From positions 54,440-118,439 of the forward strand of contig CAZYVU010000001.1 in assembly GCA_964651435.1 (NCBI GenBank): a stretch of DNA of 64,000 bases. The letters are read 5' to 3'. Within the stretch, counting starts at the first letter, position 1. Every line of letters starts with the position of its first letter. The notes beneath the pieces were generated by a model. That model did no database searches. It saw only the letters and a program-made list of their open reading frames with translations, and had not been told where the DNA came from. This document shows positions 1 to 64,000 of this stretch, piece by piece. Source of the stretch: an uncultured Pseudomonadota bacterium. GTDB lineage: Bacteria; Desulfobacterota; Syntrophorhabdia; Syntrophorhabdales; CAYQXL01. The position numbers and the translations under genes are program-made.

Positions 1-1414
1 TCTCGGCATCATGGGCTTGGCTCTGGCGATCATGACGGGATGTGTCACCGTGGGTCCGGACTACACCCCTCCGGCCGTCAACGCTCCTCCGACCTGGCGC
101 AGCCAAATGAAAGGCGGGCTGACGGGCGGCGAGACGGATATGGAAACGCTTACCGCATGGTGGACCACCTTCGGCGATCCGGTGCTTTCCGGTCTTATCC
201 GGCGCGCCGCTGCCGGCAATCTGGACCTCAAGAAGGCCCAAGCCCGCGTCCGCGAGGCGCGGGCACAGAGGGGCGTGGCGGCGGCCGGCTTCTTTCCCAC
301 CCTCGACGCCGGCGGTTCCGCCACCTGGAGCCGGTTTAGCGAGGACTCGGGTGGAGGCATTTCCGCCGAGCTTTACTCCACGGGTTTCGATGCAGGGTGG
401 GAGATTGATATCTTCGGCCGTGTCCGCCGGTCCATCGAGGCCGCCGACGGAGACCTGCAAGCAACGGAGGAGGAGCTTCGCGATGTCCTGGTTTCACTTG
501 TGGCAGAGGTGGCACTAAACTACATTGAGGTGCGCACCCGCCAGGCGCAGCTTGCCGCGACAGAGGCGAACATCGCGGCCCAGAGCGACACGTTCCAGTT
601 GGCGGCATGGCGGCAGGAGGCCGGCCTCAGCGATGAGCTTGCCGTCCAACAGGCCCGCTACAACCTGGAAAACACGCGTTCGCTGCTCCCCGCCATACGA
701 ACAAACCTGGATGGGGCCTTGAACCGTGTCGCCGTGCTTCTGGGAGAACAGCCGGGGACGCTGCACAAGGAATTGGCAGGAGAGGGGGCGATCCCGGCGC
801 CGCCCCTCAAGGTGGCCGTCGGCGTCCCCGCAGAGGCGCTCCGTCGGCGTCCCGATGTGAGACGCACAGAGCGCCAACTCGCCGCCCAAACGGCCCGGGT
901 CGGCGTGGCCACAGCAGCCCTGTACCCCAGACTTACCCTCAACTGGTCCATCGGCCTCGACTCCCTTTCGCTGGGGAACCTTTTTTCCTCGGGCATATGG
1001 ACGGCAATCGGCGGCCCCTCCATCACCTGGCCCATATTCAGGGGTGGAGCCATCGGCAGACAGATCGAAGTGCAATCTGCGCTCCAGGAACAGGCATTGA
1101 TCGCCTATGAGACCACCGTTCTCGGTGCCCTCGAAGAGGTCGAAAACGTTCTCACGGCCTATGCCGAAGAGCAGGACAGAAGGGAGGCACTCCGCGCAGC
1201 GGCCGCTGCGGCAGGCGAGGCAGCGCAGCTCGCCGGACACAAATACGAGGCAGGTCTTACCGATTTCACCAGCGTTCTTGATGCCCAGCGCTCCCTTCTC
1301 TCGTTCCAGGAGCAACTGGCCCAGAGCAGCGGAGCTGTGGCCTCCAAGCTGGTGCAACTGTACAAGGCCCTCGGCGGGGGGTGGGAACCGCTGGCCTCCC
1401 AAAAGAATGGCTGA
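1..1414 (+). CDS. Efflux outer-membrane lipoprotein, NodT/TolC (OMF) family; probably 5'-partial
   Basis: ORF 11..1414. Lipobox-like IMTGC followed by GPDY..P, typical of NodT lipoproteins. The frame stays open to the window edge, so the true start may lie upstream. First gene of an OMF-MFP-ABC operon. Confidence 0.85.
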   Translation, partial: LGIMGLALAIMTGCVTVGPDYTPPAVNAPPTWRSQMKGGLTGGETDMETLTAWWTTFGDPVLSGLIRRAAAGNLDLKKAQARVREARAQRGVAAAGFFPTLDAGGSATWSRFSEDSGGGISAELYSTGFDAGWEIDIFGRVRRSIEAADGDLQATEEELRDVLVSLVAEVALNYIEVRTRQAQLAATEANIAAQSDTFQLAAWRQEAGLSDELAVQQARYNLENTRSLLPAIRTNLDGALNRVAVLLGEQPGTLHKELAGEGAIPAPPLKVAVGVPAEALRRRPDVRRTERQLAAQTARVGVATAALYPRLTLNWSIGLDSLSLGNLFSSGIWTAIGGPSITWPIFRGGAIGRQIEVQSALQEQALIAYETTVLGALEEVENVLTAYAEEQDRREALRAAAAAAGEAAQLAGHKYEAGLTDFTSVLDAQRSLLSFQEQLAQSSGAVASKLVQLYKALGGGWEPLASQKNG

Positions 1415-1427
1415 ACGGAGAGAAAAG

Positions 1428-2723
1428 ATGAAGTCAACGATTGACATCAACGAGAAACCGGACATCGAAGCAACCCTGGAATTAGGACAGCCCGCACGAA
1501 AGGGCAGGCGGTTCAAACGGTGGTTTTCCCTGGCCCTTGTGCTTGCAGCTCTATCGGCTATAGCAGGAGTTCTCGCTGGGGGCGGCAAATCCACGGTAAC
1601 CCACTACCAAACTGAAAAGGTCCGCCGCGGAGACCTTACGGTAATAGTAACGGCTACCGGAACCCTCCAACCTACGAACAAGGTTGAGGTTGGCAGCGAA
1701 CTATCGGGCACCATTAGGGCCGTCGAGGCAGATTACAACAGCAAAGCAAGGGTCGGTCAGGTCCTCGCCAGGCTGGACACCACAAAATTGGATGCACAAC
1801 TCACCCAGTCGAAGGCCTCCCTGGAATCGGCAAAGGCGAAGGCCCTTCAGGCCGAGGCAACGGTCACCGAGACAAAGGCGAGACTCTTACAGTACAGAAA
1901 GGTCCGCGAGCTCAGCAACAACAGGGTTCCATCCCAGTTGGAGATGGATGCTGCCGAGGCTGCCTTCGAGCGCGCAAAGGCTGATGCGGCGAGCGCCAAG
2001 GCAGCCGTCTCTCAGGCACAGGCGACCGTGCGGGCCAACGAAACGGATCTCTCCAAGTCCGTAATCCGGTCCCCCATCAACGGCATTGTCCTCACGCGCG
2101 CTATTGAGCCCGGCCAGACTGTGGCGGCGGCCATGACGACGCCGGTCCTCTTCACCCTCGCCGAAGACCTCACCCAAATGGAGTTGCACGTTAACGTGGA
2201 TGAGGCCGACGTGGGGAAAGTACAGGAGGGGCAAAAAGCAGCCTTCACCGTTGCCGCCTATCCCAATCGCTCCTTTGAAGCACAGATTATCCAGACCCGG
2301 TTCGGGTCCTCCACGACCTCCGGTGTCGTGACGTACGAAACGGTCCTCAAGGTAAACAATGTCGATCTGGTCTTGCGACCCGGCATGACGGCCACCGCAG
2401 ACATTACGGTCAAGAAAATTGAAAATGCCCTCCTCGTCCCTGGTGCCGCCCTGCGCTTCGCGCCATCCGTCAAACTGGAGGCAAAACCCTCGGGCGGTCT
2501 CGTAGGGGCGATTCTTCCCCGCCCGCCCAAGGCCGGCGCCCGGCAGCCCAGCCAGGGAACAAACGGCAGCAAAGAGCAACAGGTCTGGGTGCTAAAGGAC
2601 AAAGAGCCCTCAGCCGTTTCAGTAACGGTGGGCTTTACGAACGGGGGTTTTACTGAAGTTACGGCGGGTGATATCCGGGAAGGCATGGAAGTGATAATCG
2701 ACACCATAGCGGGGGCCAAATGA
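1428..2723 (+). CDS. Efflux periplasmic adaptor (HlyD/MacA-like membrane fusion protein)
   Basis: In-frame part of ORF 1107..2723. ATG at 1428 is preceded by GGAGAG (alternative ATG at 1407 overlaps the upstream stop). N-terminal TM, long coiled-coil Ala/Lys/Gln-rich hairpin and beta-barrel region typical of MFPs. Confidence 0.85.
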   Translation: MKSTIDINEKPDIEATLELGQPARKGRRFKRWFSLALVLAALSAIAGVLAGGGKSTVTHYQTEKVRRGDLTVIVTATGTLQPTNKVEVGSELSGTIRAVEADYNSKARVGQVLARLDTTKLDAQLTQSKASLESAKAKALQAEATVTETKARLLQYRKVRELSNNRVPSQLEMDAAEAAFERAKADAASAKAAVSQAQATVRANETDLSKSVIRSPINGIVLTRAIEPGQTVAAAMTTPVLFTLAEDLTQMELHVNVDEADVGKVQEGQKAAFTVAAYPNRSFEAQIIQTRFGSSTTSGVVTYETVLKVNNVDLVLRPGMTATADITVKKIENALLVPGAALRFAPSVKLEAKPSGGLVGAILPRPPKAGARQPSQGTNGSKEQQVWVLKDKEPSAVSVTVGFTNGGFTEVTAGDIREGMEVIIDTIAGAK

Positions 2724-3457
2724 AAGCCGAGAACAGAACCCGAGCACGGGGGGAGCCCGAACAGCCCCTCATCGAGCTCAGCGGGGTAACGAAGGTCTAT
2801 GGCGCAGGCCAGGGCGTCGTGCAGGCATTGCGGGGCATCGATCTTCGCATCGACGCCGGAGACTTTGCAGCCATTATGGGCCCAAGCGGATCAGGCAAGT
2901 CCACGTGTATGAATATTCTTGGCTGCCTGGACACGCCTACCGCCGGAGTCTACAGCTTCAAGGGCGTTGATATAGGCCGGCTGACCCGCAACCAGCGAGC
3001 TCTGCTCCGGCGGCATTATCACGGCTTTGTGTTCCAGGGATTCAACCTCCTGAGCCGCACCTCAGCGCTGGAAAACGTCGAGCTTCCGTTGATTTATAGG
3101 GGCATATCGGTGAGGGAGCGGCATGTACATGCCCATCGCGCCCTGGAGGTGGTAGGACTTAAGGGGTGGGAGTCGCACACACCGGGGGAGCTTTCGGGTG
3201 GCCAGCAGCAGAGAGTAGCCATTGCGCGTGCCATAGTAACGGCGCCGGCCGTACTGTTCGCGGACGAGCCGACGGGCAACCTCGATACGGCCCGAAGCCG
3301 GGAGATCATGGACCTGCTCGCAGGACTGAACCGCGACCAAGGGATCACCATCGTCATGGTCACCCACGAAGCGGACATGGCCGTTTACGCAAAGCGGCTG
3401 ATCCACTTTCTCGACGGCCTGGTTTCGTCGGACAAGATAAACGGAGGGAAGCACTAA
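2720..3457 (+). CDS. ABC transporter ATP-binding protein (MacB/LolD-type)
   Basis: Walker [10 protein letters not shown], signature [14 protein letters not shown], Walker [16 protein letters not shown] overlap with the adaptor gene. Confidence 0.92.
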
Positions 3458-4665
3458 TGTTATGGAATAGCGTCGTGCTGGCAATGCGTGAGGTCAAACG
3501 GAACGTGCTCCGTTCCTTCCTGACCATCCTCGGGATCGTGATCGGCGTCGGCGCCGTCATTACCATGGTGACCATCGGTGGGGGCGCCACGCTGCAGGTC
3601 AAACAGCAAATTGCAAGCATGGGCAGCAACCTTCTCATGGTCACCCCGGGGAAGAGGCTTGGCCCGGGTCAAAGCTCAGGCAATATTCCGTTTAAGGAAG
3701 CTGATGCCGAGGCCATCATCAGGGACGTGGGATCGGTACATGCTGTCGCTCCCGTTGCGTCCCAATCGATCAAGGCCATCTTTGCCGAGCAAAACTGGAC
3801 GACCCAGGTGGCAGGCACCGACAACAATTATTTTACCGTAACGAACCGTTCGATCAGAGCAGGTCGCTCATTCAGCGAAAGCGAGTTGCGAGCCGGAGCG
3901 GCAGTCTGCGTCATCGGTGAGACCGTATCGGCTAAGCTCTTCGGCGGGCAGGCAGAAGTGCTGGGGGAAAAGATTCGCCTGGAAAAGCTTTCCTGTGAGG
4001 TCATCGGGGCCTTGAAGGCAAAGGGACAGAGCACCATGGGATCGGACCAGGACGACGTCGTTGTAATGCCCTTGCGCACCCTTCAACGACGCATAGCCGG
4101 CAACCAGGATGTGGGCATGATACAGCTCTCCGTCAGGGATGGCGCCTCGACCGAAAAGGTTCAGCGGGACATTGCACGGTTGATGCGGGACCGCCGCCAT
4201 CTTGGACCAAGCGACGACGACAACTTCAATGTCATGGATATGAAGGAAATTGCCAACATGCTTACGGGAACCACGCAACTGCTCACCGCCCTGCTGAGCG
4301 CAGTGGCGGCCGTTAGTCTTCTGGTCGGCGGCATCGGCATCATGAACATCATGCTCGTTTCGGTGACAGAGCGGACCCGCGAGATTGGAATACGCCTTGC
4401 CATCGGCGCCATAGAGGGTGAGGTGCTCATGCAGTTTCTGGTGGAAGCAGTGGTGCTCTCTTCCTTCGGCGGATTGACCGGCATTGTGCTGGCGCTCTCG
4501 GCATCCGTCTGGGTAGCCCATATGCTACGGGTGCCTTTCGTCTTCAACGGTCCCATCGTCCTTGTGGCATTTCTGTTTTCGGCTGCAGTAGGTGTCATTT
4601 TCGGCTATTTTCCCGCCCTGAAGGCCGCCAGGCTCGACCCCATAGAGGCACTCCGTCACGAGTGA
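3457..4665 (+). CDS. ABC transporter permease (MacB/FtsX-like)
   Basis: In-frame part of ORF 3166..4665. Start [13 protein letters not shown] at a TAATG overlap with the ATPase stop. Large periplasmic domain after TM1 and a C-terminal FtsX-type 3-TM bundle. Confidence 0.88.
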   Translation: MLWNSVVLAMREVKRNVLRSFLTILGIVIGVGAVITMVTIGGGATLQVKQQIASMGSNLLMVTPGKRLGPGQSSGNIPFKEADAEAIIRDVGSVHAVAPVASQSIKAIFAEQNWTTQVAGTDNNYFTVTNRSIRAGRSFSESELRAGAAVCVIGETVSAKLFGGQAEVLGEKIRLEKLSCEVIGALKAKGQSTMGSDQDDVVVMPLRTLQRRIAGNQDVGMIQLSVRDGASTEKVQRDIARLMRDRRHLGPSDDDNFNVMDMKEIANMLTGTTQLLTALLSAVAAVSLLVGGIGIMNIMLVSVTERTREIGIRLAIGAIEGEVLMQFLVEAVVLSSFGGLTGIVLALSASVWVAHMLRVPFVFNGPIVLVAFLFSAAVGVIFGYFPALKAARLDPIEALRHE

Positions 4666-4805
4666 AATTAGGTCTTTGCCTGGTAAGCCTTTGCGCTTTT
4701 TTCAGCGATAGGGACCCCCGGACTCTTGGCCTCCAGAAGAGGTTCGCCGTTCCTTGACATTCATGGATTCGGTCCTTACCTTTATGGTAGATTATCGGGG
4801 CATCC

Positions 4806-5837
4806 ATGGAAACACTGACTGACCGTGAACGGCTTATAATGGATCTTATCGTCGAGGACTATACGCGTTCGGCCGAGCCCGTCGGTTCGCGGACCCTGGA
4901 AAAGAAGCTCAAGAACCGGCTCAGCTCTGCAACGATCCGCAACGTCATGGCCGATCTCGAAGAGAAGGGCTTCATCTACAAACCCCACGTGGTGTCGGGG
5001 AGAATCCCCACACACAAGGCCTTCCGCCACTATGTCAATAACCTGCTCACGCCGAAGCGCCCGGACAGGCGCGCCCTTCAGGCCATAGACAGGCTTCACA
5101 AGCCCCGATACTTTCACGTCGAGCGGCTTATGGAGGACGCGTCCAAGGTGCTGGCGGACGCGTCCAACTATGCCAGCATCGTCGTGGAGCCGCGAATCGA
5201 TACCATGCTTTTCAAGGAGGTCGAGTTCGTCAAGCTGTCGAGCCATACAATCGCCATCGTTTTTGTCACCTCATCGGGTATGGTCCATACCAGGCTCGTC
5301 GAAACGGAGGAAAGTCTGCCCATGGAGACCCTTGAAAGCATGAAGGGTTACATGAACAGCAGGTTCGCCGGCAGGCCTTTCTATATCCTGAAAGAGGCCA
5401 TTCAGCAAGACGTCCGGCAAGACAAGGAAAGCGTCAACCGCCTTCTGGCCCGCATAAAGGACACGCTCGACACCATTATCAACGAAGATGACGGTCGGGA
5501 GATTTACATCGAGGGCACCTCCCAGATCATTGCGCTGCCCGAGTTCGCTGACCTGGGACGATTGAGGGAGCTTTTTCAGGCGCTTGAGAAGAAAGAGAAG
5601 CTGCTCAGGCTTTTGGATCATTGCCTGCGCCTTGAAGGAACCAACGTCATCATCGGCATGGAGATGGAAATCCTGGAAATGAGGGACATGAGCGTCATAG
5701 CATCGACGTATCGTGTAGCAGAGAAGAGCTATGGGATTCTCGGCGTCATCGGGCCCGTCAGGATGGATTATTCCAAGCTGATCCCTATGGTCAATTATAC
5801 CGCCCAGGCGGTAAGCAACATCTTGAGTATCATGTGA
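4806..5837 (+). CDS. hrcA: Heat-inducible transcription repressor HrcA
   Basis: N-terminal winged-helix region (ERLIMDLIVEDYTRSAEPVGSRTL, SSATIRNVMADLEEKGFI) and full-length HrcA-like architecture. Followed by grpE and dnaJ. Confidence 0.92.
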   Translation: METLTDRERLIMDLIVEDYTRSAEPVGSRTLEKKLKNRLSSATIRNVMADLEEKGFIYKPHVVSGRIPTHKAFRHYVNNLLTPKRPDRRALQAIDRLHKPRYFHVERLMEDASKVLADASNYASIVVEPRIDTMLFKEVEFVKLSSHTIAIVFVTSSGMVHTRLVETEESLPMETLESMKGYMNSRFAGRPFYILKEAIQQDVRQDKESVNRLLARIKDTLDTIINEDDGREIYIEGTSQIIALPEFADLGRLRELFQALEKKEKLLRLLDHCLRLEGTNVIIGMEMEILEMRDMSVIASTYRVAEKSYGILGVIGPVRMDYSKLIPMVNYTAQAVSNILSIM

Positions 5838-6433
5838 GGATGGAAATGGAAGAAAAGGAAGCTACGAACAATTCGGCGGCCGCCGGCGAACAGCCCGGCA
5901 CATCCCCGGAGGAACACAAAAAAAAGAAGAAGAAAGAGGACAGGAAGGAGCAGGCCGTTGAGGCTCTGGAGAACATACTGGCGGAAAAAGAAGAGCTCAT
6001 CAAAAAACTTCAGGAGTCTGCCCTCTATTTTCAGGCCGATTTCGAGAATTATAAGAAGCTGAAGGCAAAGGAAAAAGAGGAGACGGTCAAGTACGGAAAC
6101 GAGGTCCTCATCAAGGAGCTTCTGCCCGTCATAGACAACCTCGAGCGAGCCCTCGACCATGCCGGGCAAACTGAGGATGTCAAGTCGATTGCCCAGGGGG
6201 TGAGTCTCACTCTGAGCCAGTTTCTCAAGGTCTTGGAGAAGTCGGGCGTCACGAGAATCGAGGCCGCGGGAACCCGCTTCGATCCCAACATACATGAGGC
6301 CTTTTTTCAGGAAGAGCGCAACGATATGGAGCCCGATACGGTCGTCTCAGAGTATCAGAAGGGATACATGCTGAACGGTCGCCTGCTGCGGCCCGCCGTA
6401 GTCATTGTCTCCAAGCAGCGCGAAGACACGTAA
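5834..6433 (+). CDS. grpE: Nucleotide exchange factor GrpE
   Basis: GrpE core (FQADFENYKKR-like, LLPVIDNLERAL, F DPNIHEA, GY..NGRLLRPA.V.VS). The track start at 5834 is GTG overlapping the hrcA stop; ATGs at 5840/5846 are alternatives. Confidence 0.92.
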   Translation: MRMEMEEKEATNNSAAAGEQPGTSPEEHKKKKKKEDRKEQAVEALENILAEKEELIKKLQESALYFQADFENYKKLKAKEKEETVKYGNEVLIKELLPVIDNLERALDHAGQTEDVKSIAQGVSLTLSQFLKVLEKSGVTRIEAAGTRFDPNIHEAFFQEERNDMEPDTVVSEYQKGYMLNGRLLRPAVVIVSKQREDT

Positions 6434-6445
6434 CCTGCCGTCACC

Positions 6446-7537
6446 ATGCACACCGATTATTATTCAATTCTCAACGTTTCCAAGGAAGCTACGGACGAGG
6501 AGATTAAGAAGGCCTACCGGAAGCTCGCCCTCAAGTACCATCCGGACAGAAATCCCGGCGATCCCGAGGCTGAAGAACGCTTCAAGGAGATCAACCGGGC
6601 GTACGAGGTCCTGGGCGATCCGGAAAAGCGCATGCGTTACGAGCAGTTCGGAAGCGCCGAAGCGGGCAGTCCCTTTGACTTCGGCTTCAGAACTAACTTT
6701 GACGATGTCTTTAATGATCTTTTTAGCGACTTCTTTGGTACAAACCGACAGCGCAGGGCGCAAAGGGGCAGTGATCTGCGGTACAACCTCGAAATCGAAT
6801 TCGAGGAGGCCGTTTTCGGCACCGAAAAGGAGATCGAACTCCCCAAGGTGGAAACATGCGCCCACTGCAACGGTTCCCGCGTCGAACCGGGGCACAGCGC
6901 CGAGACGTGCCGCTATTGCGGTGGAAGAGGCCAGGTTCGGCAAAGCCACGGATTCTTTACCATTAACCGCACCTGCGAGCATTGCGGAGGGGAAGGCCGC
7001 CTGATCAGGAATCCCTGCAAGGCATGTAAGGGAAAGGGACACACAAGGACAAAAAAGACACTGAAGGTGCGCATTCCCGCCGGCGTAGACAACGGGACGA
7101 GCTTAAAGGTACGGGGCGAAGGCATGCTCGACTATGGGGATACCCATCCGGGAGACCTTTTTATCGTTCTTACCGTTAAGGAGCACCCTATCTTCCAGCG
7201 GGAGGACAACAATATCGTCGTTAGGGCGGACGTAAGCTTTCCCCTCCTCTGCCTCGGCGGCGAGATCACGGTCCCGACGCTGGAGGGCGAAAAAACGCTC
7301 CGGATCCCCCCCGGAACCCAGCCCGGCCATAGGCTGCGGATCGAAGGATTCGGCGTTCCATCGTCAAACGGGCGAAGAAGAGGCGATCAAGTCATTTTCA
7401 TCAATGTGAAGGTACCCACAAGCCTTTCCGATAAGCAGCGGTCTGCTATGGAGGGACTGGCCATTGCCTTCGAGGAGGATCCGCCGGCAGCGTCAAAAGG
7501 CTTCGCGGAGAAGATTCTCGACTTCTTCAAGTCCTGA
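6446..7537 (+). CDS. dnaJ: Co-chaperone DnaJ
   Basis: J-domain with HPD ([10 protein letters not shown]), Gly/Phe region, four CxxCxGxG zinc-finger repeats and a C-terminal substrate-binding domain. Confidence 0.95.
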
Positions 7538-7546
7538 CAGGGGGCC

Positions 7547-7879
7547 ATGCAGGTTCTCGTGAAGGTGTTGGTCAGTGTTGCCATCATTCTTTCAGCAACA
7601 GCAATAGCAAAGAGATTTCCGTCCCTTGCCGGCCTCATCGGCGTCATGCCATTGACGGGCGCCCTTGTGCTGGCATGGGTATATATGGAAAGCAGCGGTG
7701 ATCGCCAGGTCACGGAGGGCTTTGCAGTGGGGGCCCTCTGGGGCATCCTGCCGAGCCTACTCTTCTTTCTGGCCGCCTTTCTCTGCCTTAGAAAGGGTCT
7801 TCCCCTGGCAGCCGTTCTTGGGGCCGGCTTCGGAGCCTGGCTCGTCGGCGCTTTCATACACCAGTGGGCGCTGAAATGA
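7547..7879 (+). CDS. Small integral membrane protein (DUF3147-like)
   Basis: 110 aa with four predicted hydrophobic helices. Resembles the DUF3147 family from memory. Follows dnaJ by 9 nt. Confidence 0.6.
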   Translation: MQVLVKVLVSVAIILSATAIAKRFPSLAGLIGVMPLTGALVLAWVYMESSGDRQVTEGFAVGALWGILPSLLFFLAAFLCLRKGLPLAAVLGAGFGAWLVGAFIHQWALK

Positions 7880-7983
7880 GCGGCTGTGGGCCGGGAGCCA
7901 CAGGAAAAAGGGCCGGGAGAATATGGAATGGATTTTTTTTCCTCTATGTGGTGAGATAGTAGACAAAAAAGAAAGGGGCCGCT

Positions 7984-9018
7984 ATGCCCGTAGGAATAGT
8001 AAAGGATGATGTATTTCTTGAGCACGTCATTGATCAGTATCACCCCGAGAGCCCCGAGCGCCTGGTAAGCATTTACTCCACCCTTGCCGGACTCGATCAG
8101 TCGGATCTCGTCTACGCCAGGCGGCGCACCGCCACCACCGATGAGATTGCCGAGATCCACGAGAGGGCCTACATCGAGTCGATTTCCAAAACGGAGGGAA
8201 GAGAGCACACGCGCCTCGATCCGGACACGTCGACGTCGCCAAGATCCTATGAGGCGGCCTGCGTGGCCGCCGGGGGCGTTCTGGAACTGGCCGACATGCT
8301 CTTTTCTTCCACCATCGACAACGGCTTCGCCCTCCTGCGCCCGCCGGGACACCACGCAGAAAGCGACCGGGCCATGGGGTTCTGTATCTTTAACAACGTT
8401 GCCATCGGCGCGCGGTACCTCGAACGGCGCTGGGGCCTTCAAAGGATCGTTATCGTCGACTTCGATCTCCACCACGGCAACGGGACCCAGCACAGCTTTT
8501 ACAATGACCCTACGGTCCTCTATTTTTCCACGCACCAGTATCCCTACTACCCCGGGACGGGATCCTTAACGGAGGTAGGCAGTGGGCCGGGCAAGGGCTA
8601 CACGGTCAACCTTCCCCTCTCCTACGGCATGGGCGACGACGACTATATCTACGCCTTCAAAGAGATTCTTCTGCCCATATGTGACAGGTTCAAGCCGGAG
8701 GCGGTGCTCGTTTCGGCGGGCTTCGACGCCTACTATAATGACCCCCTCGGCGGGATGGCCGTAACGGAAGACGGGTATGCCGCCATGACCCGACTGCTCC
8801 TCGAAATAGCAGCCGACCACTGCGGGGGCAAGGCGCTCTTTGTGCTGGAAGGGGGCTACGATGTCAAGGGGCTGGCCAGTTCCGTCAAGGCCGTCCTGCT
8901 CGAGCTGAAGAGGTCGGGTGGCGCCCTGTCAGCGGGTGAAGGCAGGCCTTCAAACGAAATGGTGCGGATTGTGAACCAATCTAAGGAGGCTTTGGCACCT
9001 TATTGGGGAGAGCTTTAA
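7984..9018 (+). CDS. Histone deacetylase family protein (AcuC/acetylpolyamine amidohydrolase-like)
   Basis: Class I/II HDAC motifs RPPGHHA, DFDLHHGNGTQ, and GGYD near the C-terminus. Confidence 0.88.
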   Translation: MPVGIVKDDVFLEHVIDQYHPESPERLVSIYSTLAGLDQSDLVYARRRTATTDEIAEIHERAYIESISKTEGREHTRLDPDTSTSPRSYEAACVAAGGVLELADMLFSSTIDNGFALLRPPGHHAESDRAMGFCIFNNVAIGARYLERRWGLQRIVIVDFDLHHGNGTQHSFYNDPTVLYFSTHQYPYYPGTGSLTEVGSGPGKGYTVNLPLSYGMGDDDYIYAFKEILLPICDRFKPEAVLVSAGFDAYYNDPLGGMAVTEDGYAAMTRLLLEIAADHCGGKALFVLEGGYDVKGLASSVKAVLLELKRSGGALSAGEGRPSNEMVRIVNQSKEALAPYWGEL

Positions 9019-9299
9019 TTCCCGGGCTTCCAGATCATGTCTTTTAGCTCTTTTCCCACTTTGAAGTAGGGGAGTTTTTTCGGAGGAACGTTAACGACCT
9101 CCCCTGTTTTGGGGTTTCTGCCCTTATAGGCCTTGTATTCCCTTAGGGTGAAGTTGCCGAACCCCCGTATCTCAACACGCTCTCCCGCGATAATTGCTTT
9201 TGAGATGCTCTCGATGACCGTTTCAACTGCAGTCTTTGCTATCTTCTGGTTCACGCGAACCTCTTCGGCGATTTTGTCGATTATGTCAGTCTTATTCAT
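9015..9299 (-). CDS. HU/IHF family DNA-binding protein (IHF beta-like)
   Basis: 94 aa. Has the GFG.F......R.GRNP.TGE arm motif of the HU/IHF fold. AGGAGG RBS. Its stop overlaps the convergent HDAC stop. Confidence 0.9.
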   Translation of the reverse strand: MNKTDIIDKIAEEVRVNQKIAKTAVETVIESISKAIIAGERVEIRGFGNFTLREYKAYKGRNPKTGEVVNVPPKKLPYFKVGKELKDMIWKPGN

Positions 9300-9310
9300 G
9301 AGTTTTCCTC

Positions 9311-10132
9311 CTAAAGATGTTCTACCACATACCGGTATGCATTTCTAAATATTTTTAACCCCTCGCCCTCCTCGTCCAGGCGCTCCCGCGTCCACCGGGG
9401 ATGGTGCGTAAAGTGTACGTAGGCCTCGGGGTGGGGCATGAGGCCGAATATCCGGCCGCTCTCATCGCAGATGCCGGCGATAGACAGTGCCGATCCGTTT
9501 GGATTGAGGGGGTATTCGTCCGTTATCAGCCCGTCGCTGGTCGAATATTGGAGAACGACAAGGCCCTTCTTCTCCAGTTCCGTAAGCAGCCCTTCGCTCT
9601 CAGCGATGAGCTTTCCTTCGCCGTGTCTGACAGGCAGGTAGACCGTGTCCAAGCCGCCGGTGAACACACAGGGCGACGACCCGTTCGTCTTCAGGTGGAC
9701 CCATCTGTCTTCAAACCGACCGGAATCGTTAAAGGTCAACGTAACTGTCTGGCTGCCGTAAAGCCCCCCCAAGGCCGGCAGAAGGCCCGTCTTAACAAGG
9801 AGCTGGAACCCGTTGCAAATCCCCAGAATGATCTTCCCCTCCCGGACAAAGGCAACCAGCTCGTCGATGAAGCGCCCTCCGGCGCTGCTTGTCTTCTGGT
9901 ATTTCCATTTGACCGCCTGGGCCTTGGCCGCACCAAGGTCATCGCCGTCAAGAAAACCTCCCGGAAAATTGAGAAAGGAGTATTGATGAATCCGCTCGGG
10001 GTGCTCGTTGACCTCGTTGATGTGCAGCAGGTCAACATCAAACCCTACAAGCCGATGGGCATGGCTGGTTTCGTACTCGCAGTTTATTCCGTTTCCTACG
10101 AGCACCAGGCTTTTTGGTCGTTTTCCTCTCAT
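9311..10132 (-). CDS. purQ: Phosphoribosylformylglycinamidine synthase I (PurQ-type glutamine amidotransferase)
   Basis: In-frame part of ORF 9311..10300; start MRGKRPKSLVLV overlaps the ccsA stop. GATase-1 nucleophile elbow GICNGFQLL and C-terminal MPHPE. Confidence 0.75.
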   Translation of the reverse strand: MRGKRPKSLVLVGNGINCEYETSHAHRLVGFDVDLLHINEVNEHPERIHQYSFLNFPGGFLDGDDLGAAKAQAVKWKYQKTSSAGGRFIDELVAFVREGKIILGICNGFQLLVKTGLLPALGGLYGSQTVTLTFNDSGRFEDRWVHLKTNGSSPCVFTGGLDTVYLPVRHGEGKLIAESEGLLTELEKKGLVVLQYSTSDGLITDEYPLNPNGSALSIAGICDESGRIFGLMPHPEAYVHFTHHPRWTRERLDEEGEGLKIFRNAYRYVVEHL

Positions 10133-10944
10133 GTGGCGTAACTGTGGAGCCCGGAAAGAATAAAATTTACCCCGAAATAGGTAAAGAGGACGCTCACGAA
10201 GCCGACAATGGAAAGAAGCGCCATCCGCTTTCCCTGCCATCCCCTCACGAACCGGGCATGAAGAACAATAGCATATATAATCCAGGTTATCAACGACCAC
10301 GTCTCTTTCGGGTCCCAGCTCCAGTAAGCCCCCCAGGCATAGTGGGCCCAGACGGCACCGGTCAGTATGCCTGCGCTGAGCAAGGGAAAGCCCACCACGA
10401 TGCTGCGATAGTTTATCTCTTCAAGGGTCTCCTGTGAGGGGCCCATGCCCTTGGCATGGAAAAGAGACAGGGCACCGCTGATGAAAGAGACGGCAAAGGC
10501 GGCGTAGGAGAGAAAGCAGGTCAGGACGTGGATGTGGAGCCAGTTGCTCTGGAGGGCCGGCACAAGGGGCTGGATCTGCCGCGCCACGGATGGAGAAAGG
10601 GACGCATAGGCCAGCAGGAAAAGGGGCACAAGCATGGTGAGCGCCGTGATGATGGGATAGGAAAGCCTCTTTTTCAGCAGGATCACCATGAGCGTCACAC
10701 ACCAACCGTAAAAGATAAGGGACTCATAGAAGTTTGCGAGAGGGGCATGACCGATGTTGAGCCGGTAAGACTCCACCCAGCGGGTAACAATTCCGGCTGT
10801 GTGAAGGCCGAAGGTCACGTAAAGGACAAGCCACATGGCCGACATGATCCTCGTCTTTCTTGCAGCAAGATAAAGCACGTGAATGACAAAAATAAGCAGA
10901 TAGAGCAGGGTGACGACACCGAGAATCGTGTGGTTAATCTCCAT
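10129..10944 (-). CDS. ccsA: Cytochrome c biogenesis protein CcsA (System II heme handling)
   Basis: Polytopic membrane protein with the Trp-rich WWD-type motif WGAYWSWDPKETWSLITW and conserved His residues. Confidence 0.9.
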   Translation of the reverse strand: MEINHTILGVVTLLYLLIFVIHVLYLAARKTRIMSAMWLVLYVTFGLHTAGIVTRWVESYRLNIGHAPLANFYESLIFYGWCVTLMVILLKKRLSYPIITALTMLVPLFLLAYASLSPSVARQIQPLVPALQSNWLHIHVLTCFLSYAAFAVSFISGALSLFHAKGMGPSQETLEEINYRSIVVGFPLLSAGILTGAVWAHYAWGAYWSWDPKETWSLITWIIYAIVLHARFVRGWQGKRMALLSIVGFVSVLFTYFGVNFILSGLHSYAT

Positions 10945-12208
10945 GCAACCTTCCCTTTAGTTTTTCCATCTCCTCGCGAAAACCCGGCCTGTTCTTGGGG
11001 GCAAGCCCTGCAACGATGACGCCGTCCCCTTTCGCACGCACGTAGACGCGTCGAAACTGAATAAAAAAGGTGGCGTAGAGCCCCAGGAGTATGAGCGCAA
11101 AACCTGTCCAGACGACCCACACGCCCGGGTCTCTGGCCACCTCAAGCCCCGTGTAGAAGTTAAGCTGGATGTCGTCGAGCCTTACGGCGGCCCCCCCTAT
11201 GCGGTTCTCCCTGAGTCGCTCTACGTTCTTGAGGAACCACTGTCCTTTAGGCTCTCCGTTCTCCACATAAGCGAGCAGCACGCCGGGGCCCAGCTCGTGA
11301 ATGTTCTCCCGATAGCGCACAGGCATGAGGGAAAGCTCTCCCTTCTGGTACAGCTCATTTTCCTTGAGGGCAACTTTCTCGCCTCCAACAGAGAACCGAA
11401 AGGTCGGGGCGCTCCCGTAGGTTGCTTGATAAATGCTGAAGCCACGGTACTGGAGCGGCCTGTTCACCCTCACCTCCTGCTCCGTCACAACGCGCCCGCC
11501 ATCGAGAACAGCTATCTTGCTCATGAAGTCCTGAGGCTCGCCGCTGGGATAAAATGCGATCTTGAAGGCGTCACACCTCAGGGCAAACCCTAAAGGGATC
11601 TGTTTTTGCTCCCGCCCCCTGACGGTAATCTCGTCTTTTGCCTCGCCCTCCCAGAGGGTCATGGAGCCCCTGTATCCTGTCAGAAGGCCTATGAGGCTGC
11701 CAAGAAGAATGAGGATGATGCTTCCGTGAATGATATAGACCCCATAGCGGGACAACGCCCCTCTTTCAAGCAAAGCACCGGCGTCGTTTTCCAGTTTCAC
11801 CCTGTAGCGGGATCCCAGGGCTGTCCTGACGTCGGAAAGGCTTTTTCCGGGGGCAACGAAAGAAGCCTCCATGGAGGCCAGCGCTTCCTCGTTGGGCAGC
11901 GACGGGTTCCGGTCGGCCTTTGCGAGCCTACGGAACCGATCGACGGTGCACAGCGTCAGGTTGATGCCGAAAAGAACAATGAGGGCGTAAAACCACGGTG
12001 CATGATAGACGTCGTCGAGGCCAAACGACGTAATGATGCCGGCAAGGAACCGGGGGTACCTCTCCAGATACTCGGCAGGGTCCGCCCCCTGCCTGATAAT
12101 GGTCCCCGTCAGCGAACCGACGGCGATGAGAGCAAGCAGAATGAGGGCGAACCGAACTGAGGCTACAAAACGGTAAAGGACTCCTGCCTTACTTCTTGTG
12201 ACACTCAT
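10934..12208 (-). CDS. ccsB: Cytochrome c biogenesis protein ResB/CcsB
   Basis: N-terminal TM pair, large soluble domain and C-terminal TM, typical of ResB. Overlaps ccsA by 11 nt. Confidence 0.85.
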   Translation of the reverse strand: MSVTRSKAGVLYRFVASVRFALILLALIAVGSLTGTIIRQGADPAEYLERYPRFLAGIITSFGLDDVYHAPWFYALIVLFGINLTLCTVDRFRRLAKADRNPSLPNEEALASMEASFVAPGKSLSDVRTALGSRYRVKLENDAGALLERGALSRYGVYIIHGSIILILLGSLIGLLTGYRGSMTLWEGEAKDEITVRGREQKQIPLGFALRCDAFKIAFYPSGEPQDFMSKIAVLDGGRVVTEQEVRVNRPLQYRGFSIYQATYGSAPTFRFSVGGEKVALKENELYQKGELSLMPVRYRENIHELGPGVLLAYVENGEPKGQWFLKNVERLRENRIGGAAVRLDDIQLNFYTGLEVARDPGVWVVWTGFALILLGLYATFFIQFRRVYVRAKGDGVIVAGLAPKNRPGFREEMEKLKGRLHGD

Positions 12209-12569
12209 TACACTTGGTCGGGGCCTTCTTTCCCTTTGCTGCCGCCTCCTTGTGGCAATCTATGCAGTTTTTGTGAAAGGCGTCTTTTGCCGGTGGGGCG
12301 TTATCTTTCACGTCTTTCGGCATATGGCAGGAGGAGCACTTATCGGGCTCCTTGGGGTTCTTGTCCTTGTGATGACACGTGGCGCAGTCGATCTTTTCCT
12401 TCTCCACATGTGCCTTGTGAGAAAAGGGCACGACCCCGAACTTGCCCCCTTCCATCTGGAGGGTAACCGTTTCCGGCGCCGTCTTGTCCGCCATGGCGTA
12501 GGTGGAGAAAACAACGAGGAGAATGGGCAACATGCAATAGAGGGCTTTGAGTGAGGACTTGGTGTTCAT
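12189..12569 (-). CDS. Tetraheme cytochrome c3 family protein
   Basis: Signal peptide plus four CxxCH motifs (CATCH, CSSCH, CIDCH, CNECH) in 126 aa. GGGAGG RBS. Confidence 0.9.
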   Translation of the reverse strand: MNTKSSLKALYCMLPILLVVFSTYAMADKTAPETVTLQMEGGKFGVVPFSHKAHVEKEKIDCATCHHKDKNPKEPDKCSSCHMPKDVKDNAPPAKDAFHKNCIDCHKEAAAKGKKAPTKCNECHKK

Positions 12570-12598
12570 GGCAACCTCCCGATGCTTTTTGTGCTCTT

Positions 12599-12627
12599 AA
12601 TCTAAACGAACGGGGCAGGTAAGTCAA
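12599..12627 (-). promoter_or_regulatory. Sigma70-type promoter for the cytochrome c3 gene
   Basis: Minus strand TTGACT (12627..12622), 17 nt, TAGATT (12604..12599), about 30 nt upstream of the c3 ATG. The -35 overlaps the stop of the upstream ABC ATPase gene. Confidence 0.6.
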
Positions 12628-13430
12628 GGAGATGAAAGGTTAAGGCATCTTTTCGAGACGGGCATTACGAAGGGCTTTCCGGAATAGGGGTTCCGCCGCA
12701 CCACCACCACCGTCTCGTAAACCGCTTCTATGTTTTCGTACGTCAAGGTCTCCTCCGGCGTTCCATCGGCAAAGACCCTCCCGTCGGCAAGGAGGATGAT
12801 GCGCGTACAGAACTCCGCGGCAAGATTCAGGTCGTGCAGCACCATGACAATGGAAAGCCCTTCGCCATGAAGCTCCTCGAGCCATTCCATGGTCCGGAGC
12901 TGGTGCCTGATGTCCAGATGGCTCACCGGCTCGTCAAGAAGAAGCACCGCCGGTTCCTGGGCTATGCATTGGGCAAGGTAGGCCTTTTGCCGTTCCCCCT
13001 CCGAGAGGGTACCCATCTCTCTTCCCCTGAGGTGGCTCAACCCAAGCATGTCCAGGGTCATCGAAACCGTCCTGTCGTCATCCTCTTCGTAGGAGAACCG
13101 CCTCCGGCTGAACGGGTGGCGTCCCATTGCCACAAACTCCTGCACCGTGTAGGGGAAGGGAACGTCCACATTCTGGGGCAACGTAGCGATGTGTCGCGAT
13201 AACGTCTTCGGTTCGTAGGTCTTGAGCTCTCTGTCATGAAACCGTATGGTGCCGGCGGCAGGGGTGAGGTAGCCCGCCAACAACCGCACAAGGGTGCTCT
13301 TTCCTGCTCCGTTCGGACCGATGAGCCCCACCATCTCGCCGGCAAAGACGTCGAGGGCTACATCCTTTAGAACGGCCGTGGGGCCGTACAGGAAGGAGAC
13401 ATCTTTTACGGAAAAGAGCGGCACCCCCAC
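12624..13430 (-). CDS. ABC transporter ATP-binding protein (FepC/BtuD-type iron-complex or cobalamin import)
   Basis: In-frame part of ORF 12624..14072. Likely GTG start overlapping the permease stop. Walker A GPNGAGKST, signature LSEGERQKAYLA, Walker B LLLDEP. Confidence 0.88.
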   Translation of the reverse strand: MGVPLFSVKDVSFLYGPTAVLKDVALDVFAGEMVGLIGPNGAGKSTLVRLLAGYLTPAAGTIRFHDRELKTYEPKTLSRHIATLPQNVDVPFPYTVQEFVAMGRHPFSRRRFSYEEDDDRTVSMTLDMLGLSHLRGREMGTLSEGERQKAYLAQCIAQEPAVLLLDEPVSHLDIRHQLRTMEWLEELHGEGLSIVMVLHDLNLAAEFCTRIILLADGRVFADGTPEETLTYENIEAVYETVVVVRRNPYSGKPFVMPVSKRCLNLSSP

Positions 13431-14437
13431 TAAGACCTCCTGATCACCATGATAAGAAGAAGAAAGCCCCCCAGAATCCCCGTCACAACCCCCACGGGCA
13501 GCTCGATGGGATAGAGGAGATAGCGGGATATGATGTCGGAGCTGACAAGAAAAAAGGCACCACCAATAAACGACGTGATCAGAAGAAAGGAGTGGCGGGG
13601 CCCGCAGGCCTCCCGGAGCACATGGGGGACGATGAGGCCGACAAAGCCGACGATGCCGGCGGCGGAAACGGAAAGACCCGTGAGAATCGATGTAAGGACG
13701 AAGAGTATGCGGTACATGCGGCCGGGGTCTACGCCGAGATAGCGGGCCTTCTCCGGCCCCAAAGACAGGATGTCGATCTCCTTTCCATACAGGAGGAGAA
13801 TGGCCAAGGGAACGGTAAACAAGCCCACATAGAGGGGAACGAGCGATATGTCCAGGGCTGAGAGGTCGCCCATGAGCCACATCAGGGCGATCTGCATTCG
13901 GTCCGGATCCATGAGGGAAAAAAGAAAGAAAACAAAGGATGAAAAGACGAGGCTCGCCACGATGCCGAAGAGGATCATGCTCGTCGGCTGAAAAAGACGC
14001 CTTCTCGACAGGATATAGACAAGGGCCGCCGAAAGCGCGCCACCCAGAAAACCGAAGAGCGGGTTTACCCAAGGGCCGATGAGCCGCTGCAGGCCCAGGA
14101 TGCTTGCGACGGCTACCCCCAGAGAGGCACCGCCGGACAAACCGAGCGTGTAAGGTTCGGCGAGCGGGTTTCTAAGAATTGACTGAAGCGTTGCGCCCGA
14201 CACGGCAAGGGCGCCGCCAACGGCAAGGGCAATGAGGGTTCTCGGCATACGCAGCCTCTTGAGCACATACCCGAAGCCATCGTCGGACCCGAACCCTTCG
14301 ACAACGGCCCTCAGGCCGTGGCCGTAGCTCAGGGACATGGTTACGGCCAGCCCGAGCAGAACGAGAAGAAAGGCCACAACGGCCCAGGGGTGCTCCCGGA
14401 GGATGGTGCTGCGGCTTCCTTGCGTCCCCTCAACCAT
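13430..14437 (-). CDS. FecCD/BtuC family ABC transporter permease
   Basis: 335 aa polytopic protein with FecCD-family features (RNPLAEPYTLGLSGGA, GxVGFVGLIVPH). Confidence 0.9.
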   Translation of the reverse strand: MVEGTQGSRSTILREHPWAVVAFLLVLLGLAVTMSLSYGHGLRAVVEGFGSDDGFGYVLKRLRMPRTLIALAVGGALAVSGATLQSILRNPLAEPYTLGLSGGASLGVAVASILGLQRLIGPWVNPLFGFLGGALSAALVYILSRRRLFQPTSMILFGIVASLVFSSFVFFLFSLMDPDRMQIALMWLMGDLSALDISLVPLYVGLFTVPLAILLLYGKEIDILSLGPEKARYLGVDPGRMYRILFVLTSILTGLSVSAAGIVGFVGLIVPHVLREACGPRHSFLLITSFIGGAFFLVSSDIISRYLLYPIELPVGVVTGILGGFLLLIMVIRRS

Positions 14438-14444
14438 GGCCCCT

Positions 14445-15368
14445 TCAGCCTCCCTGCCCGATAACGGCCGAAAGGTCCCTCACCGTCTGGAGAACGCTGA
14501 GCGGTGTCGGACTTCCGACGGCGTAGGCATCAAGCACTGCAAACCGGGAACTGCCGAGGGACTCCCTCCATCCCCCCATAACCGCCCCAACGTTGTAGCC
14601 CATATCGGTGAGCACAATAACCTGGGGGCGCAGAAGAATGATCTCCTCCCGGTTGATTCTCGGATAGGGCACCGGGGCCCTGATGACGTTTATCCCTCCC
14701 GCCGCACGAATGAGGTCATCGGCAAAAGTGGACGCGGAGGCCGCTATCAGCGGATCGGCCCCCACCTGCCAGAATACGGTCGCCGAGCCTTCCCTCCTCT
14801 CCTCGGCCAAGCGGCCCGCGACGCCGCGGACGATTCTTTCGCCCTCTTCCTCCCTGCCCACGAGCCGAGCGAGAAGAAGAAAATTGTCAAAAAGCGTTTG
14901 GAGGTTCTTGGGCCTCTCAAAGTAGTATGTGGGTATGCCAAGCTTGTGCAGCCTTTCAACGGCCCAGGGGGGGTTCCCTTCGCGGGAGGCGAGCAGCAGG
15001 TCCGGTTTCAGCATGAGGATCTTCTCTATGTCCGGCCGCAAGGGGGTCCCCACGCGCTCAACGGGCCCTTCCTCTGCAGGGGAGAGGCGGCAGAGGCTCG
15101 TTGTTCCTACCAGGAAGGCCTCCGCCGACAAGACCCGCAGGGACTCGGTGATCTGTGGCGACAGGGATACGATTCTTTGCGGAGGCTCATCGGTCGACAT
15201 TCCGCGCCCTCCACCCCCCCCTTTGCCGGCTGGAGCCCCGCACCCGTGCAGCAACGCGAAAACCATCAATGAAAGGATTGCGCGCCTCGCCAGGCACAGG
15301 AACAGGCAAGGCCGGTGGTATTTGCCGTGCCGCCGCAAAAGCCCTTCCGCGGCCGCACGGGGGCTCAT
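14445..15368 (-). CDS. ABC transporter periplasmic binding protein (BtuF/FhuD-like, class III), lipoprotein
   Basis: In-frame part of ORF 14445..15416. Lipobox LLHGC; RIVSLSP..TE and the PDL.. motif of the cobalamin/siderophore-binding fold. The start is uncertain; the 15416 start would abut the tRNA-Gly promoter. Confidence 0.8.
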   Translation of the reverse strand: MSPRAAAEGLLRRHGKYHRPCLFLCLARRAILSLMVFALLHGCGAPAGKGGGGGRGMSTDEPPQRIVSLSPQITESLRVLSAEAFLVGTTSLCRLSPAEEGPVERVGTPLRPDIEKILMLKPDLLLASREGNPPWAVERLHKLGIPTYYFERPKNLQTLFDNFLLLARLVGREEEGERIVRGVAGRLAEERREGSATVFWQVGADPLIAASASTFADDLIRAAGGINVIRAPVPYPRINREEIILLRPQVIVLTDMGYNVGAVMGGWRESLGSSRFAVLDAYAVGSPTPLSVLQTVRDLSAVIGQGG

Positions 15369-15383
15369 ATGACGATGAAACCG

Positions 15384-15412
15384 TTGACTTATCAAACGCT
15401 TTATATTATAAA
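15384..15412 (+). promoter_or_regulatory. Sigma70-type promoter for tRNA-Gly (and probably tRNA-Cys)
   Basis: TTGACT (15384..15389), 17 nt, TATAAA (15407..15412), 11 nt before the tRNA 5' end. Confidence 0.7.
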
Positions 15413-15423
15413 ACATACCACGG

Positions 15424-15498
<75 letters not shown>

Positions 15499-15614
15499 TG
15501 AAGAAACAGTAATCAGTAAATGGTATATGGTATATGGCGACAGGCAACAAAAGCGATCAGGCCGCAAGGTCTTTAACCATTCACCATTCACGGATTACCT
15601 ATCACTGGTTTCTC

Positions 15615-15689
15615 GGCGGCATAGCCAAGTGGTAAGGCAGCGGTCTGCAAAACCGTTATTCTCCGGTTCAAATCCGGATGCCGCCTCCA
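15615..15689 (+). tRNA. tRNA-Cys (anticodon GCA)
   Basis: Acceptor GGCGGCA/TGCCGCC, anticodon loop CTGCAAA, T-arm CCGGTTCAAATCCGG, encoded CCA. Confidence 0.93.
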
Positions 15690-15692
15690 TCC

Positions 15693-16205
15693 CTACTCGA
15701 TAACAAAATCCCAGGTTGTATCGTTAATCCAGAGACAGAAGTAACCCCTTCCCAGGAGGTCTTTGGGCTTCACCATATAGAGGTCTTTGCCCGCCTTCTT
15801 CACATCGACCGGCAGGTCTTTGCCGAATATGTAGCGGGTCTTCCCCACGGGCGACTGCTGGAAGAAAAGTAGTGGGTTCATGGTCAGGTAGTCCATTTCG
15901 TAGGTTCCGTACATAACGAAGTATTGCACGTCTTTAAGGAGGAACCGCTGGGGATTGTTCGACTCCAGAAAGATAACCCCCTTCTCGTCGAAGACAATGT
16001 TGGGCAGCAGTCTTTTCAGGCCCTGCGCCGTCTTGACGTAGACGCCCGATTCCTTGGGTTGGATCCTATCGTCCTTGGCAAGGGCGGGCGGCACGGCCAC
16101 AGCCGTTAGAAAAACGGCAAGGAGGATGCCTCCGAAAAAAGCCCTTGCAGCACCCTTCAAACTTCCCCTGATGTACGTGCCCCTTGCTCCAATAATTCTT
16201 TTCAT
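15693..16205 (-). CDS. Hypothetical exported protein
   Basis: 170 aa with N-terminal signal/TM (FFGGILLAVFLTAVAVPPALA). No recognised domain. Confidence 0.6.
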   Translation of the reverse strand: MKRIIGARGTYIRGSLKGAARAFFGGILLAVFLTAVAVPPALAKDDRIQPKESGVYVKTAQGLKRLLPNIVFDEKGVIFLESNNPQRFLLKDVQYFVMYGTYEMDYLTMNPLLFFQQSPVGKTRYIFGKDLPVDVKKAGKDLYMVKPKDLLGRGYFCLWINDTTWDFVIE

Positions 16206-16237
16206 CTCGTCCCGCCTTTCTTCTCTTTCCGATTCCT

Positions 16238-16627
16238 CTATACCAAGGTCACAAGCACCTTTCGCTGGCGCGGCCCGTCAAACTCCATGAGGAAAATACC
16301 CTGCCAGATGCCGAGCCTCAGATTCCCGCGCTCGATGGGCACAGTCACAGAAGAGCCCGTTAGAAGGGCTTTTATGTGGGAATCAGCGTTTCCTTCGGCG
16401 TGCCTGTAAGGGTAGTCCTGAGGGACCATCCTGCTCAAGGCGTCAAGGATATCCTTCATTACGCTGGGATCGGCGTTTTCGTTAATGGTGACCCCGCAGG
16501 TCGTGTGGGGCGTGTAAATGTGGGCAAGCCCGCCTTCGTTGCCCCCGACCAGCCGCTCTATTTCACCCGTGATCTCCCGCGCCTCTATACGCGCCGAGGT
16601 TCTTACGGTGATCTCGAAAGGGATCAT
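16238..16627 (-). CDS. yjbQ: YjbQ family protein (UPF0047, secondary thiamine-phosphate synthase-like)
   Basis: 129 aa with the family motifs HTT.G.TINEN.DP....D and H......GNA.SH.K. ATGA-type overlap with iscU. Confidence 0.85.
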   Translation of the reverse strand: MIPFEITVRTSARIEAREITGEIERLVGGNEGGLAHIYTPHTTCGVTINENADPSVMKDILDALSRMVPQDYPYRHAEGNADSHIKALLTGSSVTVPIERGNLRLGIWQGIFLMEFDGPRQRKVLVTLV

Positions 16628-17007
16628 CCCTTTTTCTTCTTGTAGTAGTCCTCAAGGGCCGCTTTGAGCGCATCTTCGGCCAGAACGGAGCAGTGCTCTT
16701 TGGCCGGCGGCAGCCCACCCAGGGCCTCAGAGACGGCCTGGTTCGACAGCTTGACAGCCTCCTCTATCGTCTTGCCCTTGATCAATTCCGTCGTCATGCT
16801 GCTCGAGGCGATGGCAGCTCCACAGCCAAAGGTCTTGAACTTGACGTCGACAATTTTGTCGTCCTCGATCTTGAGGTAGAGCTTCATCACGTCGCCGCAG
16901 GCAGGATTGCCGACTTCGCCCACACCGTCTGCGTCCTCGATCTCCCCCATGTTGCGGGGGTGCATAAAATGATCCATTACCGTCTCGCTATAAGGACCTT
17001 GTGGCAT
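16624..17007 (-). CDS. iscU: Fe-S cluster assembly scaffold IscU/NifU-like
   Basis: In-frame part of ORF 16624..17046; start MPQGPYSE at a TAATG overlap with nifS. Motifs NPACGD, FKTFGCGAAIASSS, HCS.LA. Confidence 0.92.
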   Translation of the reverse strand: MPQGPYSETVMDHFMHPRNMGEIEDADGVGEVGNPACGDVMKLYLKIEDDKIVDVKFKTFGCGAAIASSSMTTELIKGKTIEEAVKLSNQAVSEALGGLPPAKEHCSVLAEDALKAALEDYYKKKKG

Positions 17008-18218
17008 TACGTACCTCCTCGCTGACTCTTTTTGAACTCCTCCCAAAGCGGAGACATCTCTCTCAACCGATCCACGATCCCGGGCACAACGGAGAGGGCC
17101 TGCTCCACCTCCCCCATCGTATTATCTTTTCCCAGGCTGAAGGTGATCGACCCGTGACAAATATCCGGCGGGATGCCGATTGCCGTCAGAACGGGTGACG
17201 CCTTGAGGCCCGTCTCGTCGAGGGCAAGAATGTTGGACGAACAGGCGCTGCCGCTCGACGACGCCACGCCGTTGAGGCTCAGCCACAAAAGGAGCGACTC
17301 GCCCTCGACAAACTCGATCCAAAAGCTCACATGACCGGGGAGCCGGCTCGTGGGGTGTCCGGTGAAATGCATATGGCTGATGGTGGAGTCCAAGCCGTCC
17401 CAGAGCCGCCTGCCGAGGGCCTGCAAATGATCCGCTCTCTCGGCCATCTCGTTCGCGGCAAGCCGGGCCGCCTCGCCGAAGCCCACAATTGCCGGCACGT
17501 TCTCCGTACCGGCCCGGTATCCCCTTTCCTGAACACCACCCTGAAAAAGCGATGTCAACGAAGTCCCGGCCTTTACGTAGAGGGCGCCGACGCCTTTAGG
17601 GCCATAAAACAGATGGGGGGCGAAGGCCAGCGTGTCTACGCCCAACTCCGTAACGCTTACGGGTATTCTGCCGCAGCTCGCCGTACCGTCGGAATGGAGG
17701 ATTACTTGGCGCCGGCGGAGCAGGGCTGCAATTTCGGCTATGGGCTGAATCGTGCCGATTTCGAAGTTGGCATGCATGATGGACGCGATGATCGTGCCGG
17801 GCGTCGCCTTCCTCTCCAGATCCACAAGGTCCACAAGGCCCGTCTCGTCGACCCGCACATAGTCCACTTCAAAGCCGAGCCTGTTGAGAAAATCGGCCTG
17901 GTTGGTGATGGAGTAATGCTCCACGTCCGAGAAAAGGATCCGGTTCCCCCGGTGGCGATTGGCGAGGGCCAACCCTTTCAGGGCAAGATTGTTTGACTCC
18001 GTGGCCGAAGAGGTGAAAATGATCTCGTCACTGTTTGCGCCGACAAGGTCCGCCACAAGCTTCCGCGCCCCCTCTACGGCCTGATGGGCGGCCATTCCCT
18101 CTTCCAGAAGAAGCGATGAGGGGTTGCCGAACCGTTCCGTGAAGAAAGGCAGCATAGCGTCCAGCACCCTTCGGTCTACTGCTGTTGTGGAGGCATGATC
18201 GAAAAATACTCTTCCCAT
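17007..18218 (-). CDS. nifS: Cysteine desulfurase (NifS/IscS, class V aminotransferase fold)
   Basis: In-frame part of ORF 17007..18323; start MGRVFFDHASTT. Active-site SSGSACSS loop. The PLP-binding region is consistent with NifS. Confidence 0.9.
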   Translation of the reverse strand: MGRVFFDHASTTAVDRRVLDAMLPFFTERFGNPSSLLLEEGMAAHQAVEGARKLVADLVGANSDEIIFTSSATESNNLALKGLALANRHRGNRILFSDVEHYSITNQADFLNRLGFEVDYVRVDETGLVDLVDLERKATPGTIIASIMHANFEIGTIQPIAEIAALLRRRQVILHSDGTASCGRIPVSVTELGVDTLAFAPHLFYGPKGVGALYVKAGTSLTSLFQGGVQERGYRAGTENVPAIVGFGEAARLAANEMAERADHLQALGRRLWDGLDSTISHMHFTGHPTSRLPGHVSFWIEFVEGESLLLWLSLNGVASSSGSACSSNILALDETGLKASPVLTAIGIPPDICHGSITFSLGKDNTMGEVEQALSVVPGIVDRLREMSPLWEEFKKSQRGGT

Positions 18219-18352
18219 AAAACAAATATAACACAGGGGGCCGCCTTTTGCACCCCGAAATCTGTTCTTCCGGAGGATCACATTTTGCATTTTTCTTGTC
18301 TTTCTCGCGGCTTTTTGGTACAAAATAGCACTTTAATTTAAGGAGGTTATTA

Positions 18353-19492
18353 ATGCCAAAGAGATATTTGTTAGCACCCGGACCGACACAGATTCCCCCC
18401 GAAGTTCTTCTCAAGATGGCCGAGCCCATCATCCACCACAGGAACCCGCTCTTCGAGGCCGTCGTTGCTGAGGTCCGCGAGAACCTGAAGTACGTTTTCG
18501 GTACCAAGAACGAGGTGCTTGTCTTTGCATCGTCGGGTACAGGCGCTATGGAGGGCGCCATCACCAACATGCTCTCCCCCGGCGACAAGGCCATCGTGGT
18601 ACGCAGTGGTAAGTTCGGCGAGCGATGGGCCAACATCTGCAAGGCCTACGGCGTCCAGTCGGTGAACATCGATATTCCCTGGGGCGACAACCTTGACCCT
18701 GCCGATATTGAAAAGGCCTTAAAGGCAAACCCTGACGCAAAGGCCGTTTACACCCAGGCCACAGAGACATCTACGGGCGCAAAGTTCCCCACCAAGGAGA
18801 TAGCGGCCATTGTCAAGAACTATCCGGATACGCTCATGGTCGTCGACGGCATCACGGGTGTAGGCGTGTTTGAACTCCCCATGGACGAGTGGGGCATCGA
18901 TATTCTGGTGGGTGGCTCTCAAAAGGCCCTCATGCTTCCCCCCGGCCTGGCCTTTGCGGGCGTCAGCGACAAGGCCTGGGCCTTTAACAAGAACTCCAAG
19001 ATTCCCAAGTTTTATTTCAACTGGGCAAAGGAAGCCGACAAGCTGAAGGAAAACCAGACAAACTTCACCCCCGCCATTTCTCTGATCATCGGGCTTAGAG
19101 AAGCCTTAAGGATGATCAAGGAAGAAGGCCTGGAAAACATCTACCGCCGCATCGATATTCTGGCCCGTGCAACCCGCGCCGGCGCCGATGTCCTGGGTCT
19201 CAAAACCTTTGCCAAGACACCGAGCCCTGCTGTGACGGCCCTGTGCGCCCCCGAAGGGATCGACGGGCAGAAGATTTACAAGACCCTGTGGCAAAAATAC
19301 GGCGTCACCGGTGCAGGCGGCCAGGATCAGCTCAAGGGAAAGATCTTCAGGATCGCAACCCTGGGGTTTGCCGACAAGTATGACGTTATCACGGCCATAG
19401 CTGCCGTCGAGTTCGCGCTTCGCGACCTCGGTTACAACTTCCAGATGGGTGCCGGCGTTGCAAAGGCCACCGAGAGTCTGAAAGATCTTTAG
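18353..19492 (+). CDS. Class V aminotransferase (serine-glyoxylate/phosphoserine aminotransferase-like)
   Basis: N-terminus LLAPGPT.IP..VL and length typical of the AGXT/SPT family. AAGGAGG RBS. Immediately upstream of serA. Confidence 0.85.
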   Translation: MPKRYLLAPGPTQIPPEVLLKMAEPIIHHRNPLFEAVVAEVRENLKYVFGTKNEVLVFASSGTGAMEGAITNMLSPGDKAIVVRSGKFGERWANICKAYGVQSVNIDIPWGDNLDPADIEKALKANPDAKAVYTQATETSTGAKFPTKEIAAIVKNYPDTLMVVDGITGVGVFELPMDEWGIDILVGGSQKALMLPPGLAFAGVSDKAWAFNKNSKIPKFYFNWAKEADKLKENQTNFTPAISLIIGLREALRMIKEEGLENIYRRIDILARATRAGADVLGLKTFAKTPSPAVTALCAPEGIDGQKIYKTLWQKYGVTGAGGQDQLKGKIFRIATLGFADKYDVITAIAAVEFALRDLGYNFQMGAGVAKATESLKDL

Positions 19493-19508
19493 AATCCGCG
19501 GAGGTTTC

Positions 19509-21089
19509 ATGAAAGTCCTCATAGCAGATCCACTTTCTGAAAAGGCATTGGAGATCCTCAAGGCCGCCAACCTGGAAGCCGACGTAAAAACAGGCTTGAA
19601 GGGCGAGGAGCTCGAAGCAATCATAGGCGACTACGACGCCCTCGTCGTTCGAAGCGCTACGAAGGCAACAAAAAGCATCATCGACAAGGGCGCAAAATTG
19701 AGGGTTATCGGCAGGGCCGGCATCGGCGTGGACAACGTCGATGTGGCGGCGGCGACAGAAAAGGGCGTGGTAGTCATGAACACCCCTCAGGGAAACGCCC
19801 TTGCGGCAGCCGAGCACGCCATCGCCCTTATGTTTGCGGCGGCCCGGAAGGTAGCCATGGCAGACAGAACGATGAAGCAGGGCAAGTGGGAGAAAAAGCT
19901 CTTCATGGGTACCGAGGTGTACGGCAAGACCCTGGGAGTCATCGGCATCGGCAACATCGGCCTGCTCGTGGCCGAGAAAGCCGTCGCTTTGGGCATGCGG
20001 GTCCTTGCATATGACCTCTACGTGTCCAGAGACTTTGCGGCGAGTAAAGGCATAGAACTTGTGGACTTCGACGCCCTCCTGAAGGAGAGTGACTTCATCT
20101 CCATTCACCTGCCGCTCGTCAAGGACACCCGTAACCTTATCAACAAAGACGCCTTCGCAAAAATGAAGAAGGGCGTCATTCTTCTCAATACGGCCAGGGG
20201 CCCCATCATCAACGAGAAAGACCTCCTGGAGGCCCTCGAAGCAGGCCAGGTGGCTATGGCCGCTCTCGACGTCTTCGACGAAGAACCTCCCCAAAAGGAC
20301 AACCCTTTGGTTCTATCGGAAAAGACTGTCTGCACGCCCCACCTGGGCGCGTCCACGAAAGAGGCCCAGGACAAGGTGGCCATCGATATCGCAAACCAGA
20401 TTGTGGACTTTTTCCAGAACGGCGTTATAAAAAACAGCGTCAACGCGCCTTCCGTTTCTCTTGAAACGGCAAAGCAGATCACGCCCTACCTGAAGCTTTC
20501 CGAGAATCTGGCCACACTGCTTTCAACCATTACGGAGTTTCCCATTGCCGAGATCGATATTCGCTACATGGGCGACATTTCGGCCGTGGACACAAAGATT
20601 CTCACCCAGGGCATCATCAGAAGCATCCTGGCGCTTCAAATGGAAGGCGTCAATTATGTGAATGCACCTTCCGTGGCAAAGGCCCGCGGCATAAAGATCC
20701 ACGAGACGAAGACGGGGGAGCACGAAGATTTCACCTCTCTCCTCGCCATTACGGTCCGCGGTGAGGGCAAAGAGAATACCGTGCAGGGGACACTGTTGGG
20801 AAAGAAGGCCCCGAGGCTCATCAAGATCAACAACGTTTACCTCGAGGCAGACCTTCAGGGTTACATGCTTTTTGTATACAACTACGACAAGCCGGGAGTT
20901 ATCGCCAGCATCGGCAACGTCTTCTTTATCAGAGGCATCAATATCGGCGGCATGCACTTCGGCAGGGAGAGCATCGGCGGCCTCGCCATTTCCCTCCTTG
21001 ACCTTGACAGGGAAATTGAAGACAACGTCATCAGGGAGATTCAGTCTCTTCCCAACATCATAAGCGCCAAGCGCATTGCCTTCGGCTGA
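19509..21089 (+). CDS. serA: D-3-phosphoglycerate dehydrogenase (long form with ASB and ACT domains)
   Basis: Rossmann GIIGIGNIG-like motif (GVIGIGNIG), catalytic R/E/H region (TPHLGAST) and a C-terminal ACT-like domain. 526 aa. Confidence 0.93.
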   Translation: MKVLIADPLSEKALEILKAANLEADVKTGLKGEELEAIIGDYDALVVRSATKATKSIIDKGAKLRVIGRAGIGVDNVDVAAATEKGVVVMNTPQGNALAAAEHAIALMFAAARKVAMADRTMKQGKWEKKLFMGTEVYGKTLGVIGIGNIGLLVAEKAVALGMRVLAYDLYVSRDFAASKGIELVDFDALLKESDFISIHLPLVKDTRNLINKDAFAKMKKGVILLNTARGPIINEKDLLEALEAGQVAMAALDVFDEEPPQKDNPLVLSEKTVCTPHLGASTKEAQDKVAIDIANQIVDFFQNGVIKNSVNAPSVSLETAKQITPYLKLSENLATLLSTITEFPIAEIDIRYMGDISAVDTKILTQGIIRSILALQMEGVNYVNAPSVAKARGIKIHETKTGEHEDFTSLLAITVRGEGKENTVQGTLLGKKAPRLIKINNVYLEADLQGYMLFVYNYDKPGVIASIGNVFFIRGINIGGMHFGRESIGGLAISLLDLDREIEDNVIREIQSLPNIISAKRIAFG

Positions 21090-21113
21090 GAGGCGCACAA
21101 AACAGAATACATT

Positions 21114-21148
21114 CAGAGGCCGGGTACGGGAGAACCGCCCGGCCTCTG
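21114..21148 (+). other. Perfect 11-bp stem hairpin downstream of serA (no U-tract)
   Basis: CAGAGGCCGGG (21114..21124) pairs with CCCGGCCTCTG (21138..21148) around a 13-nt loop, 25 nt after the serA stop and 24 nt before the next start. Confidence 0.6.
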
Positions 21149-21171
21149 ATTCCCCCGAAAGGACCGGCACT

Positions 21172-21816
21172 GTGGGTAAGGCAATTGAATGGGTCCTCTT
21201 TGATTTTGATGGGACGCTTACACCGCTGACGCTCGATTTCGGCTCCCTACGGGCCCGCGTCGAGGACATAGCCAGGGAGTTCGGCGCACTGAACGAACTG
21301 CCCCGCCTCAAGAACCACTACATCCTGGAGATGATCTACAGCATCGAGGACGCCCTGGGGTCGCAAGGGCCCGCGTTCAGCAGCAAGGCACTGGAGGTGC
21401 TGACGGCCCTGGAGCTCGAGGCCTCCAAGGGTAAAGGCCTTTATCCCTTCGCGCGGGATGTTCTGGCGACGCTGCGGCAAAGGGGCGTCCGCCCCGGAAT
21501 CATCACCCGAACGTCTGTGAAGGTCGTGCGTCAAGTCTTTCCCGACGTCACCGGGTACATGGAGACCGTCGTCACCCGGGAACACACGAGGCTCCTCAAG
21601 CCCCACCCCGCCCACGTTACGCTCGCCCTGAAGCGGCTCGGACTCCCCCCGGAAAGGGGGCTTATGGTGGGAGACCATCCAACCGATATCGTGGCAGGCA
21701 ATGAGGCGGGGGCAAGGACCGTTGGCGTCCTGACGGGAAGGACGGAAAGGGGGGCCCTCGAAAAGGTTGGCGCCACATATATCGTCGACGACATCAGGGG
21801 CCTCCTCACCATGTAA
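21172..21816 (+). CDS. HAD-superfamily hydrolase (phosphoglycolate phosphatase-like)
   Basis: In-frame part of ORF 21076..21816. GTG start just before the HAD motif I, LFDFDGTLT. Motif IV is GD...DI.AG..AG. Confidence 0.8.
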   Translation: MGKAIEWVLFDFDGTLTPLTLDFGSLRARVEDIAREFGALNELPRLKNHYILEMIYSIEDALGSQGPAFSSKALEVLTALELEASKGKGLYPFARDVLATLRQRGVRPGIITRTSVKVVRQVFPDVTGYMETVVTREHTRLLKPHPAHVTLALKRLGLPPERGLMVGDHPTDIVAGNEAGARTVGVLTGRTERGALEKVGATYIVDDIRGLLTM

Positions 21817-21896
21817 CATATTGTATTACTTATTGAAGCTGTGCTTCCGCTTTCCAATTGCCCAAAAATATTGTATACAAACTATGGAAGTCGACC

Positions 21897-23450
21897 ATGG
21901 ATGGCCCGGTAACAAACGTAGGTGAATGGATAGGTAGGTGGGCGGCCATTACGCCGCAAAAAGTGGCTGTCATCGCTGAAGGCGAGGCCATCACGTACGC
22001 ATCCCTTAACGCAAACACCAACCGCCTCTGCAACCTTCTTCTGAAGCAAGGCATCTCGAAGGGAGACCGGGTGGCCGTTCTCCTGCGCAACTGCAGGCAA
22101 TATGTGGAGATATTTTTTGCCGTGTCGAGAATCGGCGCCATTCTCGTACCCCTGAACTGGAGGCTGGCCGTTCCCGAGATGGAGTTCATTCTGCGCGACA
22201 GTGCCGCCCGGTGTATCATCTTCGACAGCGAATTCCTGGAAAACGCCGATGCCCTCAGGGCCAAGGCCCCGGGTGACTACTCGCTGGCGGTGGGAAAGGG
22301 AGGCGACGCGCCGGACACCCTCCCTGCATGGGCAGATGGTTACGGAGAGGCGACGGCGGGCCGATCGACGGACAGGCCGGAGCATACCTGGACGGTGGGG
22401 GACGACGATCCCCACATCCTTATGTACACGTCGGGCACCACCGGCACGCCGAAAGGGGCCGTCCTGTCCCATCAGAAGACCTTCTACAACGCCCTCAATG
22501 CGGCAAACTACTTCAACCTCACCTCATCGGACACCATCATCATTAACAGACCGCTCTTTCATTCCGGAGGCCTCATCGTGGAAATGGCGCCTGCTCTCTA
22601 CAAGGGGGCCACCGTCATCATCGGCAGGCGCTTCAGCCCTCAGCAGATCCTGGAAACCGTTGCGAAACACAAGGTGACGATCCTGGAGCTCCCGGCCACG
22701 GTCTACAACTTTATGCTCCGGGAGTGCACCATAGACAATTACGATTTGAGCTCCCTCAAGTGCTGTTTCACGGGCGGCGAACGCGTGCCCGTGGCCCTCC
22801 TTGCGGCCTTGGCCGAGAAAGGGCTTGTGGTCTCACAGATTTACGGCCTCACCGAGGCGTCGACCCTCTTCTGGCTCCCGACTGAATACGCCAGTGCAAA
22901 AATGGGCTCCGTGGGAAAGCCGGTCTTTCACGGCACCGTGCGCATCGTCAACGACGAAGGCGGGCCGGTCGGGCCGGGAGAGGTGGGTGAGATCATCGTC
23001 AGCGGCCCCATCGTAATGAACGGCTACTGGCGGCAGCCGGAACTGACGGCCGAGGTGATTCAGGACGGGTGGCTCAGAACGGGAGACCTGGGGCGAACGG
23101 ACGACGAAGGATTTGTCTACATAATCGACCGCAAGAAAGACATGTTTATCAGCGGCGGTGAGAACGTATACCCCGCCGAGGTGGAAAAGGTATTGTTCGG
23201 CCATTCCGCCGTGGCGGATGCCGCCGTCATCGGTGTGGCTGACGAGAAATGGGGAGAGGTGGGCAAGGCATTCGTTGTCCTCCGCCAGGGTCACGACGCC
23301 GATGCGCCGACCCTCATGGGCCACCTCAGCCGCGCCCTGGCGAAATACAAGGTGCCAAAATACGTTGAATTCGTTGACTCCCTGCCCAAGACCGCTTCCG
23401 GCAAGGTTTTGAAAAGGCTCCTGAAAACAAAAAGGGCCAAGACCGGTTGA
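21897..23450 (+). CDS. AMP-dependent acyl-CoA synthetase/ligase
   Basis: ORF 21858..23450 (track start is TTG; ATG at 21897 preferred). AMP-binding motif YTSGTTGTPKGA, TGD...D.EG, and C-terminal K(V/I)PK..EF...LPKT.SGK. Confidence 0.9.
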   Translation: MDGPVTNVGEWIGRWAAITPQKVAVIAEGEAITYASLNANTNRLCNLLLKQGISKGDRVAVLLRNCRQYVEIFFAVSRIGAILVPLNWRLAVPEMEFILRDSAARCIIFDSEFLENADALRAKAPGDYSLAVGKGGDAPDTLPAWADGYGEATAGRSTDRPEHTWTVGDDDPHILMYTSGTTGTPKGAVLSHQKTFYNALNAANYFNLTSSDTIIINRPLFHSGGLIVEMAPALYKGATVIIGRRFSPQQILETVAKHKVTILELPATVYNFMLRECTIDNYDLSSLKCCFTGGERVPVALLAALAEKGLVVSQIYGLTEASTLFWLPTEYASAKMGSVGKPVFHGTVRIVNDEGGPVGPGEVGEIIVSGPIVMNGYWRQPELTAEVIQDGWLRTGDLGRTDDEGFVYIIDRKKDMFISGGENVYPAEVEKVLFGHSAVADAAVIGVADEKWGEVGKAFVVLRQGHDADAPTLMGHLSRALAKYKVPKYVEFVDSLPKTASGKVLKRLLKTKRAKTG

Positions 23451-23475
23451 CAATACGACCACTTACTGTTATAAA
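23447..23475 (+). promoter_or_regulatory. Sigma70-type promoter for tRNA-Ala
   Basis: TTGACA (23447..23452, overlapping the ligase stop), 17 nt, TATAAA (23470..23475), 12 nt before the tRNA 5' end. Same architecture as the tRNA-Gly promoter. Confidence 0.7.
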
Positions 23476-23487
23476 AAGGAGCATCGT

Positions 23488-23563
23488 GGGGCTGTAGCTC
23501 AGATGGGAGAGCGCTTGACTGGCAGTCAAGAGGTCGACAGTTCGATCCTGTTCAGCTCCACCA
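23488..23563 (+). tRNA. tRNA-Ala (anticodon GGC)
   Basis: Acceptor GGGGCTG/CAGCTCC with the G3:U70 identity pair, anticodon loop CTGGCAG, T-arm GACAGTTCGATCCTGTC, encoded CCA. Confidence 0.93.
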
Positions 23564-23586
23564 TTAATTTCAGTAATTTACAAATT

Positions 23587-23613
23587 ACCCGGCAAAGTAC
23601 TGTCGGGTTTTTT
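23587..23613 (+). terminator. Rho-independent terminator after tRNA-Ala
   Basis: ACCCGGCA / TGTCGGGT 8-bp stem (one G-U), 6-nt loop, then T6. Confidence 0.8.
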
Positions 23614-23660
23614 CTACCCTATTTCTACCCACAGGAAGAAAAACAAGGAAATTGAGGGAA

Positions 23661-23865
23661 ATGGACCTTCCATTTTGCCCTTTCAGAGAGTCAAAACAAC
23701 AAGGCCCTCCAGTCGGTAAATCAAAGTTAGATAACAACTTCAGGAGCCGCCTCGTTACACTCGCGGCTTATCATGGTTTCCCACACGAAGCGCGAAGACC
23801 GAACAGGAAGCATTAGTGCGCGTCTTATGGACCGCAACGAGAGGGTGATCTATGAAGAAGGCTAA
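23661..23865 (+). pseudogene. Degraded BrnT-like (DUF497/COG2929) toxin remnant
   Basis: The 30-codon ORF 23773..23865 reads MVSHTKREDRTGSISARLMDRNERVIYEEG, matching my memory of the BrnT C-terminus (V.HT..D..IRIISAR.a...E...Y). It overlaps the next ATG by 14 nt. Upstream, another frame reads ..FRSRLVTLAAY (like ERWVTLG), implying a frameshift plus deletion. Confidence 0.45.
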
Positions 23866-24343
23866 GGCATCAGACGAACTCCGCCCGGAGTATAAGCGAG
23901 AAGACCTTGGAGTGGGAGTCCGCGGTAAGTATTTTGAGGATTATAGCAAGGGCACAAACCTCGTGCTTCTCAGCCCTGACGTGGCAAAGGCATTCTCTTC
24001 CGACGAAGCCGTCAATGAGGCCCTACGGTCTCTGATTGATCTGGCCGAAAAATCGACAGGCCGAACAGGTCATTCCACCGGATCGGCTACCATGGCAGCC
24101 GAAGCCACTATTGTGAAAGAGATTCGTCTGGACGACCTGAATAGTTTGATCGTGAGGCAAGAAGACGAGGGCACAGTTACCGTGGAAATTCTCCATACGG
24201 CAAAAAGAAATCTGGTCCGGAGATCTACATCAGGAAGCGGATTGGTTGAAGCCAGCCATATCAGAGCAGTTACGTTAGAAGGCGGTTGCCCACAATATTT
24301 GGTGACGATCCATGTCTGTCCCATGCCCCTTGCCCCTATATAG
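23852..24343 (+). CDS. Antitoxin-like protein (RHH-type N-terminal region) with an unexplained ~90-aa C-terminal extension
   Basis: The N-terminal ~70 aa (DELRPEY...GVRGKY....GTNLVLLSPDVAKAF.SDEAVNEALRSL) resembles small antitoxins encoded after BrnT-type toxins. The rest has no recognisable domain. Confidence 0.55.
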   Translation: MKKAKASDELRPEYKREDLGVGVRGKYFEDYSKGTNLVLLSPDVAKAFSSDEAVNEALRSLIDLAEKSTGRTGHSTGSATMAAEATIVKEIRLDDLNSLIVRQEDEGTVTVEILHTAKRNLVRRSTSGSGLVEASHIRAVTLEGGCPQYLVTIHVCPMPLAPI

Positions 24344-24399
24344 CTTTAAAGAAGCCTGCATTCCTTCCGGTTTTTTCAAAGGCGAACCGACTCCATCCT

Positions 24400-25182
24400 T
24401 CACCGGTGATTCGGCGATGGGTACTTCGTCATGAACCGGTCTGCCACTGCCAGAATCCTCGTATCCAATATTCCGGACACCCGCGTTGCTATGTCGACAG
24501 GAAGCGTTCCGTAATATGCGTGGGCGATCCCGCCGGCGATGCAGGCGATGGTGTCGGAGTCTCCGCCTATCGATATGGCCTTCCTCACCGCGTCTTCGTA
24601 GCCGTCGGATTCGAGGAACGCCGTGATGGCCTGGGGGACTGACCCATCGCAGTTGGACTGGTGCTTGTAGTAACGCCGTATCTCATCGAGGGGCTCGCCG
24701 AGATCGTAGGCAAAGGTACGCTCAGCGTATGCCCTGATTTCCGCCTTGCTCCTTCCGGTCCGGGCGAGGAAGACCGCCGACGCCACCGCCTGGGCGCCGC
24801 CGATAGCCTCGGGCGTGTTGTGGCTCGGGATGGCGGTGAGGCGTGCCTGGGCAAGCACTTCCTCCAGGGTGTGGAATGCAAAGCCGATGGGACTGACGCG
24901 CATGGCAGACCCGTTGCCTTTGCTGGCACCCTGCCCTATCCTTCCTGAGGCCGCCCACTTGCGGAAGCGCGGCCCATAGCCCCTCTGGGGATAGAGGCGA
25001 TACCATTCCCTGAGCTTGCCTCCGTAGTCCGCGTGTGTCAGAATCGCGTCGGCTACGGCAACGGTCATGACCGTGTCGTCGGTGAAGTGGCAGTTCGGAT
25101 CGAAGAGCGGAAAGTCTGTCCGCGTTATGTTGTTCAGCTCGTAGACGGAGCCGATGATGTCTCCTGCTATAGCGCCGAGCAT
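24400..25182 (-). CDS. ADP-ribosylglycohydrolase family protein
   Basis: In-frame part of ORF 24400..25227; start MLGAIAGDIIGS. Motifs FTDDTVMT, GNGSAMRVSPIG, and GGDSDTIACIAGGIAHAYYG (di-metal site). Confidence 0.9.
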   Translation of the reverse strand: MLGAIAGDIIGSVYELNNITRTDFPLFDPNCHFTDDTVMTVAVADAILTHADYGGKLREWYRLYPQRGYGPRFRKWAASGRIGQGASKGNGSAMRVSPIGFAFHTLEEVLAQARLTAIPSHNTPEAIGGAQAVASAVFLARTGRSKAEIRAYAERTFAYDLGEPLDEIRRYYKHQSNCDGSVPQAITAFLESDGYEDAVRKAISIGGDSDTIACIAGGIAHAYYGTLPVDIATRVSGILDTRILAVADRFMTKYPSPNHR

Positions 25183-25613
25183 AACGGCCTCCCTTCGTTG
25201 TCGGTCCCTTTCAGGCGCGCGTACCACTTCCCTTCCTCGTCGACAAAGTCAAGGGCGCCGTCATCGAGCGTCCAGAAGATGGGGCCCTGAAATCCCAGGG
25301 CCGACGTGAAGCCTCCCTCAAGGAAATACCAATCGACGGGTGGGCGATCATACTGCAGGCCGAGGGTCCTGAGACAGCCTATGCTGTGATTCAGATCGTC
25401 AAGGGACATGGCTGCCGTTGAACATAAGGACCCGTCCATGTCCCAGGCATCGCCCGTCTCCCTGAAGAAGGCAAGGATGTCGCCGTTGCATGCCTTCCGA
25501 AGGGCATCCATCTTCACAAGGAGTGTAAAGAAGACGATCGATATCCCGCCATTGGCAGGTCGGAGAAGAATCGTCCGGTCTTGCCGCGTGTCGTTGTTTT
25601 CTGGCGTTTCCAT
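25167..25613 (-). CDS. Hypothetical protein, translationally coupled to the ADP-ribosylglycohydrolase gene
   Basis: 148 aa with a GGGGGA RBS 4 nt upstream of the ATG. Its 3' end overlaps the ARH start by 16 nt. No domain recognised. Confidence 0.55.
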   Translation of the reverse strand: METPENNDTRQDRTILLRPANGGISIVFFTLLVKMDALRKACNGDILAFFRETGDAWDMDGSLCSTAAMSLDDLNHSIGCLRTLGLQYDRPPVDWYFLEGGFTSALGFQGPIFWTLDDGALDFVDEEGKWYARLKGTDNEGRPLCSAL

Positions 25614-25646
25614 GGCATCCCCCTGACATGATAGTCACCAGAAGAT

Positions 25647-25672
25647 AAAAAAACCGTCCAGGTCAGGACGGT
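25647..25672 (-). terminator. Intrinsic terminator inside the 5' leader of the 25613 gene
   Basis: Minus strand ACCGTCC-tgacct-GGACGGT followed by T7, ending about 33 nt upstream of the ATG. Confidence 0.75.
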
Positions 25673-25790
25673 CGGCAGAATGGAGAGCTTTTCGGGATTG
25701 TCTCCCGCACATCGGACGGCTTTCACCATCCAAGGCACCGTAGTCTCCAACTCGGTTGCCGAACCCCTTTCGGGGTTGCTCCTGATGCTG
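25673..25790 (-). ncRNA. Structured 5' leader (candidate riboswitch/attenuator aptamer region), class unassigned
   Basis: Lies between the promoter and the terminator. GNRA hairpin AACCCC-GAAA-GGGGTT (25762..25777). Hairpin CGGGA-gacaa-TCCCG (25693..25707). Possible closing helix TGGAGA/TCTCCA (25744..25749 with 25681..25686). The terminator 5' arm CCGTCC is duplicated at 25714..25719. Confidence 0.45.
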
Positions 25791-25794
25791 CAAT

Positions 25795-25824
25795 ACTGTA
25801 AATCCATCGGGGCAGGTAAGTCAA
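25795..25824 (-). promoter_or_regulatory. Sigma70-type promoter driving the leader and the hypothetical/ARH pair
   Basis: Minus strand TTGACT (25824..25819), 18 nt, TACAGT (25800..25795). The -35 and the following 11 nt are identical to the c3 promoter. Confidence 0.6.
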
Positions 25825-26007
25825 TGGCCTTCTTTCAATGCGCTCATACTACGTCACTTGACGATGGTATCTATACCGGCGGCTCGAATGCGTGCCGATA
25901 AAGTGGCGGAGGGAGAATGAAATACCTTCCTCTGACCGGAGAAAGTGGGTCAGCCGACGGCAAGCACTTGAATTCTTCTGCTTCTTTGGCTCGGGGCAGG
26001 CGACTGC

Positions 26008-26463
26008 CTACTTCTTCCCTTCCTTTAGGCAGGCAATAGCGAACAGGACCTCTCCGGGAGTGTCCGGTTTGAATTGCGCCCAGTCGTCCTCGTCGTCCTC
26101 GAAGGACAGCAAGACGCTTCCCTGAGAGCTATAGGCCTTTAGAGATAACAGCCTTGCTGCACCCTTTTTGCAGTGTATTTCTGTAAGGCCGACCGTGTAG
26201 GCATAGGAACTGAAATCTCTTTGCCCTCCTGCTATCTCCTTGAGCCCGGCGATGTCCTTTTGCCTCTCTTCTTCGCTTGCCGGCGCCTGCTTATCGAGCA
26301 CCCTCACAGTATCTTCGGAGCGCCGCGAGATGCTTTCCTGGTCGTAGAAGAATGTCTGTCTCGCATTCTCGAAATACCTCACCCACTCCGCCCCCTCTGC
26401 CTCGGACCAGCCGGCGACAACGACCGTCATCACGATGATTGAAAGAAAGATTGCTCTCTTCAT
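26008..26463 (-). CDS. Secreted protein, surface-adhesin-E-like pattern
   Basis: Signal peptide (AGWSEAEG). Pattern W..Y......FYD..SI......V... then Y.......IHC......L....Y...G.VL......DDW....P.TPGE.L....C, which recalls the Adhesin_E-type family from memory. Confidence 0.6.
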   Translation of the reverse strand: MKRAIFLSIIVMTVVVAGWSEAEGAEWVRYFENARQTFFYDQESISRRSEDTVRVLDKQAPASEEERQKDIAGLKEIAGGQRDFSSYAYTVGLTEIHCKKGAARLLSLKAYSSQGSVLLSFEDDEDDWAQFKPDTPGEVLFAIACLKEGKK

Positions 26464-26482
26464 GCCCTACCTCGCTGGCCTA

Positions 26483-26511
26483 AATATAGCAAGGCGCAGC
26501 CAGCGTGACAA
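26483..26511 (-). promoter_or_regulatory. Sigma70-type promoter for the adhesin-E-like gene, bracketed by a 7-bp inverted repeat
   Basis: Minus strand TTGTCA (26511..26506), 17 nt, TATATT (26488..26483). CGCTGGC (26473..26479) and GCCAGCG (26499..26505) flank the -10. Confidence 0.55.
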
Positions 26512-26635
26512 GACTTTAATATCGGCTCCAAGACGACCTCCCCCACATCGATGGGAAGGCCAATGGCGGCCGTTGAGGCAACAGTCAGTGCGGGCCTGAC
26601 GGCTCCCACGCCCTATCTGCTGCCGGCGGAATGCT

Positions 26636-26725
26636 TTACTTGCCCTTCTTGGACTGCTTGTCCTGCTTCTTCGTCGCCTTCTGCTTCTGGCCCTTTTCCT
26701 TGTCCTTCTTGCCCTTGTCTCCCAT
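26636..26725 (-). CDS. Small lysine-rich protein (29 aa), below the ORF-track length cutoff
   Basis: MGDKGKKDKEKGQKQKATKKQDKQSKKGK. Strong RBS GGGGAGGAG 5 nt upstream. Own promoter 50 nt upstream. Confidence 0.5.
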   Translation of the reverse strand: MGDKGKKDKEKGQKQKATKKQDKQSKKGK

Positions 26726-26783
26726 AATGCTCCTCCCCGTCGTCTCGCTATGCCGTCAGTTCCGTCCGTCTATACGTTATGCA

Positions 26784-26812
26784 ATCCTATCCACACAGAC
26801 ACCCTTTGTCAA
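26784..26812 (-). promoter_or_regulatory. Sigma70-type promoter for the small Lys-rich ORF
   Basis: Minus strand TTGACA (26812..26807), 17 nt, TAGGAT (26789..26784). A 10-nt direct repeat AGGATTGCAT overlaps both hexamers. Confidence 0.5.
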
Positions 26813-27117
26813 TGCAATCCTCATCAAGGGGCTTGGCCACAGGCTTTTGTTCGCCTATTTTGCCGATACAGCCGGCTGCTGCCGCCATTTCACAGGCGCA
26901 ATCAGATTGCGTGCCTGCTGCCATCGGCATAGAACGGGCTTTCGCATGAGACTATCAAGATTGCCCGGGCTCTTACCGCACTTTTTTCTTGAAAAGATGT
27001 ACGAATTTGAGGAGAATCTTGATGAAGTGCCAGCCGATTTCATCGCGTTGGGGCGCCCTGGAGTTTGAGCCCCAAGGCAACGCCTCAATTGGGCTGATTC
27101 CCGTCGGGAGGGGGGAG

Positions 27118-27720
27118 ATGAGGACCGCACGAATCTTCGTTTGTCTGTTCCTGCTCATCTTTATGGCTGGCTGCGCGTCCCGCATCATCAAGATAGAGCA
27201 GCCCTACACTCCTTTTGAGCGACCCCATTATACGGTCTTGTCGCCACAAGGGGCGGATTGGCGTTTCATTGAAACGGATGCCCCGGGAAAGCATGTCTTG
27301 ACCTTCTTTTTGCCGCCACGAGAGACAACGCATACCGTCTATGCCTCCGTAAAGGAGGTACCCTCAAAGCCCAACTTCGACACTCCGGAAGAATTTCATT
27401 CGTTCCTTCAGAAGGCTCAATCCTTGGGGCTCGATGAAAGGCGTTTCACCGTGATCGAGGAGGATATCAGGCTGGACGACAAGTTTGGAAAATTCTCCGT
27501 TGCATATTCTTCAAAGGTGGAAGACCACGGCGCAGCGCGGATGGATGACGCCCCATTCCTGATCATGCAGACCTACGGTTACTTTTTCATTCACCCCTAC
27601 GCGAAGAATCTGCTTATGGAAATCGAGTATTCCGAGCGTGGCAAGCCCGACCAACTGGATGCCGATTTTGTCGAGAAGGGCAAGGCCTTCGTCAGCGGTC
27701 TCCGGCTAAAAGAAAAATGA
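27118..27720 (+). CDS. Hypothetical lipoprotein
   Basis: In-frame part of ORF 26989..27720. GGGAGGGGGGAG RBS. Signal peptide with lipobox FMAGC. No known domain recognised. Confidence 0.7.
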   Translation: MRTARIFVCLFLLIFMAGCASRIIKIEQPYTPFERPHYTVLSPQGADWRFIETDAPGKHVLTFFLPPRETTHTVYASVKEVPSKPNFDTPEEFHSFLQKAQSLGLDERRFTVIEEDIRLDDKFGKFSVAYSSKVEDHGAARMDDAPFLIMQTYGYFFIHPYAKNLLMEIEYSERGKPDQLDADFVEKGKAFVSGLRLKEK

Positions 27721-28163
27721 AGATAAAGCATTTCAGTGCTTACACCGTCGTTGTCCTCTTTTTCGTGGTATTGTCGGGTTGCGCCATTCATACGGTGGAG
27801 ATCAAGCGGCCGGACTTGATTGAACCACATAAGACCATGTTTGTTTTCGGCCATGAAGATGTGGCCGATATCAACAAGACGGTGAAGAAGAATTTGACGG
27901 GCATGGGGTTTAGCCTCGTTCAGGAAAAGAGTGATGCAGAGCTGCTCGTCGACTACAATTTCAACTGTCGCTTCGATGTATTCCATTACACATGCAAGAC
28001 GTTCAACCTGTTCGTGACCGACAGCAAGTCAAGGGAAACGGCGATTCAGGCGAAGTTCTGGGCCGACACCCCATTCAGCGCAGAGACCTTGGTCAATGAC
28101 CTGTTTAAGAAATTGGAAGGGGAGTTAGAGAATAAAAAGGTGCGGCCCAATGGCAGGGAGTGA
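27717..28163 (+). CDS. Hypothetical lipoprotein
   Basis: ATGA overlap with the previous gene. Signal peptide with lipobox VLSGC. AT-richer than the surroundings. Confidence 0.7.
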   Translation: MKIKHFSAYTVVVLFFVVLSGCAIHTVEIKRPDLIEPHKTMFVFGHEDVADINKTVKKNLTGMGFSLVQEKSDAELLVDYNFNCRFDVFHYTCKTFNLFVTDSKSRETAIQAKFWADTPFSAETLVNDLFKKLEGELENKKVRPNGRE

Positions 28164-28192
28164 GTAAGGGGGTCGCCCGAGAGGATTAACGC

Positions 28193-30058
28193 CTATCGCT
28201 CATCTGCCGAAGAGCCCCGGTCCCAGGCGTGGTCGTTCAGGGCGGGATTATGCTCCAGGTCGTTTCTGAGCAGCTCTTCCTGCATCGATATCTGCTTTCT
28301 CGTCCGGCAGATGTAGGCCTCCTGGTCGTGGCGGTGGGCCGCCAGCTCCGGCAGCGCTGCTTCGTCGTACTTGAGAAAGTTTTGGCCGGCCCTGGTAGCC
28401 GTATACCGCCTGAAACCCAGCTTGACCAGCGCATCCACCCCGAGGCGGACCGACGTCTCCAGTGATTCACGATAGACGTTTTTAACGCCGGCGTCGATCA
28501 GGTCATAGGCATCGGTGCGGTTTCTGGCCCTTACCATGACGGTGAGGCCGGGAAACTCTTTCTTTGTCCTCTCCACGAGTTCCGCGTTGATCTCCGGCGA
28601 ATCGATGGAAGCGATTAAGACCTTCGCATGGTCGGCACCGGCCGATTTGAGGATGTCCATCCGCGTTGCATCACCGTAAAAGACCTTGAATCCCGTCTTT
28701 CTGAGGACATCGACCCTGTCCGAATCATTGTCCAGGATGGTGGTATGAATACCGTTGGCCCGCAGGAACCGGCCGATGGTGCTGCCGAAATGGCCAAAGC
28801 CGGCGATGATTACCGGATGCTCCCCTTCTATGTGGTCCGCCTCCTTTTCCTCTACGGCCTCTTTCGTACCGAACCGGGGGAGGATCAGCCGCTCGCTCAC
28901 GAGCAACAAAAGGGGCGTTACGGTCATGCTTATTGCCGTAACCCCCATCATCAGGTCTGCCCGGTATGCCGACAGGATGCCAAGCTGGGCGGCAAACGAA
29001 AAGAGGACAAAGGCGAATTCGCCGACCTGGGCAAGCCCCAGGGTAAAAATGGCATTCTGATCAAAGCTCAAGTGCGTCAACCTGCCCGTCACATAGAGCA
29101 CGAAGGCCTTGATGGCCACAACGCCGAAAACAAGCGCAATGACGGTAAGGGGGTTATCTACGATGAGCCTGAAGTTGATGGAGGCCCCTACGGCGATGAA
29201 GAAGAGCCCAAGCAGCACGCCCTTGAAGGGCTCGATGTCGCTTTCCAGTTGATGGCGGAACTGAGAATTGGCAAGAACGACGCCGGCCAGGAACGTGCCA
29301 AGCGCCGGGCTGAGGCCGACGACTGCCATCAGGTCGGCCGTAGCGATGACGATGAGCAGCGCCGCAGCCGTGAAAAGCTCCCTGAGACGGATACGCGCCA
29401 CAAACCGCAGAAAGGGTACGATGATGATCCTGCCGCCGAGGACAACGGCTGTCACCGCCCCTATCAGCGTCAGGGTCTGTGCCCACCCGGGCAGCCCTTC
29501 CATGAATGTTCCATGTCCGTCGGACGACACCTGAACCGACGAAACCGCCAGGAGCGGCAGCACGGCGAGGATGGGTATTACGGATATGTCCTGAAAAAGG
29601 AGCACGGCGAAGGATGACCTCCCCGCTTCCGTTCTCGCCAAGCCCTTTTCGCGAAGGGTTTGCATCACTATGGCCGTCGAGGACATGGATAGCGCAAGGC
29701 CGCAGGCGAGGGCTGAAGGCCAGGAAAAACCGACCGCCGCCAGGCCCCCGAAGCAAAGCAGGGTCGTACCGAGCACCTGGGTTGCACCCGTACCCGCAAT
29801 CATCTTCCGCATTCTCCACAGGTGTGCGGGCTCCAGTTCGAGCCCGATGAGAAAGAGCATCATTACCACACCGAATTCGGCAAAGTGCATGATGTCTTTA
29901 CCCTCCTCGCCCACAAACCCGAGAAAGAACGGACCAATGATGATGCCTCCCAGCAGGTAGCCCAGCACCGAGCCCATGCCGAGCCTCTTGGCAAGGGGTA
30001 CAAAGACAACGGCGGCGGCAAGATAGATCAGCGCGTCGTGGAGAAAGCCGTTGCTCAT
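28193..30058 (-). CDS. kefB: Glutathione-regulated K+ efflux/CPA2 antiporter KefB/KefC-type with C-terminal RCK (TrkA-N) domain
   Basis: 13-TM Na_H exchanger region, then Rossmann IIAGFGHFG and the KTN domain. 621 aa. Confidence 0.9.
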   Translation of the reverse strand: MSNGFLHDALIYLAAAVVFVPLAKRLGMGSVLGYLLGGIIIGPFFLGFVGEEGKDIMHFAEFGVVMMLFLIGLELEPAHLWRMRKMIAGTGATQVLGTTLLCFGGLAAVGFSWPSALACGLALSMSSTAIVMQTLREKGLARTEAGRSSFAVLLFQDISVIPILAVLPLLAVSSVQVSSDGHGTFMEGLPGWAQTLTLIGAVTAVVLGGRIIIVPFLRFVARIRLRELFTAAALLIVIATADLMAVVGLSPALGTFLAGVVLANSQFRHQLESDIEPFKGVLLGLFFIAVGASINFRLIVDNPLTVIALVFGVVAIKAFVLYVTGRLTHLSFDQNAIFTLGLAQVGEFAFVLFSFAAQLGILSAYRADLMMGVTAISMTVTPLLLLVSERLILPRFGTKEAVEEKEADHIEGEHPVIIAGFGHFGSTIGRFLRANGIHTTILDNDSDRVDVLRKTGFKVFYGDATRMDILKSAGADHAKVLIASIDSPEINAELVERTKKEFPGLTVMVRARNRTDAYDLIDAGVKNVYRESLETSVRLGVDALVKLGFRRYTATRAGQNFLKYDEAALPELAAHRHDQEAYICRTRKQISMQEELLRNDLEHNPALNDHAWDRGSSADER

Positions 30059-30663
30059 GACGTGACGCGGCCGCCCCGCCCTGCGAGCCAGTCGTTGAGA
30101 TATTCGTATCGCCCCGCAGATTCCGGGTCGTACTCGCCCAGGGCCAGCCTTTCCAGGAGCTGGAGGTAGAGCCGCCCCTGCCCCTCCATCTCTTCGGTGG
30201 AAAGGCGGTATGTGCCATGGACAACAAAGGGTGGGAGGTAGGTCGTCTTGCAGAGGCGCGCTGTTTGCTCAAAGGGAGCCAGAAACTGCCGCATGGTGTA
30301 TCCTGCGCTCCCTCCCGGGCCATAGACGTCCCGTGCGCCACCGGCCGTCAGCGCATTGAAAATGGTCTTCCCCTTCAGGTGGTCACCGCCGCCATGGGCC
30401 CAGCCATACTCGAGGACCATGTCTATCCATTGCTTGAGGAGCGCCGGAGCACCATACATGTACAAGGGGTGCTGCCACACAATGACCTGGTGATCGATGA
30501 GAAGGGACTGTTCATAGGGTGCATCGACATTGAAATCCGGATACTCCTCGTAGAGGTCGCGCAGGGTGGCGGCAGGCAGATGTGTCACGGCATCGAGGAG
30601 GGCACGGTTTGCTTTCGAGTTTTCAAACCTGGGGTGGGCAAAAAGAATAAGTATTCTGTTCAT
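30055..30663 (-). CDS. kefG: KefF/KefG-type flavodoxin-like NAD(P)H quinone oxidoreductase, ancillary subunit
   Basis: MNRILILFAHPRFENSKANRAL N-terminus typical of KefG/KefF. ATGA overlap with kefB. Confidence 0.88.
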   Translation of the reverse strand: MNRILILFAHPRFENSKANRALLDAVTHLPAATLRDLYEEYPDFNVDAPYEQSLLIDHQVIVWQHPLYMYGAPALLKQWIDMVLEYGWAHGGGDHLKGKTIFNALTAGGARDVYGPGGSAGYTMRQFLAPFEQTARLCKTTYLPPFVVHGTYRLSTEEMEGQGRLYLQLLERLALGEYDPESAGRYEYLNDWLAGRGGRVTS

Positions 30664-30786
30664 CGCAGGGCTCGCTTGCCACGTAGCGCCTCACCCGGCA
30701 CCGCTTGTTTCCTGCGCGGGCAAGAAGGCGGTGAGTTCCTCTTCTTACCACACAAGGAACAACCTTTACAAGCTCCGGCATCCGCT

Positions 30787-30816
30787 TTGACAACGAAGCG
30801 GGTTTAATGGTATTAA
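30787..30816 (+). promoter_or_regulatory. Sigma70-type promoter upstream of the MORN-rnk operon
   Basis: TTGACA (30787..30792), 18 nt, TATTAA (30811..30816). Implies a leader of about 215 nt before the 31038 start. Confidence 0.6.
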
Positions 30817-31037
30817 TAAAGCATGGTTACGTGTGGTCTCTATTGCAGCCGTTCCTACCGGGAAGATTTTCTCGAATCCGCCTTCAAGACAATTCTCTAA
30901 AAACTGATTGCGCTTTGTCGTGCTGGGTTGTAACCGGGCGACGCCCGCACCGCCTGTTCCCAGCCGGGGGGTAAGCACTGAACGGATGCGAGGGGGATCC
31001 TCACGACACAAGACCTGGGATAAAGAGAAGAAAATCT

Positions 31038-31721
31038 GTGCCGGAGGCTATCGACGTGTATCGGGTGAGGAGGGTTTCCTCCTTCAAGCAAGGCGGGGAA
31101 CGGGAAGATGTACGTTATTACGTGGGCGATGAAGAGATCGCCGCGGAGGTCTACGACGGGGATGGTCGCCTTCTTCAGAGGTCTGGGAGCATTCCAGACG
31201 GAGAGGTAGCGGAACTGTACCGGTCGGGCGAGGTGAGGCGCCTTCTGGGCTTCAAGGACGGCAAGGCCCACGGCACGTTTGCAGAGTATTATCCGACGGG
31301 AGAGATAAAGGAGGAGGGTGCATTCTTCGAGGGCAGGCTCCACGGCCCAAACAGGATGTACCGGCGGGACGGCAGGCTGTGGGTCGAGGCAACATACGCA
31401 GAGGGAAGGCTCGACGGGACGTTCACGAGCTACCACGACAACGGGAACGTAGAGACGCGGGCCCACTACAGCACGGGAAGCCTCGACGGCCCGTACAGGC
31501 GTTACGACAGGCACGGGACATTGCTTGAGGAGGCATCGTTCAGGAACGGGAAGAGGCATGGCGACTGCGCGCTTTACGATGACACGGGACGTCTTGAGCG
31601 CTTGGAGCGATATGTGGATGGACTTCCCACCGGCATACGCACCTCATGCCCGGGAGCGGAAGAGTGCTTCGCGGGTCCGTCAAAGGCAGGCAGAGAAAGG
31701 CTTAAGGAGGAAAGGCCATGA
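31038..31721 (+). CDS. MORN-repeat protein (YwqK-like)
   Basis: Repeated G...G....Y..(N/D)G motifs (GKAHGTFAEYYPTGE, GRLHGPNRMYRRDG, GRLDGTFTSYHDNG, GSLDGPYRRYDRHG, GKRHGDCALYDDTG). GTG start. Confidence 0.8.
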   Translation: MPEAIDVYRVRRVSSFKQGGEREDVRYYVGDEEIAAEVYDGDGRLLQRSGSIPDGEVAELYRSGEVRRLLGFKDGKAHGTFAEYYPTGEIKEEGAFFEGRLHGPNRMYRRDGRLWVEATYAEGRLDGTFTSYHDNGNVETRAHYSTGSLDGPYRRYDRHGTLLEEASFRNGKRHGDCALYDDTGRLERLERYVDGLPTGIRTSCPGAEECFAGPSKAGRERLKEERP

Positions 31722-32125
31722 AAAAAGGGGAAATTTACATTACGGAATATGACATGAAAAGGCTGCGGTCCCTTATCGAGATCGGCAGCAAGAAGGACGC
31801 GGGGTACCTGGAACGCCTGGAGGAAGAGCTTGACCGGGCGATCATCGTCGACCCGAAGGACATCCCTGAAGATGTGATAACCATGAACTCGCGGGTACGC
31901 ATCCGAGATGTCGATTCAGGTGAAGAAAGGACCTTCATCCTCGTCTTTCCAGGCCAGGGGCAAACGAGCGAGATGGCCATCTCCGTCTTGGCGCCTATCG
32001 GAACGGCCCTCCTCGGGTATCGGGAGGGCGAGATCATCGAATGGGAGGTCCCAGGCGGGTTGAAGCGCTTCCAGGTGGCGGAGATCATCTATCAGCCCGA
32101 GCGGCTGGGGAACTACACCCTGTGA
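31718..32125 (+). CDS. rnk: Regulator of nucleoside diphosphate kinase Rnk (GreA/GreB C-terminal-domain family)
   Basis: Collinear similarity to E. coli Rnk as I recall it (DVITMNSRV...D..SGEE....LV.P......ISVLAPIGTALLG...G..I.WE.PGG......V..I.YQPE). ATGA overlap with the MORN gene. Confidence 0.88.
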   Translation: MKKGEIYITEYDMKRLRSLIEIGSKKDAGYLERLEEELDRAIIVDPKDIPEDVITMNSRVRIRDVDSGEERTFILVFPGQGQTSEMAISVLAPIGTALLGYREGEIIEWEVPGGLKRFQVAEIIYQPERLGNYTL

Positions 32126-32187
32126 CAGCCAAAGCCCTTGTAAAGTGCCGGTCCCTGTGATACAAGTAAGGCGTGGGGTCTCTCTGA

Positions 32188-32589
32188 ATGGGTATTGACG
32201 GCGAAGGTACAAAGGCACGGGCTCGCTTGAAGGTTTCGCTCTGGGAAGAGTCGAGAGGGATCAGGCGCATCGACCTTTTTCCCGACTTCATTTCCAGCGG
32301 CAGGACCGTCGACATCGTTCCGCGAGCGGGCTACAACGTTGCCGATTACCTGCGGAGCGTCCTCGCGCCGGTCGCCTGCCCCGAGTGCAGCGCCAAGAAG
32401 ATGAACCTGCACGTCGGGGGAATAAAGGAACGTTTCCTCAAGATAACGGGCCGGAGGATTCTCGTCTGTCCTCAGTGCCGGTGCAGAAGGATCGTCAAAA
32501 TGCATCGTTGGGAATGGGAAATCGTCGGGACGGCGGTGGCCGTTTCCGCTGTTCTGTTCCTTTTCTCCGTTCAGTGGGTAGTCCGGTGA
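32188..32589 (+). CDS. Hypothetical zinc-ribbon protein with C-terminal TM helix
   Basis: CPEC...(x28)...CPQC pairs and a hydrophobic C-terminus (IVGTAVAVSAVLFLFSV). Confidence 0.5.
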   Translation: MGIDGEGTKARARLKVSLWEESRGIRRIDLFPDFISSGRTVDIVPRAGYNVADYLRSVLAPVACPECSAKKMNLHVGGIKERFLKITGRRILVCPQCRCRRIVKMHRWEWEIVGTAVAVSAVLFLFSVQWVVR

Positions 32590-32638
32590 GACGGACGGAC
32601 GGCCCTGGCCTTCTTGTTCCCTGATCCACCCGTCGCCG

Positions 32639-33151
32639 ATGGTCCGGCCAAAAACAATCATCCTTTCCGTTATCTTCCTGCTTTGCCTCGCCGCCCTCGG
32701 CACCGCTGCCTTTCTTTATGCCCGGGGCACACCTCGCTATTCTCTCTATATGCTGAAAAGGGCGCTCGTTGCCCAGGATGGGGGGCAGGTCTTCCGGTAT
32801 GCCGACATGGATCGCATTGCCGATGCTGCGGTGGAGAAGGTTTTCAAAGACGTGGGAAAGCCCGGCGATGGTCCGGGCAACACAGCAGGGCGCTTCGACA
32901 AGAAAGAGTTTCTTCGCCGGGCCCTGCCCTCACTAAAACAGAACCTGCAGGAACAGGCGCGGGCCCAAATCATCGCCTACCTGCAGGACGATAAGGTCCG
33001 CGAAGCCATCGACGGCGCCACGATCTGGGCCTTTCAGATTAGACAGGAAGGGGGCCGGGCCGTCGTTTCCTACGGAAACAAAGAACGGCTTGCCATGGAG
33101 CGGGCCGAAGCCGGGACGTACTGGCGGGTGGTAGAAATCTTCTGGGAGTGA
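32639..33151 (+). CDS. Hypothetical membrane-anchored protein (DUF2939-like)
   Basis: N-terminal TM, then YSLYMLKRAL...D......ADMDRI, a pattern reminiscent of DUF2939. Confidence 0.55.
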   Translation: MVRPKTIILSVIFLLCLAALGTAAFLYARGTPRYSLYMLKRALVAQDGGQVFRYADMDRIADAAVEKVFKDVGKPGDGPGNTAGRFDKKEFLRRALPSLKQNLQEQARAQIIAYLQDDKVREAIDGATIWAFQIRQEGGRAVVSYGNKERLAMERAEAGTYWRVVEIFWE

Positions 33152-33183
33152 GGGGCCCCCTTTAAGCCGGCGCAGAGGCGAGA

Positions 33184-34638
33184 CTATTGGGCGTTCCGCC
33201 GCTCCCGGGACGAAGGAATGTTCATGATCTCCCTGTATTTTGCCACGGTCCGGCGGGCAATGTGAACGCCCTGGGTCTCCTTGAGCCTCTGCGCAATTTC
33301 ATCGTCCGAAAGAGGGTGCTCCTTGTTCTCGGCACCGACGATCTCCCGGATGACATCCATGACCACGTTGGTCGAAAGGGCGCCGCCGTCGTCGTTGCTT
33401 AGGGCCGTCGGAAAAAAGAACTTCATTTCGTAGATGCCCTGGGGCGTGCTCATGTACTTGTTCGCCGTTACCCTGCTTACCGTCGATTCGTGGACCCCCA
33501 CCTCACCGGCAACGTCCCGGAGGTTGAGCGGCTTCAGGAAGCGCAAGCCCTTCTCGAGGAATTCCTGCTGGAAGCTTACAAGGCTTGTGGCCACCTGATA
33601 AAGGGTTCGCTGGCGCTGCTGTATGCTTGATATGAACCACTGGGCCTGCTTCACCTTCTGCCGTACATAACGCCTCGCTTCCCCGTTCACCCCTTTGCTT
33701 CTGTACAAGTCAAGGTAATACCTGCTCATCTTCAGCTCCGGGATGTCGTCCTCGTTTAGGTATACCTGGAAGCCGTCGTCGCCTTTGACAACAAAGACAT
33801 CGGGGACGATGGGAGATGCGTAGTCGTCGCTGAAGTTTCTGCCGGGCTTGGGGTCAAAGCTTTTTATCCGCTCCCAGACATCACGGATCTTGTCGGCGGG
33901 ATAACCGGTCTTCTTTTCAATTTCTTTGATCGTCGCCTTGGAAAAGAGGTCGAAGTGTTTCGTGACGAGGTTCTCGAAAATGGGGTCCCGGTCCCCTGAC
34001 GCCTCGTACTGGAGCAGGATGCACTCCTTCAGGTTTCTGGCGCCCACGCCGGCAGGATCAAGCCTCTGAACCTTTCTGAGAACGGCCTCAAAGTGTCCCT
34101 CGTCAAGCCAGGCGTCTTTGATCCATTCCTGATATCCGCGATCTTGGGCTTCCTGCTTACTCTTTCTGGCGCTTTCTACGATCTCGGGGAGAGGATAAGC
34201 AAGGTAACCGTTATCATCGATGTTTTCAATGATCCACTCCCCTACGGCCCTCTCATCGTAGTCAAAGTCGGAGAGCGCCATCTGCCAGCGAAGGTGGTCC
34301 CTCAGGCTGGGTGTCTTTCGCAAGAGGTTTTCATAATCGAAACCGGGGGCGGCCTCTCGCTCTTCAAAGCTTTCCGACGCCGAGTAGCGCTCCAGGAGCT
34401 CGCCGATCTCTTCGCTTTCCGCTCCTACCGAGGCATCGTCAGCCCGCTCCTCCCCTTCGCCCGGCACCCCACCTTCTTCCGCCGTTGGCTCGGCCATCTC
34501 CAGAAGGGGGTTTTCCTTCAGCTCCTGTGCGATCTCCTCCAGCAGCTCAACCTTCGAAAGCTGGAGCAGCTTGATTGCGTGCTGGAGCTGCTGCGTAAGG
34601 ACCGGTTGGAGTTTCTGAACCTGTTTAAGTTCCAACAT
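33184..34638 (-). CDS. rpoN: RNA polymerase sigma-54 factor
   Basis: In-frame part of ORF 33184..34740; start MLELKQVQKLQPVLTQQLQHAIKLLQLS (region I). Acidic region II. C-terminal HTH and RpoN box (ARRTVAKYRE). Confidence 0.95.
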   Translation of the reverse strand: MLELKQVQKLQPVLTQQLQHAIKLLQLSKVELLEEIAQELKENPLLEMAEPTAEEGGVPGEGEERADDASVGAESEEIGELLERYSASESFEEREAAPGFDYENLLRKTPSLRDHLRWQMALSDFDYDERAVGEWIIENIDDNGYLAYPLPEIVESARKSKQEAQDRGYQEWIKDAWLDEGHFEAVLRKVQRLDPAGVGARNLKECILLQYEASGDRDPIFENLVTKHFDLFSKATIKEIEKKTGYPADKIRDVWERIKSFDPKPGRNFSDDYASPIVPDVFVVKGDDGFQVYLNEDDIPELKMSRYYLDLYRSKGVNGEARRYVRQKVKQAQWFISSIQQRQRTLYQVATSLVSFQQEFLEKGLRFLKPLNLRDVAGEVGVHESTVSRVTANKYMSTPQGIYEMKFFFPTALSNDDGGALSTNVVMDVIREIVGAENKEHPLSDDEIAQRLKETQGVHIARRTVAKYREIMNIPSSRERRNAQ

Positions 34639-35389
34639 GGATATGAAACTCATCGCCAAGGTAGACTTGCCGCACCATCTTGTCGGCAGCCACGCCTTCC
34701 GGAGTTCCCTCCAGAAGGACCTTGCCGTCGTTGATGACATAGGCCCGGTCGCATATGGGAAGCGAGTCCCTCACGTTGTGGTCCGAAAGCAGTATCCCGA
34801 TGCCCTGATCCCTGAGGTTGGTTATAATCTTCTTGAGATCGGAAACAGAAATAGGATCGATGCCGGAGAACGGCTCGTCAAGCAACATAAAACGGGGGGC
34901 AATCATGAGGGCCCGGGCGATTTCGAGACGCCTTCGCTCTCCGCCCGAGAGGGATTCGGCGACATTGCTCACAAGGTGGTCCAGCTTAAAGAACTCCAAA
35001 AGCTCAAGCACCTTGTGGTCAACCGTTTCCCGGTCAATGTCGCGGAACTCCAGGATGGCCTTCAGATTGTCCTCCACCGTCATCTTGCGAAAAACGGACG
35101 GCTCCTGCGGCAGGTAGGTTATGCCCTTTCTGGCCCTCATGAACATGGGAAGGAGCGTTATCTCTTCCGTATCAATGAGGATTCGCCCGCTGTCGGGCTT
35201 GATGAACCCGATGATCATATAGAAGGACGTAGTCTTCCCTGCGCCGTTGGGGCCGAAGAGCCCCACTATCTCTCCCATCTTGACGTTCATGCTTATGTGG
35301 TCGACAACGGTTCTCGACCGATAGCTTTTCGTGATCGCCTCGACGTTCAGTTGCGACGCAGGCATGCTGTTGCTGTTCGTCTGTCCCAT
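34625..35389 (-). CDS. lptB: LPS export ABC transporter ATP-binding protein LptB
   Basis: Walker A GPNGAGKTT, signature LSGGERRRLEIARAL, Walker B LLDEPF. Sits between the lptC/A-like gene and rpoN. Confidence 0.93.
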   Translation of the reverse strand: MGQTNSNSMPASQLNVEAITKSYRSRTVVDHISMNVKMGEIVGLFGPNGAGKTTSFYMIIGFIKPDSGRILIDTEEITLLPMFMRARKGITYLPQEPSVFRKMTVEDNLKAILEFRDIDRETVDHKVLELLEFFKLDHLVSNVAESLSGGERRRLEIARALMIAPRFMLLDEPFSGIDPISVSDLKKIITNLRDQGIGILLSDHNVRDSLPICDRAYVINDGKVLLEGTPEGVAADKMVRQVYLGDEFHIHVGT

Positions 35390-35390
35390 C

Positions 35391-36242
35391 TTACCGAAAT
35401 AGTTGCTTCATATCCTTTGGATTAAGTGACGGCTTTGCCGGCTGCCCGGCCGTAGCGCCCTCTTCCTTAAAATAATATACTGCATTTTCACCGCGGGCGG
35501 TCACTCTTTTCGAAATAAGCCGCACTTTCCCTTTCGCCTCCAGGCGGTCCAGTTCGCTCTCCCGCCCATAAAGATAGAGTGTATCACAGGTGACGGTCAA
35601 CTGTTCCCCCGTCATGTGAACCCGGCCCTCCAGCTCGTAGAGGTTTTCCTTGAGCCTGTAGGTGAGGCGGTCTGCCTCGAACCGCATCCTGGCCTTTCCC
35701 GTCTCAACGGTACCGTTCACGTTCCTCTCTATCCTCAGGAGCTCATCTTTAGCCCTCGCCGTAAGCCCCAATCCCTTGAGGGTAAGCTTAACGCCCTTGA
35801 TCTCTACGGGAGAGTTGGTGGAGGCAAGGCCAGCCTTGAAATCGAAGTTGAGAACAGGGCTCTTCATCCGGTATTCGTTGTTGTAGACGATCTCGATGTT
35901 CTCCACGCTGCCGCGCTCCGTCTCCGTGTTCAGAGAGCCCTTGCTGCCGCTGAAGGAAACGACCGTTCCCGGCTTTGGCTTGTACGATCCCTTGACGTTC
36001 TCCATCTCCACCAGGGGCGTGTCCATGTACTTCCTTGCCAGGTCTGCCTTGATCTCCCAGTCGGCCGCCCCGCCCTTCTCTCCCGAATACTTCACGTCCC
36101 GGAAGACAAAGACCCTCTTTTCCCCTTCCAGCAACTTCGGTGGCTCAATGGGCTGCGGTTTTTTGAGGAAGAAATAGAAGGCAAGGAGAATACTTGCAAC
36201 GATGAGCCCCGAAAAGACGTAAAGCGCCACCCGCCTTCTCAT
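35391..36242 (-). CDS. Membrane-anchored OstA-fold protein (LptC-like plus LptA-like region)
   Basis: N-terminal TM. The central region resembles LptC. The C-terminal region (ADRLTY......L.G.V.......L.CD.L.......L..LEA.G.V) resembles the OstA/LptA N-terminal domain. Confidence 0.6.
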   Translation of the reverse strand: MRRRVALYVFSGLIVASILLAFYFFLKKPQPIEPPKLLEGEKRVFVFRDVKYSGEKGGAADWEIKADLARKYMDTPLVEMENVKGSYKPKPGTVVSFSGSKGSLNTETERGSVENIEIVYNNEYRMKSPVLNFDFKAGLASTNSPVEIKGVKLTLKGLGLTARAKDELLRIERNVNGTVETGKARMRFEADRLTYRLKENLYELEGRVHMTGEQLTVTCDTLYLYGRESELDRLEAKGKVRLISKRVTARGENAVYYFKEEGATAGQPAKPSLNPKDMKQLFR

Positions 36243-36248
36243 GGCCCC

Positions 36249-37216
36249 TCATACAATCTTGGCTCTCAGCAGGTCATGAATATGAATGACCCCCAAAGGC
36301 CGACGGTCGTCCTCCTCGTCAAAAACAAAAAGGGAGGTGATGGAAAAACGTTCCATGTTCTGCAGCGCCTGCACGGCCGGTGCGTCCTTTGCAATCCGCT
36401 TCGGATTGACCGTCATCACCTCGCCTGCCGTGCGTACCATAATGTCGTCATGCCTCTCCATGCCCCTCCGGAGGTCGCCGTCTGTGATAACTCCGGCAAG
36501 CTCGCCCGCATCGTTCACAACGCCGACGACGCCGAGCCGTTTCGACGTGATCACGAGAATGGCCTCCTTCATAGGCGTATCAATATGAACCCGTGGAAAG
36601 GCATCGCCGCTGTGCATAAGATCCTGCACCTTGAGGAGCAACCTTCTTCCCAGCGTCCCCCCGGGGTGGAGATTTGCAAAATCTTCGATCTTGAATCCCC
36701 GTTTCTGCATTACCGTAATGGCCAGGGCATCGCCCAGCGCAAGGGCGGCCGTAGAGCTGGAGGTAGGCACCATGTTGTAGGGACAGGCCTCTTCCACGTT
36801 AATGTCGAGGACTACGTCGGCGTAGCCGGCTATGGTAGACCGGGCGTTTCCGGTGAACACAATGACGGAGATCTCGGCCCGCTTGATCCAGGGCAGGATC
36901 TTGATGACCTCCTCCGTCTCGCCGCTGTTGCTCACGATGATGATTACGTCCCCTTTCTGCAACATGCCGAGGTCGCCGTGGATGGAGTCGGCGGGGTGAA
37001 GGAAGAGCGCCGGGGTGCCGACGCTGGATAGGGTGGATGCTATTTTTCGGGAAACGAAGCCCGATTTCCCGATGCCCGTCAAGACGACGTGCCCGTTGCA
37101 ACGGTAGACGAGCTCAACGGCCTCTTTGAATCCGTCGCCGAGCGATTCCATGACCTGCTCTATTGCAAGCGCCTCCTTCCTCAGCACATCGCGGGCCGCC
37201 GACAGCACATCGACCG

Positions 37217-37220
<4 letters not shown>
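36249..37220 (-). CDS. kdsD: Arabinose-5-phosphate isomerase KdsD/GutQ (SIS plus tandem CBS)
   Basis: SIS motifs GIGKSG and SNSGET, plus two C-terminal CBS domains. Confidence 0.92.
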
Positions 37221-40850
<3,630 letters not shown>

Positions 40851-40854
40851 ATGC

Positions 40855-42144
40855 TCAAGCTTTCCCTTCCTCGATTCGTATGTGGACGCTTTCCCCCATG
40901 ATGAAAGGAAGCGCGTCAATCTCGGCCTTGGCCCTCTTGAGGTCCTTTTCTACGGCCTCGTGGGTGACCATAACAACGGGTACGTAACCATTCTCCTCCC
41001 TCCCCTTCTGGATGACGGCGGAGATGCTTATGCTGTACTGCGCCAAAACGCCCGAAATCTTGGAAAGAACACCGGGCCGGTCTTGGGCCATGATCCTGAT
41101 ATAATACGGCGCAGATGACTCATCGCCCGAGCGGACCCTGATCCCTTCGTCCCAGGGCGGTACGTGCACACCTCCGGCGCCTTCTTTGATGCGGCCCGCC
41201 ACCTCAACGATATCGCTCACGACGGCGCTTCCCGTCGGGTCTCCGCCGGCGCCCTTACCATAGAAGAGGTTGGGCCCTGTGCGGTCGCCCACAACATAGA
41301 CGGCGTTGAAGACCCCGTTGACGCTTGCCATGGGGTGGCTAAAGGGGATCATCGTCGGCTCTACCCTGGCCTCCACCATGCCGGCCTCTTCTTTGGCCAT
41401 AGCCAAGAGCTTGATGACGTATCCAAACTCTTTGGCAAAGGAGATGTCGACGCCGGAAAGCTCCGATATGCCTCTGGTGGTGATCTCTTCCATCCTGATC
41501 GGGCAGTGAAAGGACATCCGGGCCAGGATGCAAAGCTTGTGGGCTGCGTCGATCCCCTCCACATCCAGGGTCGGGTCCTGCTCGGCGTATCCAAGCTCCT
41601 GGGCTCGGCCGAGGGCCGACGAGAAAGAAACCCCCTCCTCCGTCATTTTCGTCAGGATATAGTTGCTTGTTCCGTTGAGAATGCCCAGAATGTGACGGAT
41701 CTTGTTTGCCACAAGGCCCTGCCGGGTAGCCCGGATGACGGGTATACCGCCGGCCACAGCCGCTTCAAACCCCAAATCACAGCCTTCCTTCCTCATGAGG
41801 CTGTAGATTTCGTTGCCCCTCTCTGCCAGCAGCGCCTTGTTCGCCGTGACGACGGGCTTTTTTTTCGAAGCTGCGTAGGCTATAAAGTCATAGGCGAGGC
41901 CTGTTCCGCCCATCAGCTCGACCACTACGTCGACATCGGGGTGATCGATGACCTCGTACGCGTCGGCGGTCAGCATGCCGGGCTCCGGCGCCACGGGACG
42001 CTCCCGGCCCAGGTCGATATCGGCTATCTTCACCACTTTGAGATCGATGCCCGTCCGTTGCAGGATCAACAAACGGTGGTCCCGGAGTATCTTGTACGTG
42101 CCCATGCCAACGGTGCCGAACCCTATGATGCCAACGCCGATCAT
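40855..42144 (-). CDS. hom: Homoserine dehydrogenase (with C-terminal ACT domain)
   Basis: In-frame part of ORF 40855..42261. Start MIGVGIIGFGTVG (NAD site). Catalytic region ILNGTSNYILT and an ACT-like tail. Confidence 0.93.
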   Translation of the reverse strand: MIGVGIIGFGTVGMGTYKILRDHRLLILQRTGIDLKVVKIADIDLGRERPVAPEPGMLTADAYEVIDHPDVDVVVELMGGTGLAYDFIAYAASKKKPVVTANKALLAERGNEIYSLMRKEGCDLGFEAAVAGGIPVIRATRQGLVANKIRHILGILNGTSNYILTKMTEEGVSFSSALGRAQELGYAEQDPTLDVEGIDAAHKLCILARMSFHCPIRMEEITTRGISELSGVDISFAKEFGYVIKLLAMAKEEAGMVEARVEPTMIPFSHPMASVNGVFNAVYVVGDRTGPNLFYGKGAGGDPTGSAVVSDIVEVAGRIKEGAGGVHVPPWDEGIRVRSGDESSAPYYIRIMAQDRPGVLSKISGVLAQYSISISAVIQKGREENGYVPVVMVTHEAVEKDLKRAKAEIDALPFIMGESVHIRIEEGKA

Positions 42145-42151
42145 CGTACCG

Positions 42152-43333
42152 TCACTTTTTCCGTGAGTAGAGGAGGCTTCGAATCCCCTTGACGGCCTGC
42201 CTCGTCCTGTCTTCGTTCTCCACAAGGGCGAAGCGAATATACCCTTCGCCGTATTCTCCAAAGCCTATTCCCGGTGCTGAAGCCACCTTCGCCTCCTTCA
42301 GAAGGAGCTTGGAAAACTCAAGGGAGCCCATCTGATCAAAGGGCTCAGGGATCTTTCCCCAGGCAAACATAGTGGCCGGAGGCCGCTTGATCTCCCAGCC
42401 GTAGCGGGTCAGCCCGTCGCATAGGACGTTTCTCCGCCTCCGATACTTTTCCACGATATCGATGACGTCGTCGTCCCCTTCGTTGAGGGCGATAATCGAT
42501 GCGATCTGAATGGGCTGAAAGACGCCGTAGTCAAAATAGCTCTTGATCTTGCTCAGCGCGGCAATCATCTTGCTGTTGCCCACGCAGAATCCGACGCGCC
42601 ATCCGGGCATGCTGTAACTCTTTGAAAGCGAAAAGAACTCCACACCCACATCTTTGGCACCGGGCACCTGCAGAAAGCTGGGTGCCTTGTATCCGTCAAA
42701 AACAAGGTCGGCATATGCCAAATCGTGAATAATCATGAGGTCGTGTTCCTTGGCAAAATCGACGATCCGTTTGAAGAATTCGATGTCAATGACCTCAGTG
42801 GTGGGGTTATTGGGAAAGCTGAAGATGAGCATTTTGGGTTGCGGCCACGTGGTCTTTGCCGCAATGTTGAGGCGGTCGAAAAACTCCTCCTTCGGGAGAA
42901 GCGGTATCGTCCTCAGGTCGCCCCCGGCGATGACCACCGAATAGGTGTGGATCGGATAGGTGGGGTCGGGCACAAAAACCACCTCGCCCCGGCCGATCGT
43001 CGCCAGCACCAGATGGCCTATGCCTTCCTTGACCCCCATGGTGACGACGGCCTCCGTCTCGGGGTCTATATCAACATCGTACCGCCTCTTGTACCAATTG
43101 GCAATGGCGACGCGGAGCTTAAAGATGCCCCTGGTGACCGAATACCGGTGGTTACGTCCGTTGCGTGCAGCCTCGACAAGCTTGGTAACGATATGCCTCG
43201 GCGTGGGTATGTCGGGGTTTCCCATGCCGAGATCGATAATGTCTTCGCCCCTGTGCCTCGCCTCTATCAGGAGGTCTCTGACAATGCCGAAGGCGTACGG
43301 CGGCAGCCGCGAGATACGGTAAAATTCATCCAT
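42152..43333 (-). CDS. Class I/II PLP-dependent aminotransferase (aspartate/alanine aminotransferase-like)
   Basis: GMGNPD N-terminal motif and [18 protein letters not shown]-lysine region. 393 aa. Confidence 0.88.
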
Positions 43334-43398
43334 GGCATGAAGTTACCACATTGACGGGGGACAATCAATATGGAAGGGGGGCGAGGCCCCGCCTTCCG

Positions 43399-43881
43399 TT
43401 AGAGTTTGTACCCGAACCTTCTCAGGAGCTCCCTTCGGGCCTTCTTGTCCTCTTCCCCCTCTATGCCTTTCGGGGGTGAGCCGTCGATAACGCCCATGAT
43501 CCCGCGGCCCTGGTCCGTTTCGGCAACGACAACGGTGAGGGGGTTTGCCGTGGCGCAAATGACGTGACAGACCTCCTGGCAAGACTTGACGGCATTGAGA
43601 ACGTTGATGGGGAATCCCTCCTTAAGAAAGATGACAAACGTGTGGCCGCACGACAGGGCGAAGGACGTGTCGGCAGCCAGTTTGACGAGCGCCTCGTCGT
43701 TGCCCTCGCAACGGACAAGGCATGGCCCGCTGGCCTCCGAAAAGGCGATGCCGAACTTCAGGTGCGGCGATGAGCCTATGAGCATTTCATACATGTCTTC
43801 CGCCGTCTTCACGAAGTGTGACTGCCCGACCACGATGTTGAGGCCTTCGGGTACCACAATCGAAAGGGTCTTCAGTTCCAT
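43399..43881 (-). CDS. Adenosine-specific kinase-like protein (PF04008/DUF355 type)
   Basis: 160 aa. Pattern GQSHF.KT.ED..E......P..KFG.AF.EASG..L.R..GND and C-terminal R.LLR.FGYK recalled for this family. Confidence 0.65.
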   Translation of the reverse strand: MELKTLSIVVPEGLNIVVGQSHFVKTAEDMYEMLIGSSPHLKFGIAFSEASGPCLVRCEGNDEALVKLAADTSFALSCGHTFVIFLKEGFPINVLNAVKSCQEVCHVICATANPLTVVVAETDQGRGIMGVIDGSPPKGIEGEEDKKARRELLRRFGYKL

Positions 43882-43928
43882 CTTTTCCTCCTCCTGTTGT
43901 CTTTTGCTTGCCGCCGCCCTATGCCCCC

Positions 43929-44876
43929 CTATGGTGCAAAGGGCTCGGTCTTATCAAAATCGGGCAAAAACGACGGGGCGCTCTCAAGCGCCTGAACATA
44001 CACGTTTTCAAACCCCCGGTCAACGAGATAATCAACGAGGGTATCGTATTCGCTCTGCCGAAGCCGCCTTCCCAAAAGGGGGTACTGTCCCGCTCGATGG
44101 ACGGGGCAGTACTGGGACATAAGGCTCACGAAGGTCTCTGTGCCCAGCTCCTCGCCTATCCAGTCCACAATGCGGCGAAAGCCGCCGAGACCGCCCGGCA
44201 GCACGAGGTGGCGGATCATAAGCCCCTGCTTCGCGATCCCCCCTTCGATTCTCAGGTGCCCGGTCTGCCGAAACATTTCCTTGATGGCCGCCGCTGCACA
44301 GTCGGCGTAGCTCTTCTCCGCTGGCACGCCGGAGAGCCGCAACGCGACACCTGCCGACCAATACTTGAAATCAGGCAGGTAGATGTCGATGAGGCCCTCG
44401 AGCATCGCCAAGGCTTCAACGGCATCATAACCATTACTGTTGTACACAAACGGGATACCGATGCCCCCCTGTTTTGCCCTCGCCACAGCCTCGGAGATCA
44501 GGGGAATATAGGGCGTGGGGCTTACAAGGTTGATGTTGTGACACCCCAGCGAGGCAAGGCGGAAGAAGATGTCGGCGAGCTCGCCTGCCGGGACGGCCCG
44601 GCCCTTTGTGGAATGGCTTATCTGATAATTCTGGCAAAAGAGACAGCGAAGGTTGCAGGAAGAGAAGAAGATGTTTCCCGAGCCGCACTCTCCTGAGATC
44701 GGCGGCTCCTCGCCCAAGTGGGGGCCCCAGTGGGCCACGAGCAGCTCCGCCGCCACCCCGCAGTATCCTGTTCGGCCCGCCAGTCGATCAACACCGCACC
44801 CTCTAGGGCAAAGCCGGCATTCGGCAAGAAGGGAGATCGGATCTTTCACGCCCCCTCGATCATCGCGATTGCCCAT
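43929..44876 (-). CDS. Radical SAM protein, PflX-like (putative glycyl-radical/other activase)
   Basis: N-terminal C.LCPRGCGVDR..G..GYCG and the radical-SAM cluster motif CNLRCLFCQN. Confidence 0.8.
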   Translation of the reverse strand: MGNRDDRGGVKDPISLLAECRLCPRGCGVDRLAGRTGYCGVAAELLVAHWGPHLGEEPPISGECGSGNIFFSSCNLRCLFCQNYQISHSTKGRAVPAGELADIFFRLASLGCHNINLVSPTPYIPLISEAVARAKQGGIGIPFVYNSNGYDAVEALAMLEGLIDIYLPDFKYWSAGVALRLSGVPAEKSYADCAAAAIKEMFRQTGHLRIEGGIAKQGLMIRHLVLPGGLGGFRRIVDWIGEELGTETFVSLMSQYCPVHRAGQYPLLGRRLRQSEYDTLVDYLVDRGFENVYVQALESAPSFLPDFDKTEPFAP

Positions 44877-44898
44877 GGCTCCTTCTTGTTCGGGCCCC

Positions 44899-46578
44899 CT
44901 ATTCCTCTCCTACCGACGCGGGCAGGACGTCCTTCACGTTGAGGTGAATGAACCGTTCGCCCAACTCCTCGCGAATGACGGGGGCGACGACGAGAAGGAA
45001 GGGGGGGCCCTCGGGCATGGACAGAGAGCCGGAACAGCTTCCGTACCACGTTCGGTTCCTGCTGTCCGACGCCTTGATGAAGCGGTTGTTCAAAGAAACG
45101 TTGGCGGCCGGCAGAAGGAAATGCGGCCTGGGGTTTCCCATGCCGAAGGGAGACATGAGCCGTAGAAGGTCCACAACGTCCCCCGTGAGCTGATCGAAGT
45201 CGGCGGCAACATCGAAAACGGCCTGTCGGGAAACCTCTTCCCTGCTTGCTCCGGCTACCGCCCTCTCAAAGGCCTCGGAGAACCTTGGGAGGTTTTCTTC
45301 GTTGGTAATGGTAATTCCGCAGGCGTGTTTGTGTCCGCCAAACCTTTCCAGAAGCGGCGAAAGCCCCGATATGGCTGCGTGAAGGTCGATGCTGCCTCCG
45401 CCCCGACCCGATCCCTTCCAGACCCCGTTCACCTCCGTTATGATGACGGCCGGCTTTCCGTAAATCTCCACAAGCCGCTGTGCAACGATGCCGATGACGC
45501 CGATGTGCCACCTTTCGCTATAGAGAACGATGGAGTGCTCGTGCTTCCCGTTTTCCCCCTCGACAAGGGCCACCGTTTCGGACAGGATCTGTTCTTCAAT
45601 CCGCTGCCTCGACCGGTTTGCCTCCTGGAGTCGTCCCAAATAGTGCTGCGATTCTCCGGGGTCCTGCGAGAGCAGAAAGTGAAGCGACGTGACGGGTTCA
45701 CCCATTCTGCCGGCTGCGTTGATCCGTGGGACGATAACAAAATTGACGGCCTGTTCATCGACGCCCCTTTGCCGCGATAGGAGGTTCTGCCTCAAGAAGG
45801 TCTTTAGCCACGCCCTCGGGTGCCGGTTCATCATCTCCAGACCGAAGCGGACCAAAACTCTGTTGTCGCCGCGGAGGGGCACCATATCACCCATCGTGCC
45901 GAGGGCCACAATGTCGAGCTCTTTTTTAAGGTTGATGGGCTCCCTCATGCGGCCCCTTGCGTGAAGGAACCTGCGCAGAGCAAGGAGGAAGAAGAATGTG
46001 ACGCCACAGGCCGCAAGGTCTCTTGTGGGGAAAACCGAGTCCTTCCGCTTCGTGTTGATGACCGCCCGGGCCGGCGGCAGCGTCGGGCCCACCTCGTGAT
46101 GATCGACGATGATGACGTCCATTCCTGCATCCAGGGCCAGCTTAACCTCTGCCACGTTTGTGGAGGCACAGTCAAGACACACAAGCAGGTCTGCCCCCTC
46201 GCCTCTGACCTTCTCCAGCCCTGCCCTGTTGAGCCCGTAACCCTCTTCCCTCGTTGGAATGTAGATGGCCGGCTTCAGGCCGAGGTGGCCCAGAAACCCG
46301 GCAAGGAGCGCCACCGAGGATATTCCGTCGGCGTCGTAATCGCCGTAGAGGCAGATCTTTTCCTTGTTCTCGATTGCTTCGGCGAGCCTGAGGACGCCCT
46401 TTTCGCAATCGGGAAGGAGCCCCGGATCGGAGAGGTCGGCGAGCTTGGGGTACAGATAGGTCTCGGCATCCTGCACCGTTTCGATGCCGCGGGCCACCAA
46501 GATACGGGCAAAGAGATCGGGGAGCCCCAATCCCGCCGCGATGGTCCGGGCCATTTCGTCCCGGTCTTTCCCGGTCAT
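44899..46578 (-). CDS. recJ: Single-stranded-DNA-specific exonuclease RecJ
   Basis: DHH motifs (YGDYDADG, D.ASTN, IVDHH) and DHHA1 (GGH..A.G). Confidence 0.93.
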   Translation of the reverse strand: MTGKDRDEMARTIAAGLGLPDLFARILVARGIETVQDAETYLYPKLADLSDPGLLPDCEKGVLRLAEAIENKEKICLYGDYDADGISSVALLAGFLGHLGLKPAIYIPTREEGYGLNRAGLEKVRGEGADLLVCLDCASTNVAEVKLALDAGMDVIIVDHHEVGPTLPPARAVINTKRKDSVFPTRDLAACGVTFFFLLALRRFLHARGRMREPINLKKELDIVALGTMGDMVPLRGDNRVLVRFGLEMMNRHPRAWLKTFLRQNLLSRQRGVDEQAVNFVIVPRINAAGRMGEPVTSLHFLLSQDPGESQHYLGRLQEANRSRQRIEEQILSETVALVEGENGKHEHSIVLYSERWHIGVIGIVAQRLVEIYGKPAVIITEVNGVWKGSGRGGGSIDLHAAISGLSPLLERFGGHKHACGITITNEENLPRFSEAFERAVAGASREEVSRQAVFDVAADFDQLTGDVVDLLRLMSPFGMGNPRPHFLLPAANVSLNNRFIKASDSRNRTWYGSCSGSLSMPEGPPFLLVVAPVIREELGERFIHLNVKDVLPASVGEE

Positions 46579-46614
46579 CGACCCACCGTTGGGGCCTTCA
46601 TTGCGCAGGTATGG

Positions 46615-47517
46615 TCAGCCATCCGTTCCCGCCGGCACGCGCTCGGCCCCCCAAAGCCGCCCGGCCCCGCTGTAATTCGTCAAGCCTTCTACAATCTTAG
46701 GAATGGCAAAAGGATCGATAAAGGTAGCCGTTCCCACCTGAACGGCCCGGGCGCCGGCCACGATAAAGGCTGCCGCATCCGTGGCATTCATGATGCCCCC
46801 CGCGCCGAGGACGGGCACAGAAACGCGGGCGCAGACCTCATGGACGGCCCTCAGCGCCACCGGCCTCAGGATCGGCCCCGAAAGCCCGCCCTTGAAAGCC
46901 ACAAGGCCCTTTGCCACATCGACCGCAGCGGCCGGCATGGTGTTCATAACCGTCAGGCCGTCTGCCCCGGCGTCACAGGCTGCAGCGGCGATGTCGGCGA
47001 TGCTCTTGACCTCCGGGGTCAGTTTGGGCACGACAGGTATTCCCGTCTCCGCCTTGACCCTCTTCACAAGCCGGAAAACGGTATCCGGGTCCTTCCCGAA
47101 GCTTATGCCGCCCTTCTCTATGTTGGGGCAGGAGAGGTTCATCTCCAGGGCGAAAATAAGGTTGTGCGGCTTGATGGCCCGGGCGCACAGAACGTACTCG
47201 TCCTCTGTAAACCCGAAGAAATTGACTACGATGGGAGTCCTTTTCTCTTCGAAAAAAGGAAGGTAATCGCGAAAAAACCTGTCTATTCCCACGTTCTGGA
47301 GGCCGATGCTGTTGATGAGCCCGTGCCTCTCCTCCCACACCCTGGGGGTGGGGTTTCCGTGGTGCGGTTTCAGCGAAAGACCTTTCGTCACGTAGGCGCC
47401 AAGCCTCTCTATGCCCCAGAGAGGCTCGATCTCCCTCCCGTATCCGAGGGTGCCCGAGGCGTTCATGACGGGGTTCTTCAGCTCCTTTCCGAAAAGCGTC
47501 AGAGTGAGAGCTGCCAT
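46615..47517 (-). CDS. pyrD: Dihydroorotate dehydrogenase, class 1B catalytic subunit
   Basis: MNASGT, NLSCPN and GG..... FMN-barrel motifs. Preceded by pyrK. Confidence 0.93.
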   Translation of the reverse strand: MAALTLTLFGKELKNPVMNASGTLGYGREIEPLWGIERLGAYVTKGLSLKPHHGNPTPRVWEERHGLINSIGLQNVGIDRFFRDYLPFFEEKRTPIVVNFFGFTEDEYVLCARAIKPHNLIFALEMNLSCPNIEKGGISFGKDPDTVFRLVKRVKAETGIPVVPKLTPEVKSIADIAAAACDAGADGLTVMNTMPAAAVDVAKGLVAFKGGLSGPILRPVALRAVHEVCARVSVPVLGAGGIMNATDAAAFIVAGARAVQVGTATFIDPFAIPKIVEGLTNYSGAGRLWGAERVPAGTDG

Positions 47518-48257
47518 AGGTCGAAAACGGGCCCCTCCTTACATACCCTTCTGTATGGGTTTTCTTCGTCTTCAACGCGCACGACACAGCCAAAGCAGAG
47601 CCCGAGGCCGCAGGCCATCCTCTCTTCGACGGCCACCTGGCACGGAAGGGGCCGCCCTTCCAGGAGCCCCTTAAGGCTCTTAAGCATGCCCTGCGGCCCG
47701 CAGGCGAAGATGACAGGGTCCAGCGCCCGAAGCTTTTCCAGGTGCGTCGCCAGCAAGTCTACGACCGTACCGTGAAAGCCGAGGGATCCGTCAACCGTCG
47801 CCACCAGGCTGTTGCCGCCTTTGAGGCCGGCCAAGAGCCCTGCCTCGGAGGCGGTTGTGCATCCGTACATGACCTTTAACGGACCTCTGTGGCCCTCTGC
47901 CAGGAGCCGCACTCCCGCTATTCCTATGCCGCCTGCAACGACTACGGCGGCCCGGTCCCTATCGACGGTAAACCCGTTTCCCAGAGGCCCCAGCACCATA
48001 AGGGGATCGCCGGATTGCATGGTCGCCAGGAAGCGGCTGCCATCACCGACCACCTTGTACATAATGGTGATGACCTCATCTTGAATGCCGCAGATGCTGA
48101 AGGGCCGTCGAAGAAAGATCTCTGCGCCGGGCATCCGCACCATAACGAACTGGCCCGGAAGAACGGGCCCGATGGGCCTTGCCAGCTCCAGGGTCACAAC
48201 AAAATGGCCCTGTCCAAGTGCGTTGTTGCTGACGATAATTCCTTGAACGTCATCCAT
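47499..48257 (-). CDS. pyrK: Dihydroorotate dehydrogenase electron-transfer subunit PyrK
   Basis: In-frame part of ORF 47499..48305. FAD/NAD-binding fold RPFS, and the C-terminal 2Fe-2S motif MACG.G.C.GC. Confidence 0.9.
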   Translation of the reverse strand: MDDVQGIIVSNNALGQGHFVVTLELARPIGPVLPGQFVMVRMPGAEIFLRRPFSICGIQDEVITIMYKVVGDGSRFLATMQSGDPLMVLGPLGNGFTVDRDRAAVVVAGGIGIAGVRLLAEGHRGPLKVMYGCTTASEAGLLAGLKGGNSLVATVDGSLGFHGTVVDLLATHLEKLRALDPVIFACGPQGMLKSLKGLLEGRPLPCQVAVEERMACGLGLCFGCVVRVEDEENPYRRVCKEGPVFDLWQLSL

Positions 48258-48756
48258 GAGAAACAGCCCTCTTCTCTTCCACTTTACCGACCGCCGGGCC
48301 GGCACCTGCCGAGCCTACGGCGAGCTGCATCACAAGCGCATCCTCGTTGCTTTCACTGTAATACCTTTTTCGCCTCCCGACAGCTTTGAATCCGAAAGAC
48401 CGGTAGAGCGAAATGGCCGGCACGTTGGATTCCCTCACCTCAAGGAAGTAGTCCTTCACGCCTGCGGCATTGCACCTGTCAATGACAAAGGCCATAAGGA
48501 CCCGGGCCAGCCCCTGCCGCCTCCAGCGCCGGTCGACGGCCACATTCATCACGTGGGCTTCGTCAGCCACCGCGTAAAGGACTATGTAGGCCGCCACGAC
48601 ACCTTCTCTCTCGAAAACAAAGGCCCTGGTAATTGAAGAATCGAGTGCCTCCTCGAAAAAGGTGCGCTTCCACGGCTGCGGAAAGGACTCCGTTTCTATG
48701 AGCAGGACACGGTCCACGTCGGACCTATTCATCTCCCTGGGCGTATCATGCTCCAT
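48250..48756 (-). CDS. rimI: Ribosomal-protein-alanine N-acetyltransferase RimI (GNAT)
   Basis: In-frame part of ORF 48250..48921. GNAT motif A (VAVDRRWRRQGLARVLM), plus LEVRESN..A..LY..FGF. Confidence 0.85.
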   Translation of the reverse strand: MEHDTPREMNRSDVDRVLLIETESFPQPWKRTFFEEALDSSITRAFVFEREGVVAAYIVLYAVADEAHVMNVAVDRRWRRQGLARVLMAFVIDRCNAAGVKDYFLEVRESNVPAISLYRSFGFKAVGRRKRYYSESNEDALVMQLAVGSAGAGPAVGKVEEKRAVSHG

Positions 48757-49327
48757 GACGGGCAAAACGATCGAGATCCCCCCGGTTGTTGATGTTGGTA
48801 AAGACCGAAAGGCCCCTGTTCCGGAAGCTCGGGTCGGGCGCCAACTCTTTGACCTTGACATAGGCAAAGAGGTCCATGATGCGAAACCGGCCATGTTCCA
48901 AGAGGTAGAGCGCCGGCGCAAGACAGGCTCTGCCGTACATGGCGTGCAGGGGCTCCAGGCCCTCGGGCGTCCTGGGAATAATCACGTCCTCGCCCCCTGC
49001 CTTATTTACGATGCAGAGGAGCCCTTCTTCGCGAATGTAGGGCATATCGCAGCCGAGGACGAAGACATATTCCGTACCGGCAAACATGAGGGCGGACGCA
49101 ATACCCACGAGCGGGCTGGGGAAGGGCAGGCAGTCGCCGACGAGAGGCACGTCCATTCCGTCGAAGCGCCTGTGCTGACTCGACACAATGAAGACTTTCT
49201 CAAAAACCCTTCGTGCCGTCTCATAGACCCTCTCGGTCAGCATGGCCCCATCGAAAAGAAGGGTGGCCTTGTCCTGCCCCATCCTCGTACTTCTGCCGCC
49301 GGCGAGTATGGCACACGACACCTTCAC
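48746..49327 (-). CDS. mobA: Molybdenum cofactor guanylyltransferase MobA
   Basis: N-terminal ILAGGRSTRMG.DK motif and the central D.P motif (GCDMPYI). Confidence 0.88.
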   Translation of the reverse strand: MKVSCAILAGGRSTRMGQDKATLLFDGAMLTERVYETARRVFEKVFIVSSQHRRFDGMDVPLVGDCLPFPSPLVGIASALMFAGTEYVFVLGCDMPYIREEGLLCIVNKAGGEDVIIPRTPEGLEPLHAMYGRACLAPALYLLEHGRFRIMDLFAYVKVKELAPDPSFRNRGLSVFTNINNRGDLDRFARHGA

Positions 49328-49512
49328 TGTACTTCTTTCTTACCACCTTTTTCGGACCGAGTAAAGGCGAGGACCCTGGGGGAAGGGCGCACAGTGCACT
49401 TTTCCCTTGACAACAGCCAGTTATCATGAAAATATAATGCGTTAACCGCGCTCCATATTTCTGGCTTCAGTCAGGTCTTATCGTGGAAAGAGAACGTCTT
49501 TGAGGAGGACCT

Positions 49513-49995
49513 ATGAAGGGCTACCTTATGTTAGTTGAAAAACTGAGCACGTACATGAGCGTTATCGGTGGCTGCGCGCTCACCTTCATTATGTTGCTCA
49601 CCGTGGCCGACGTGACCCTGCGTCTCTTTGGCCACCCCATCGTCGGCACCTTCGAACTCGTGAGCTTCGGAGGGGCCGTTGCCATCGGCTTTGCAATTCC
49701 CATCACCTCCTGGGTTCGGGGCCACATTTATGTGGACTTCTTTGTAGCAAAGTTTCCGCCGGGCCTCAAGAACACATTCAACTTAGTGACCCGGCTTATG
49801 GGCATAGTCATCTTTGTTCTCATCGGGTGGCAACTGCTGATTCTCGCGGGAGACTTCTACAAGTCCGGCGAGGTCTCCCTTACGAGGCACATCCCCTTCT
49901 ATCCTATTACCTACGGTATGGGGTTTTGCGCCTTTCTTCAGTGCCTTGTGCTTATCGGTGACATCATCAAAATTTTTGGAGGCGATTATGAGTGA
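49513..49995 (+). CDS. TRAP transporter small permease (DctQ family)
   Basis: 160 aa with 4 TM helices. GAGGAGG RBS. ATGAGTGA overlap with the large permease. Confidence 0.88.
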   Translation: MKGYLMLVEKLSTYMSVIGGCALTFIMLLTVADVTLRLFGHPIVGTFELVSFGGAVAIGFAIPITSWVRGHIYVDFFVAKFPPGLKNTFNLVTRLMGIVIFVLIGWQLLILAGDFYKSGEVSLTRHIPFYPITYGMGFCAFLQCLVLIGDIIKIFGGDYE

Positions 49996-51295
49996 ACCCG
50001 TTGTAGGGCTCATCGCCCTCGGAGTCGTCCTTATCCTTTTCCTTACCGGCATCGAACTGGCGTTTGCCATGATCATCATCGGCTTTCTGGGCTTTGCTTA
50101 CCTTATCTCCATGGACGCAGCCCTGAGCCTGCTTGGTAAGGACGTTTTCGACGTTCTCAACTCGTACAGTTTTACGGTCATCCCGCTTTTCGTCTTGATG
50201 GGCCAGGTGGCCTACAACTCCGGCATAGCAAAACGGCTCTTCGACACGTCCTATAAGTTCATAGGCCACATCCCCGGAGGCCTCGCCATGGCGACAGTGG
50301 GAGGCGCAACGATTTTTAAAGCCATATGCGGATCCTCCCCGGCCACAAGCGCCACCTTTGCGAGCGTTGCCGTTCCCGAGATGGACCGCTACAACTACGA
50401 CCGCCGCCTCTCTACCGGCATCGTCGCCACCGTCGGAACCTTGGGCATTCTCCTGCCACCCAGCGTGACCCTTATCATCTACGGCATCATCACCGACCAG
50501 TCCATCGGTCGCCTTTTTCTGGCAGGCATCTTCCCCGGCCTCATGATAGCTGCCTTCTTTATAGTCATCATTTACGGCTGGTGCGTCATGAACCCCGCCC
50601 TGGGGCCGAAGGGAGAGCGGTCCTCCTGGGGAGAGCGTATCAGGGCGATCCCCCAGGTTCTTTGGGTCCTTGTCATATTCGTCCTCATCATCGGAGGCAT
50701 CCTGAAGGGCTTCTTCACCCCCACCGAGGCCGGCAGCGTGGGCACATTCCTCGTCCTTCTCCTTACCTTCCTCAAGCGTGACCTCAACATAAAGGGATAT
50801 ATAAAGTCCGTCTCCGAGTCACTTAGGACGGCCACGGTAGTGCTCTTCCTTATCACCGGCTCCACGGTCCTCGGCCACTTCATTACGGTGACCACCATAC
50901 CCATGGTGGCGGCAGACTGGATCGTCAGCCTCAGCATGCCTTCCTGGCTTATCCTTGTCTTCATCGCCCTTATTTATCTCATAGGCGGCTCTTTCATCGA
51001 CGACCTGGCCTTTATGATCCTTGCTACCCCCATCTTCTATCCTGCCATCCTCAAGCTGGGCTATAACCCCCTCTGGTTTGGCATCATGATCGGCATCACC
51101 GTTATGATGGGCGTCGTCGTACCCCCCATGGCCATATGCGTCTTCGTCGTCAAGCAGATCACCAAGACAAACTTCAACACCATCTACAAGGGCGTCTATC
51201 CCTTTCTCCTCAGCCTTGTCGTCGGGGGCATCATCGTCTTTATCTTCCCTCAGATTGCAACCTGGCTTCCCGAGAAGCTTATGGGCATGCCCTAA
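49988..51295 (+). CDS. TRAP transporter large permease (DctM family)
   Basis: In-frame part of ORF 49946..51295. 435-aa polytopic protein with DctM-like repeats. Confidence 0.9.
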   Translation: MSEPVVGLIALGVVLILFLTGIELAFAMIIIGFLGFAYLISMDAALSLLGKDVFDVLNSYSFTVIPLFVLMGQVAYNSGIAKRLFDTSYKFIGHIPGGLAMATVGGATIFKAICGSSPATSATFASVAVPEMDRYNYDRRLSTGIVATVGTLGILLPPSVTLIIYGIITDQSIGRLFLAGIFPGLMIAAFFIVIIYGWCVMNPALGPKGERSSWGERIRAIPQVLWVLVIFVLIIGGILKGFFTPTEAGSVGTFLVLLLTFLKRDLNIKGYIKSVSESLRTATVVLFLITGSTVLGHFITVTTIPMVAADWIVSLSMPSWLILVFIALIYLIGGSFIDDLAFMILATPIFYPAILKLGYNPLWFGIMIGITVMMGVVVPPMAICVFVVKQITKTNFNTIYKGVYPFLLSLVVGGIIVFIFPQIATWLPEKLMGMP

Positions 51296-51340
51296 TCCAT
51301 AGTCCGGGGCAGCGCCTCTTTTCCCTATCGGCGCCAATAC

Positions 51341-51379
51341 AAAAGGGGCTTCTCCCGGATGGGAGAAGCCCCTTTTTCT
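51341..51379. terminator. Bidirectional rho-independent terminator between convergent dctM and coxG-like genes
   Basis: AAAA-GGGGCTTCTCCC-ggat-GGGAGAAGCCCC-TTTTT. Perfect 12-bp stem flanked by an A-run and a T-run. Confidence 0.85.
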
Positions 51380-51399
51380 TTGTCGCTTTGTTGCCTCGG

Positions 51400-51852
51400 C
51401 TATCCTACTGCCGCCAGCTTCTTCTGCAGATTCTTCGTGAATTCCTTCTCCGTGTCCTTGGCCTTCGCCCTCATGATGCGGTCTCCGAACATAGCCAGCT
51501 TTCCAACGATGACTGTGTCCGTCTTGTAGGCAACCTCTACGTTGCCGTCGCCCAGATCCTTCAGGTCCATAATTGTCTTCTGTTTGAAGTGGCCAAGCTT
51601 GGTCATGTCCTCCCCTTCACCCTCGATCTCCATATGGGTAGGGGCATTCATGACGGTGATAAAGTTCCTGAACTTAAGGGCCACCTTGATGGGGCCGACC
51701 TTCTGCTTCAGGAGGCAGTCATAGGTCTTCTCGTCAATCTTTTCAACCTTCTCTGCGCCCGGGAGGCAGGTGGTGATCGTCTCCGGCTCGAGAAGCAGAT
51801 CCCAAAGCTTCTGGATCGGTGCTTTTACAGTGAAACTACCCTCTATGATCAT
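51400..51852 (-). CDS. CoxG/SRPBCC family protein
   Basis: 150 aa. The N-terminus (F.V.AP....W..L..PE....C.PG.E......) is typical of carbon monoxide dehydrogenase subunit G-like proteins. Confidence 0.8.
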   Translation of the reverse strand: MIIEGSFTVKAPIQKLWDLLLEPETITTCLPGAEKVEKIDEKTYDCLLKQKVGPIKVALKFRNFITVMNAPTHMEIEGEGEDMTKLGHFKQKTIMDLKDLGDGNVEVAYKTDTVIVGKLAMFGDRIMRAKAKDTEKEFTKNLQKKLAAVG

Positions 51853-51895
51853 ATGAACCTCCTTAAATTCAATGTCTGCAGCCTTCCTTAAAGGA

Positions 51896-52111
51896 TTACA
51901 GGTTGGGCTGCGCCTTATCTATGAGCTCCTTCAATGTATCGTAGCTCTTGTTGCCGGGCTCCGAAATCTGCGCCAAGAGCAGGTCTATGTATGAATGACC
52001 CTGTGACTCCACCCACTGCCTGTGGGCCTTGTCGCCGGTGCCGAAAATATGGCGGGCACAGGACAGGGTTGTCGGATATTCCTTTTTGCATGCAGGACAC
52101 TTAACGTTCAT
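51896..52111 (-). CDS. Small hypothetical protein with N-terminal zinc-finger-like CxxC..CxxH motif
   Basis: 71 aa, MNVKCPACKKEYPTTLSCARH. Sits between the Mo subunit and coxG-like genes. Confidence 0.5.
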   Translation of the reverse strand: MNVKCPACKKEYPTTLSCARHIFGTGDKAHRQWVESQGHSYIDLLLAQISEPGNKSYDTLKELIDKAQPNL

Positions 52112-52123
52112 CGGTCACCCTCC

Positions 52124-54445
52124 TTACTTTGCTTCTTGCTTTTCCCGGATTGCCTTCAGCAGCGCTTCCGGAAGTATGGGATTTTCTTTCATCTGCACTC
52201 CAAGGGCGTGGTAAATTGCGTTCCCCATGGCCGCCGCTGTCGGGTTTGTGAGGCCTTCTCCGGCCTCCTTGGCGCCGTAAGGGCCTTCGGGCTCGTACGT
52301 TTCCACCTCGAGTACCGGACAATCAGGCATTTCCGGGGCCCTGATGATCTTGTAGTCTACCAGGTTCGGGTTCAGCATCTTGCCATCCTCAAATGGCATA
52401 TATTCGAGATAGCCATACCCGATTGCCATGGACGCAGCGCCCTCGAGCTGACCCGTAAGGCCGAGCGGATTGATGGGCTGCCCGCAGTCGTGGGCCGTTA
52501 CGCAGTTGAGAAGCCTCATCTTGCCTGTTTCCTCATCGATTTCAAGCTCCACAGCCTGGACCATGTAACTGTATGCAGGGGAAATCATACCCTTCCGGTG
52601 AGGTGTATAGTAGCCGCGTCCGACGATTTTCTGTCCGTCTTTTCCGCGGATCGCTTCCCTTACCAGCTCAAAGTAATCGATCCCCCTTTCAGGCCGGGCC
52701 TTCAGGTGGGCCCAGCGGTCCCGAATGTCCAAATCGTAAACAATGTTCGGATTGAGCTTGGCGGCTGCAAATTCGAGAAGCTGCTTCTTGACGCTTTCTG
52801 CCGCCATCTTTACGGCGTTTCCTGCCATGAGGGTCTGCCGGGAGCCCCATGCGCCGAGGTCCGGAGGGCAATGGTCGGTGTCACCCGAGTGGACAGTAAT
52901 GTCCTCAACCCTCACTCCCAAGGTCTCTGCGCAGATGATGGCCATGGTCGTGTTTGAGCCCTGGCCTATCTCCTGACAGCCCACGTGGAGCTCCACCGTT
53001 CCGTCGTAGTTCACTGTAACAACGGCGGAGGAGAAGGAGTAGGGGGAGTCAAACCAGTTAAAGATACCGCCCGACATGAATCCGCAGGAAGAAATACCGA
53101 TCGCCCTGTTTTTTGGCAGCTCGCCCTTTGACTTGATCCATTCGTCAATCTTCGTCAGACATTCGTCGAGACCACAGCTCTGAATGTAGGCCTGGCCGGG
53201 GACTTCGTAACCCGGGGTGTGGCCGTTCTTCCGCCGGATATCGATGGGGTCGAGGCCGAGGTCCGTGGCAATCCAGTCGATCTGCTGCTCGGAGCAGAAC
53301 ATGGCCTGGGGTGCGCCGAAACCCCTCATGGAGGTGGAAGGCATTGTGTTCGTGTAGACCCTGTAGCCGTCGTACCGGTAGGCCTTCCATTTGTAGGGGA
53401 AGGAGTGGAAGAATCCCGACAGGTAAAGGGCTGTTGCACCCATGCCTGTGTACGCGCCGCCGTTGCTGAACATGCGCGATTCCCTGGCGCAGAAGGTACC
53501 ATCCTTCTTTACGCCCGTCCGCACGTAGTAAAACATGGGCGTTCTTCTCTTCGAGGCGATAAAATCCTCTTCGCGGCTGAACACGATCTTCACGGGCCGG
53601 TACGTTTTCATGGATAGGATGGCGCTGCAGAACTGGGCGCCGTCGAGCTCGAACTTGCCGCCAAAGCCGCCACCGACGTATTTCGCAATAACCCGCACGT
53701 CGCCCTCGCGCAGCCCCAGAACGCCGGCCAGCAGCGCCTGGTGGTAGTATGCGGACTGTGTTCCCGTCCAAACAAAGAGTTTGCCGTCGGGTGTGAAGCT
53801 GGACACTGCATCTCTCGTTTCCATGCACATGTGGTGCTGGCCACCGCACTTGAACCAGTCTTCCCTGACATAATCGGCCTCTTCGAAGGCCTCTTCAACC
53901 TCGCCCCACTCGATGTGGCGGGTGACGTTGATGTTCCTTTCAACGCCCTCGTGGATGACGGGGGCTTCCTTTTTAATAGCATCAAGTGGCTCGTAGACGG
54001 CCTCAAGCACTTCGTATTCCACTTCGATGAGGTCAAGGGCCTGCTCGGCGATCTCTTCCGTAATCGCTGCGACGGCAGCAACGGGTTCACCGATGTACCG
54101 CACCTTCTCGACGGGCAGGATCTGCTCGTCGCAGAGTTCTTCATACCTTCTCCAGATGCCCTGCTTTATGCCGAGCGTGTCCTTGCCGGTTACTACAGCC
54201 TTGACACCCGGAAGGGCCAAAGCCTGGCTCGCGTCGATGTTGACGATCCTGGCGTGCGGGTGGGGGCTCCGGAGGATTTTGCCGTAGAGCATGCCGGGAA
54301 GCGTCACATCAAAGGTGTATGTGGCTCTTCCGGTAACCTTGGCTATGCCGTCTACGTTGTGGACGGGCGTATTGATGACCGAATATTTCATGCCGCCTAC
54401 AACATGGACAGGCGTATCAATGACTGCTTTGATCTCGTGACTCAT
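52124..54445 (-). CDS. Xanthine dehydrogenase family molybdopterin-binding (large) subunit
   Basis: 773 aa. Aldehyde oxidase/XDH a/b-hammerhead plus MoCo-binding domains (GGGFGGK, RGFG.PQ and E..G-type active-site region). Confidence 0.9.
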   Translation of the reverse strand: MSHEIKAVIDTPVHVVGGMKYSVINTPVHNVDGIAKVTGRATYTFDVTLPGMLYGKILRSPHPHARIVNIDASQALALPGVKAVVTGKDTLGIKQGIWRRYEELCDEQILPVEKVRYIGEPVAAVAAITEEIAEQALDLIEVEYEVLEAVYEPLDAIKKEAPVIHEGVERNINVTRHIEWGEVEEAFEEADYVREDWFKCGGQHHMCMETRDAVSSFTPDGKLFVWTGTQSAYYHQALLAGVLGLREGDVRVIAKYVGGGFGGKFELDGAQFCSAILSMKTYRPVKIVFSREEDFIASKRRTPMFYYVRTGVKKDGTFCARESRMFSNGGAYTGMGATALYLSGFFHSFPYKWKAYRYDGYRVYTNTMPSTSMRGFGAPQAMFCSEQQIDWIATDLGLDPIDIRRKNGHTPGYEVPGQAYIQSCGLDECLTKIDEWIKSKGELPKNRAIGISSCGFMSGGIFNWFDSPYSFSSAVVTVNYDGTVELHVGCQEIGQGSNTTMAIICAETLGVRVEDITVHSGDTDHCPPDLGAWGSRQTLMAGNAVKMAAESVKKQLLEFAAAKLNPNIVYDLDIRDRWAHLKARPERGIDYFELVREAIRGKDGQKIVGRGYYTPHRKGMISPAYSYMVQAVELEIDEETGKMRLLNCVTAHDCGQPINPLGLTGQLEGAASMAIGYGYLEYMPFEDGKMLNPNLVDYKIIRAPEMPDCPVLEVETYEPEGPYGAKEAGEGLTNPTAAAMGNAIYHALGVQMKENPILPEALLKAIREKQEAK

Positions 54446-54447
54446 GA

Positions 54448-54939
54448 TTATTCCTCCTTGTATTTGCCTGTTACCACTGAGTCTATGGCCCTGACGATAC
54501 TGTTGTAGCCTGTGCAGCGGCAGAGGTTCCCTTCGATGCTCTCTTTTACCTCATGAATGGACGGGGCTCTCTGCTCCCTTTCCACCTCACCGACGAACGC
54601 CGTGGCCGACATCAGCATACCGGCGGTACAGAAACCGCACTGGAAGGCCCCCTGATCGAGGAAAGCCTTCTGAATGGGGGAAAGCTTGCCGTTGTCTTCC
54701 AGGCCCTCTACCGTGGTCACACTCAGGCCGTCGACGCTCATGGCAAGAACAGAACAGGACTTGACCGACGCGTCGCCTATCATGACGGTGCAGCATCCGC
54801 ACGACACAGTTTCACAGGCCCGCTTCGTCCCTGTCAGGCCGAGGTGGTCCCTTATCACTTCCACCAGCAAGGTTTTGGGGTTGATGTAAAGCTCGTAGGC
54901 CTCGCCGTTTACCGTTATATTAAGTAGTTGTTTTTCCAT
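54448..54939 (-). CDS. (2Fe-2S)-binding small subunit of XDH-family enzyme
   Basis: Plant-type ferredoxin cluster C.....C..C..C (TKRACETVSCGCCTV) and second cluster QCGFCT.G, C.CTGY. Confidence 0.92.
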   Translation of the reverse strand: MEKQLLNITVNGEAYELYINPKTLLVEVIRDHLGLTGTKRACETVSCGCCTVMIGDASVKSCSVLAMSVDGLSVTTVEGLEDNGKLSPIQKAFLDQGAFQCGFCTAGMLMSATAFVGEVEREQRAPSIHEVKESIEGNLCRCTGYNSIVRAIDSVVTGKYKEE

Positions 54940-54950
54940 TCTCCGCCTCC

Positions 54951-55826
54951 TTACGCTTGCGCCTTGGCCTTATCCCAGGCCGCCTTTAACATCCGCTTGG
55001 TCAGAACGTAAAGCAGATGCCTCCGGAACTCTTCGGTCGCATGAATGTCGGCAACAGGCTCCGAAACCTCTTGGGCAGCCCTGCCCACCGCCTCAAAGAG
55101 GGCCTCGTCCGGATTCTTTCCGATAAGCATCTCCTCTGCCTGTTTCAGCCTCAGCGCCGTAGGCGCCGCGTTGCCGAGAACGACACGCACGTCTTTGCAG
55201 GTGCCGTCAGCGTTCAGAGTCATGGACGCTGCTGCCCCAACGATGCCCATATCGGCGTCGATAAGGTTGAATTTCTTGTAAGCAACGCCGGTCCGAGGCT
55301 CCGGTGTCGGGACCTGCACACCGAGAACCATTTCGTCCTTCTCCATGACCGTCTCAAAATAGTCGGCAAAGAACTCCTCGAGGGGCATGGTCCTTTCGCC
55401 TCGCTCGCCACCTACGGCAATGGAGGCATTCATGGCGATCAGAACCGGGGCGGGGTCGCCGGAGGGGTCGGCGTGGGCGAGGTTCCCACCGATGGTCCCC
55501 CAGTTCCGGGTCTGGATCGATGCCAGCTTTGTCTCCATTTCTGCAAGGGCAGGGTACTTTTCCTGGATCACAGCCGACTTCTCGATCTCGCGATGGGTCG
55601 TCGTGGCGCCGATCTTGAGCCCCTCTTTGGGGTCAAAGGCGATGTAGCGGAGTTCCCTCAGGTTCTTGATGTCCATCAGGTAGTCGGTGGCCACCAAGCC
55701 CTGTCTCATGACGATAAGCAGAGACTGGCCGCCGCAGATTACCTTGCACTCATCCTTGTGCTCGGCGAGCATGGAGAATGCTTCCTTAACGTTCGCGGGT
55801 CTTAGGTACGTAAAATCGTGTATCAT
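54951..55826 (-). CDS. FAD-binding (medium) subunit of XDH-family enzyme (CoxM-like)
   Basis: FAD_binding_5 motifs (ICGGQSL, TIGGNL) and a CO-dehydrogenase flavoprotein C-terminal domain. 291 aa, with no extra Cys cluster. Confidence 0.9.
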   Translation of the reverse strand: MIHDFTYLRPANVKEAFSMLAEHKDECKVICGGQSLLIVMRQGLVATDYLMDIKNLRELRYIAFDPKEGLKIGATTTHREIEKSAVIQEKYPALAEMETKLASIQTRNWGTIGGNLAHADPSGDPAPVLIAMNASIAVGGERGERTMPLEEFFADYFETVMEKDEMVLGVQVPTPEPRTGVAYKKFNLIDADMGIVGAAASMTLNADGTCKDVRVVLGNAAPTALRLKQAEEMLIGKNPDEALFEAVGRAAQEVSEPVADIHATEEFRRHLLYVLTKRMLKAAWDKAKAQA

Positions 55827-56077
55827 AACTCTCTCCTTTCTACGATTTCTTCAACGTTTCTGATGCAGTTAGGACCCAATTCTATAAGATCAGGCATGCC
55901 GAAGGTGCCGTCCGGCGATCCTGCCTGTTTGCCCGGCTTTTCCGTTGGGGCCGGCGGCGCCCCCGCATGGCCCCTGTACTTGGGGGCAAAACAGAGATAG
56001 TAGTGCCGCCCCCGGTAAATCGCGCACTCAACACAGACGCCCCCGGATATGGGGCACGCCATCTTAACCTTTGCCAT
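55823..56077 (-). CDS. Small Cys-rich hypothetical protein (C-x6-C-x2-C-x10-C)
   Basis: In-frame part of ORF 55823..56101. ATG at 56077 is preceded by GAAGGAGG. Its stop overlaps the FAD-subunit start by 4 nt. Confidence 0.6.
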   Translation of the reverse strand: MAKVKMACPISGGVCVECAIYRGRHYYLCFAPKYRGHAGAPPAPTEKPGKQAGSPDGTFGMPDLIELGPNCIRNVEEIVERREL

Positions 56078-56253
56078 GGTAGGGATCCTCCTTCTGAACA
56101 ATCGTTGTTGTGGAAGTATGCAAGCAGAGATAGTTCACGATTCTTGCCCGAAAGTCAAGGGGTATCGCCCCTGGATTGGGTTAGAATTTTTTACCATACT
56201 AAACAGGATAAATCAAGCAGTTTATTTTTTAGGTACTTACTTGCGCTACTTGC

Positions 56254-56269
56254 GTTCATTATAATGAAC
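56254..56269. promoter_or_regulatory. Perfect 16-bp palindrome GTTCATTATAATGAAC (candidate operator)
   Basis: Lies in the 306-bp divergent region between the hydroxylase operon and the TRAP binding-protein gene. Preceded by a tandem TACTTGCG repeat. Confidence 0.45.
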
Positions 56270-56407
56270 ATCAGCAAGTTCGGCGGTATGGGCTTTCGCC
56301 GCCGACAGGACTCGGAGCCGAATCCCCGCCGACCCGAAAAGGGTTGACAAAGTTTTGGAGATTTCATTAACTATAATTTAGACAAACAAAACTCTTAGGA
56401 GGGGAGC

Positions 56408-57427
56408 ATGAACAAATCGTTTTTAGTCAAGCTTTTCGTGGCGGTCTTTCTGGTCTCCGTATGCATGGTTTCCGTACCGAGCCTGTCATCGGCCCAGATC
56501 AAACTCAATTACTCCAATTTCTTCCCGGCACCGCATAAAAACAGCCAGCTTGCCGAGCAGTGGGTCAAAGAGGTGGAAAAGAGGACCAACGGCAAGGTTA
56601 AAATCACCTACTACCCCGGCAACACACTTACCCCTGCGGCCCAGACCTTTGACAGCGTAAAGAAGGGCATCGCCGACATCGGCTACAGTTGCTTTGCTTA
56701 CACGCCCGGCAGGTTCCCCATGATGGAGGCCATCGACCTTCCCCTGGGTTACAAGAACGGCGCACAGGCAACGGCACTCATCAACGCCTACTATGAGAAG
56801 TTCAAACCGAAAGAGCTGGAGGACGTACACGTCCTCTACCTTCATGCCCACGGACCCGGCATCCTCCATACCAAGAAGCCCGTCAACAAGATTGAAGATG
56901 TCAAAGGCATGAAGATTAGGGCCACAGGTCTGGCTGCCAAGGTCGTCACCGCTCTGGGCGGCGCACCCGTTGGAACTACCATGCCGGAAACCTACGATGC
57001 CCTTAGGACAGGCGTTGCCGACGGCGCACTGGCCCCCGTTGAGGCCCTCCAGGGCTGGAAGTGGGGCGAGGTTGTCAGCTCCACGACAAAGGATTTCGGC
57101 GCGGCATATACCACGGGCATGTTCATCGTCATGAACAAGTCTAAGTGGAATTCCCTGCCCGAAGACGTGAAGAAGGTTTTCACCGACGTGAGCAAGGAAT
57201 GGATAGGGAAGCAGGCAAAACTCTGGGATGACATTGACAAGGAAGGCTACGAGTTCGTAAAGAAACGGGGCAACAAGATTATAGATCTGTCGGCCGCTGA
57301 AGACGGGAAGTTTGCCGCAGCAGTAAAGCCGATCCTTGATGAGTACGTGAAGAACGCCAAGGCGAAGGGCGTACCGGGCGACCAGGGCCTGGCCTTTGCC
57401 GTCGAATTCCTGAAGAAGCAGAAGTAG
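56408..57427 (+). CDS. TRAP transporter substrate-binding protein (DctP family)
   Basis: Signal peptide. DctP-type fold hallmarks as recalled (N.F.P..H...) and length. AGGAGGGGAG RBS. Confidence 0.88.
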   Translation: MNKSFLVKLFVAVFLVSVCMVSVPSLSSAQIKLNYSNFFPAPHKNSQLAEQWVKEVEKRTNGKVKITYYPGNTLTPAAQTFDSVKKGIADIGYSCFAYTPGRFPMMEAIDLPLGYKNGAQATALINAYYEKFKPKELEDVHVLYLHAHGPGILHTKKPVNKIEDVKGMKIRATGLAAKVVTALGGAPVGTTMPETYDALRTGVADGALAPVEALQGWKWGEVVSSTTKDFGAAYTTGMFIVMNKSKWNSLPEDVKKVFTDVSKEWIGKQAKLWDDIDKEGYEFVKKRGNKIIDLSAAEDGKFAAAVKPILDEYVKNAKAKGVPGDQGLAFAVEFLKKQK

Positions 57428-57450
57428 TAAATAGCCGGATTAGGATCGAT

Positions 57451-57483
57451 AAGGAGGGGCCACAGACCCCTCCTTATTTTTTT
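57451..57483 (+). terminator. Rho-independent terminator after the TRAP binding-protein gene
   Basis: AAGGAGGGG-ccacaga-CCCCTCCTT followed by ATTTTTTT. Confidence 0.85.
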
Positions 57484-57520
57484 GCTTCGACGTTTAGCCG
57501 GGAGGCCCCCTCTTCTCCAA

Positions 57521-58909
57521 TCAGCCTTTCTGCCGCAGGTTTCCTCGGGTCATGGAGGCGAACATCCCGATAACGCAAAGCCCTCCGAAAACGATTAGCG
57601 CGAGCCTGATACTCTTGAGCAGCAACGGATAGAGCGTCGGGACAAGCTCCGCCTTCCCCATATAGACTGTAAAAATGATCATGGTGATGCCCATGCTCAT
57701 CATCTGTCCCAGAAGCCGCATGGTGGCAAGCATGGATGAGGCGATGCCATAGTGCCTGCTCTCGACGGAGCTCATGATCGCATTCGTATTCGGCGACGAA
57801 AAAAGGGCAAAGCCGACACCAAGCACGACGAGGCTTGCGGCCACGAGGGCGAGGCTCGTCGTTGGGCCGACGGACACGAGAAGAAAGAGACCCAGCGCCG
57901 TAAGCCCCATGCCCGACGAGGCAAGAATCCTCGGCTCGACGGTGTCCGACATGCGGCCTGCAAGGGGGGAGAAAAGGGCTTGAACAAAGGGCTGGACCAC
58001 CAGGAGAAAGCCTGCGGACTGGGCGGTGAGATCCCGCAGGTGTTGCAGGTAGAAGCTGAGCAGGAAGGAGACGGCGAATGTGGCAGAGTAGTGGATGAGG
58101 GCGGCAGCGTTTGAAAGGGCGAAGACCCTGTTTCGCGCGAAGAGGGCCACATCAAGGAGGGCCCTGTCGGAGCGCCCTTCCAGGGCCACAAAGACAAAGA
58201 GGCCCACGACACCTGCCGCAAGCAGAAGCATGCCGGAGAACGAGGGCAGCAGGGAAAAGCCGTACATAAGGGCAAAAATCGTTGCCACATACGTGGCGCT
58301 GCCTACAAAGTCGAACGCCTCACCCTTTGCCTCCGTCCACTCCTCCCTGAGCTTCCACAGCGTCAGGAAGATAATGGCGATGCCCGGCGGCACGTTGACG
58401 AAAAAGACGCTCCGCCAACCCAGGTGCTGGGTGAGAATACCCCCCAGGAAAGGGCCGCAGGAAAGGCCGAGATAGACGGCCGCAACGTTGATCCCCAAGA
58501 CCTTGCCCCGCTCGCCGGGCGGAAAGACAGAGCTCAGGATGGCAATTCCTGTTCCGAAAATCATGCCGGCCCCCACCCCCTGAAGGGCCCGAAAGGCCAC
58601 AAGCATGGCTTGTGTCGAGGCCGCGCCGAGGCCGACAGAGGCCGCCGTGAATATCCCCGTACCGATAAGGAAAACCTTCTTCCTGCCGCAAATATCGGCC
58701 AGCCTGCCGAAGGGGAGAAGGACCATCGCGGCGGTAAGGATGTAGGATGTGGCGATCCAACCGAGGGCGACGGCGGTAAACCGGAATTCCCTTCCTATGG
58801 ATGGGAGGGCGACGTTCACTGTCGAGAGGGCAAGCGGCGTCAGAAAAGACGAAAGGGTGGTGACGATAAGGGTCGACCGCTTAAGAAGGTCCTCGCTGCT
58901 TCCGCCCAA
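57521..58909 (-). CDS. MFS transporter, DHA2 (EmrB/QacA-like, 14-TMS)
   Basis: 462 aa. MFS motif A region (G.LAD..GRKKVF) and 14 hydrophobic segments. TTG start per the track. Confidence 0.85.
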   Translation of the reverse strand: MGGSSEDLLKRSTLIVTTLSSFLTPLALSTVNVALPSIGREFRFTAVALGWIATSYILTAAMVLLPFGRLADICGRKKVFLIGTGIFTAASVGLGAASTQAMLVAFRALQGVGAGMIFGTGIAILSSVFPPGERGKVLGINVAAVYLGLSCGPFLGGILTQHLGWRSVFFVNVPPGIAIIFLTLWKLREEWTEAKGEAFDFVGSATYVATIFALMYGFSLLPSFSGMLLLAAGVVGLFVFVALEGRSDRALLDVALFARNRVFALSNAAALIHYSATFAVSFLLSFYLQHLRDLTAQSAGFLLVVQPFVQALFSPLAGRMSDTVEPRILASSGMGLTALGLFLLVSVGPTTSLALVAASLVVLGVGFALFSSPNTNAIMSSVESRHYGIASSMLATMRLLGQMMSMGITMIIFTVYMGKAELVPTLYPLLLKSIRLALIVFGGLCVIGMFASMTRGNLRQKG

Positions 58910-58921
58910 CGGGTCTCCCTT

Positions 58922-59929
58922 TTACGACCCCTGGCGGTAGCCCACGGCGGTGTAGTAGGCTGCCCTGTCGAAAAAATAGACGAGCCTTTCGCCTAACTCG
59001 AACATCCGGTAGATGTCGAGGGCCTTTTCCCAAACGCCAAAGGAGTATGTGAACATCCAGATATGCTTTTTTAGGAGGCTAAGGGAGCTGATAACGTCCT
59101 CCAGAGGGATGCCCTCGCTCCTCCTTGCCTCTCCCAGCGCAAGGTAGAAATTCTTGAACTTCTTTTCTCCCGTTCTTCCTTTGAGCCACACCTCAAAATG
59201 ACCTAAAATCACCATTGCCCGCCGCGAAAGGTCTTCCTTGTCAATGAGCCGGTATGACGGGGTCGAGGGGTTTGTGCCCACATCGTCGAGCCACAGCTCT
59301 ATTATCCTTTCCGAGTTAACCTGGACCACGTTGATCAGCTCGTCGGATAGGAGACCGCCGGGATAGGCAATCGAATCCTTCAGGGCACCCTCCACGAACG
59401 TTTCAAAGGAGTCATGTATCTTCCAGAGGTCCTTCTTGAGCTCTATGAACTTTTGGACCGCTGCCTCCTGCGAGTCGAAAGCCAGCTTGGGAAGGTTCAT
59501 GACGGGAAAATACCGGCAGTCGCCGGCATCGTCGCCCGCACGTTCCTCGCCGCCCGTTTTCTCCGCCTCGAAGGTGACGATGAGCAGGTCCCCATAGAGA
59601 GGGTTGTTGTGGGACGACACGTCGATGAGCTGAACGATCCTTCCGTCGATGCCTGCTTCTTCCTTGAGCTCCCTCAGCGCCGCGCTTTCGACGTTTTCCC
59701 CTGTCTCGGCAAAACCGATAGGAAAGCACCACATGTCCTTGAAAGGCTCCCGGTCGCGCTTGACGAGGAGCAGCTCCCGGTCGCGGCTCGCAACGATTAC
59801 CGATACCACCGGAAGGGGGTTCTCGTAATAGATCTGGCCGCATCCGCGGCACACCCGTCGGGGCCTGCCTTCCAGCACCTCAGTAAAAAGGTCCTGGCCG
59901 CAGAAATTGCAGAAGAGTTTGTTCCTCAT
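58922..59929 (-). CDS. NUDIX hydrolase with N-terminal zinc ribbon and ~170-aa C-terminal helical domain
   Basis: CNFCG..x17..CRGCG ribbon. Nudix box GFAETGENVESAALRELKEEAGI. The C-terminal region resembles the RsbRD N-terminal/non-heme globin sensor type (low certainty). Confidence 0.8.
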   Translation of the reverse strand: MRNKLFCNFCGQDLFTEVLEGRPRRVCRGCGQIYYENPLPVVSVIVASRDRELLLVKRDREPFKDMWCFPIGFAETGENVESAALRELKEEAGIDGRIVQLIDVSSHNNPLYGDLLIVTFEAEKTGGEERAGDDAGDCRYFPVMNLPKLAFDSQEAAVQKFIELKKDLWKIHDSFETFVEGALKDSIAYPGGLLSDELINVVQVNSERIIELWLDDVGTNPSTPSYRLIDKEDLSRRAMVILGHFEVWLKGRTGEKKFKNFYLALGEARRSEGIPLEDVISSLSLLKKHIWMFTYSFGVWEKALDIYRMFELGERLVYFFDRAAYYTAVGYRQGS

Positions 59930-60681
59930 TTTGTGGCGAGAAAGATTCTATCGTTCTTGTTCAGCCTTACCTCCCCTTTTGTCGCCAACTCGCCTGCCAT
60001 GGCCTCCTTGACCTTTTCCGGCTCCACGTCCCTCACTATGAACTCTTTTTTGAACTCGATATACTTTTCCAGGTCTACCAGGCTGCCGCGGGGGAAAAGC
60101 AGTGCGTTGGGGTAGTCCATAACCTGAACGTCAGCGAAGTGCCTGCGCAGTTGGGCCTCTCCGTTCTCCGCCGAAAAGCTCCTGATGAGGCGCCGCAAAT
60201 TTCTGAAATCGAAGTGACGCTCGCCCTCCTCCATCATCGACTCGCTGTGCGTAATAACGAGCAGCGATCCGCCCCGCCGCAGAAGCCTGTAAGTTTCCGC
60301 CAAGGCCTGTGGAAAAAAATAGAGCGAGTAGGCCGCAACGGCCACATCGAAGGACTCGTCTGCCGCCGGAACGGGTGCGGGCAAGAGGATGTTAAGAAAG
60401 GCTGCTTTGGCCGCAATGCGCCGCGCCGCTCCAAGGAACTGCTCTTCATTCTTGCTGTGACAATCGACACCGAGAATGTAGTCGTACGGCCCCTTTAACC
60501 TCTCTTCAAACCATCCGTATCCGCACCCCAGGTCCACAATGGTGCCGATATCGCCCTTCGCCTCCAAAAGAGATGCGGCGAGAATGCCGACATCCTGCTT
60601 GTTCTCTGAATACTGTTCGATGAGCGCGCCGATCTCCCTGTGAAAACTGCAGTCCGCGTAGCTCTGTATGACGGTGCCCAT
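59926..60681 (-). CDS. Class I SAM-dependent methyltransferase
   Basis: Motif I VDLGCGYGW and post-I/II motifs. ATGA-type overlap with the NUDIX gene. Confidence 0.8.
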   Translation of the reverse strand: MGTVIQSYADCSFHREIGALIEQYSENKQDVGILAASLLEAKGDIGTIVDLGCGYGWFEERLKGPYDYILGVDCHSKNEEQFLGAARRIAAKAAFLNILLPAPVPAADESFDVAVAAYSLYFFPQALAETYRLLRRGGSLLVITHSESMMEEGERHFDFRNLRRLIRSFSAENGEAQLRRHFADVQVMDYPNALLFPRGSLVDLEKYIEFKKEFIVRDVEPEKVKEAMAGELATKGEVRLNKNDRIFLATK

Positions 60682-60802
60682 GTGGCTTTATATAGCCCAA
60701 GCAAGGGTTTTTGTAAATCAAAAAGCCTGTTTCCTTGAAAAACGGGGCCGTTATCATTATAGTGTGACCAGAAACCTTTTAAGTTTTTATGGGAGTGGTT
60801 TG

Positions 60803-61138
60803 ATGCCTATTTACGAATATGACTGTAGCGACTGCGGACGCATTTCGTCCTTTCTTCTCCTTCGCACAACCGAGGAGGTGAGCCCCTTCTGCAAGGCCTG
60901 CGGGGGCAGGAATGTCAAGCGGGTCCTGTCCAGGGTGGCCGTGCTGAAGAGCGAGGAGCGCCGCCTTGAGGGGCTCCTCGATCCGACCAAGTTCTCCGAT
61001 CTCGACGAGAATGACCCGGCAAGCGTGGAGCGGGTCATGCGCCGCATGGGAAAGGAGTTGGGAGACGAACTGGGGGAAGGCTTCGAGGAGTCTCTCGACG
61101 AGGCCATGGGAGACACTGCTATATCCGGCGAGGAGTAG
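60803..61138 (+). CDS. FmdB-family zinc-ribbon protein with acidic C-terminal tail
   Basis: In-frame part of ORF 60668..61138. MPIYEYDCSDCG...CKACGG signature. Confidence 0.8.
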   Translation: MPIYEYDCSDCGRISSFLLLRTTEEVSPFCKACGGRNVKRVLSRVAVLKSEERRLEGLLDPTKFSDLDENDPASVERVMRRMGKELGDELGEGFEESLDEAMGDTAISGEE

Positions 61139-61733
61139 CAAAGGACCCTTTGCCCTCCCGCAACACCCGCACCGTGTCATCTATAAGGCTTATGACCGTC
61201 GAAGGATCGCTGACAATAATGCCTCCGTCGAGGACCAGTTCAACGCCCCCCTTGAAGTCTTTCTCAATGACCCTCGGGTCCGTAAAGATATCGCCCCCCG
61301 ATATCTTTACGGTGGTGTTCAGTATGGGCCTGTTGATAAGGTTGGCAAGGCCTATGGGGATAGGGTGGTCCGGCACGCGGATACCCACCTCCTTCTTCTC
61401 CGTCATGAGCAGCTTGGGCATTATCTTGCGCGCCTGAAGGACAAAAGTGTAAGGACCCGGCAGATGCTCCTTCATCGCATCGAAGGCAAAATCGGTGACG
61501 ACGGCATAGGTGCTTATTTCCCTGAGGTCCCGGCACATAAGCGTCAGAGCCTTTTTTGTGTCGAGTCGCTTGAGGGCGTAGAGTCGCCGTATTGCCTTGA
61601 TGTTAAAAAGGTCGCAACCCATGCCGTAAACCGTGTCCGTGGGGTATGCGATGATTCCGCCGGCCTCCACGGCCTCCTTGATCAGTGCTGTAGCCCTCTT
61701 TTTTGGCCTCGCAGGGTCCCACTCCACGATCAT
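61119..61733 (-). CDS. tsaC: L-threonylcarbamoyladenylate synthase (TsaC/YrdC/Sua5 family)
   Basis: GG(I/V)IAYPTDTVYG.GCD motif and the YrdC fold length (204 aa). Confidence 0.88.
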   Translation of the reverse strand: MIVEWDPARPKKRATALIKEAVEAGGIIAYPTDTVYGMGCDLFNIKAIRRLYALKRLDTKKALTLMCRDLREISTYAVVTDFAFDAMKEHLPGPYTFVLQARKIMPKLLMTEKKEVGIRVPDHPIPIGLANLINRPILNTTVKISGGDIFTDPRVIEKDFKGGVELVLDGGIIVSDPSTVISLIDDTVRVLREGKGSFATPRRI

Positions 61734-62290
61734 TTCTTCCTCCCTACGTATTGTGCCGTTGCCCGGGCCCTTCCGCCCTCCGCCCTAAGGCCCTCCTCAT
61801 AAAAGATCGTTTCCAGGCCACCGAAGAGGTGGAGGAGTTCGCCATCGTCCAAAAGGTAATCGGGGTTCCGCCACCGGTCGATGCTGTTCTGTCTTTTTAG
61901 AAAGGTTTCGCAGATAAGGACTCCTCCCTTCCGAAGAAGCCGCACCACGTCCTCCGCCATTTCCCGGAGAAGGAAATAGAAAATGATGATTCCCGCTGCC
62001 GAACCTTCCTTTAGGGGAAGCGCTGCTGCGTCGGCCTGCACAAAGCCGAGAAGTCCGGGTCCCCATGCCGCGCCGGCACGGGCCAACCGGATGGCCTCCC
62101 CGGACCGCTCTATGCCCACAGCCCAAAAGCCTTCTTCGGCCAAAAAAATGAGGTCGCGCCCGTTCCCCATGGCAATGTCGACGACGCGGCCCCGGGGGAT
62201 GGCCGGGGCAAACCGCAAGAGAAGGTCGTGTGGCCCCCGTATTCCGTGGGCGTAGCCTTCTCTGTAGCGCTTATCCCAGTCAGGCGCCAA
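61730..62290 (-). CDS. Class I SAM-dependent methyltransferase (TehB/TPMT-like)
   Basis: W...Y N-terminus, motif I VVDIAMGNGRD. 4-nt overlap with tsaC. Confidence 0.75.
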   Translation of the reverse strand: MAPDWDKRYREGYAHGIRGPHDLLLRFAPAIPRGRVVDIAMGNGRDLIFLAEEGFWAVGIERSGEAIRLARAGAAWGPGLLGFVQADAAALPLKEGSAAGIIIFYFLLREMAEDVVRLLRKGGVLICETFLKRQNSIDRWRNPDYLLDDGELLHLFGGLETIFYEEGLRAEGGRARATAQYVGRKK

Positions 62291-63110
62291 GGAGCCTCCC
62301 GGCGTTTAAGCCCATAACCTTTGCCTTTGCCTTTGCTCCCAGCATCGAGAGCCCCTCCTCGTACCTTCCGCGGCGAAGCAGGGGAAAGTCTGAGCCGAAC
62401 AGGGTTTTCTTGGCCAGAAACCGCCCCAAAAAGCGATACACCTCGACACCATACAAGAACGGTACGGCCGCCGTGTCGTAGTATACATTCTTGAAGGCCT
62501 TCCTGATCTCCGGCATAAACTCGTAGAAACAGAGTCCGCCGCCCAGGTGGGCAAGCACTACGGTGAGGGCCCCGTGAGCCGACAGGAACTCTGCGACCTC
62601 GCCGAAGTCAATCGCCGCCTTGCCCGCATAGGAGTGGCCTATTTGTTCGTTCATGTGGAGCATAAGGATGGCCCCCGCCTCCATTACGGTGCCGGCGAGC
62701 CTGTCAAGCCGTCTCCGCTCCGGGGCGCCGAGGCCGTTCACGTAGAACCCAATCTCGCCGATCCCTCGGGCGCCGAGGCCGAGACAACGCTCGCTTTCCT
62801 TTTCCGGCGCCCTGCCGCCCCTTTCGGAAACTGCCGCAAAGGGCACGATGCGGGGGTTTCGCCGGGCCGCCTGGAGAATATAATCGTTGCAAGAACGAAG
62901 CAGACCCTGGTCTGCGAATCCGAAGCTGCACGCCACGGCCATGTCCAACGAGGCTGCGTACAGATATGCCTCCAGGTCTTCGGCATCGGCCATGGGCGAT
63001 CGGGGGTTCTCATAAAGCCTGCCAAAGGCGTCGTCGCGTCGACAAAGGCTTTCCCTTTCCCGGATTATTTCCGGGGGGAAGATGTGCGTGTGAAAATCCG
63101 TTGCTCCCAT
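62280..63110 (-). CDS. Amidohydrolase-2 family metal-dependent hydrolase (TIM barrel)
   Basis: N-terminal D.H.H motif (TDFHTHIF) and C-terminal GSDFP. 11-nt overlap with the methyltransferase. Confidence 0.8.
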   Translation of the reverse strand: MGATDFHTHIFPPEIIRERESLCRRDDAFGRLYENPRSPMADAEDLEAYLYAASLDMAVACSFGFADQGLLRSCNDYILQAARRNPRIVPFAAVSERGGRAPEKESERCLGLGARGIGEIGFYVNGLGAPERRRLDRLAGTVMEAGAILMLHMNEQIGHSYAGKAAIDFGEVAEFLSAHGALTVVLAHLGGGLCFYEFMPEIRKAFKNVYYDTAAVPFLYGVEVYRFLGRFLAKKTLFGSDFPLLRRGRYEEGLSMLGAKAKAKVMGLNAGRLLGA

Positions 63111-63181
63111 AAGGTTTCATCATTATACCACCGTCGTTGGGCCTCGTGGACTTTTGTTTTCTTCGATGCTATAACATCTCC

Positions 63182-63823
63182 GTGGCCATACGGGTCGTTT
63201 TCTTTGATTGCGACGGCACCCTGACAAGGGTCAGGAGCAGTTGGGAATATCTGCACAGGCGTCTGGGCCTGTGGGAGAGCGGGGCCCATAAGTACCAGGA
63301 TTTGTTTCGCCAGGGCCTCATAGATTATGAGGAGTTCTGCAGGAGGGACGCCCTCTTGTGGAGGGGCATGCCCGCGGCCTCCGTGCACGAGGTCATAAGC
63401 GAGATACCCTACCAGACCGATGCACAGAGGTGCATCGAAGCCCTGAAGGCTCGCGGCATTTACACCGTCATGGTCTCCACGGGCCTTTCCTTTCTTGTCG
63501 ACAAAGTAAAGGTTGAGTTGGGCATCGACGAGGCGTTCTCTAACGATCTTGTCGTTGAAGACGGCGTACTGACTGGGGAAATTCGCCTGTCTGTGGCTCA
63601 CGACGGAAAGGGCAGGGTTGTCAAGGACCTGCTGGCGCTGAGGTGTCTTTCGCCCGAGGAAGCGGCGGCTGTCGGGGACGGCGAGGGGGACCGCGACATG
63701 TTCCAGGCCGTCGGTCTCGCCATAGGATTTCACCCCCACGAGGCCCTCGCCCCCGCTTTGGGCCACGCCCTTTTCAGCAGGTCGCTTCTCCCTGTGGGCG
63801 ACATCGTGGATAGCTATGGGTAA
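63182..63823 (+). CDS. HAD-IB hydrolase, phosphoserine-phosphatase-like
   Basis: In-frame part of ORF 63137..63823 (track start TTG; GTG 63182 preferred). Motif I FFDCDGTLT, motif IV GDGEGDRDM. Confidence 0.8.
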   Translation: MAIRVVFFDCDGTLTRVRSSWEYLHRRLGLWESGAHKYQDLFRQGLIDYEEFCRRDALLWRGMPAASVHEVISEIPYQTDAQRCIEALKARGIYTVMVSTGLSFLVDKVKVELGIDEAFSNDLVVEDGVLTGEIRLSVAHDGKGRVVKDLLALRCLSPEEAAAVGDGEGDRDMFQAVGLAIGFHPHEALAPALGHALFSRSLLPVGDIVDSYG

Positions 63824-64000
63824 ACCCCTGTGGGCGACATCGGCTGTCTCCGTAATCCTGCTGGCCCTTCTTCTGGGTGGCTGTGCGCAAAAAAAGGTTG
63901 CCGTTGACGTCGGATCGGAGCAGGTTCGGGCTGAGGCGGTCAATTTCGCCCTGGCCCAGAGGGGCAAACCCTATCGTTACGGCGCCAGGGGACCTGACTC
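63816..64000 (+). CDS. NlpC/P60 (C40 peptidase) lipoprotein, 3'-truncated by window end
   Basis: Not in the ORF track because it runs off the end. MGKPLWATSAVSVILLALLLGGC lipobox, then ALAQRGKPYRYGARGPD, typical of the NlpC/P60 N-terminal region. Confidence 0.7.
   Translation, partial: MGKPLWATSAVSVILLALLLGGCAQKKVAVDVGSEQVRAEAVNFALAQRGKPYRYGARGPD

Follow-up and report, generated by a model that had tools for sequence, protein, structure and literature searches.

The window, by which we mean the whole stretch of 64,000 nucleotides analysed here, encodes on its minus strand two overlapping open reading frames (ORFs; identified from the ORF listing of the window) behind a regulatory leader. The order of the unit is promoter, SAM-I/IV riboswitch, terminator, the gene for a protein of 148 amino acids (hereafter the partner) and the gene for an ADP-ribosylhydrolase (ARH). 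The individual features are:

25795..25824, minus strand: promoter-like element (TTGACT, 18 nt, TACAGT), found by consensus scan and a pattern match only
25679..25793, minus strand: SAM-I/IV riboswitch aptamer, Rfam RF01725, 47.3 bits vs a gathering score of 41.1
25645..25673, minus strand: intrinsic terminator, GACCGUCC-UGACCU-GGACGGUU followed by U7, found by terminator scan; the expression platform
25613-25167, minus strand: gene of the 148-aa partner protein with ATG start, based on ORF and ribosome binding site
25182-24400, minus strand: gene of a 260-aa ARH3-like ADP-ribosylhydrolase, based on ORF and PF03747

The partner gene is preceded by AGGGGGA, located 4 nt ahead of its ATG, and thereby has the good ribosome binding site that was ascribed to it in an earlier interpretation made from the nucleotide letters (hereafter the sequence-only reading). 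For the ARH gene, the longest reading of the ORF begins at GTG 25227, with the stop side at 24400. All ARH homologues open with the residues M[IL]GAIAGD, and the true start is therefore ATG 25182, which has GGGAGG upstream, rather than GTG 25227. With this start the ARH gene overlaps the partner gene by 16 nt, exactly as the sequence-only reading described the pair. Its description of two translationally coupled genes under a leader was likewise borne out, the leader being the riboswitch with its terminator, an identity that was missing from its text. Two of its statements on the surroundings found no support. The pair was said to lie in an AT-richer stretch, but its GC content is 0.56-0.65 and it is the flanks alone that fall to 0.49-0.53. 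Furthermore, the adjoining ORF of 163 aa (23852-24343), which had been taken for a decayed toxin-antitoxin remnant, had no toxin-antitoxin domain match in Pfam, NCBIfam, PADLOC or PHROGs.

The riboswitch leader and its expression platform

The aptamer has the helices P1, P2, P3 and P5 together with an extra P4-like hairpin, and its P3 loop forms a pseudoknot with the 3′ tail; the promoter-like element abuts the aptamer directly upstream. RF01725 was also detected above the gathering score upstream of the loci of 11 further distinct relatives (42.4-55.6 bits), which together with the window gave a leader alignment of 12 distinct riboswitch sequences. A −10-like box (TAGAAT, TAAAAT or TACAGT) occurs at the same position in most aligned relatives. 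Across the 12 leaders a compensatory change in at least one sequence was found at 12 of 32 helix pairs, and the pseudoknot, as read from the alignment, covaries as well (GGAGA:UCUCC, AGAGA:UCUCU, UGAGA:UCUCA). The terminator hairpin and its U-run are kept in every leader. The alternative structure is an antiterminator, in which the 5′ arm and loop of the terminator (CCUGAUG) pair with the P1 5′ strand and J1/2 of the aptamer (CAUCAGG); in four loci this pairing is kept by compensatory C>U / G>A changes, and in the window itself it is weaker than in the relatives, with 5 of 7 pairs or, in the shifted register given by RNAfold, 6 bp. The P4-like hairpin had also been considered as antiterminator and was dropped, since its pairing is inconsistent, by eye, in locus L017 and it is the P1/J1/2 pairing that covaries instead.

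Because riboswitch and terminator occur with covarying helices, pseudoknot and antiterminator in 12 sequences, the leader architecture predicts a SAM-repressed (SAM-OFF) operon that is expressed when SAM is low. With SAM plentiful, the aptamer would lock the P1 and J1/2 strand, the terminator would form and transcription would halt ahead of the genes. With SAM low, the same strand would pair with the terminator 5′ arm and loop, allowing read-through, and both proteins would then be made together by translational coupling. One partner-ARH pair (P0018, loci L040-42) occurs without riboswitch.

The hydrolase and its partner protein

The second gene encodes an ARH-fold protein, as the sequence-only reading had also recognized. 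It matches Pfam PF03747 (E=5.7e-38, 131.7 bits vs a cutoff of 26.2, profile positions 3-280 of 287) and phrog_6572 (E=6.5e-56), and its best relatives of solved structure are ARH3 proteins (E about 1e-14). The catalytic Glu within GSVYE is invariant in ARH homologues, and so are the metal motifs TDDT and GGDSDT. Specifically, nine homologues all keep GSVYE15, T34-D35-D36 and D208/D210/T211, which align with the motifs of ARH3; the corresponding ARH3 residues we take to be E41 for the catalytic Glu, and T76-D77-D78 and D314/D316/T317 for the metal site. With these motifs in place the enzyme appears to be catalytically intact and ARH3-like, and hydrolase activity is predicted. In the alignment with mouse ARH3, Ile and Lys stand at the positions of F143 and Y149, presumably the aromatic pair of ARH3 that stacks on adenine; the second of these positions is variable among relatives. 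With F143/Y149 replaced by Ile/Lys, the enzyme may have a ligand pocket distinct from the one in ARH3. Assignments to two subgroups were rejected on the basis of NCBIfam equivalog models, namely DraG (50.3 bits vs a TIGR02662 cutoff of 337) and Tri1 (46 bits vs an NF041672 cutoff of 490), the latter also with no recognisable ADP-ribosyltransferase (ART) adjacent. Neither draT nor any nif gene was present in any locus examined, no PADLOC model matches either of the two proteins, and a Pfam search of the ARH and of 22 family members of the partner gave no DNA-binding domain.

The partner, for which the sequence-only reading had likewise found no recognisable domain, had no match in Pfam, NCBIfam, PADLOC or PHROGs. 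Word-index protein searches gave just two relatives, even with a profile of 22 sequences, and an exhaustive representative search was used, which returned 28 matches among 1.84 billion cluster representatives. Two of these (P0014 and P0024), long repetitive proteins that match one 40-residue stretch many times, were discarded as spurious, leaving about 26 members of a rare and undescribed family. Its homologues extend down to 23% identity and its dN/dS is 0.09-0.25 for pairs without saturation, which, together with a confident structure model, shows it to be a real gene under purifying selection. This model (AlphaFold, AF2) has a pLDDT of 88.2; an earlier one built from 3 sequences (pLDDT 52.7) was set aside. 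Foldseek gave no match at E<=1e-3 in PDB or BFVD, and a well-known unrelated fold, which the sequence-only reading had named as evidence against its own proposal, was accordingly not among the results. The weak matches are generic ferredoxin-like domains (E >= 0.065, TM <= 0.31), and a profile of the small domain matched no PDB sequence. The model shows an alpha/beta domain of undescribed type, a new fold in which additional beta-hairpins accompany a ferredoxin-like core. Only L63 and D94 are invariant in the family, with K34, W57, Q87 and D118 nearly so; conserved His or Cys residues are lacking, as is any constellation that looks catalytic.

These results narrow the roles that the sequence-only reading had offered for the partner. 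A divergent transferase is out, with no ART fold among the top PDB and BFVD matches of the pLDDT-88 model. The same applies to an immunity-type protein of SUKH or Imm fold, with no such match by Foldseek and none by Pfam, where 22 family members had no match at E<=1 beyond noise. A regulator of the ARH survives.

Linkage, partner exchange and genomic neighborhood

In every relative with downstream sequence the partner is located directly upstream of an ARH, overlaps it or is fused to it. The single exception is P0026 (L044), where no ARH start occurs in the 122 nt left downstream on a short contig. An ARH directly downstream with an overlap of 1-16 nt was found in the window and in L001, L007, L009, L012/13, L040-42 and L043, while in Syntrophorhabdaceae partner and ARH are fused as one 394-aa protein, HOE16630.1, seen on seven contigs from independent assemblies. 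The 148-aa ORF thus has both homologues and a conserved ARH neighborhood, two of the points on which the sequence-only reading had wanted its proposal checked. In two-domain relatives the small domain sits behind another, N-terminal extension of roughly 130 residues that belongs to no Pfam family. Neither the small protein nor these two-domain cousins were found on the viral contigs and plasmids searched.

Riboswitch and ARH of the same kinds also occur with two unrelated partner sets (L017, L021). These alternative partners, like that of L015, match no Pfam family. ARHs with different partners are interspersed in the tree. The ARH subfamily comprises more than 8000 clusters at 63-70% identity, and close homologues of the ARH also occur on their own, with no partner, so that the ARH is probably not toxic in itself. 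It forms the constant core of the module, whereas its partner proteins are swapped. ARH relatives on viral contigs (43-53% identical) showed no riboswitch and no Rfam match at all.

In the window, the module lies in a variable stretch beside tRNA-Ala. Both here and in L001 the pair is chromosomal and has housekeeping genes next to it, namely serA, genes for a HAD hydrolase and an acyl-CoA ligase, and a tRNA gene. Neighbors include Mrr, AbiEi, RelE, ParE/Phd, HicB, IS elements and group II introns. The ARH subfamily has mobile elements and genes of defence or toxin-antitoxin systems nearby, and its distribution is patchy and horizontally shuffled. As the sequence-only reading had stated for the window, no recognisable transferase is located nearby, and in no locus is a transferase or a methionine gene linked.

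Possible functions and comparison with known systems

The identity of the leader as a SAM-I/IV riboswitch ties the module to SAM depletion and not to a self-contained toxin/immunity pair. The best reading, to which we give about even credence, is that the ADP-ribosylhydrolase works without a linked transferase, has an adaptor or regulator subunit and is induced on SAM depletion, with a function in conflict or stress. The active ARH3-like di-metal hydrolase would strip off the ADP-ribose that a transferase has attached to a target, the gene for this transferase lying elsewhere, in the host or in an invader. From the obligatory adjacency, the natural fusion, the modular reuse behind another N-terminal domain and the few conserved polar residues we infer for the 148-aa protein a non-catalytic role as a subunit that physically binds the ARH and that might target or gate it. 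A collapse of the SAM pool, e.g. caused by SAM-degrading enzymes of phages, might be the alarm that turns on the eraser. A conflict or stress function is the most likely purpose, because mobile elements and defence and toxin-antitoxin genes accompany the ARH subfamily, which swaps its partners. As a concept it has a precedent in the ARG-centric systems compared below, predicted to act against viral ADP-ribosylation (PMC9503650). In a more specific version, sudden loss of SAM to phage SAM lyases or hydrolases, which disarm restriction-modification and BREX, would derepress a mobile cassette whose conserved ARH, steered by exchangeable adaptors, strips the ADP-ribose marks set by transferases of the invader. 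This version we consider unlikely; if true, it would represent a defence or counter-defence system that senses via a metabolite riboswitch.

Several findings count against the best reading: neither protein is matched by a PADLOC model, the ARH relatives on viral contigs lack the riboswitch, the small protein was not found on the viral contigs and plasmids searched, the pair of P0018 has no riboswitch, P0026 shows no ARH start in its short downstream sequence, and the antiterminator of the window is weaker than those of the relatives. In addition, SAM riboswitches normally govern methionine and SAM metabolism, which favours a metabolic role and speaks against the conflict reading. Such a role could take the form of a switch of the DraT/DraG type, in which ADP-ribosylation under SAM sufficiency inactivates an enzyme of methionine or SAM metabolism, or another process that depends on SAM, and the ARH reactivates this enzyme when SAM is low. 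The ferredoxin-like 148-aa protein would then be a metabolite-sensing binding partner similar to GlnZ (PII), as it is known for DraG. We regard both the switch and the GlnZ-like partner as doubtful. The SAM-OFF leader is a signature of the methionine/SAM regulon, the pair of the window and of L001 lies among housekeeping genes, the weak fold matches of the partner are to regulatory ferredoxin-like domains including PII and the ACT domain of aspartate kinase, and the DraG-GlnZ complex, of which PDB 3o5t is among the relatives of the ARH, is an established precedent. However, these fold matches are insignificant, the ARH scores below the DraG equivalog cutoff, no locus links a transferase or methionine gene, and a patchy, shuffled subfamily near mobile and defence genes would be unusual for a core metabolic regulator.

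It is improbable that the two proteins act on a small molecule, with the ARH hydrolysing a ribosyl or ADP-ribosyl compound of SAM/methionine salvage (e.g. an alpha-ribosyl by-product) and the partner being a second enzyme or a carrier. Salvage operons are controlled by SAM riboswitches in other bacteria, and the pocket of the ARH may differ from that of ARH3, given Ile/Lys at the F143/Y149 positions. ARH3-type enzymes also accept small molecules, for example O-acetyl-ADP-ribose (cited in PMC9503650). Against this stand a partner that lacks conserved His or Cys and a catalytic-looking constellation, the occurrence of the ARH at 63-70% identity in thousands of riboswitch-less settings with unrelated neighbors, and the finding that a salvage gene is adjacent in no locus.

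Even less probable is a toxin/antidote pair, in which the partner would be a divergent ART toxin reversed by the ARH, or an immunity protein or antitoxin for a harmful ARH. ART-ARH toxin-antitoxin pairs exist, e.g. DraT/DraG-like ones in phages (PMC9503650), and an overlapping two-gene layout in an accessory stretch would suit such a pair. Nevertheless, no ART fold was detected in the partner despite the many ART structures in PDB, a SUKH or Imm match is lacking, the natural fusion fits poorly, and the stand-alone ARH homologues speak against a toxic ARH. Finally, we see hardly any likelihood that the leader is a look-alike sensing another adenosine-containing ligand (SAH, ADP-ribose or NAD+), by which the operon would answer its own substrate or product: ligand-switched variants are known from other riboswitch classes, the scores are modestly above the gathering score (42-56 bits vs 41.1), and all 12 leaders have CAGGAG in J1/2 instead of the CAAGAG of the Rfam consensus as well as the extra P4-like hairpin, but GCAACC and GGUGC in P3 and the A-U/U-A pairs in P1, which we take to be the SAM-contacting segments of SAM-I structures, are all retained, and the J1/2 position varies in the related SAM-IV class too.

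If the reading as a SAM-controlled hydrolase with an adaptor or regulator subunit is true, reversal of ADP-ribosylation would depend on how much of the universal methyl donor the cell has, and the SAM regulon would gain an unusual member; our literature searches found no paper connecting a SAM riboswitch with an ADP-ribosylhydrolase. The analysis furthermore defines a new protein domain, which would act together with an ARH and in some cases is fused to one, and it describes one very widespread bacterial ARH subfamily as a conserved core exchanging its partner proteins. It raises the questions of what is ADP-ribosylated when SAM is replete, and whether a fall in SAM serves as an alarm signal.

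Compared with the classic SAM regulon, the leader shares P1-P3, P5 and the second pseudoknot of RF01725 and the OFF platform via an intrinsic terminator, whereas the genes under control encode an ARH and proteins without assigned function instead of methionine/SAM biosynthesis, transport or salvage. With human and other vertebrate ARH3 (ADPRS) the hydrolase has in common the catalytic Glu in GSxYE and both Asp/Thr metal motifs. It differs in length (260 residues vs about 350), in not keeping the adenine-stacking aromatic pair, and in its bacterial, riboswitch-controlled and partnered context. In Tre1/Tri1, too, an ARH-fold enzyme is able to undo ADP-ribosylation by another protein, and stand-alone relatives could guard against foreign toxins; here, in contrast, no Tre1-like toxin or type VI genes are adjacent and the partner has no transferase fold. 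In the DraG-GlnZ system, which reverses nitrogenase ADP-ribosylation, the activity of an ARH-fold hydrolase depends on a small alpha/beta partner and on a metabolic signal, as would be the case here. The module described here is without DraT and nif context, its signal would act on the mRNA via a riboswitch, and the partner is not a PII protein, the Foldseek match to PII being insignificant (probability 0.30, TM 0.30/0.45).

Also close are the ARG-centric (ARH-centred) systems of Iyer, Burroughs, Anantharaman and Aravind (2022; PMC9503650, section 3.8), transferase-less host systems that are off by default and were predicted to act against viral ADP-ribosylation. Both have an ARH without linked ADP-ribosyltransferase or sirtuin and a default state of no expression. 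In both, variable and tightly coupled partners surround an enzymatic core that is conserved, and the distribution is patchy and associated with conflict contexts. The module described here differs in having no coupled phosphatase and in a partner unlike TY chaperones or ARPP; neither the window nor the related loci contained a Nudix or WYL-HTH repressor, a rhodanese-type or other phosphatase, a TY-chaperone or ARPP. In place of the Nudix- or WYL-type repressor of the ARG-centric systems it has a SAM riboswitch with terminator, and its trigger would therefore be a fall in SAM and not ADP-ribose.

The leader and the gene pair

The key fact of this locus is its leader, the RNA upstream of the 148-aa gene, which is predicted to be a SAM riboswitch. 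The features of the locus are as follows:

25824-25795, minus strand: promoter-like element ahead of the riboswitch
25793-25679, minus strand: SAM-I/IV riboswitch (Rfam RF01725, 47.3 bits; gathering score 41.1)
25673-25652, minus strand: intrinsic terminator, followed by a run of seven U
25613..25167, minus strand: 148-aa gene, ATG start
25182..24400, minus strand: gene of the ADP-ribosylglycohydrolase (ARH), ATG start
23852-24343, plus strand: 163-aa ORF
23488-23563, plus strand: tRNA-Ala(GGC), with the ARH gene ending about 840 nt away

RF01725 was also found above the gathering score upstream of the small gene on the contig of a 57% identical relative in syntenic position (L001), in nine loci from the small-protein relative searches (L006-L014) and ahead of a two-domain relative (L043). 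Among twelve distinct sequences, 12 of the 32 predicted riboswitch pairs show compensatory changes, and one position of the pseudoknot that joins the P3 loop to the 3' tail covaries, occurring as three distinct Watson-Crick pairs. The terminator is kept in all 12 leaders. An alternative pairing is possible between its 5' arm plus loop (CCUGAUG) and the 5' strand of aptamer P1 plus J1/2 (CAUCAGG), and in four loci this antiterminator covaries, with an aptamer C>U change paired to a terminator G>A change. L007 is exceptional with six of seven pairs, and the window forms five of seven, or 6 bp if the register is shifted. Judged by sequence, the architecture is that of a classic SAM-OFF transcriptional switch, with genes transcribed when SAM runs low. 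Family membership and conserved core nucleotides suggest that the leader binds SAM, and the two genes appear to constitute a SAM-repressed transcription unit that ends with ARH, since the downstream neighbour (the 163-aa ORF) is convergent. A further hairpin (UCUGGUG...CGCCAGA) was predicted by RNAfold 3' of the terminator (25600-25645, minus strand); the RBS and ATG of the 148-aa gene lie inside it, and it could add translational control.

AGGGGGA is located four nt ahead of the ATG of the 148-aa gene. The longest ORF of ARH opens at GTG 25227, and the start was placed at ATG 25182, which is preceded by GGGAGG, because every homologue begins with M[IL]GAIAGD. Given this start, the two overlapping genes described in the sequence-only reading were confirmed, with both ORFs on the minus strand and an overlap of 16 nt. 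The two proteins are predicted to be co-translated, and are fused elsewhere.

The small partner domain

Linkage between the small gene and ARH is conserved. An ARH of the same subfamily lies directly 3' of the small gene in all but one of the relatives with downstream sequence, with overlaps of 1-16 nt; these include L001, L007, L009 and L012/L013 as well as the two-domain relatives on L040-42 and L043. The exception is P0026 on the short contig L044, with no ARH start within 122 nt downstream. In Syntrophorhabdaceae the small protein and ARH form a single 394-aa protein (HOE16630.1, HQM80775.1), encoded on seven contigs including the independent assemblies L006 and L011. In about ten relatives the small domain is C-terminal to another undescribed domain at residues ~1-130 (P0013, P0016-P0018, P0021-P0023, P0026, P0029) with a motif of roughly kGNxRTkxSYxHxSIPlxFiNRA ... 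ivEIVnDeEF ... IPEak and no match in Pfam. Three of these two-domain relatives have contigs extending past the gene (P0018, P0022, P0026), and two of them (P0018, P0022) lie directly upstream of ARH. Because it adjoins or is fused to ARH and is reused behind another domain, the small domain seems to be modular and to work with ARH.

For the 148-aa protein and 22 of its relatives, Pfam, NCBIfam, PADLOC and PHROGs gave no family match. When 1.84 billion representatives were searched exhaustively with a profile, just 28 proteins came back, two of which were discarded as repetitive false positives. Purifying selection acts on the gene, with dN/dS of 0.09-0.25 in unsaturated pairs. The AlphaFold model (22 sequences in the alignment, pLDDT 88.2, pTM 0.81) predicts an alpha/beta fold with a ferredoxin-like beta-alpha-beta-beta-alpha-beta core and N- and C-terminal hairpins. 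Foldseek against PDB and BFVD gave nothing at E<=1e-3, its weak matches (TM <= 0.31) being generic ferredoxin-like domains (Cas2, PII, ACT, MoaE), and the sequence profile matched nothing in PDB. As modelled, the partner is a new fold without transferase features. These empty fold and profile searches argue against both a divergent ADP-ribosyltransferase and a SUKH/Imm-type immunity protein, which had been proposed from sequence together with an ARH regulator; the toxin/immunity options are therefore not supported and the regulator survives. Conservation in the family is sparse (L63 and D94 invariant; K34, W57, Q87, D118 and L134 nearly so), with no conserved His or Cys, a pattern that would be more in keeping with a binding domain than with an enzyme.

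A constant ARH with exchangeable partners

The 260-aa ARH matches Pfam PF03747 (131.7 bits, cutoff 26.2) and phrog_6572 (E=6.5e-56), and its closest solved structures are vertebrate ARH3 (E ~1e-14). The active site looks intact and ARH3-like and the enzyme is probably active, since it has the catalytic Glu (GSVYE) and the two metal motifs (TDDT, GGDSDT), all of them invariant across nine homologues. Assignment as a DraG equivalog (50 bits, cutoff 337) or Tri1 equivalog (46 bits, cutoff 490) was rejected, and no PADLOC model matched. The subfamily, very large and highly conserved, comprises >8000 clusters at E<=1e-20, the best 120 of which show 62-70% identity at a length of ~257 aa.

Six ARH homologues were examined regardless of partner, and in two of them (L017, L021) a SAM-I/IV riboswitch heads the operon. 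At L017:1120-2850 (also L018, L019) the riboswitch (48.3 bits) precedes the gene of a 252-aa Cys-rich protein without a recognized family, which overlaps that of ARH. At L021:1704-5553, where it scores 48.7 bits, the genes behind it encode 250-, 83- and 107-aa proteins, ARH and an overlapping 254-aa protein, these partners having no Pfam family except a weak zinc-ribbon match; HD_4 and AAA_5 (MoxR-like) genes lie downstream. Such partners show no relationship either to one another or to the 148-aa family, with the sole exception of L015_202, a 202-aa homologue 42% identical to the Cys-rich protein. Its operon (L015:3427-5294) lies behind an HSP70-TPR gene, has no riboswitch, and encodes an ARH extended at its C-terminus by 160 aa. 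Stand-alone ARHs and those with differing partners intermingle in a rough neighbour-joining tree; ARH thus appears to be the constant part and the partner the variable part.

The surroundings of ARH homologues are accessory in character. Neighbours include Mrr and AbiEi (L017), RelE and an HTH protein (L016), ParE/Phd and HicB (L020), IS21 (L014), and an rve transposase and a tRNA (L006). On two unrelated contigs a group II intron with reverse transcriptase/maturase directly adjoins the ARH module, together with IS91 (L022:912-1197) or an IS200-type transposase (L040:2032-4956). Sulfurospirillum diekertiae plasmid pSDCE1 (L046) carries an unannotated, 46% identical ARH frame (NZ_CP059996.1 16877-17626), for which the PLSDB table lists no gene, flanked by a restriction endonuclease/DUF4268 pair on one side and by a convergent Sir2-family gene on the other, with AbiEii close by. 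Between tRNA-Ala and the module, the window holds only the 163-aa ORF and L001 holds three other genes, a difference that may mark a variable hot spot for insertions. The 163-aa ORF was found only in near-identical contigs (L002-L004). Pfam, NCBIfam, PADLOC and PHROGs gave no family match for it and thus no support to the decayed toxin-antitoxin remnant suggested in the sequence-only reading. Beyond the riboswitch promoter, the nearest upstream gene, kept in near-identical contigs, encodes a 151-aa protein (26008-26463, minus strand) with a hydrophobic N-terminal stretch and a match to Pfam Adhesin_E (PF16747, E=4.9e-12).

Possible function of the module

No transferase was linked to the module. 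We propose that the partner binds ARH and would target or gate it, that ARH would erase ADP-ribose placed by an enzyme encoded elsewhere, and that the purpose of the module might be to respond to a collapse of the SAM pool. The main rival explanation is a metabolic switch that resembles DraG and would serve methionine or SAM metabolism, which suits what SAM riboswitches normally control. We lean towards a role in conflict or stress, because the ARH subfamily is mobile, partner-swapping and defence-island-like in its distribution, and because transferase-less "ARG-centric" host systems have already been predicted (PMC9503650). Our literature search found no paper joining riboswitches to ARH genes; both the class of riboswitch and the superfamily of the enzyme are already known, and what is new is the regulatory coupling together with the partner domain. 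As predicted, the ARG-centric systems lack a transferase, stay off by default and would act against viral ADP-ribosylation (PMC9503650, section 3.8). In comparison, the riboswitch described here would take the place of their Nudix/WYL repressor, and the trigger would be a fall in SAM instead of ADP-ribose.

Follow-up and report, generated by a model that had tools for sequence, protein, structure and literature searches.

A molybdenum-enzyme operon between the two halves of a TRAP transporter in a Syntrophorhabdaceae-type anaerobe, with a possible role in aromatic-acid catabolism

In the window, that is, the whole stretch of 64,000 nucleotides that was analysed, a six-gene operon for a molybdenum enzyme of the xanthine dehydrogenase (XDH) family separates the membrane genes of a TRAP transporter from the gene for its solute-binding protein. 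The question is whether transporter and enzyme handle the same compound, and what that compound and its chemistry might be. The sequence-only reading had proposed that one organic acid is imported by the TRAP system and then processed by the enzyme, and had held that the substrate cannot be deduced.

Gene content of the locus

The observation of split TRAP genes around the molybdenum-enzyme operon is confirmed. All ten genes were found at the coordinates given earlier (10/10), with two small start-codon corrections (dctM and the 4-Cys gene), and the domain assignments agree.

48746-49327, minus strand: mobA-like gene (PF12804)
49513..49995, plus strand: dctQ, TRAP small membrane subunit, 160 aa (PF04290, E 3.9e-17)
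49988..51295, plus strand: dctM, TRAP large membrane subunit (PF06808, E 2.5e-92; TIGR00786)
51400..51852, minus strand: CoxG/SRPBCC protein, 150 aa, last gene of the operon (PF06240, E 6.9e-21)
51896..52111, minus strand: 71-aa C2H2 zinc-finger-like protein (CPxC-x12/14-H-x8-H)
52124..54445, minus strand: molybdopterin-binding (MoCo) large subunit, 773 aa (PF01315, PF02738, PF20256)
54448..54939, minus strand: two-[2Fe-2S] small subunit, 163 aa (PF01799, PF00111)
54951..55826, minus strand: FAD subunit, 291 aa, CutM-like (PF00941, PF03450)
55823..56077, minus strand: 84-aa 4-Cys protein, first gene of the operon (C-x6-C-x2-C-x10-C plus RGRH)
56408..57427, plus strand: dctP, TRAP solute-binding protein, 339 aa, with a Sec signal peptide (PF03480, E 2.2e-50)

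The dctM reading frame opens with TTG at 49946, and its likely start is the ATG at 49988, which overlaps the end of dctQ; the product scores 331.4 bits against TIGR00786 (cut-off 268.45). The 4-Cys frame extends to 56101, and the gene itself is placed at 55823-56077 because a database twin of 100% identity (P0121) begins there; its stop overlaps the FAD gene start (ATGA). An alternative start at Met19 would give a MoCo subunit of 755 aa.

The mobA-like gene does lie just upstream, as had been noted; it is a bystander within a flank of conserved housekeeping genes (mobA-GNAT-pyrK-pyrD-recJ). Its product is MobA-like rather than MocA-like, and the gene is missing in one locus of the lineage (L046) and absent from every locus outside it.

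Conservation of the split arrangement

Conservation of the split synteny had been put forward as a check, and the layout is present in 17 related species-level genomes, including that of Syntrophorhabdus aromaticivorans UI. It is conserved in Syntrophorhabdus-type anaerobes and, because of this recurrence, is not a product of chance. Among the 41 related loci in which both flanks could be read, the arrangement is split in 14, dctP stands alone in three and dctQM alone in one; a contiguous dctPQM lies beside the operon in three, and TRAP genes are absent from the neighbourhood in 20. The dctQ orthologues of related loci are 58-71% identical, and coxG follows the 71-aa gene nearly everywhere, the exceptions being L040, in which it is shifted upstream, and L045, in which an acyl-CoA dehydrogenase gene takes its place.

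These counts bear on the reading that transporter genes and operon came to lie side by side by accident in this lineage, the aromatic acid of the transporter being unrelated to the substrate of the molybdenum enzyme. The 20 loci that lack any TRAP gene would fit such an accident, as would the loss of dctQM with retention of dctP in L012, L028 and L056, the presence of dctQM without dctP in L025, and the conservation of the molybdenum subunit (about 80%), which is far above that of DctP (about 72%) or the neighbouring proteins. Against an accident stands the finding that, depending on the lineage, TRAP genes adjoin the operon in one of three ways: split, with dctPQM upstream (in the Syntrophus-type loci L050 and L057, where ligase and operon are adjacent) or with dctMQP downstream (in L022, in the order operon, ligase, dctMQP). 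Other organic-acid transporters also occur near the operon in L077 and L078, namely a TAXI-type TRAP system and an ABC system whose binding protein is of the Peripla_BP_6 type.

Promoters and a candidate operator

The intergenic regions contain the following elements.

49407..49412, plus strand: -35-like hexamer TTGACA upstream of dctQ, the own promoter of dctQM
51341..51376, no strand assigned: bidirectional intrinsic-terminator hairpin between convergent dctM and coxG, 16-bp stem flanked by an A-run and a T-run (terminator scan)
56130..56158, minus strand: sigma-70-like promoter of the molybdenum-enzyme operon, -35 TTGACT at 56158-56153, 17-nt spacer, -10 AACTAT at 56135-56130
56254..56269, no strand assigned: palindrome GTTCATTATAATGAAC, candidate operator between the divergent dctP and operon promoters
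56344..56349, plus strand: -35 hexamer TTGACA of the dctP promoter
57448..57478, plus strand: terminator-like hairpin after dctP (terminator scan)

The operon promoter was not listed by a consensus promoter scan; in relatives, CTTGACTTT and AATAAT are kept at 17-nt spacing. In the dctP promoter, GTTGACAAA is kept in all aligned relatives. The two transcription units share a control region of about 330 bp containing the operon's conserved palindrome, GTTCA-N6-TGAAC, which is retained in 19 of 22 aligned sequences (the window and 21 loci of the same arrangement) and also precedes the operon in seven loci without TRAP genes. Within the window the palindrome gives five strand-wise matches at three sites, where 0.39 would be expected. 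A palindrome-binding regulator probably controls the operon and, in the lineage of the window, the divergent dctP, so that the two may be co-regulated. This shared region argues against an accidental adjacency. The separate dctQM promoter argues for one: its CTTGACA is conserved in 17 of 18 aligned sequences, in none of which the palindrome is present upstream of dctQ.

The solute-binding protein

An AF2 model of DctP (pLDDT 91.5) was compared with solved structures by Foldseek. The first 27 ranks, with E values from 1e-34 to 1e-27 (next class, 2e-22), are occupied by binding proteins described as specific for or bound to aromatic acids, together with 4N6D and three others whose ligand does not appear in their shortened titles (Dde_0634, Rfer_2570 and a Bordetella BB24.. 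protein). The closest structure is 4N6D itself (35% identity), whose title as listed likewise shows no ligand. Structures of the TarPQM-type aromatic-acid TRAP systems (TarP 7NQG, 7NR2 and 7NSW, among others; 5I5P/5IZZ from a marine metagenome) superpose on the model with query-normalised TM-scores of 0.77-0.82 at 26-30% identity, ahead of other ligand classes, and a sequence search ranks the classes identically. By the structure of its model, DctP is thus a member of the aromatic-acid clade among TRAP binding proteins. The TRAP genes here, unlike those of TarPQM, do not form a contiguous dctPQM, six opposite-strand genes lying between them.

Homologues of DctP at about 67-75% identity also proved to be very numerous in a search, and each of two single contigs, one being the S. 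aromaticivorans chromosome, carries at least two of them. Partners could therefore be exchanged, which again would suit an accidental adjacency; weighed with the recurrent arrangements and the shared control region, an accident is judged unlikely. The proposed link between import and enzyme is plausible in light of the 17 split loci, the two other arrangements, the divergent promoters around the palindrome and the clade of DctP. It is not universal, given the loci without TRAP genes (20 of 41), the three without dctQM and the dctQM promoter without a palindrome.

Relationships of the molybdenum enzyme

[quoted passage not shown] The best solved match is 1RM6_A (446 bits; next best 278), and the best NCBIfam match is TIGR03194 (HcrA). 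Alignment with the HcrA of Thauera aromatica (HcrABC; PDB 1RM6/1SB3; TIGR03194/03195/03193), likewise from an anaerobic aromatic degrader, is full-length at 36-38% identity, with the acidic motif KEA[GS]EG conserved. Homologues 76-86% identical to the large subunit are named 4-hydroxybenzoyl-CoA reductase alpha by public sources. All three subunits nevertheless fall under the equivalog cut-offs (677.7 bits against 994.55 for the large subunit; 134.3/404.55 and 146.5/257.8 for the others), the large subunit is no nearer to HcrA than other uncharacterised clades are, and the operon has three further conserved genes (4-Cys, C2H2 and CoxG). The enzyme is a distinct subfamily and not an orthologue of Thauera HcrABC.

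The smaller subunits differ further. The [4Fe-4S] loop is the defining feature of 4-HBCR and gives reverse electron flow. The FAD subunit had been described as lacking this insertion, and rightly so: its residue 117 corresponds roughly to position 115 in the HcrB model TIGR03195 but to residue 155 in the HcrB chain of known structure, so that about 40 residues of HcrB have no counterpart. Its best solved match is CutM (1FFU_C, 167 bits; HcrB 76.6). For the 2Fe-2S subunit every equivalog model is below its cut-off, and the best NCBIfam match is a glyceraldehyde dehydrogenase gamma subunit.

These two resemblances, together with the coxG gene, could suggest an enzyme unconnected with aromatic acids that works with CoxG at the membrane, either a general aldehyde oxidoreductase or one resembling CO dehydrogenase. 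A CutM/CoxM-like FAD subunit and a CoxG (SRPBCC) gene are indeed shared with the cox clusters of aerobic CO dehydrogenases (CoxMSL plus CoxG). For the large subunit, however, HcrA gives a far higher score than CoxL, aldehyde oxidoreductase or PaoC, and the subunit lacks the CoxL active-site loop, reading SMRGFGAP where form I CoxL has its signature AYRCSFR. In addition, the maturation genes coxD, coxE and coxF are not found here, the host is a strict anaerobe, and the operon keeps company with aromatic-acid transporters, CoA ligases and, in relatives, MarR or GntR regulators. An aldehyde- or CO-oxidising role is accordingly very improbable.

CoA thioester or free acid

Genes for AMP-forming CoA ligases adjoin the operon in eight related loci. 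In L045 a ligase gene opens a co-directional string that continues with the 4-Cys, FAD, FeS and MoCo genes, that of the 71-aa protein and an acyl-CoA dehydrogenase gene, only 7 bp separating the ligase and 4-Cys genes. The operon-linked ligases fall into at least three non-orthologous groups, and their adjacency could therefore partly reflect the abundance of ligases in these genomes. The earlier statement that the cluster encodes neither a CoA ligase nor a regulator is correct; the window has a single ligase gene, at 21858-23450, which lies 26 kb from the cluster and whose product is just 30-37% identical to the operon-linked ligases.

The claim that the substrate cannot be deduced was too pessimistic as to class. 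In light of the kinship with HcrA, the ligase genes beside the operons of eight relatives, and the L045 string with its ligase and acyl-CoA dehydrogenase, the compound that reaches the enzyme is more likely the CoA thioester of an aromatic acid than the acid in the free form in which it is imported. The tentatively preferred explanation, put at a little short of an even chance, is a small catabolic island of a Syntrophorhabdaceae-type strict anaerobe in which a phenolic aromatic acid is dehydroxylated as its CoA ester; the most probable candidate is 4-hydroxybenzoate or a compound much like it. Outside the cell, DctP would bind the carboxylate, which DctQM would import; an acyl-CoA ligase from another part of the genome would form the aryl-CoA thioester, and the molybdenum enzyme, a variant typical of strict anaerobes with a catalytic subunit that is a distant sister of HcrA, would reductively strip the ring hydroxyl to yield benzoyl-CoA. 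We infer the substrate, the direction of the reaction and the use of a CoA ester from these relationships.

Precedents come from two organisms. S. aromaticivorans UI degrades phenol via 4-hydroxybenzoate, according to the literature. The strict anaerobe Desulfatiglans anilini has a phenol-induced cluster (H567DRAFT_02053-02055) in which an HcrA-like alpha gene is joined by genes annotated as CO dehydrogenase "medium" and "small", beside a 4-hydroxybenzoate-CoA ligase gene; cells grown on phenol contain more of its proteins than cells grown on benzoate (PMC6114531). At the level of annotation, this combination of an Hcr-like alpha subunit with CO-dehydrogenase-like partners is shared with the present operon; the D. 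anilini cluster, however, sits with pps/ppc genes and the ligase gene, not between TRAP genes, and small proteins or CoxG are not mentioned (PMC6114531).

Some observations speak against dehydroxylation of a CoA ester, in that the FAD and FeS subunits are more like their counterparts in hydroxylases and CO dehydrogenases than like Hcr, and the [4Fe-4S] loop is missing. They would suit an enzyme that acts directly on an aromatic or N-heteroaromatic acid in the free form in which the TRAP system supplies it, either by hydroxylation with water, of the nicotinate type, or by dehydroxylation of a phenolic acid, like the recent urolithin dehydroxylases of the xanthine dehydrogenase family. Consistent with a free acid, the operon has transporter genes as its immediate neighbours, and no ligase gene in or beside it, in the window and in all 17 split-type relatives. 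Dehydroxylases of the same family acting on non-CoA phenols are reported in two papers (PMC11760930, PMC12658268), and the authors of the D. anilini study leave open a dehydroxylation of free 4-hydroxybenzoate (PMC6114531). Use of the free acid is nonetheless considered somewhat unlikely: the nearest characterised catalytic subunit is that of a CoA-ester enzyme, by a wide margin over the nicotinate, quinoline, CO and aldehyde enzymes, and the L045 string and the seven other ligase-adjacent loci also count against a free acid.

Two small metal-binding proteins

The two small proteins had already been listed as genes of the operon; that they are hallmark components of this molybdenum-enzyme subfamily had been missed. 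The 4-Cys motif occurs wherever the DNA of an in-group locus reaches far enough upstream (51 of 51) and in 0 of 15 outgroup loci, and C-x6-C-x2-C-x10-C is invariant in alignments; no family or fold was found for the protein in Pfam, NCBIfam or further searches. The 71-aa protein has no Pfam or NCBIfam family match, matches C2H2 fingers weakly, and finds only 32 matching clusters among 1.84 billion representatives. Its motif is present in 57 of 59 in-group loci, the contigs of the remaining two being truncated; of 15 outgroup loci, none has it at the equivalent position. The C-x2-C-x12/14-H-x8-H ligands are invariant in 36 orthologues, the third Cys not being conserved. The 4-Cys, C2H2 and CoxG proteins may be extra subunits of the enzyme or dedicated assembly and electron-entry factors.

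Organization of the island

A six-gene, minus-strand operon for a molybdenum enzyme separates the two parts of a TRAP transporter, and every gene named in the sequence-only reading was recovered from the ORF list together with Pfam and NCBIfam scans. DctP, DctQ and DctM are all present, with TIGR00786 above its cut-off. The usual contiguous TRAP operon is not found at this locus: dctQM and dctP lie 5.1 kb apart and flank the six genes.

49513-49995, plus: dctQ (ORF list; PF04290)
49988-51295, plus: dctM (PF06808) from the likely ATG, overlapping the 3' end of dctQ; full ORF from 49946
51341-51376: hairpin of 16 bp flanked by A and T runs, between the convergent dctM and coxG
51400-51852, minus: CoxG/SRPBCC protein
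51896-52111, minus: 71-aa protein
52124-54445, minus: 773-aa molybdopterin subunit
54448-54939, minus: 2x[2Fe-2S] subunit
54951-55826, minus: FAD subunit
ATG at 56077, minus: 84-aa 4-Cys protein (MAKVKMAC...), first gene of the operon; the ORF runs to 56101
56158-56130: operon -35 and -10 elements (TTGACT, 17 nt, AATAAT in relatives)
56254-56269: palindrome GTTCA-N6-TGAAC, between the dctP and operon promoter elements
56344-56349: dctP -35 element, TTGACA
56408-57427, plus: dctP (PF03480)

The start of the 4-Cys gene was set by its orthologues and by an identical 84-aa database entry (P0121); at the other end of the gene, its stop codon and the FAD start codon overlap in an ATGA. A terminator scan placed a second terminator-like hairpin 3' of dctP. 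The operon and its TRAP genes constitute an island, because the remainder of the 64-kb window is housekeeping in character (among others recJ, pyrD, pyrK, a GNAT gene and those for CTP synthase, rpoN and dnaJ).

Relationship to 4-hydroxybenzoyl-CoA reductase

[quoted passage not shown] The enzyme of the island is a member of the xanthine oxidase/Mo-hydroxylase family, of the three-subunit bacterial type. Its large subunit contains PF01315, PF02738 and PF20256 (Ald_Xan_dh_C, MoCoBD_1 and MoCoBD_2), far above cut-offs, and the other two subunits carry FAD_binding_5 with CO_deh_flav_C, and Fer2 with Fer2_2. Compared with solved structures, the large subunit scores 446 bits to HcrA, 278 to a CoxL-like protein, 273 to quinoline oxidoreductase and 272 to nicotinate dehydrogenase. 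The sequence GAKEAGEG at residues 724-731 aligns with GAKEASEG of HcrA, a motif near the C-terminus that presumably holds the catalytic Glu of the family.

Identity to Thauera HcrA is 36-38%, and the HcrA equivalog level is not reached (TIGR03194, 677.7 vs. a cut-off of 994.55 bits). A further uncharacterised set, L060-L076 (Acidobacteria, Elusimicrobia and other groups), is 38-43% identical to HcrA and 37-43% identical to the window clade. On the strength of the low identity, the missed equivalog and the equal distance of L060-L076, the window family is, by sequence comparison, a separate branch of the HcrA-related group and not an HcrA orthologue. Neither is the large subunit a CoxL: CoxL-type models score 342 and 284 bits vs. 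cut-offs of 950 and 991, and it lacks what we take to be the CoxL active-site loop signature, with SMRGFGAP at the equivalent place.

The best solved-structure match of the FAD subunit is CutM of CO dehydrogenase (167 bits), with HcrB at 77 bits. At 291 aa, compared with 324 aa for HcrB, it differs from its HcrABC counterpart in lacking the [4Fe-4S] loop of about 40 residues. This absence had been read from the sequence and is borne out by the alignment, which at query residue 117 passes directly from HcrB residue 115 or so to 155; the skipped stretch is the position of the loop, which according to the literature on the structure (1RM6) defines 4-HBCR. None of the 48 related FAD subunits with a complete ORF (about 287-311 aa) has an inserted cysteine cluster.

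Two small proteins of the operon

Two proteins of metal-binding type accompany the enzyme and set it apart more than any other trait. The 84-aa protein has an invariant C-x6-C-x2-C-x10-C, followed by RGRH, a variable linker and short conserved C-terminal motifs, and the 71-aa protein has an invariant CPxC-x12/14-H-x8-H that resembles a C2H2 zinc finger. No Pfam or NCBIfam family matches either one. A word-indexed database search returned 43 clusters for the 84-aa protein, all 'hypothetical', and an exhaustive HMMER search found the 71-aa protein in 32 clusters among 1.84 billion representatives. PDB sequence searches with both gave chance-level matches, except for a weak C2H2-finger resemblance of the 71-aa protein, and the AlphaFold2 model of the 84-aa protein, from a 23-sequence alignment, is not a confident one (pLDDT 49.8).

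Motif scans located the 84-aa motif in 51/51 in-group loci that hold the upstream DNA and the 71-aa motif in 57 of 59, the remaining two being truncated contigs; in the 15 outgroup loci neither motif was found at the corresponding position. As the motifs are confined to the in-group, both proteins were inherited together with this subfamily, and we infer for them a role as subunits or as dedicated assembly factors.

The 4-Cys protein was considered as a homologue of the HcrB Fe-S loop and rejected, its spacing (x6, x2, x10) being unlike that which we take the HcrB loop to have, and no alignment was found. For the same reasons, 'replacement' of the loop by this protein is an analogy. Extended to the whole operon, the analogy would have it encode a previously unrecognised aryl dehydroxylase class of syntrophic and other strict anaerobes, in which the 84-aa protein would replace the built-in [4Fe-4S] loop and carry the electron-entry metal centre, with the C2H2 protein and CoxG as the remaining parts of a new subunit set or of a membrane-docking module. 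We regard this proposal as improbable; if it were true, the electron donor and the energetic cost would differ from those of the ferredoxin-driven Thauera enzyme.

Conservation of the operon and of the split layout

Large-subunit homologues at 76-86% identity number in the thousands; their sources are Syntrophorhabdus, Syntrophus, Desulfomonile and metagenome bins related to these. Automatic annotation already labels the enzyme family 4-HBCR on a wide scale: IMG names many of these homologues '4-hydroxybenzoyl-CoA reductase alpha', and others 'CO/xanthine dehydrogenase'. A one-genome-per-species scan yielded 76 loci. The window subfamily, delimited by identity (at least 67%), comprises L001-L059 and the fragments L068 and L073; counts were taken over L001-L059, which include Syntrophorhabdus aromaticivorans UI (NZ_KI867150.1, 797589-815844), one Anaerolineae genome and one Dehalococcoidales genome. 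Window proteins were mapped onto all loci by tblastn and arrangements were then counted. The six-gene order is kept throughout, the exceptions being L040, where CoxG has moved, and L045, where an acyl-CoA dehydrogenase takes the place of CoxG.

Arrangement of TRAP genes in the 41 loci with both flanks readable
Exact split layout of the window: 14/41
dctP retained, dctQM lost: 3/41 (L012, L028, L056)
dctQM without dctP: 1/41 (L025)
Contiguous TRAP operon adjoining the module, in other orientations: 3/41 (L022, L050, L057)
No TRAP gene within about 7 kb: 20/41

Three more loci with shorter flanks are also split, and because the layout thus recurs in 17 loci the earlier proposal that dctQM and dctP stand on opposite sides of the operon holds beyond the window. 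The split synteny is real and conserved; what did not hold generally is the link between TRAP genes and operon, which is limited to certain lineages.

Loss of dctQM in L012, L028 and L056 (about 11.0-11.2 kb) is clean, with coxG abutting mobA and dctP intact. In L025 dctQM is present and no dctP lies upstream. An additional 1.9 kb or so separates coxG from dctM in L007 (11.0-12.9 kb), and an ORF within it groups with IstB-like (IS21 helper) ORFs from other loci.

The Mo subunit is about 80% identical to that of the window across Syntrophorhabdaceae, Syntrophales and Desulfomonile, 72% in the Anaerolineae genome and 67% in the Dehalococcoidales genome. In the same Syntrophorhabdus loci RecJ and PyrK are each about 52% and PyrD about 67% identical to their window counterparts. 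Conservation so far above that of adjoining housekeeping genes points to unusually strong constraint on the Mo subunit, to horizontal spread, or to both.

The mobA-like gene was examined as a member of the system and rejected. It matches MobA and not MocA models, persists in loci that have lost dctQM and has no counterpart in L046. Since it is of MobA type and, independently of dctQM, travels with a flank (mobA-GNAT-pyrK-pyrD-recJ) conserved in this lineage only, it is a bystander. The longest GNAT (rimI-like) ORF (48250-48921, minus) shares about 175 nt with the mobA-like ORF (48746-49327, minus), and the GNAT protein probably starts at a codon downstream of the ORF start.

Promoter elements and a palindrome

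Alignment of the 330-bp region from dctP to the 4-Cys gene over 22 sequences (the window and 21 loci) brought out three conserved elements: the -35/-10 pair of the operon, the -35 of dctP and, between the two, the palindrome. dctQM and dctP each have a separate promoter-like site, that of dctQM with its own conserved -35. The pattern of the palindrome has five strand-wise matches in the window, at three sites, vs. 0.39 expected. Seven loci that lack TRAP genes carry the palindrome too, some 250 bp upstream of the operon, and it therefore belongs to the operon; in the lineage of the window it lies where it could affect dctP too. No conserved palindrome was found upstream of dctQ. The cluster contains no regulator gene, as had been noted from the sequence, and some relatives have MarR or GntR genes close to the module.

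A second perfect copy of the palindrome, GTTCATCGTCATGAAC, lies at 57121-57136, inside the dctP reading frame. The corresponding site of relatives is an imperfect palindrome, and the copy may merely mirror conserved codons.

Transporter ligand and substrate

A conserved arginine that binds the substrate carboxylate is a hallmark of DctP-type TRAP proteins. R171, invariant in 34 DctP orthologues, is a candidate for this residue. The predicted DctP model is confident (pLDDT 91.5), and its Foldseek ranks 1-27 have E values of about 1e-34 to 1e-27, with the next ligand classes from 2e-22. Rank 1 is 4N6D from Desulfovibrio salexigens, with no ligand in the displayed title. Ranks 2-27, 26 chains at E values of 1e-31 to 1e-27, include TarP with ferulate, caffeate, coumarate, cinnamate or 4-hydroxyphenylacetate and proteins from marine metagenomes titled 'specific for aromatic acid ligands', as well as three targets with no ligand in the displayed titles: Dde_0634, Rfer_2570 and a Bordetella BB24.. 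protein. We take Dde_0634 to bind indole acids and D-tryptophan; of these only the D-amino-acid ligand was confirmed. The sequence search gave the same ranking order. As structural and sequence matches place DctP among aromatic-acid binding proteins, its predicted ligand class is likely aromatic monocarboxylate.

A database search found very many DctP homologues at about 67-75% identity, with at least two on each of two single contigs, one of them the S. aromaticivorans chromosome. Such abundance, with several per contig, makes strictly dedicated TRAP halves less likely, and speaks for the view that the adjacency of transporter and enzyme is incidental, which we nonetheless consider unlikely.

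When neighbouring ORFs of the 59 loci were clustered, an AMP-forming acyl-CoA ligase emerged as the commonest accessory neighbour after the TRAP and lineage flank genes, in eight loci. It lies between dctPQM and the operon in L057 and L050, and between the operon and dctMQP in L022; in L045 a gap of 7 bp separates it from the 4-Cys gene downstream, which points the same way, and the 71-aa gene is followed there by one for an acyl-CoA dehydrogenase. The operon-adjoining ligases form at least three non-orthologous groups, and their closest solved relatives (fatty-acyl, malonyl, feruloyl and coumaroyl ligases) are not diagnostic. With these caveats, the recurrent adjacency favours a CoA-ester substrate and weighs against action of the Mo enzyme on the free acid. 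Two reports describe dehydroxylases of the same enzyme family that act on free phenols (PMC11760930, PMC12658268), and a free-acid substrate is accordingly given some weight, as a rather doubtful reading.

The cluster of the window has no 4-hydroxybenzoate-CoA ligase. The sole AMP-forming acyl-CoA ligase gene of the window (21858-23450, plus), followed by tRNA-Ala (23488-23563), is 26 kb away; at 30-37% identity to the operon-linked ligases, it finds no support in the role of the missing ligase. A phenol-induced cluster of Desulfatiglans anilini, adjoining a 4-hydroxybenzoate-CoA ligase, combines an HcrA-like alpha subunit with 'CO dehydrogenase medium' and 'small' subunits (PMC6114531), and thus parallels the operon in the annotated make-up of its subunits. 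Isophthalate as substrate gains no support from the paper on the isophthalate cluster of S. aromaticivorans UI (SynarDRAFT_0374/0375), which names no TRAP or molybdenum genes.

The most likely function, held tentatively, is that a phenolic aromatic acid would be taken up, activated by a ligase encoded elsewhere and then reductively dehydroxylated by an HcrA-related variant that lacks the [4Fe-4S] loop and has three extra conserved partners. Other functions seem very remote.

Syntrophorhabdus and its relatives are the main degraders of phenol and phenolic acids in methanogenic reactors and sediments, and to our knowledge removal of the ring hydroxyl has been studied only in the ferredoxin-dependent enzyme of denitrifiers. 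If the module is the enzyme of the syntrophs, its cofactor set and small proteins bear on how dehydroxylation is paid for at the thermodynamic limit, and the DctP linked to the module is a direct lead to its physiological substrate. The literature searched yielded no account, for this family, of the departures from 4-HBCR features, the obligatory small proteins or the link to an aromatic-acid TRAP transporter. Annotation would gain for thousands of metagenomic genes now called '4-hydroxybenzoyl-CoA reductase' or 'CO/xanthine dehydrogenase', and for the two small genes, now 'hypothetical'.

Other neighbouring genes

A conserved trio of genes for FAD_binding_4, CCG-domain Fe-S and FAD_binding_4 proteins lies directly upstream of the Mo operon in seven loci (L020, L022, L032, L049, L051, L052 and L059; about 1.2-6.0 kb) and is also present in L077 (3534-7941). 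A MarR gene stands beside it in four of the seven and in L077. The trio may encode a linked oxidoreductase that acts in the same pathway.

Upstream of its ligase, L045 has a second xanthine-dehydrogenase-type enzyme (465-4494); its 800-aa FAD subunit carries, as a fusion, a GltD-like NAD(P)H oxidoreductase module that contains a Fer4_20 domain. In one sub-lineage (L030, L031, L038 and L054; about 12.7-15.0 kb) a fused NfnAB-like gene of 764 aa, joining a DHOD-B electron-transfer subunit to an NADPH-dependent glutamate synthase, lies a few kb downstream of the module, and in L030, L031 and L054 an IstB-like fragment intervenes. Elsewhere in the window, and unrelated to the island, is a SAM-I/IV riboswitch aptamer (25679-25793, minus; 47.3 vs. 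an Rfam gathering score of 41.1 bits).
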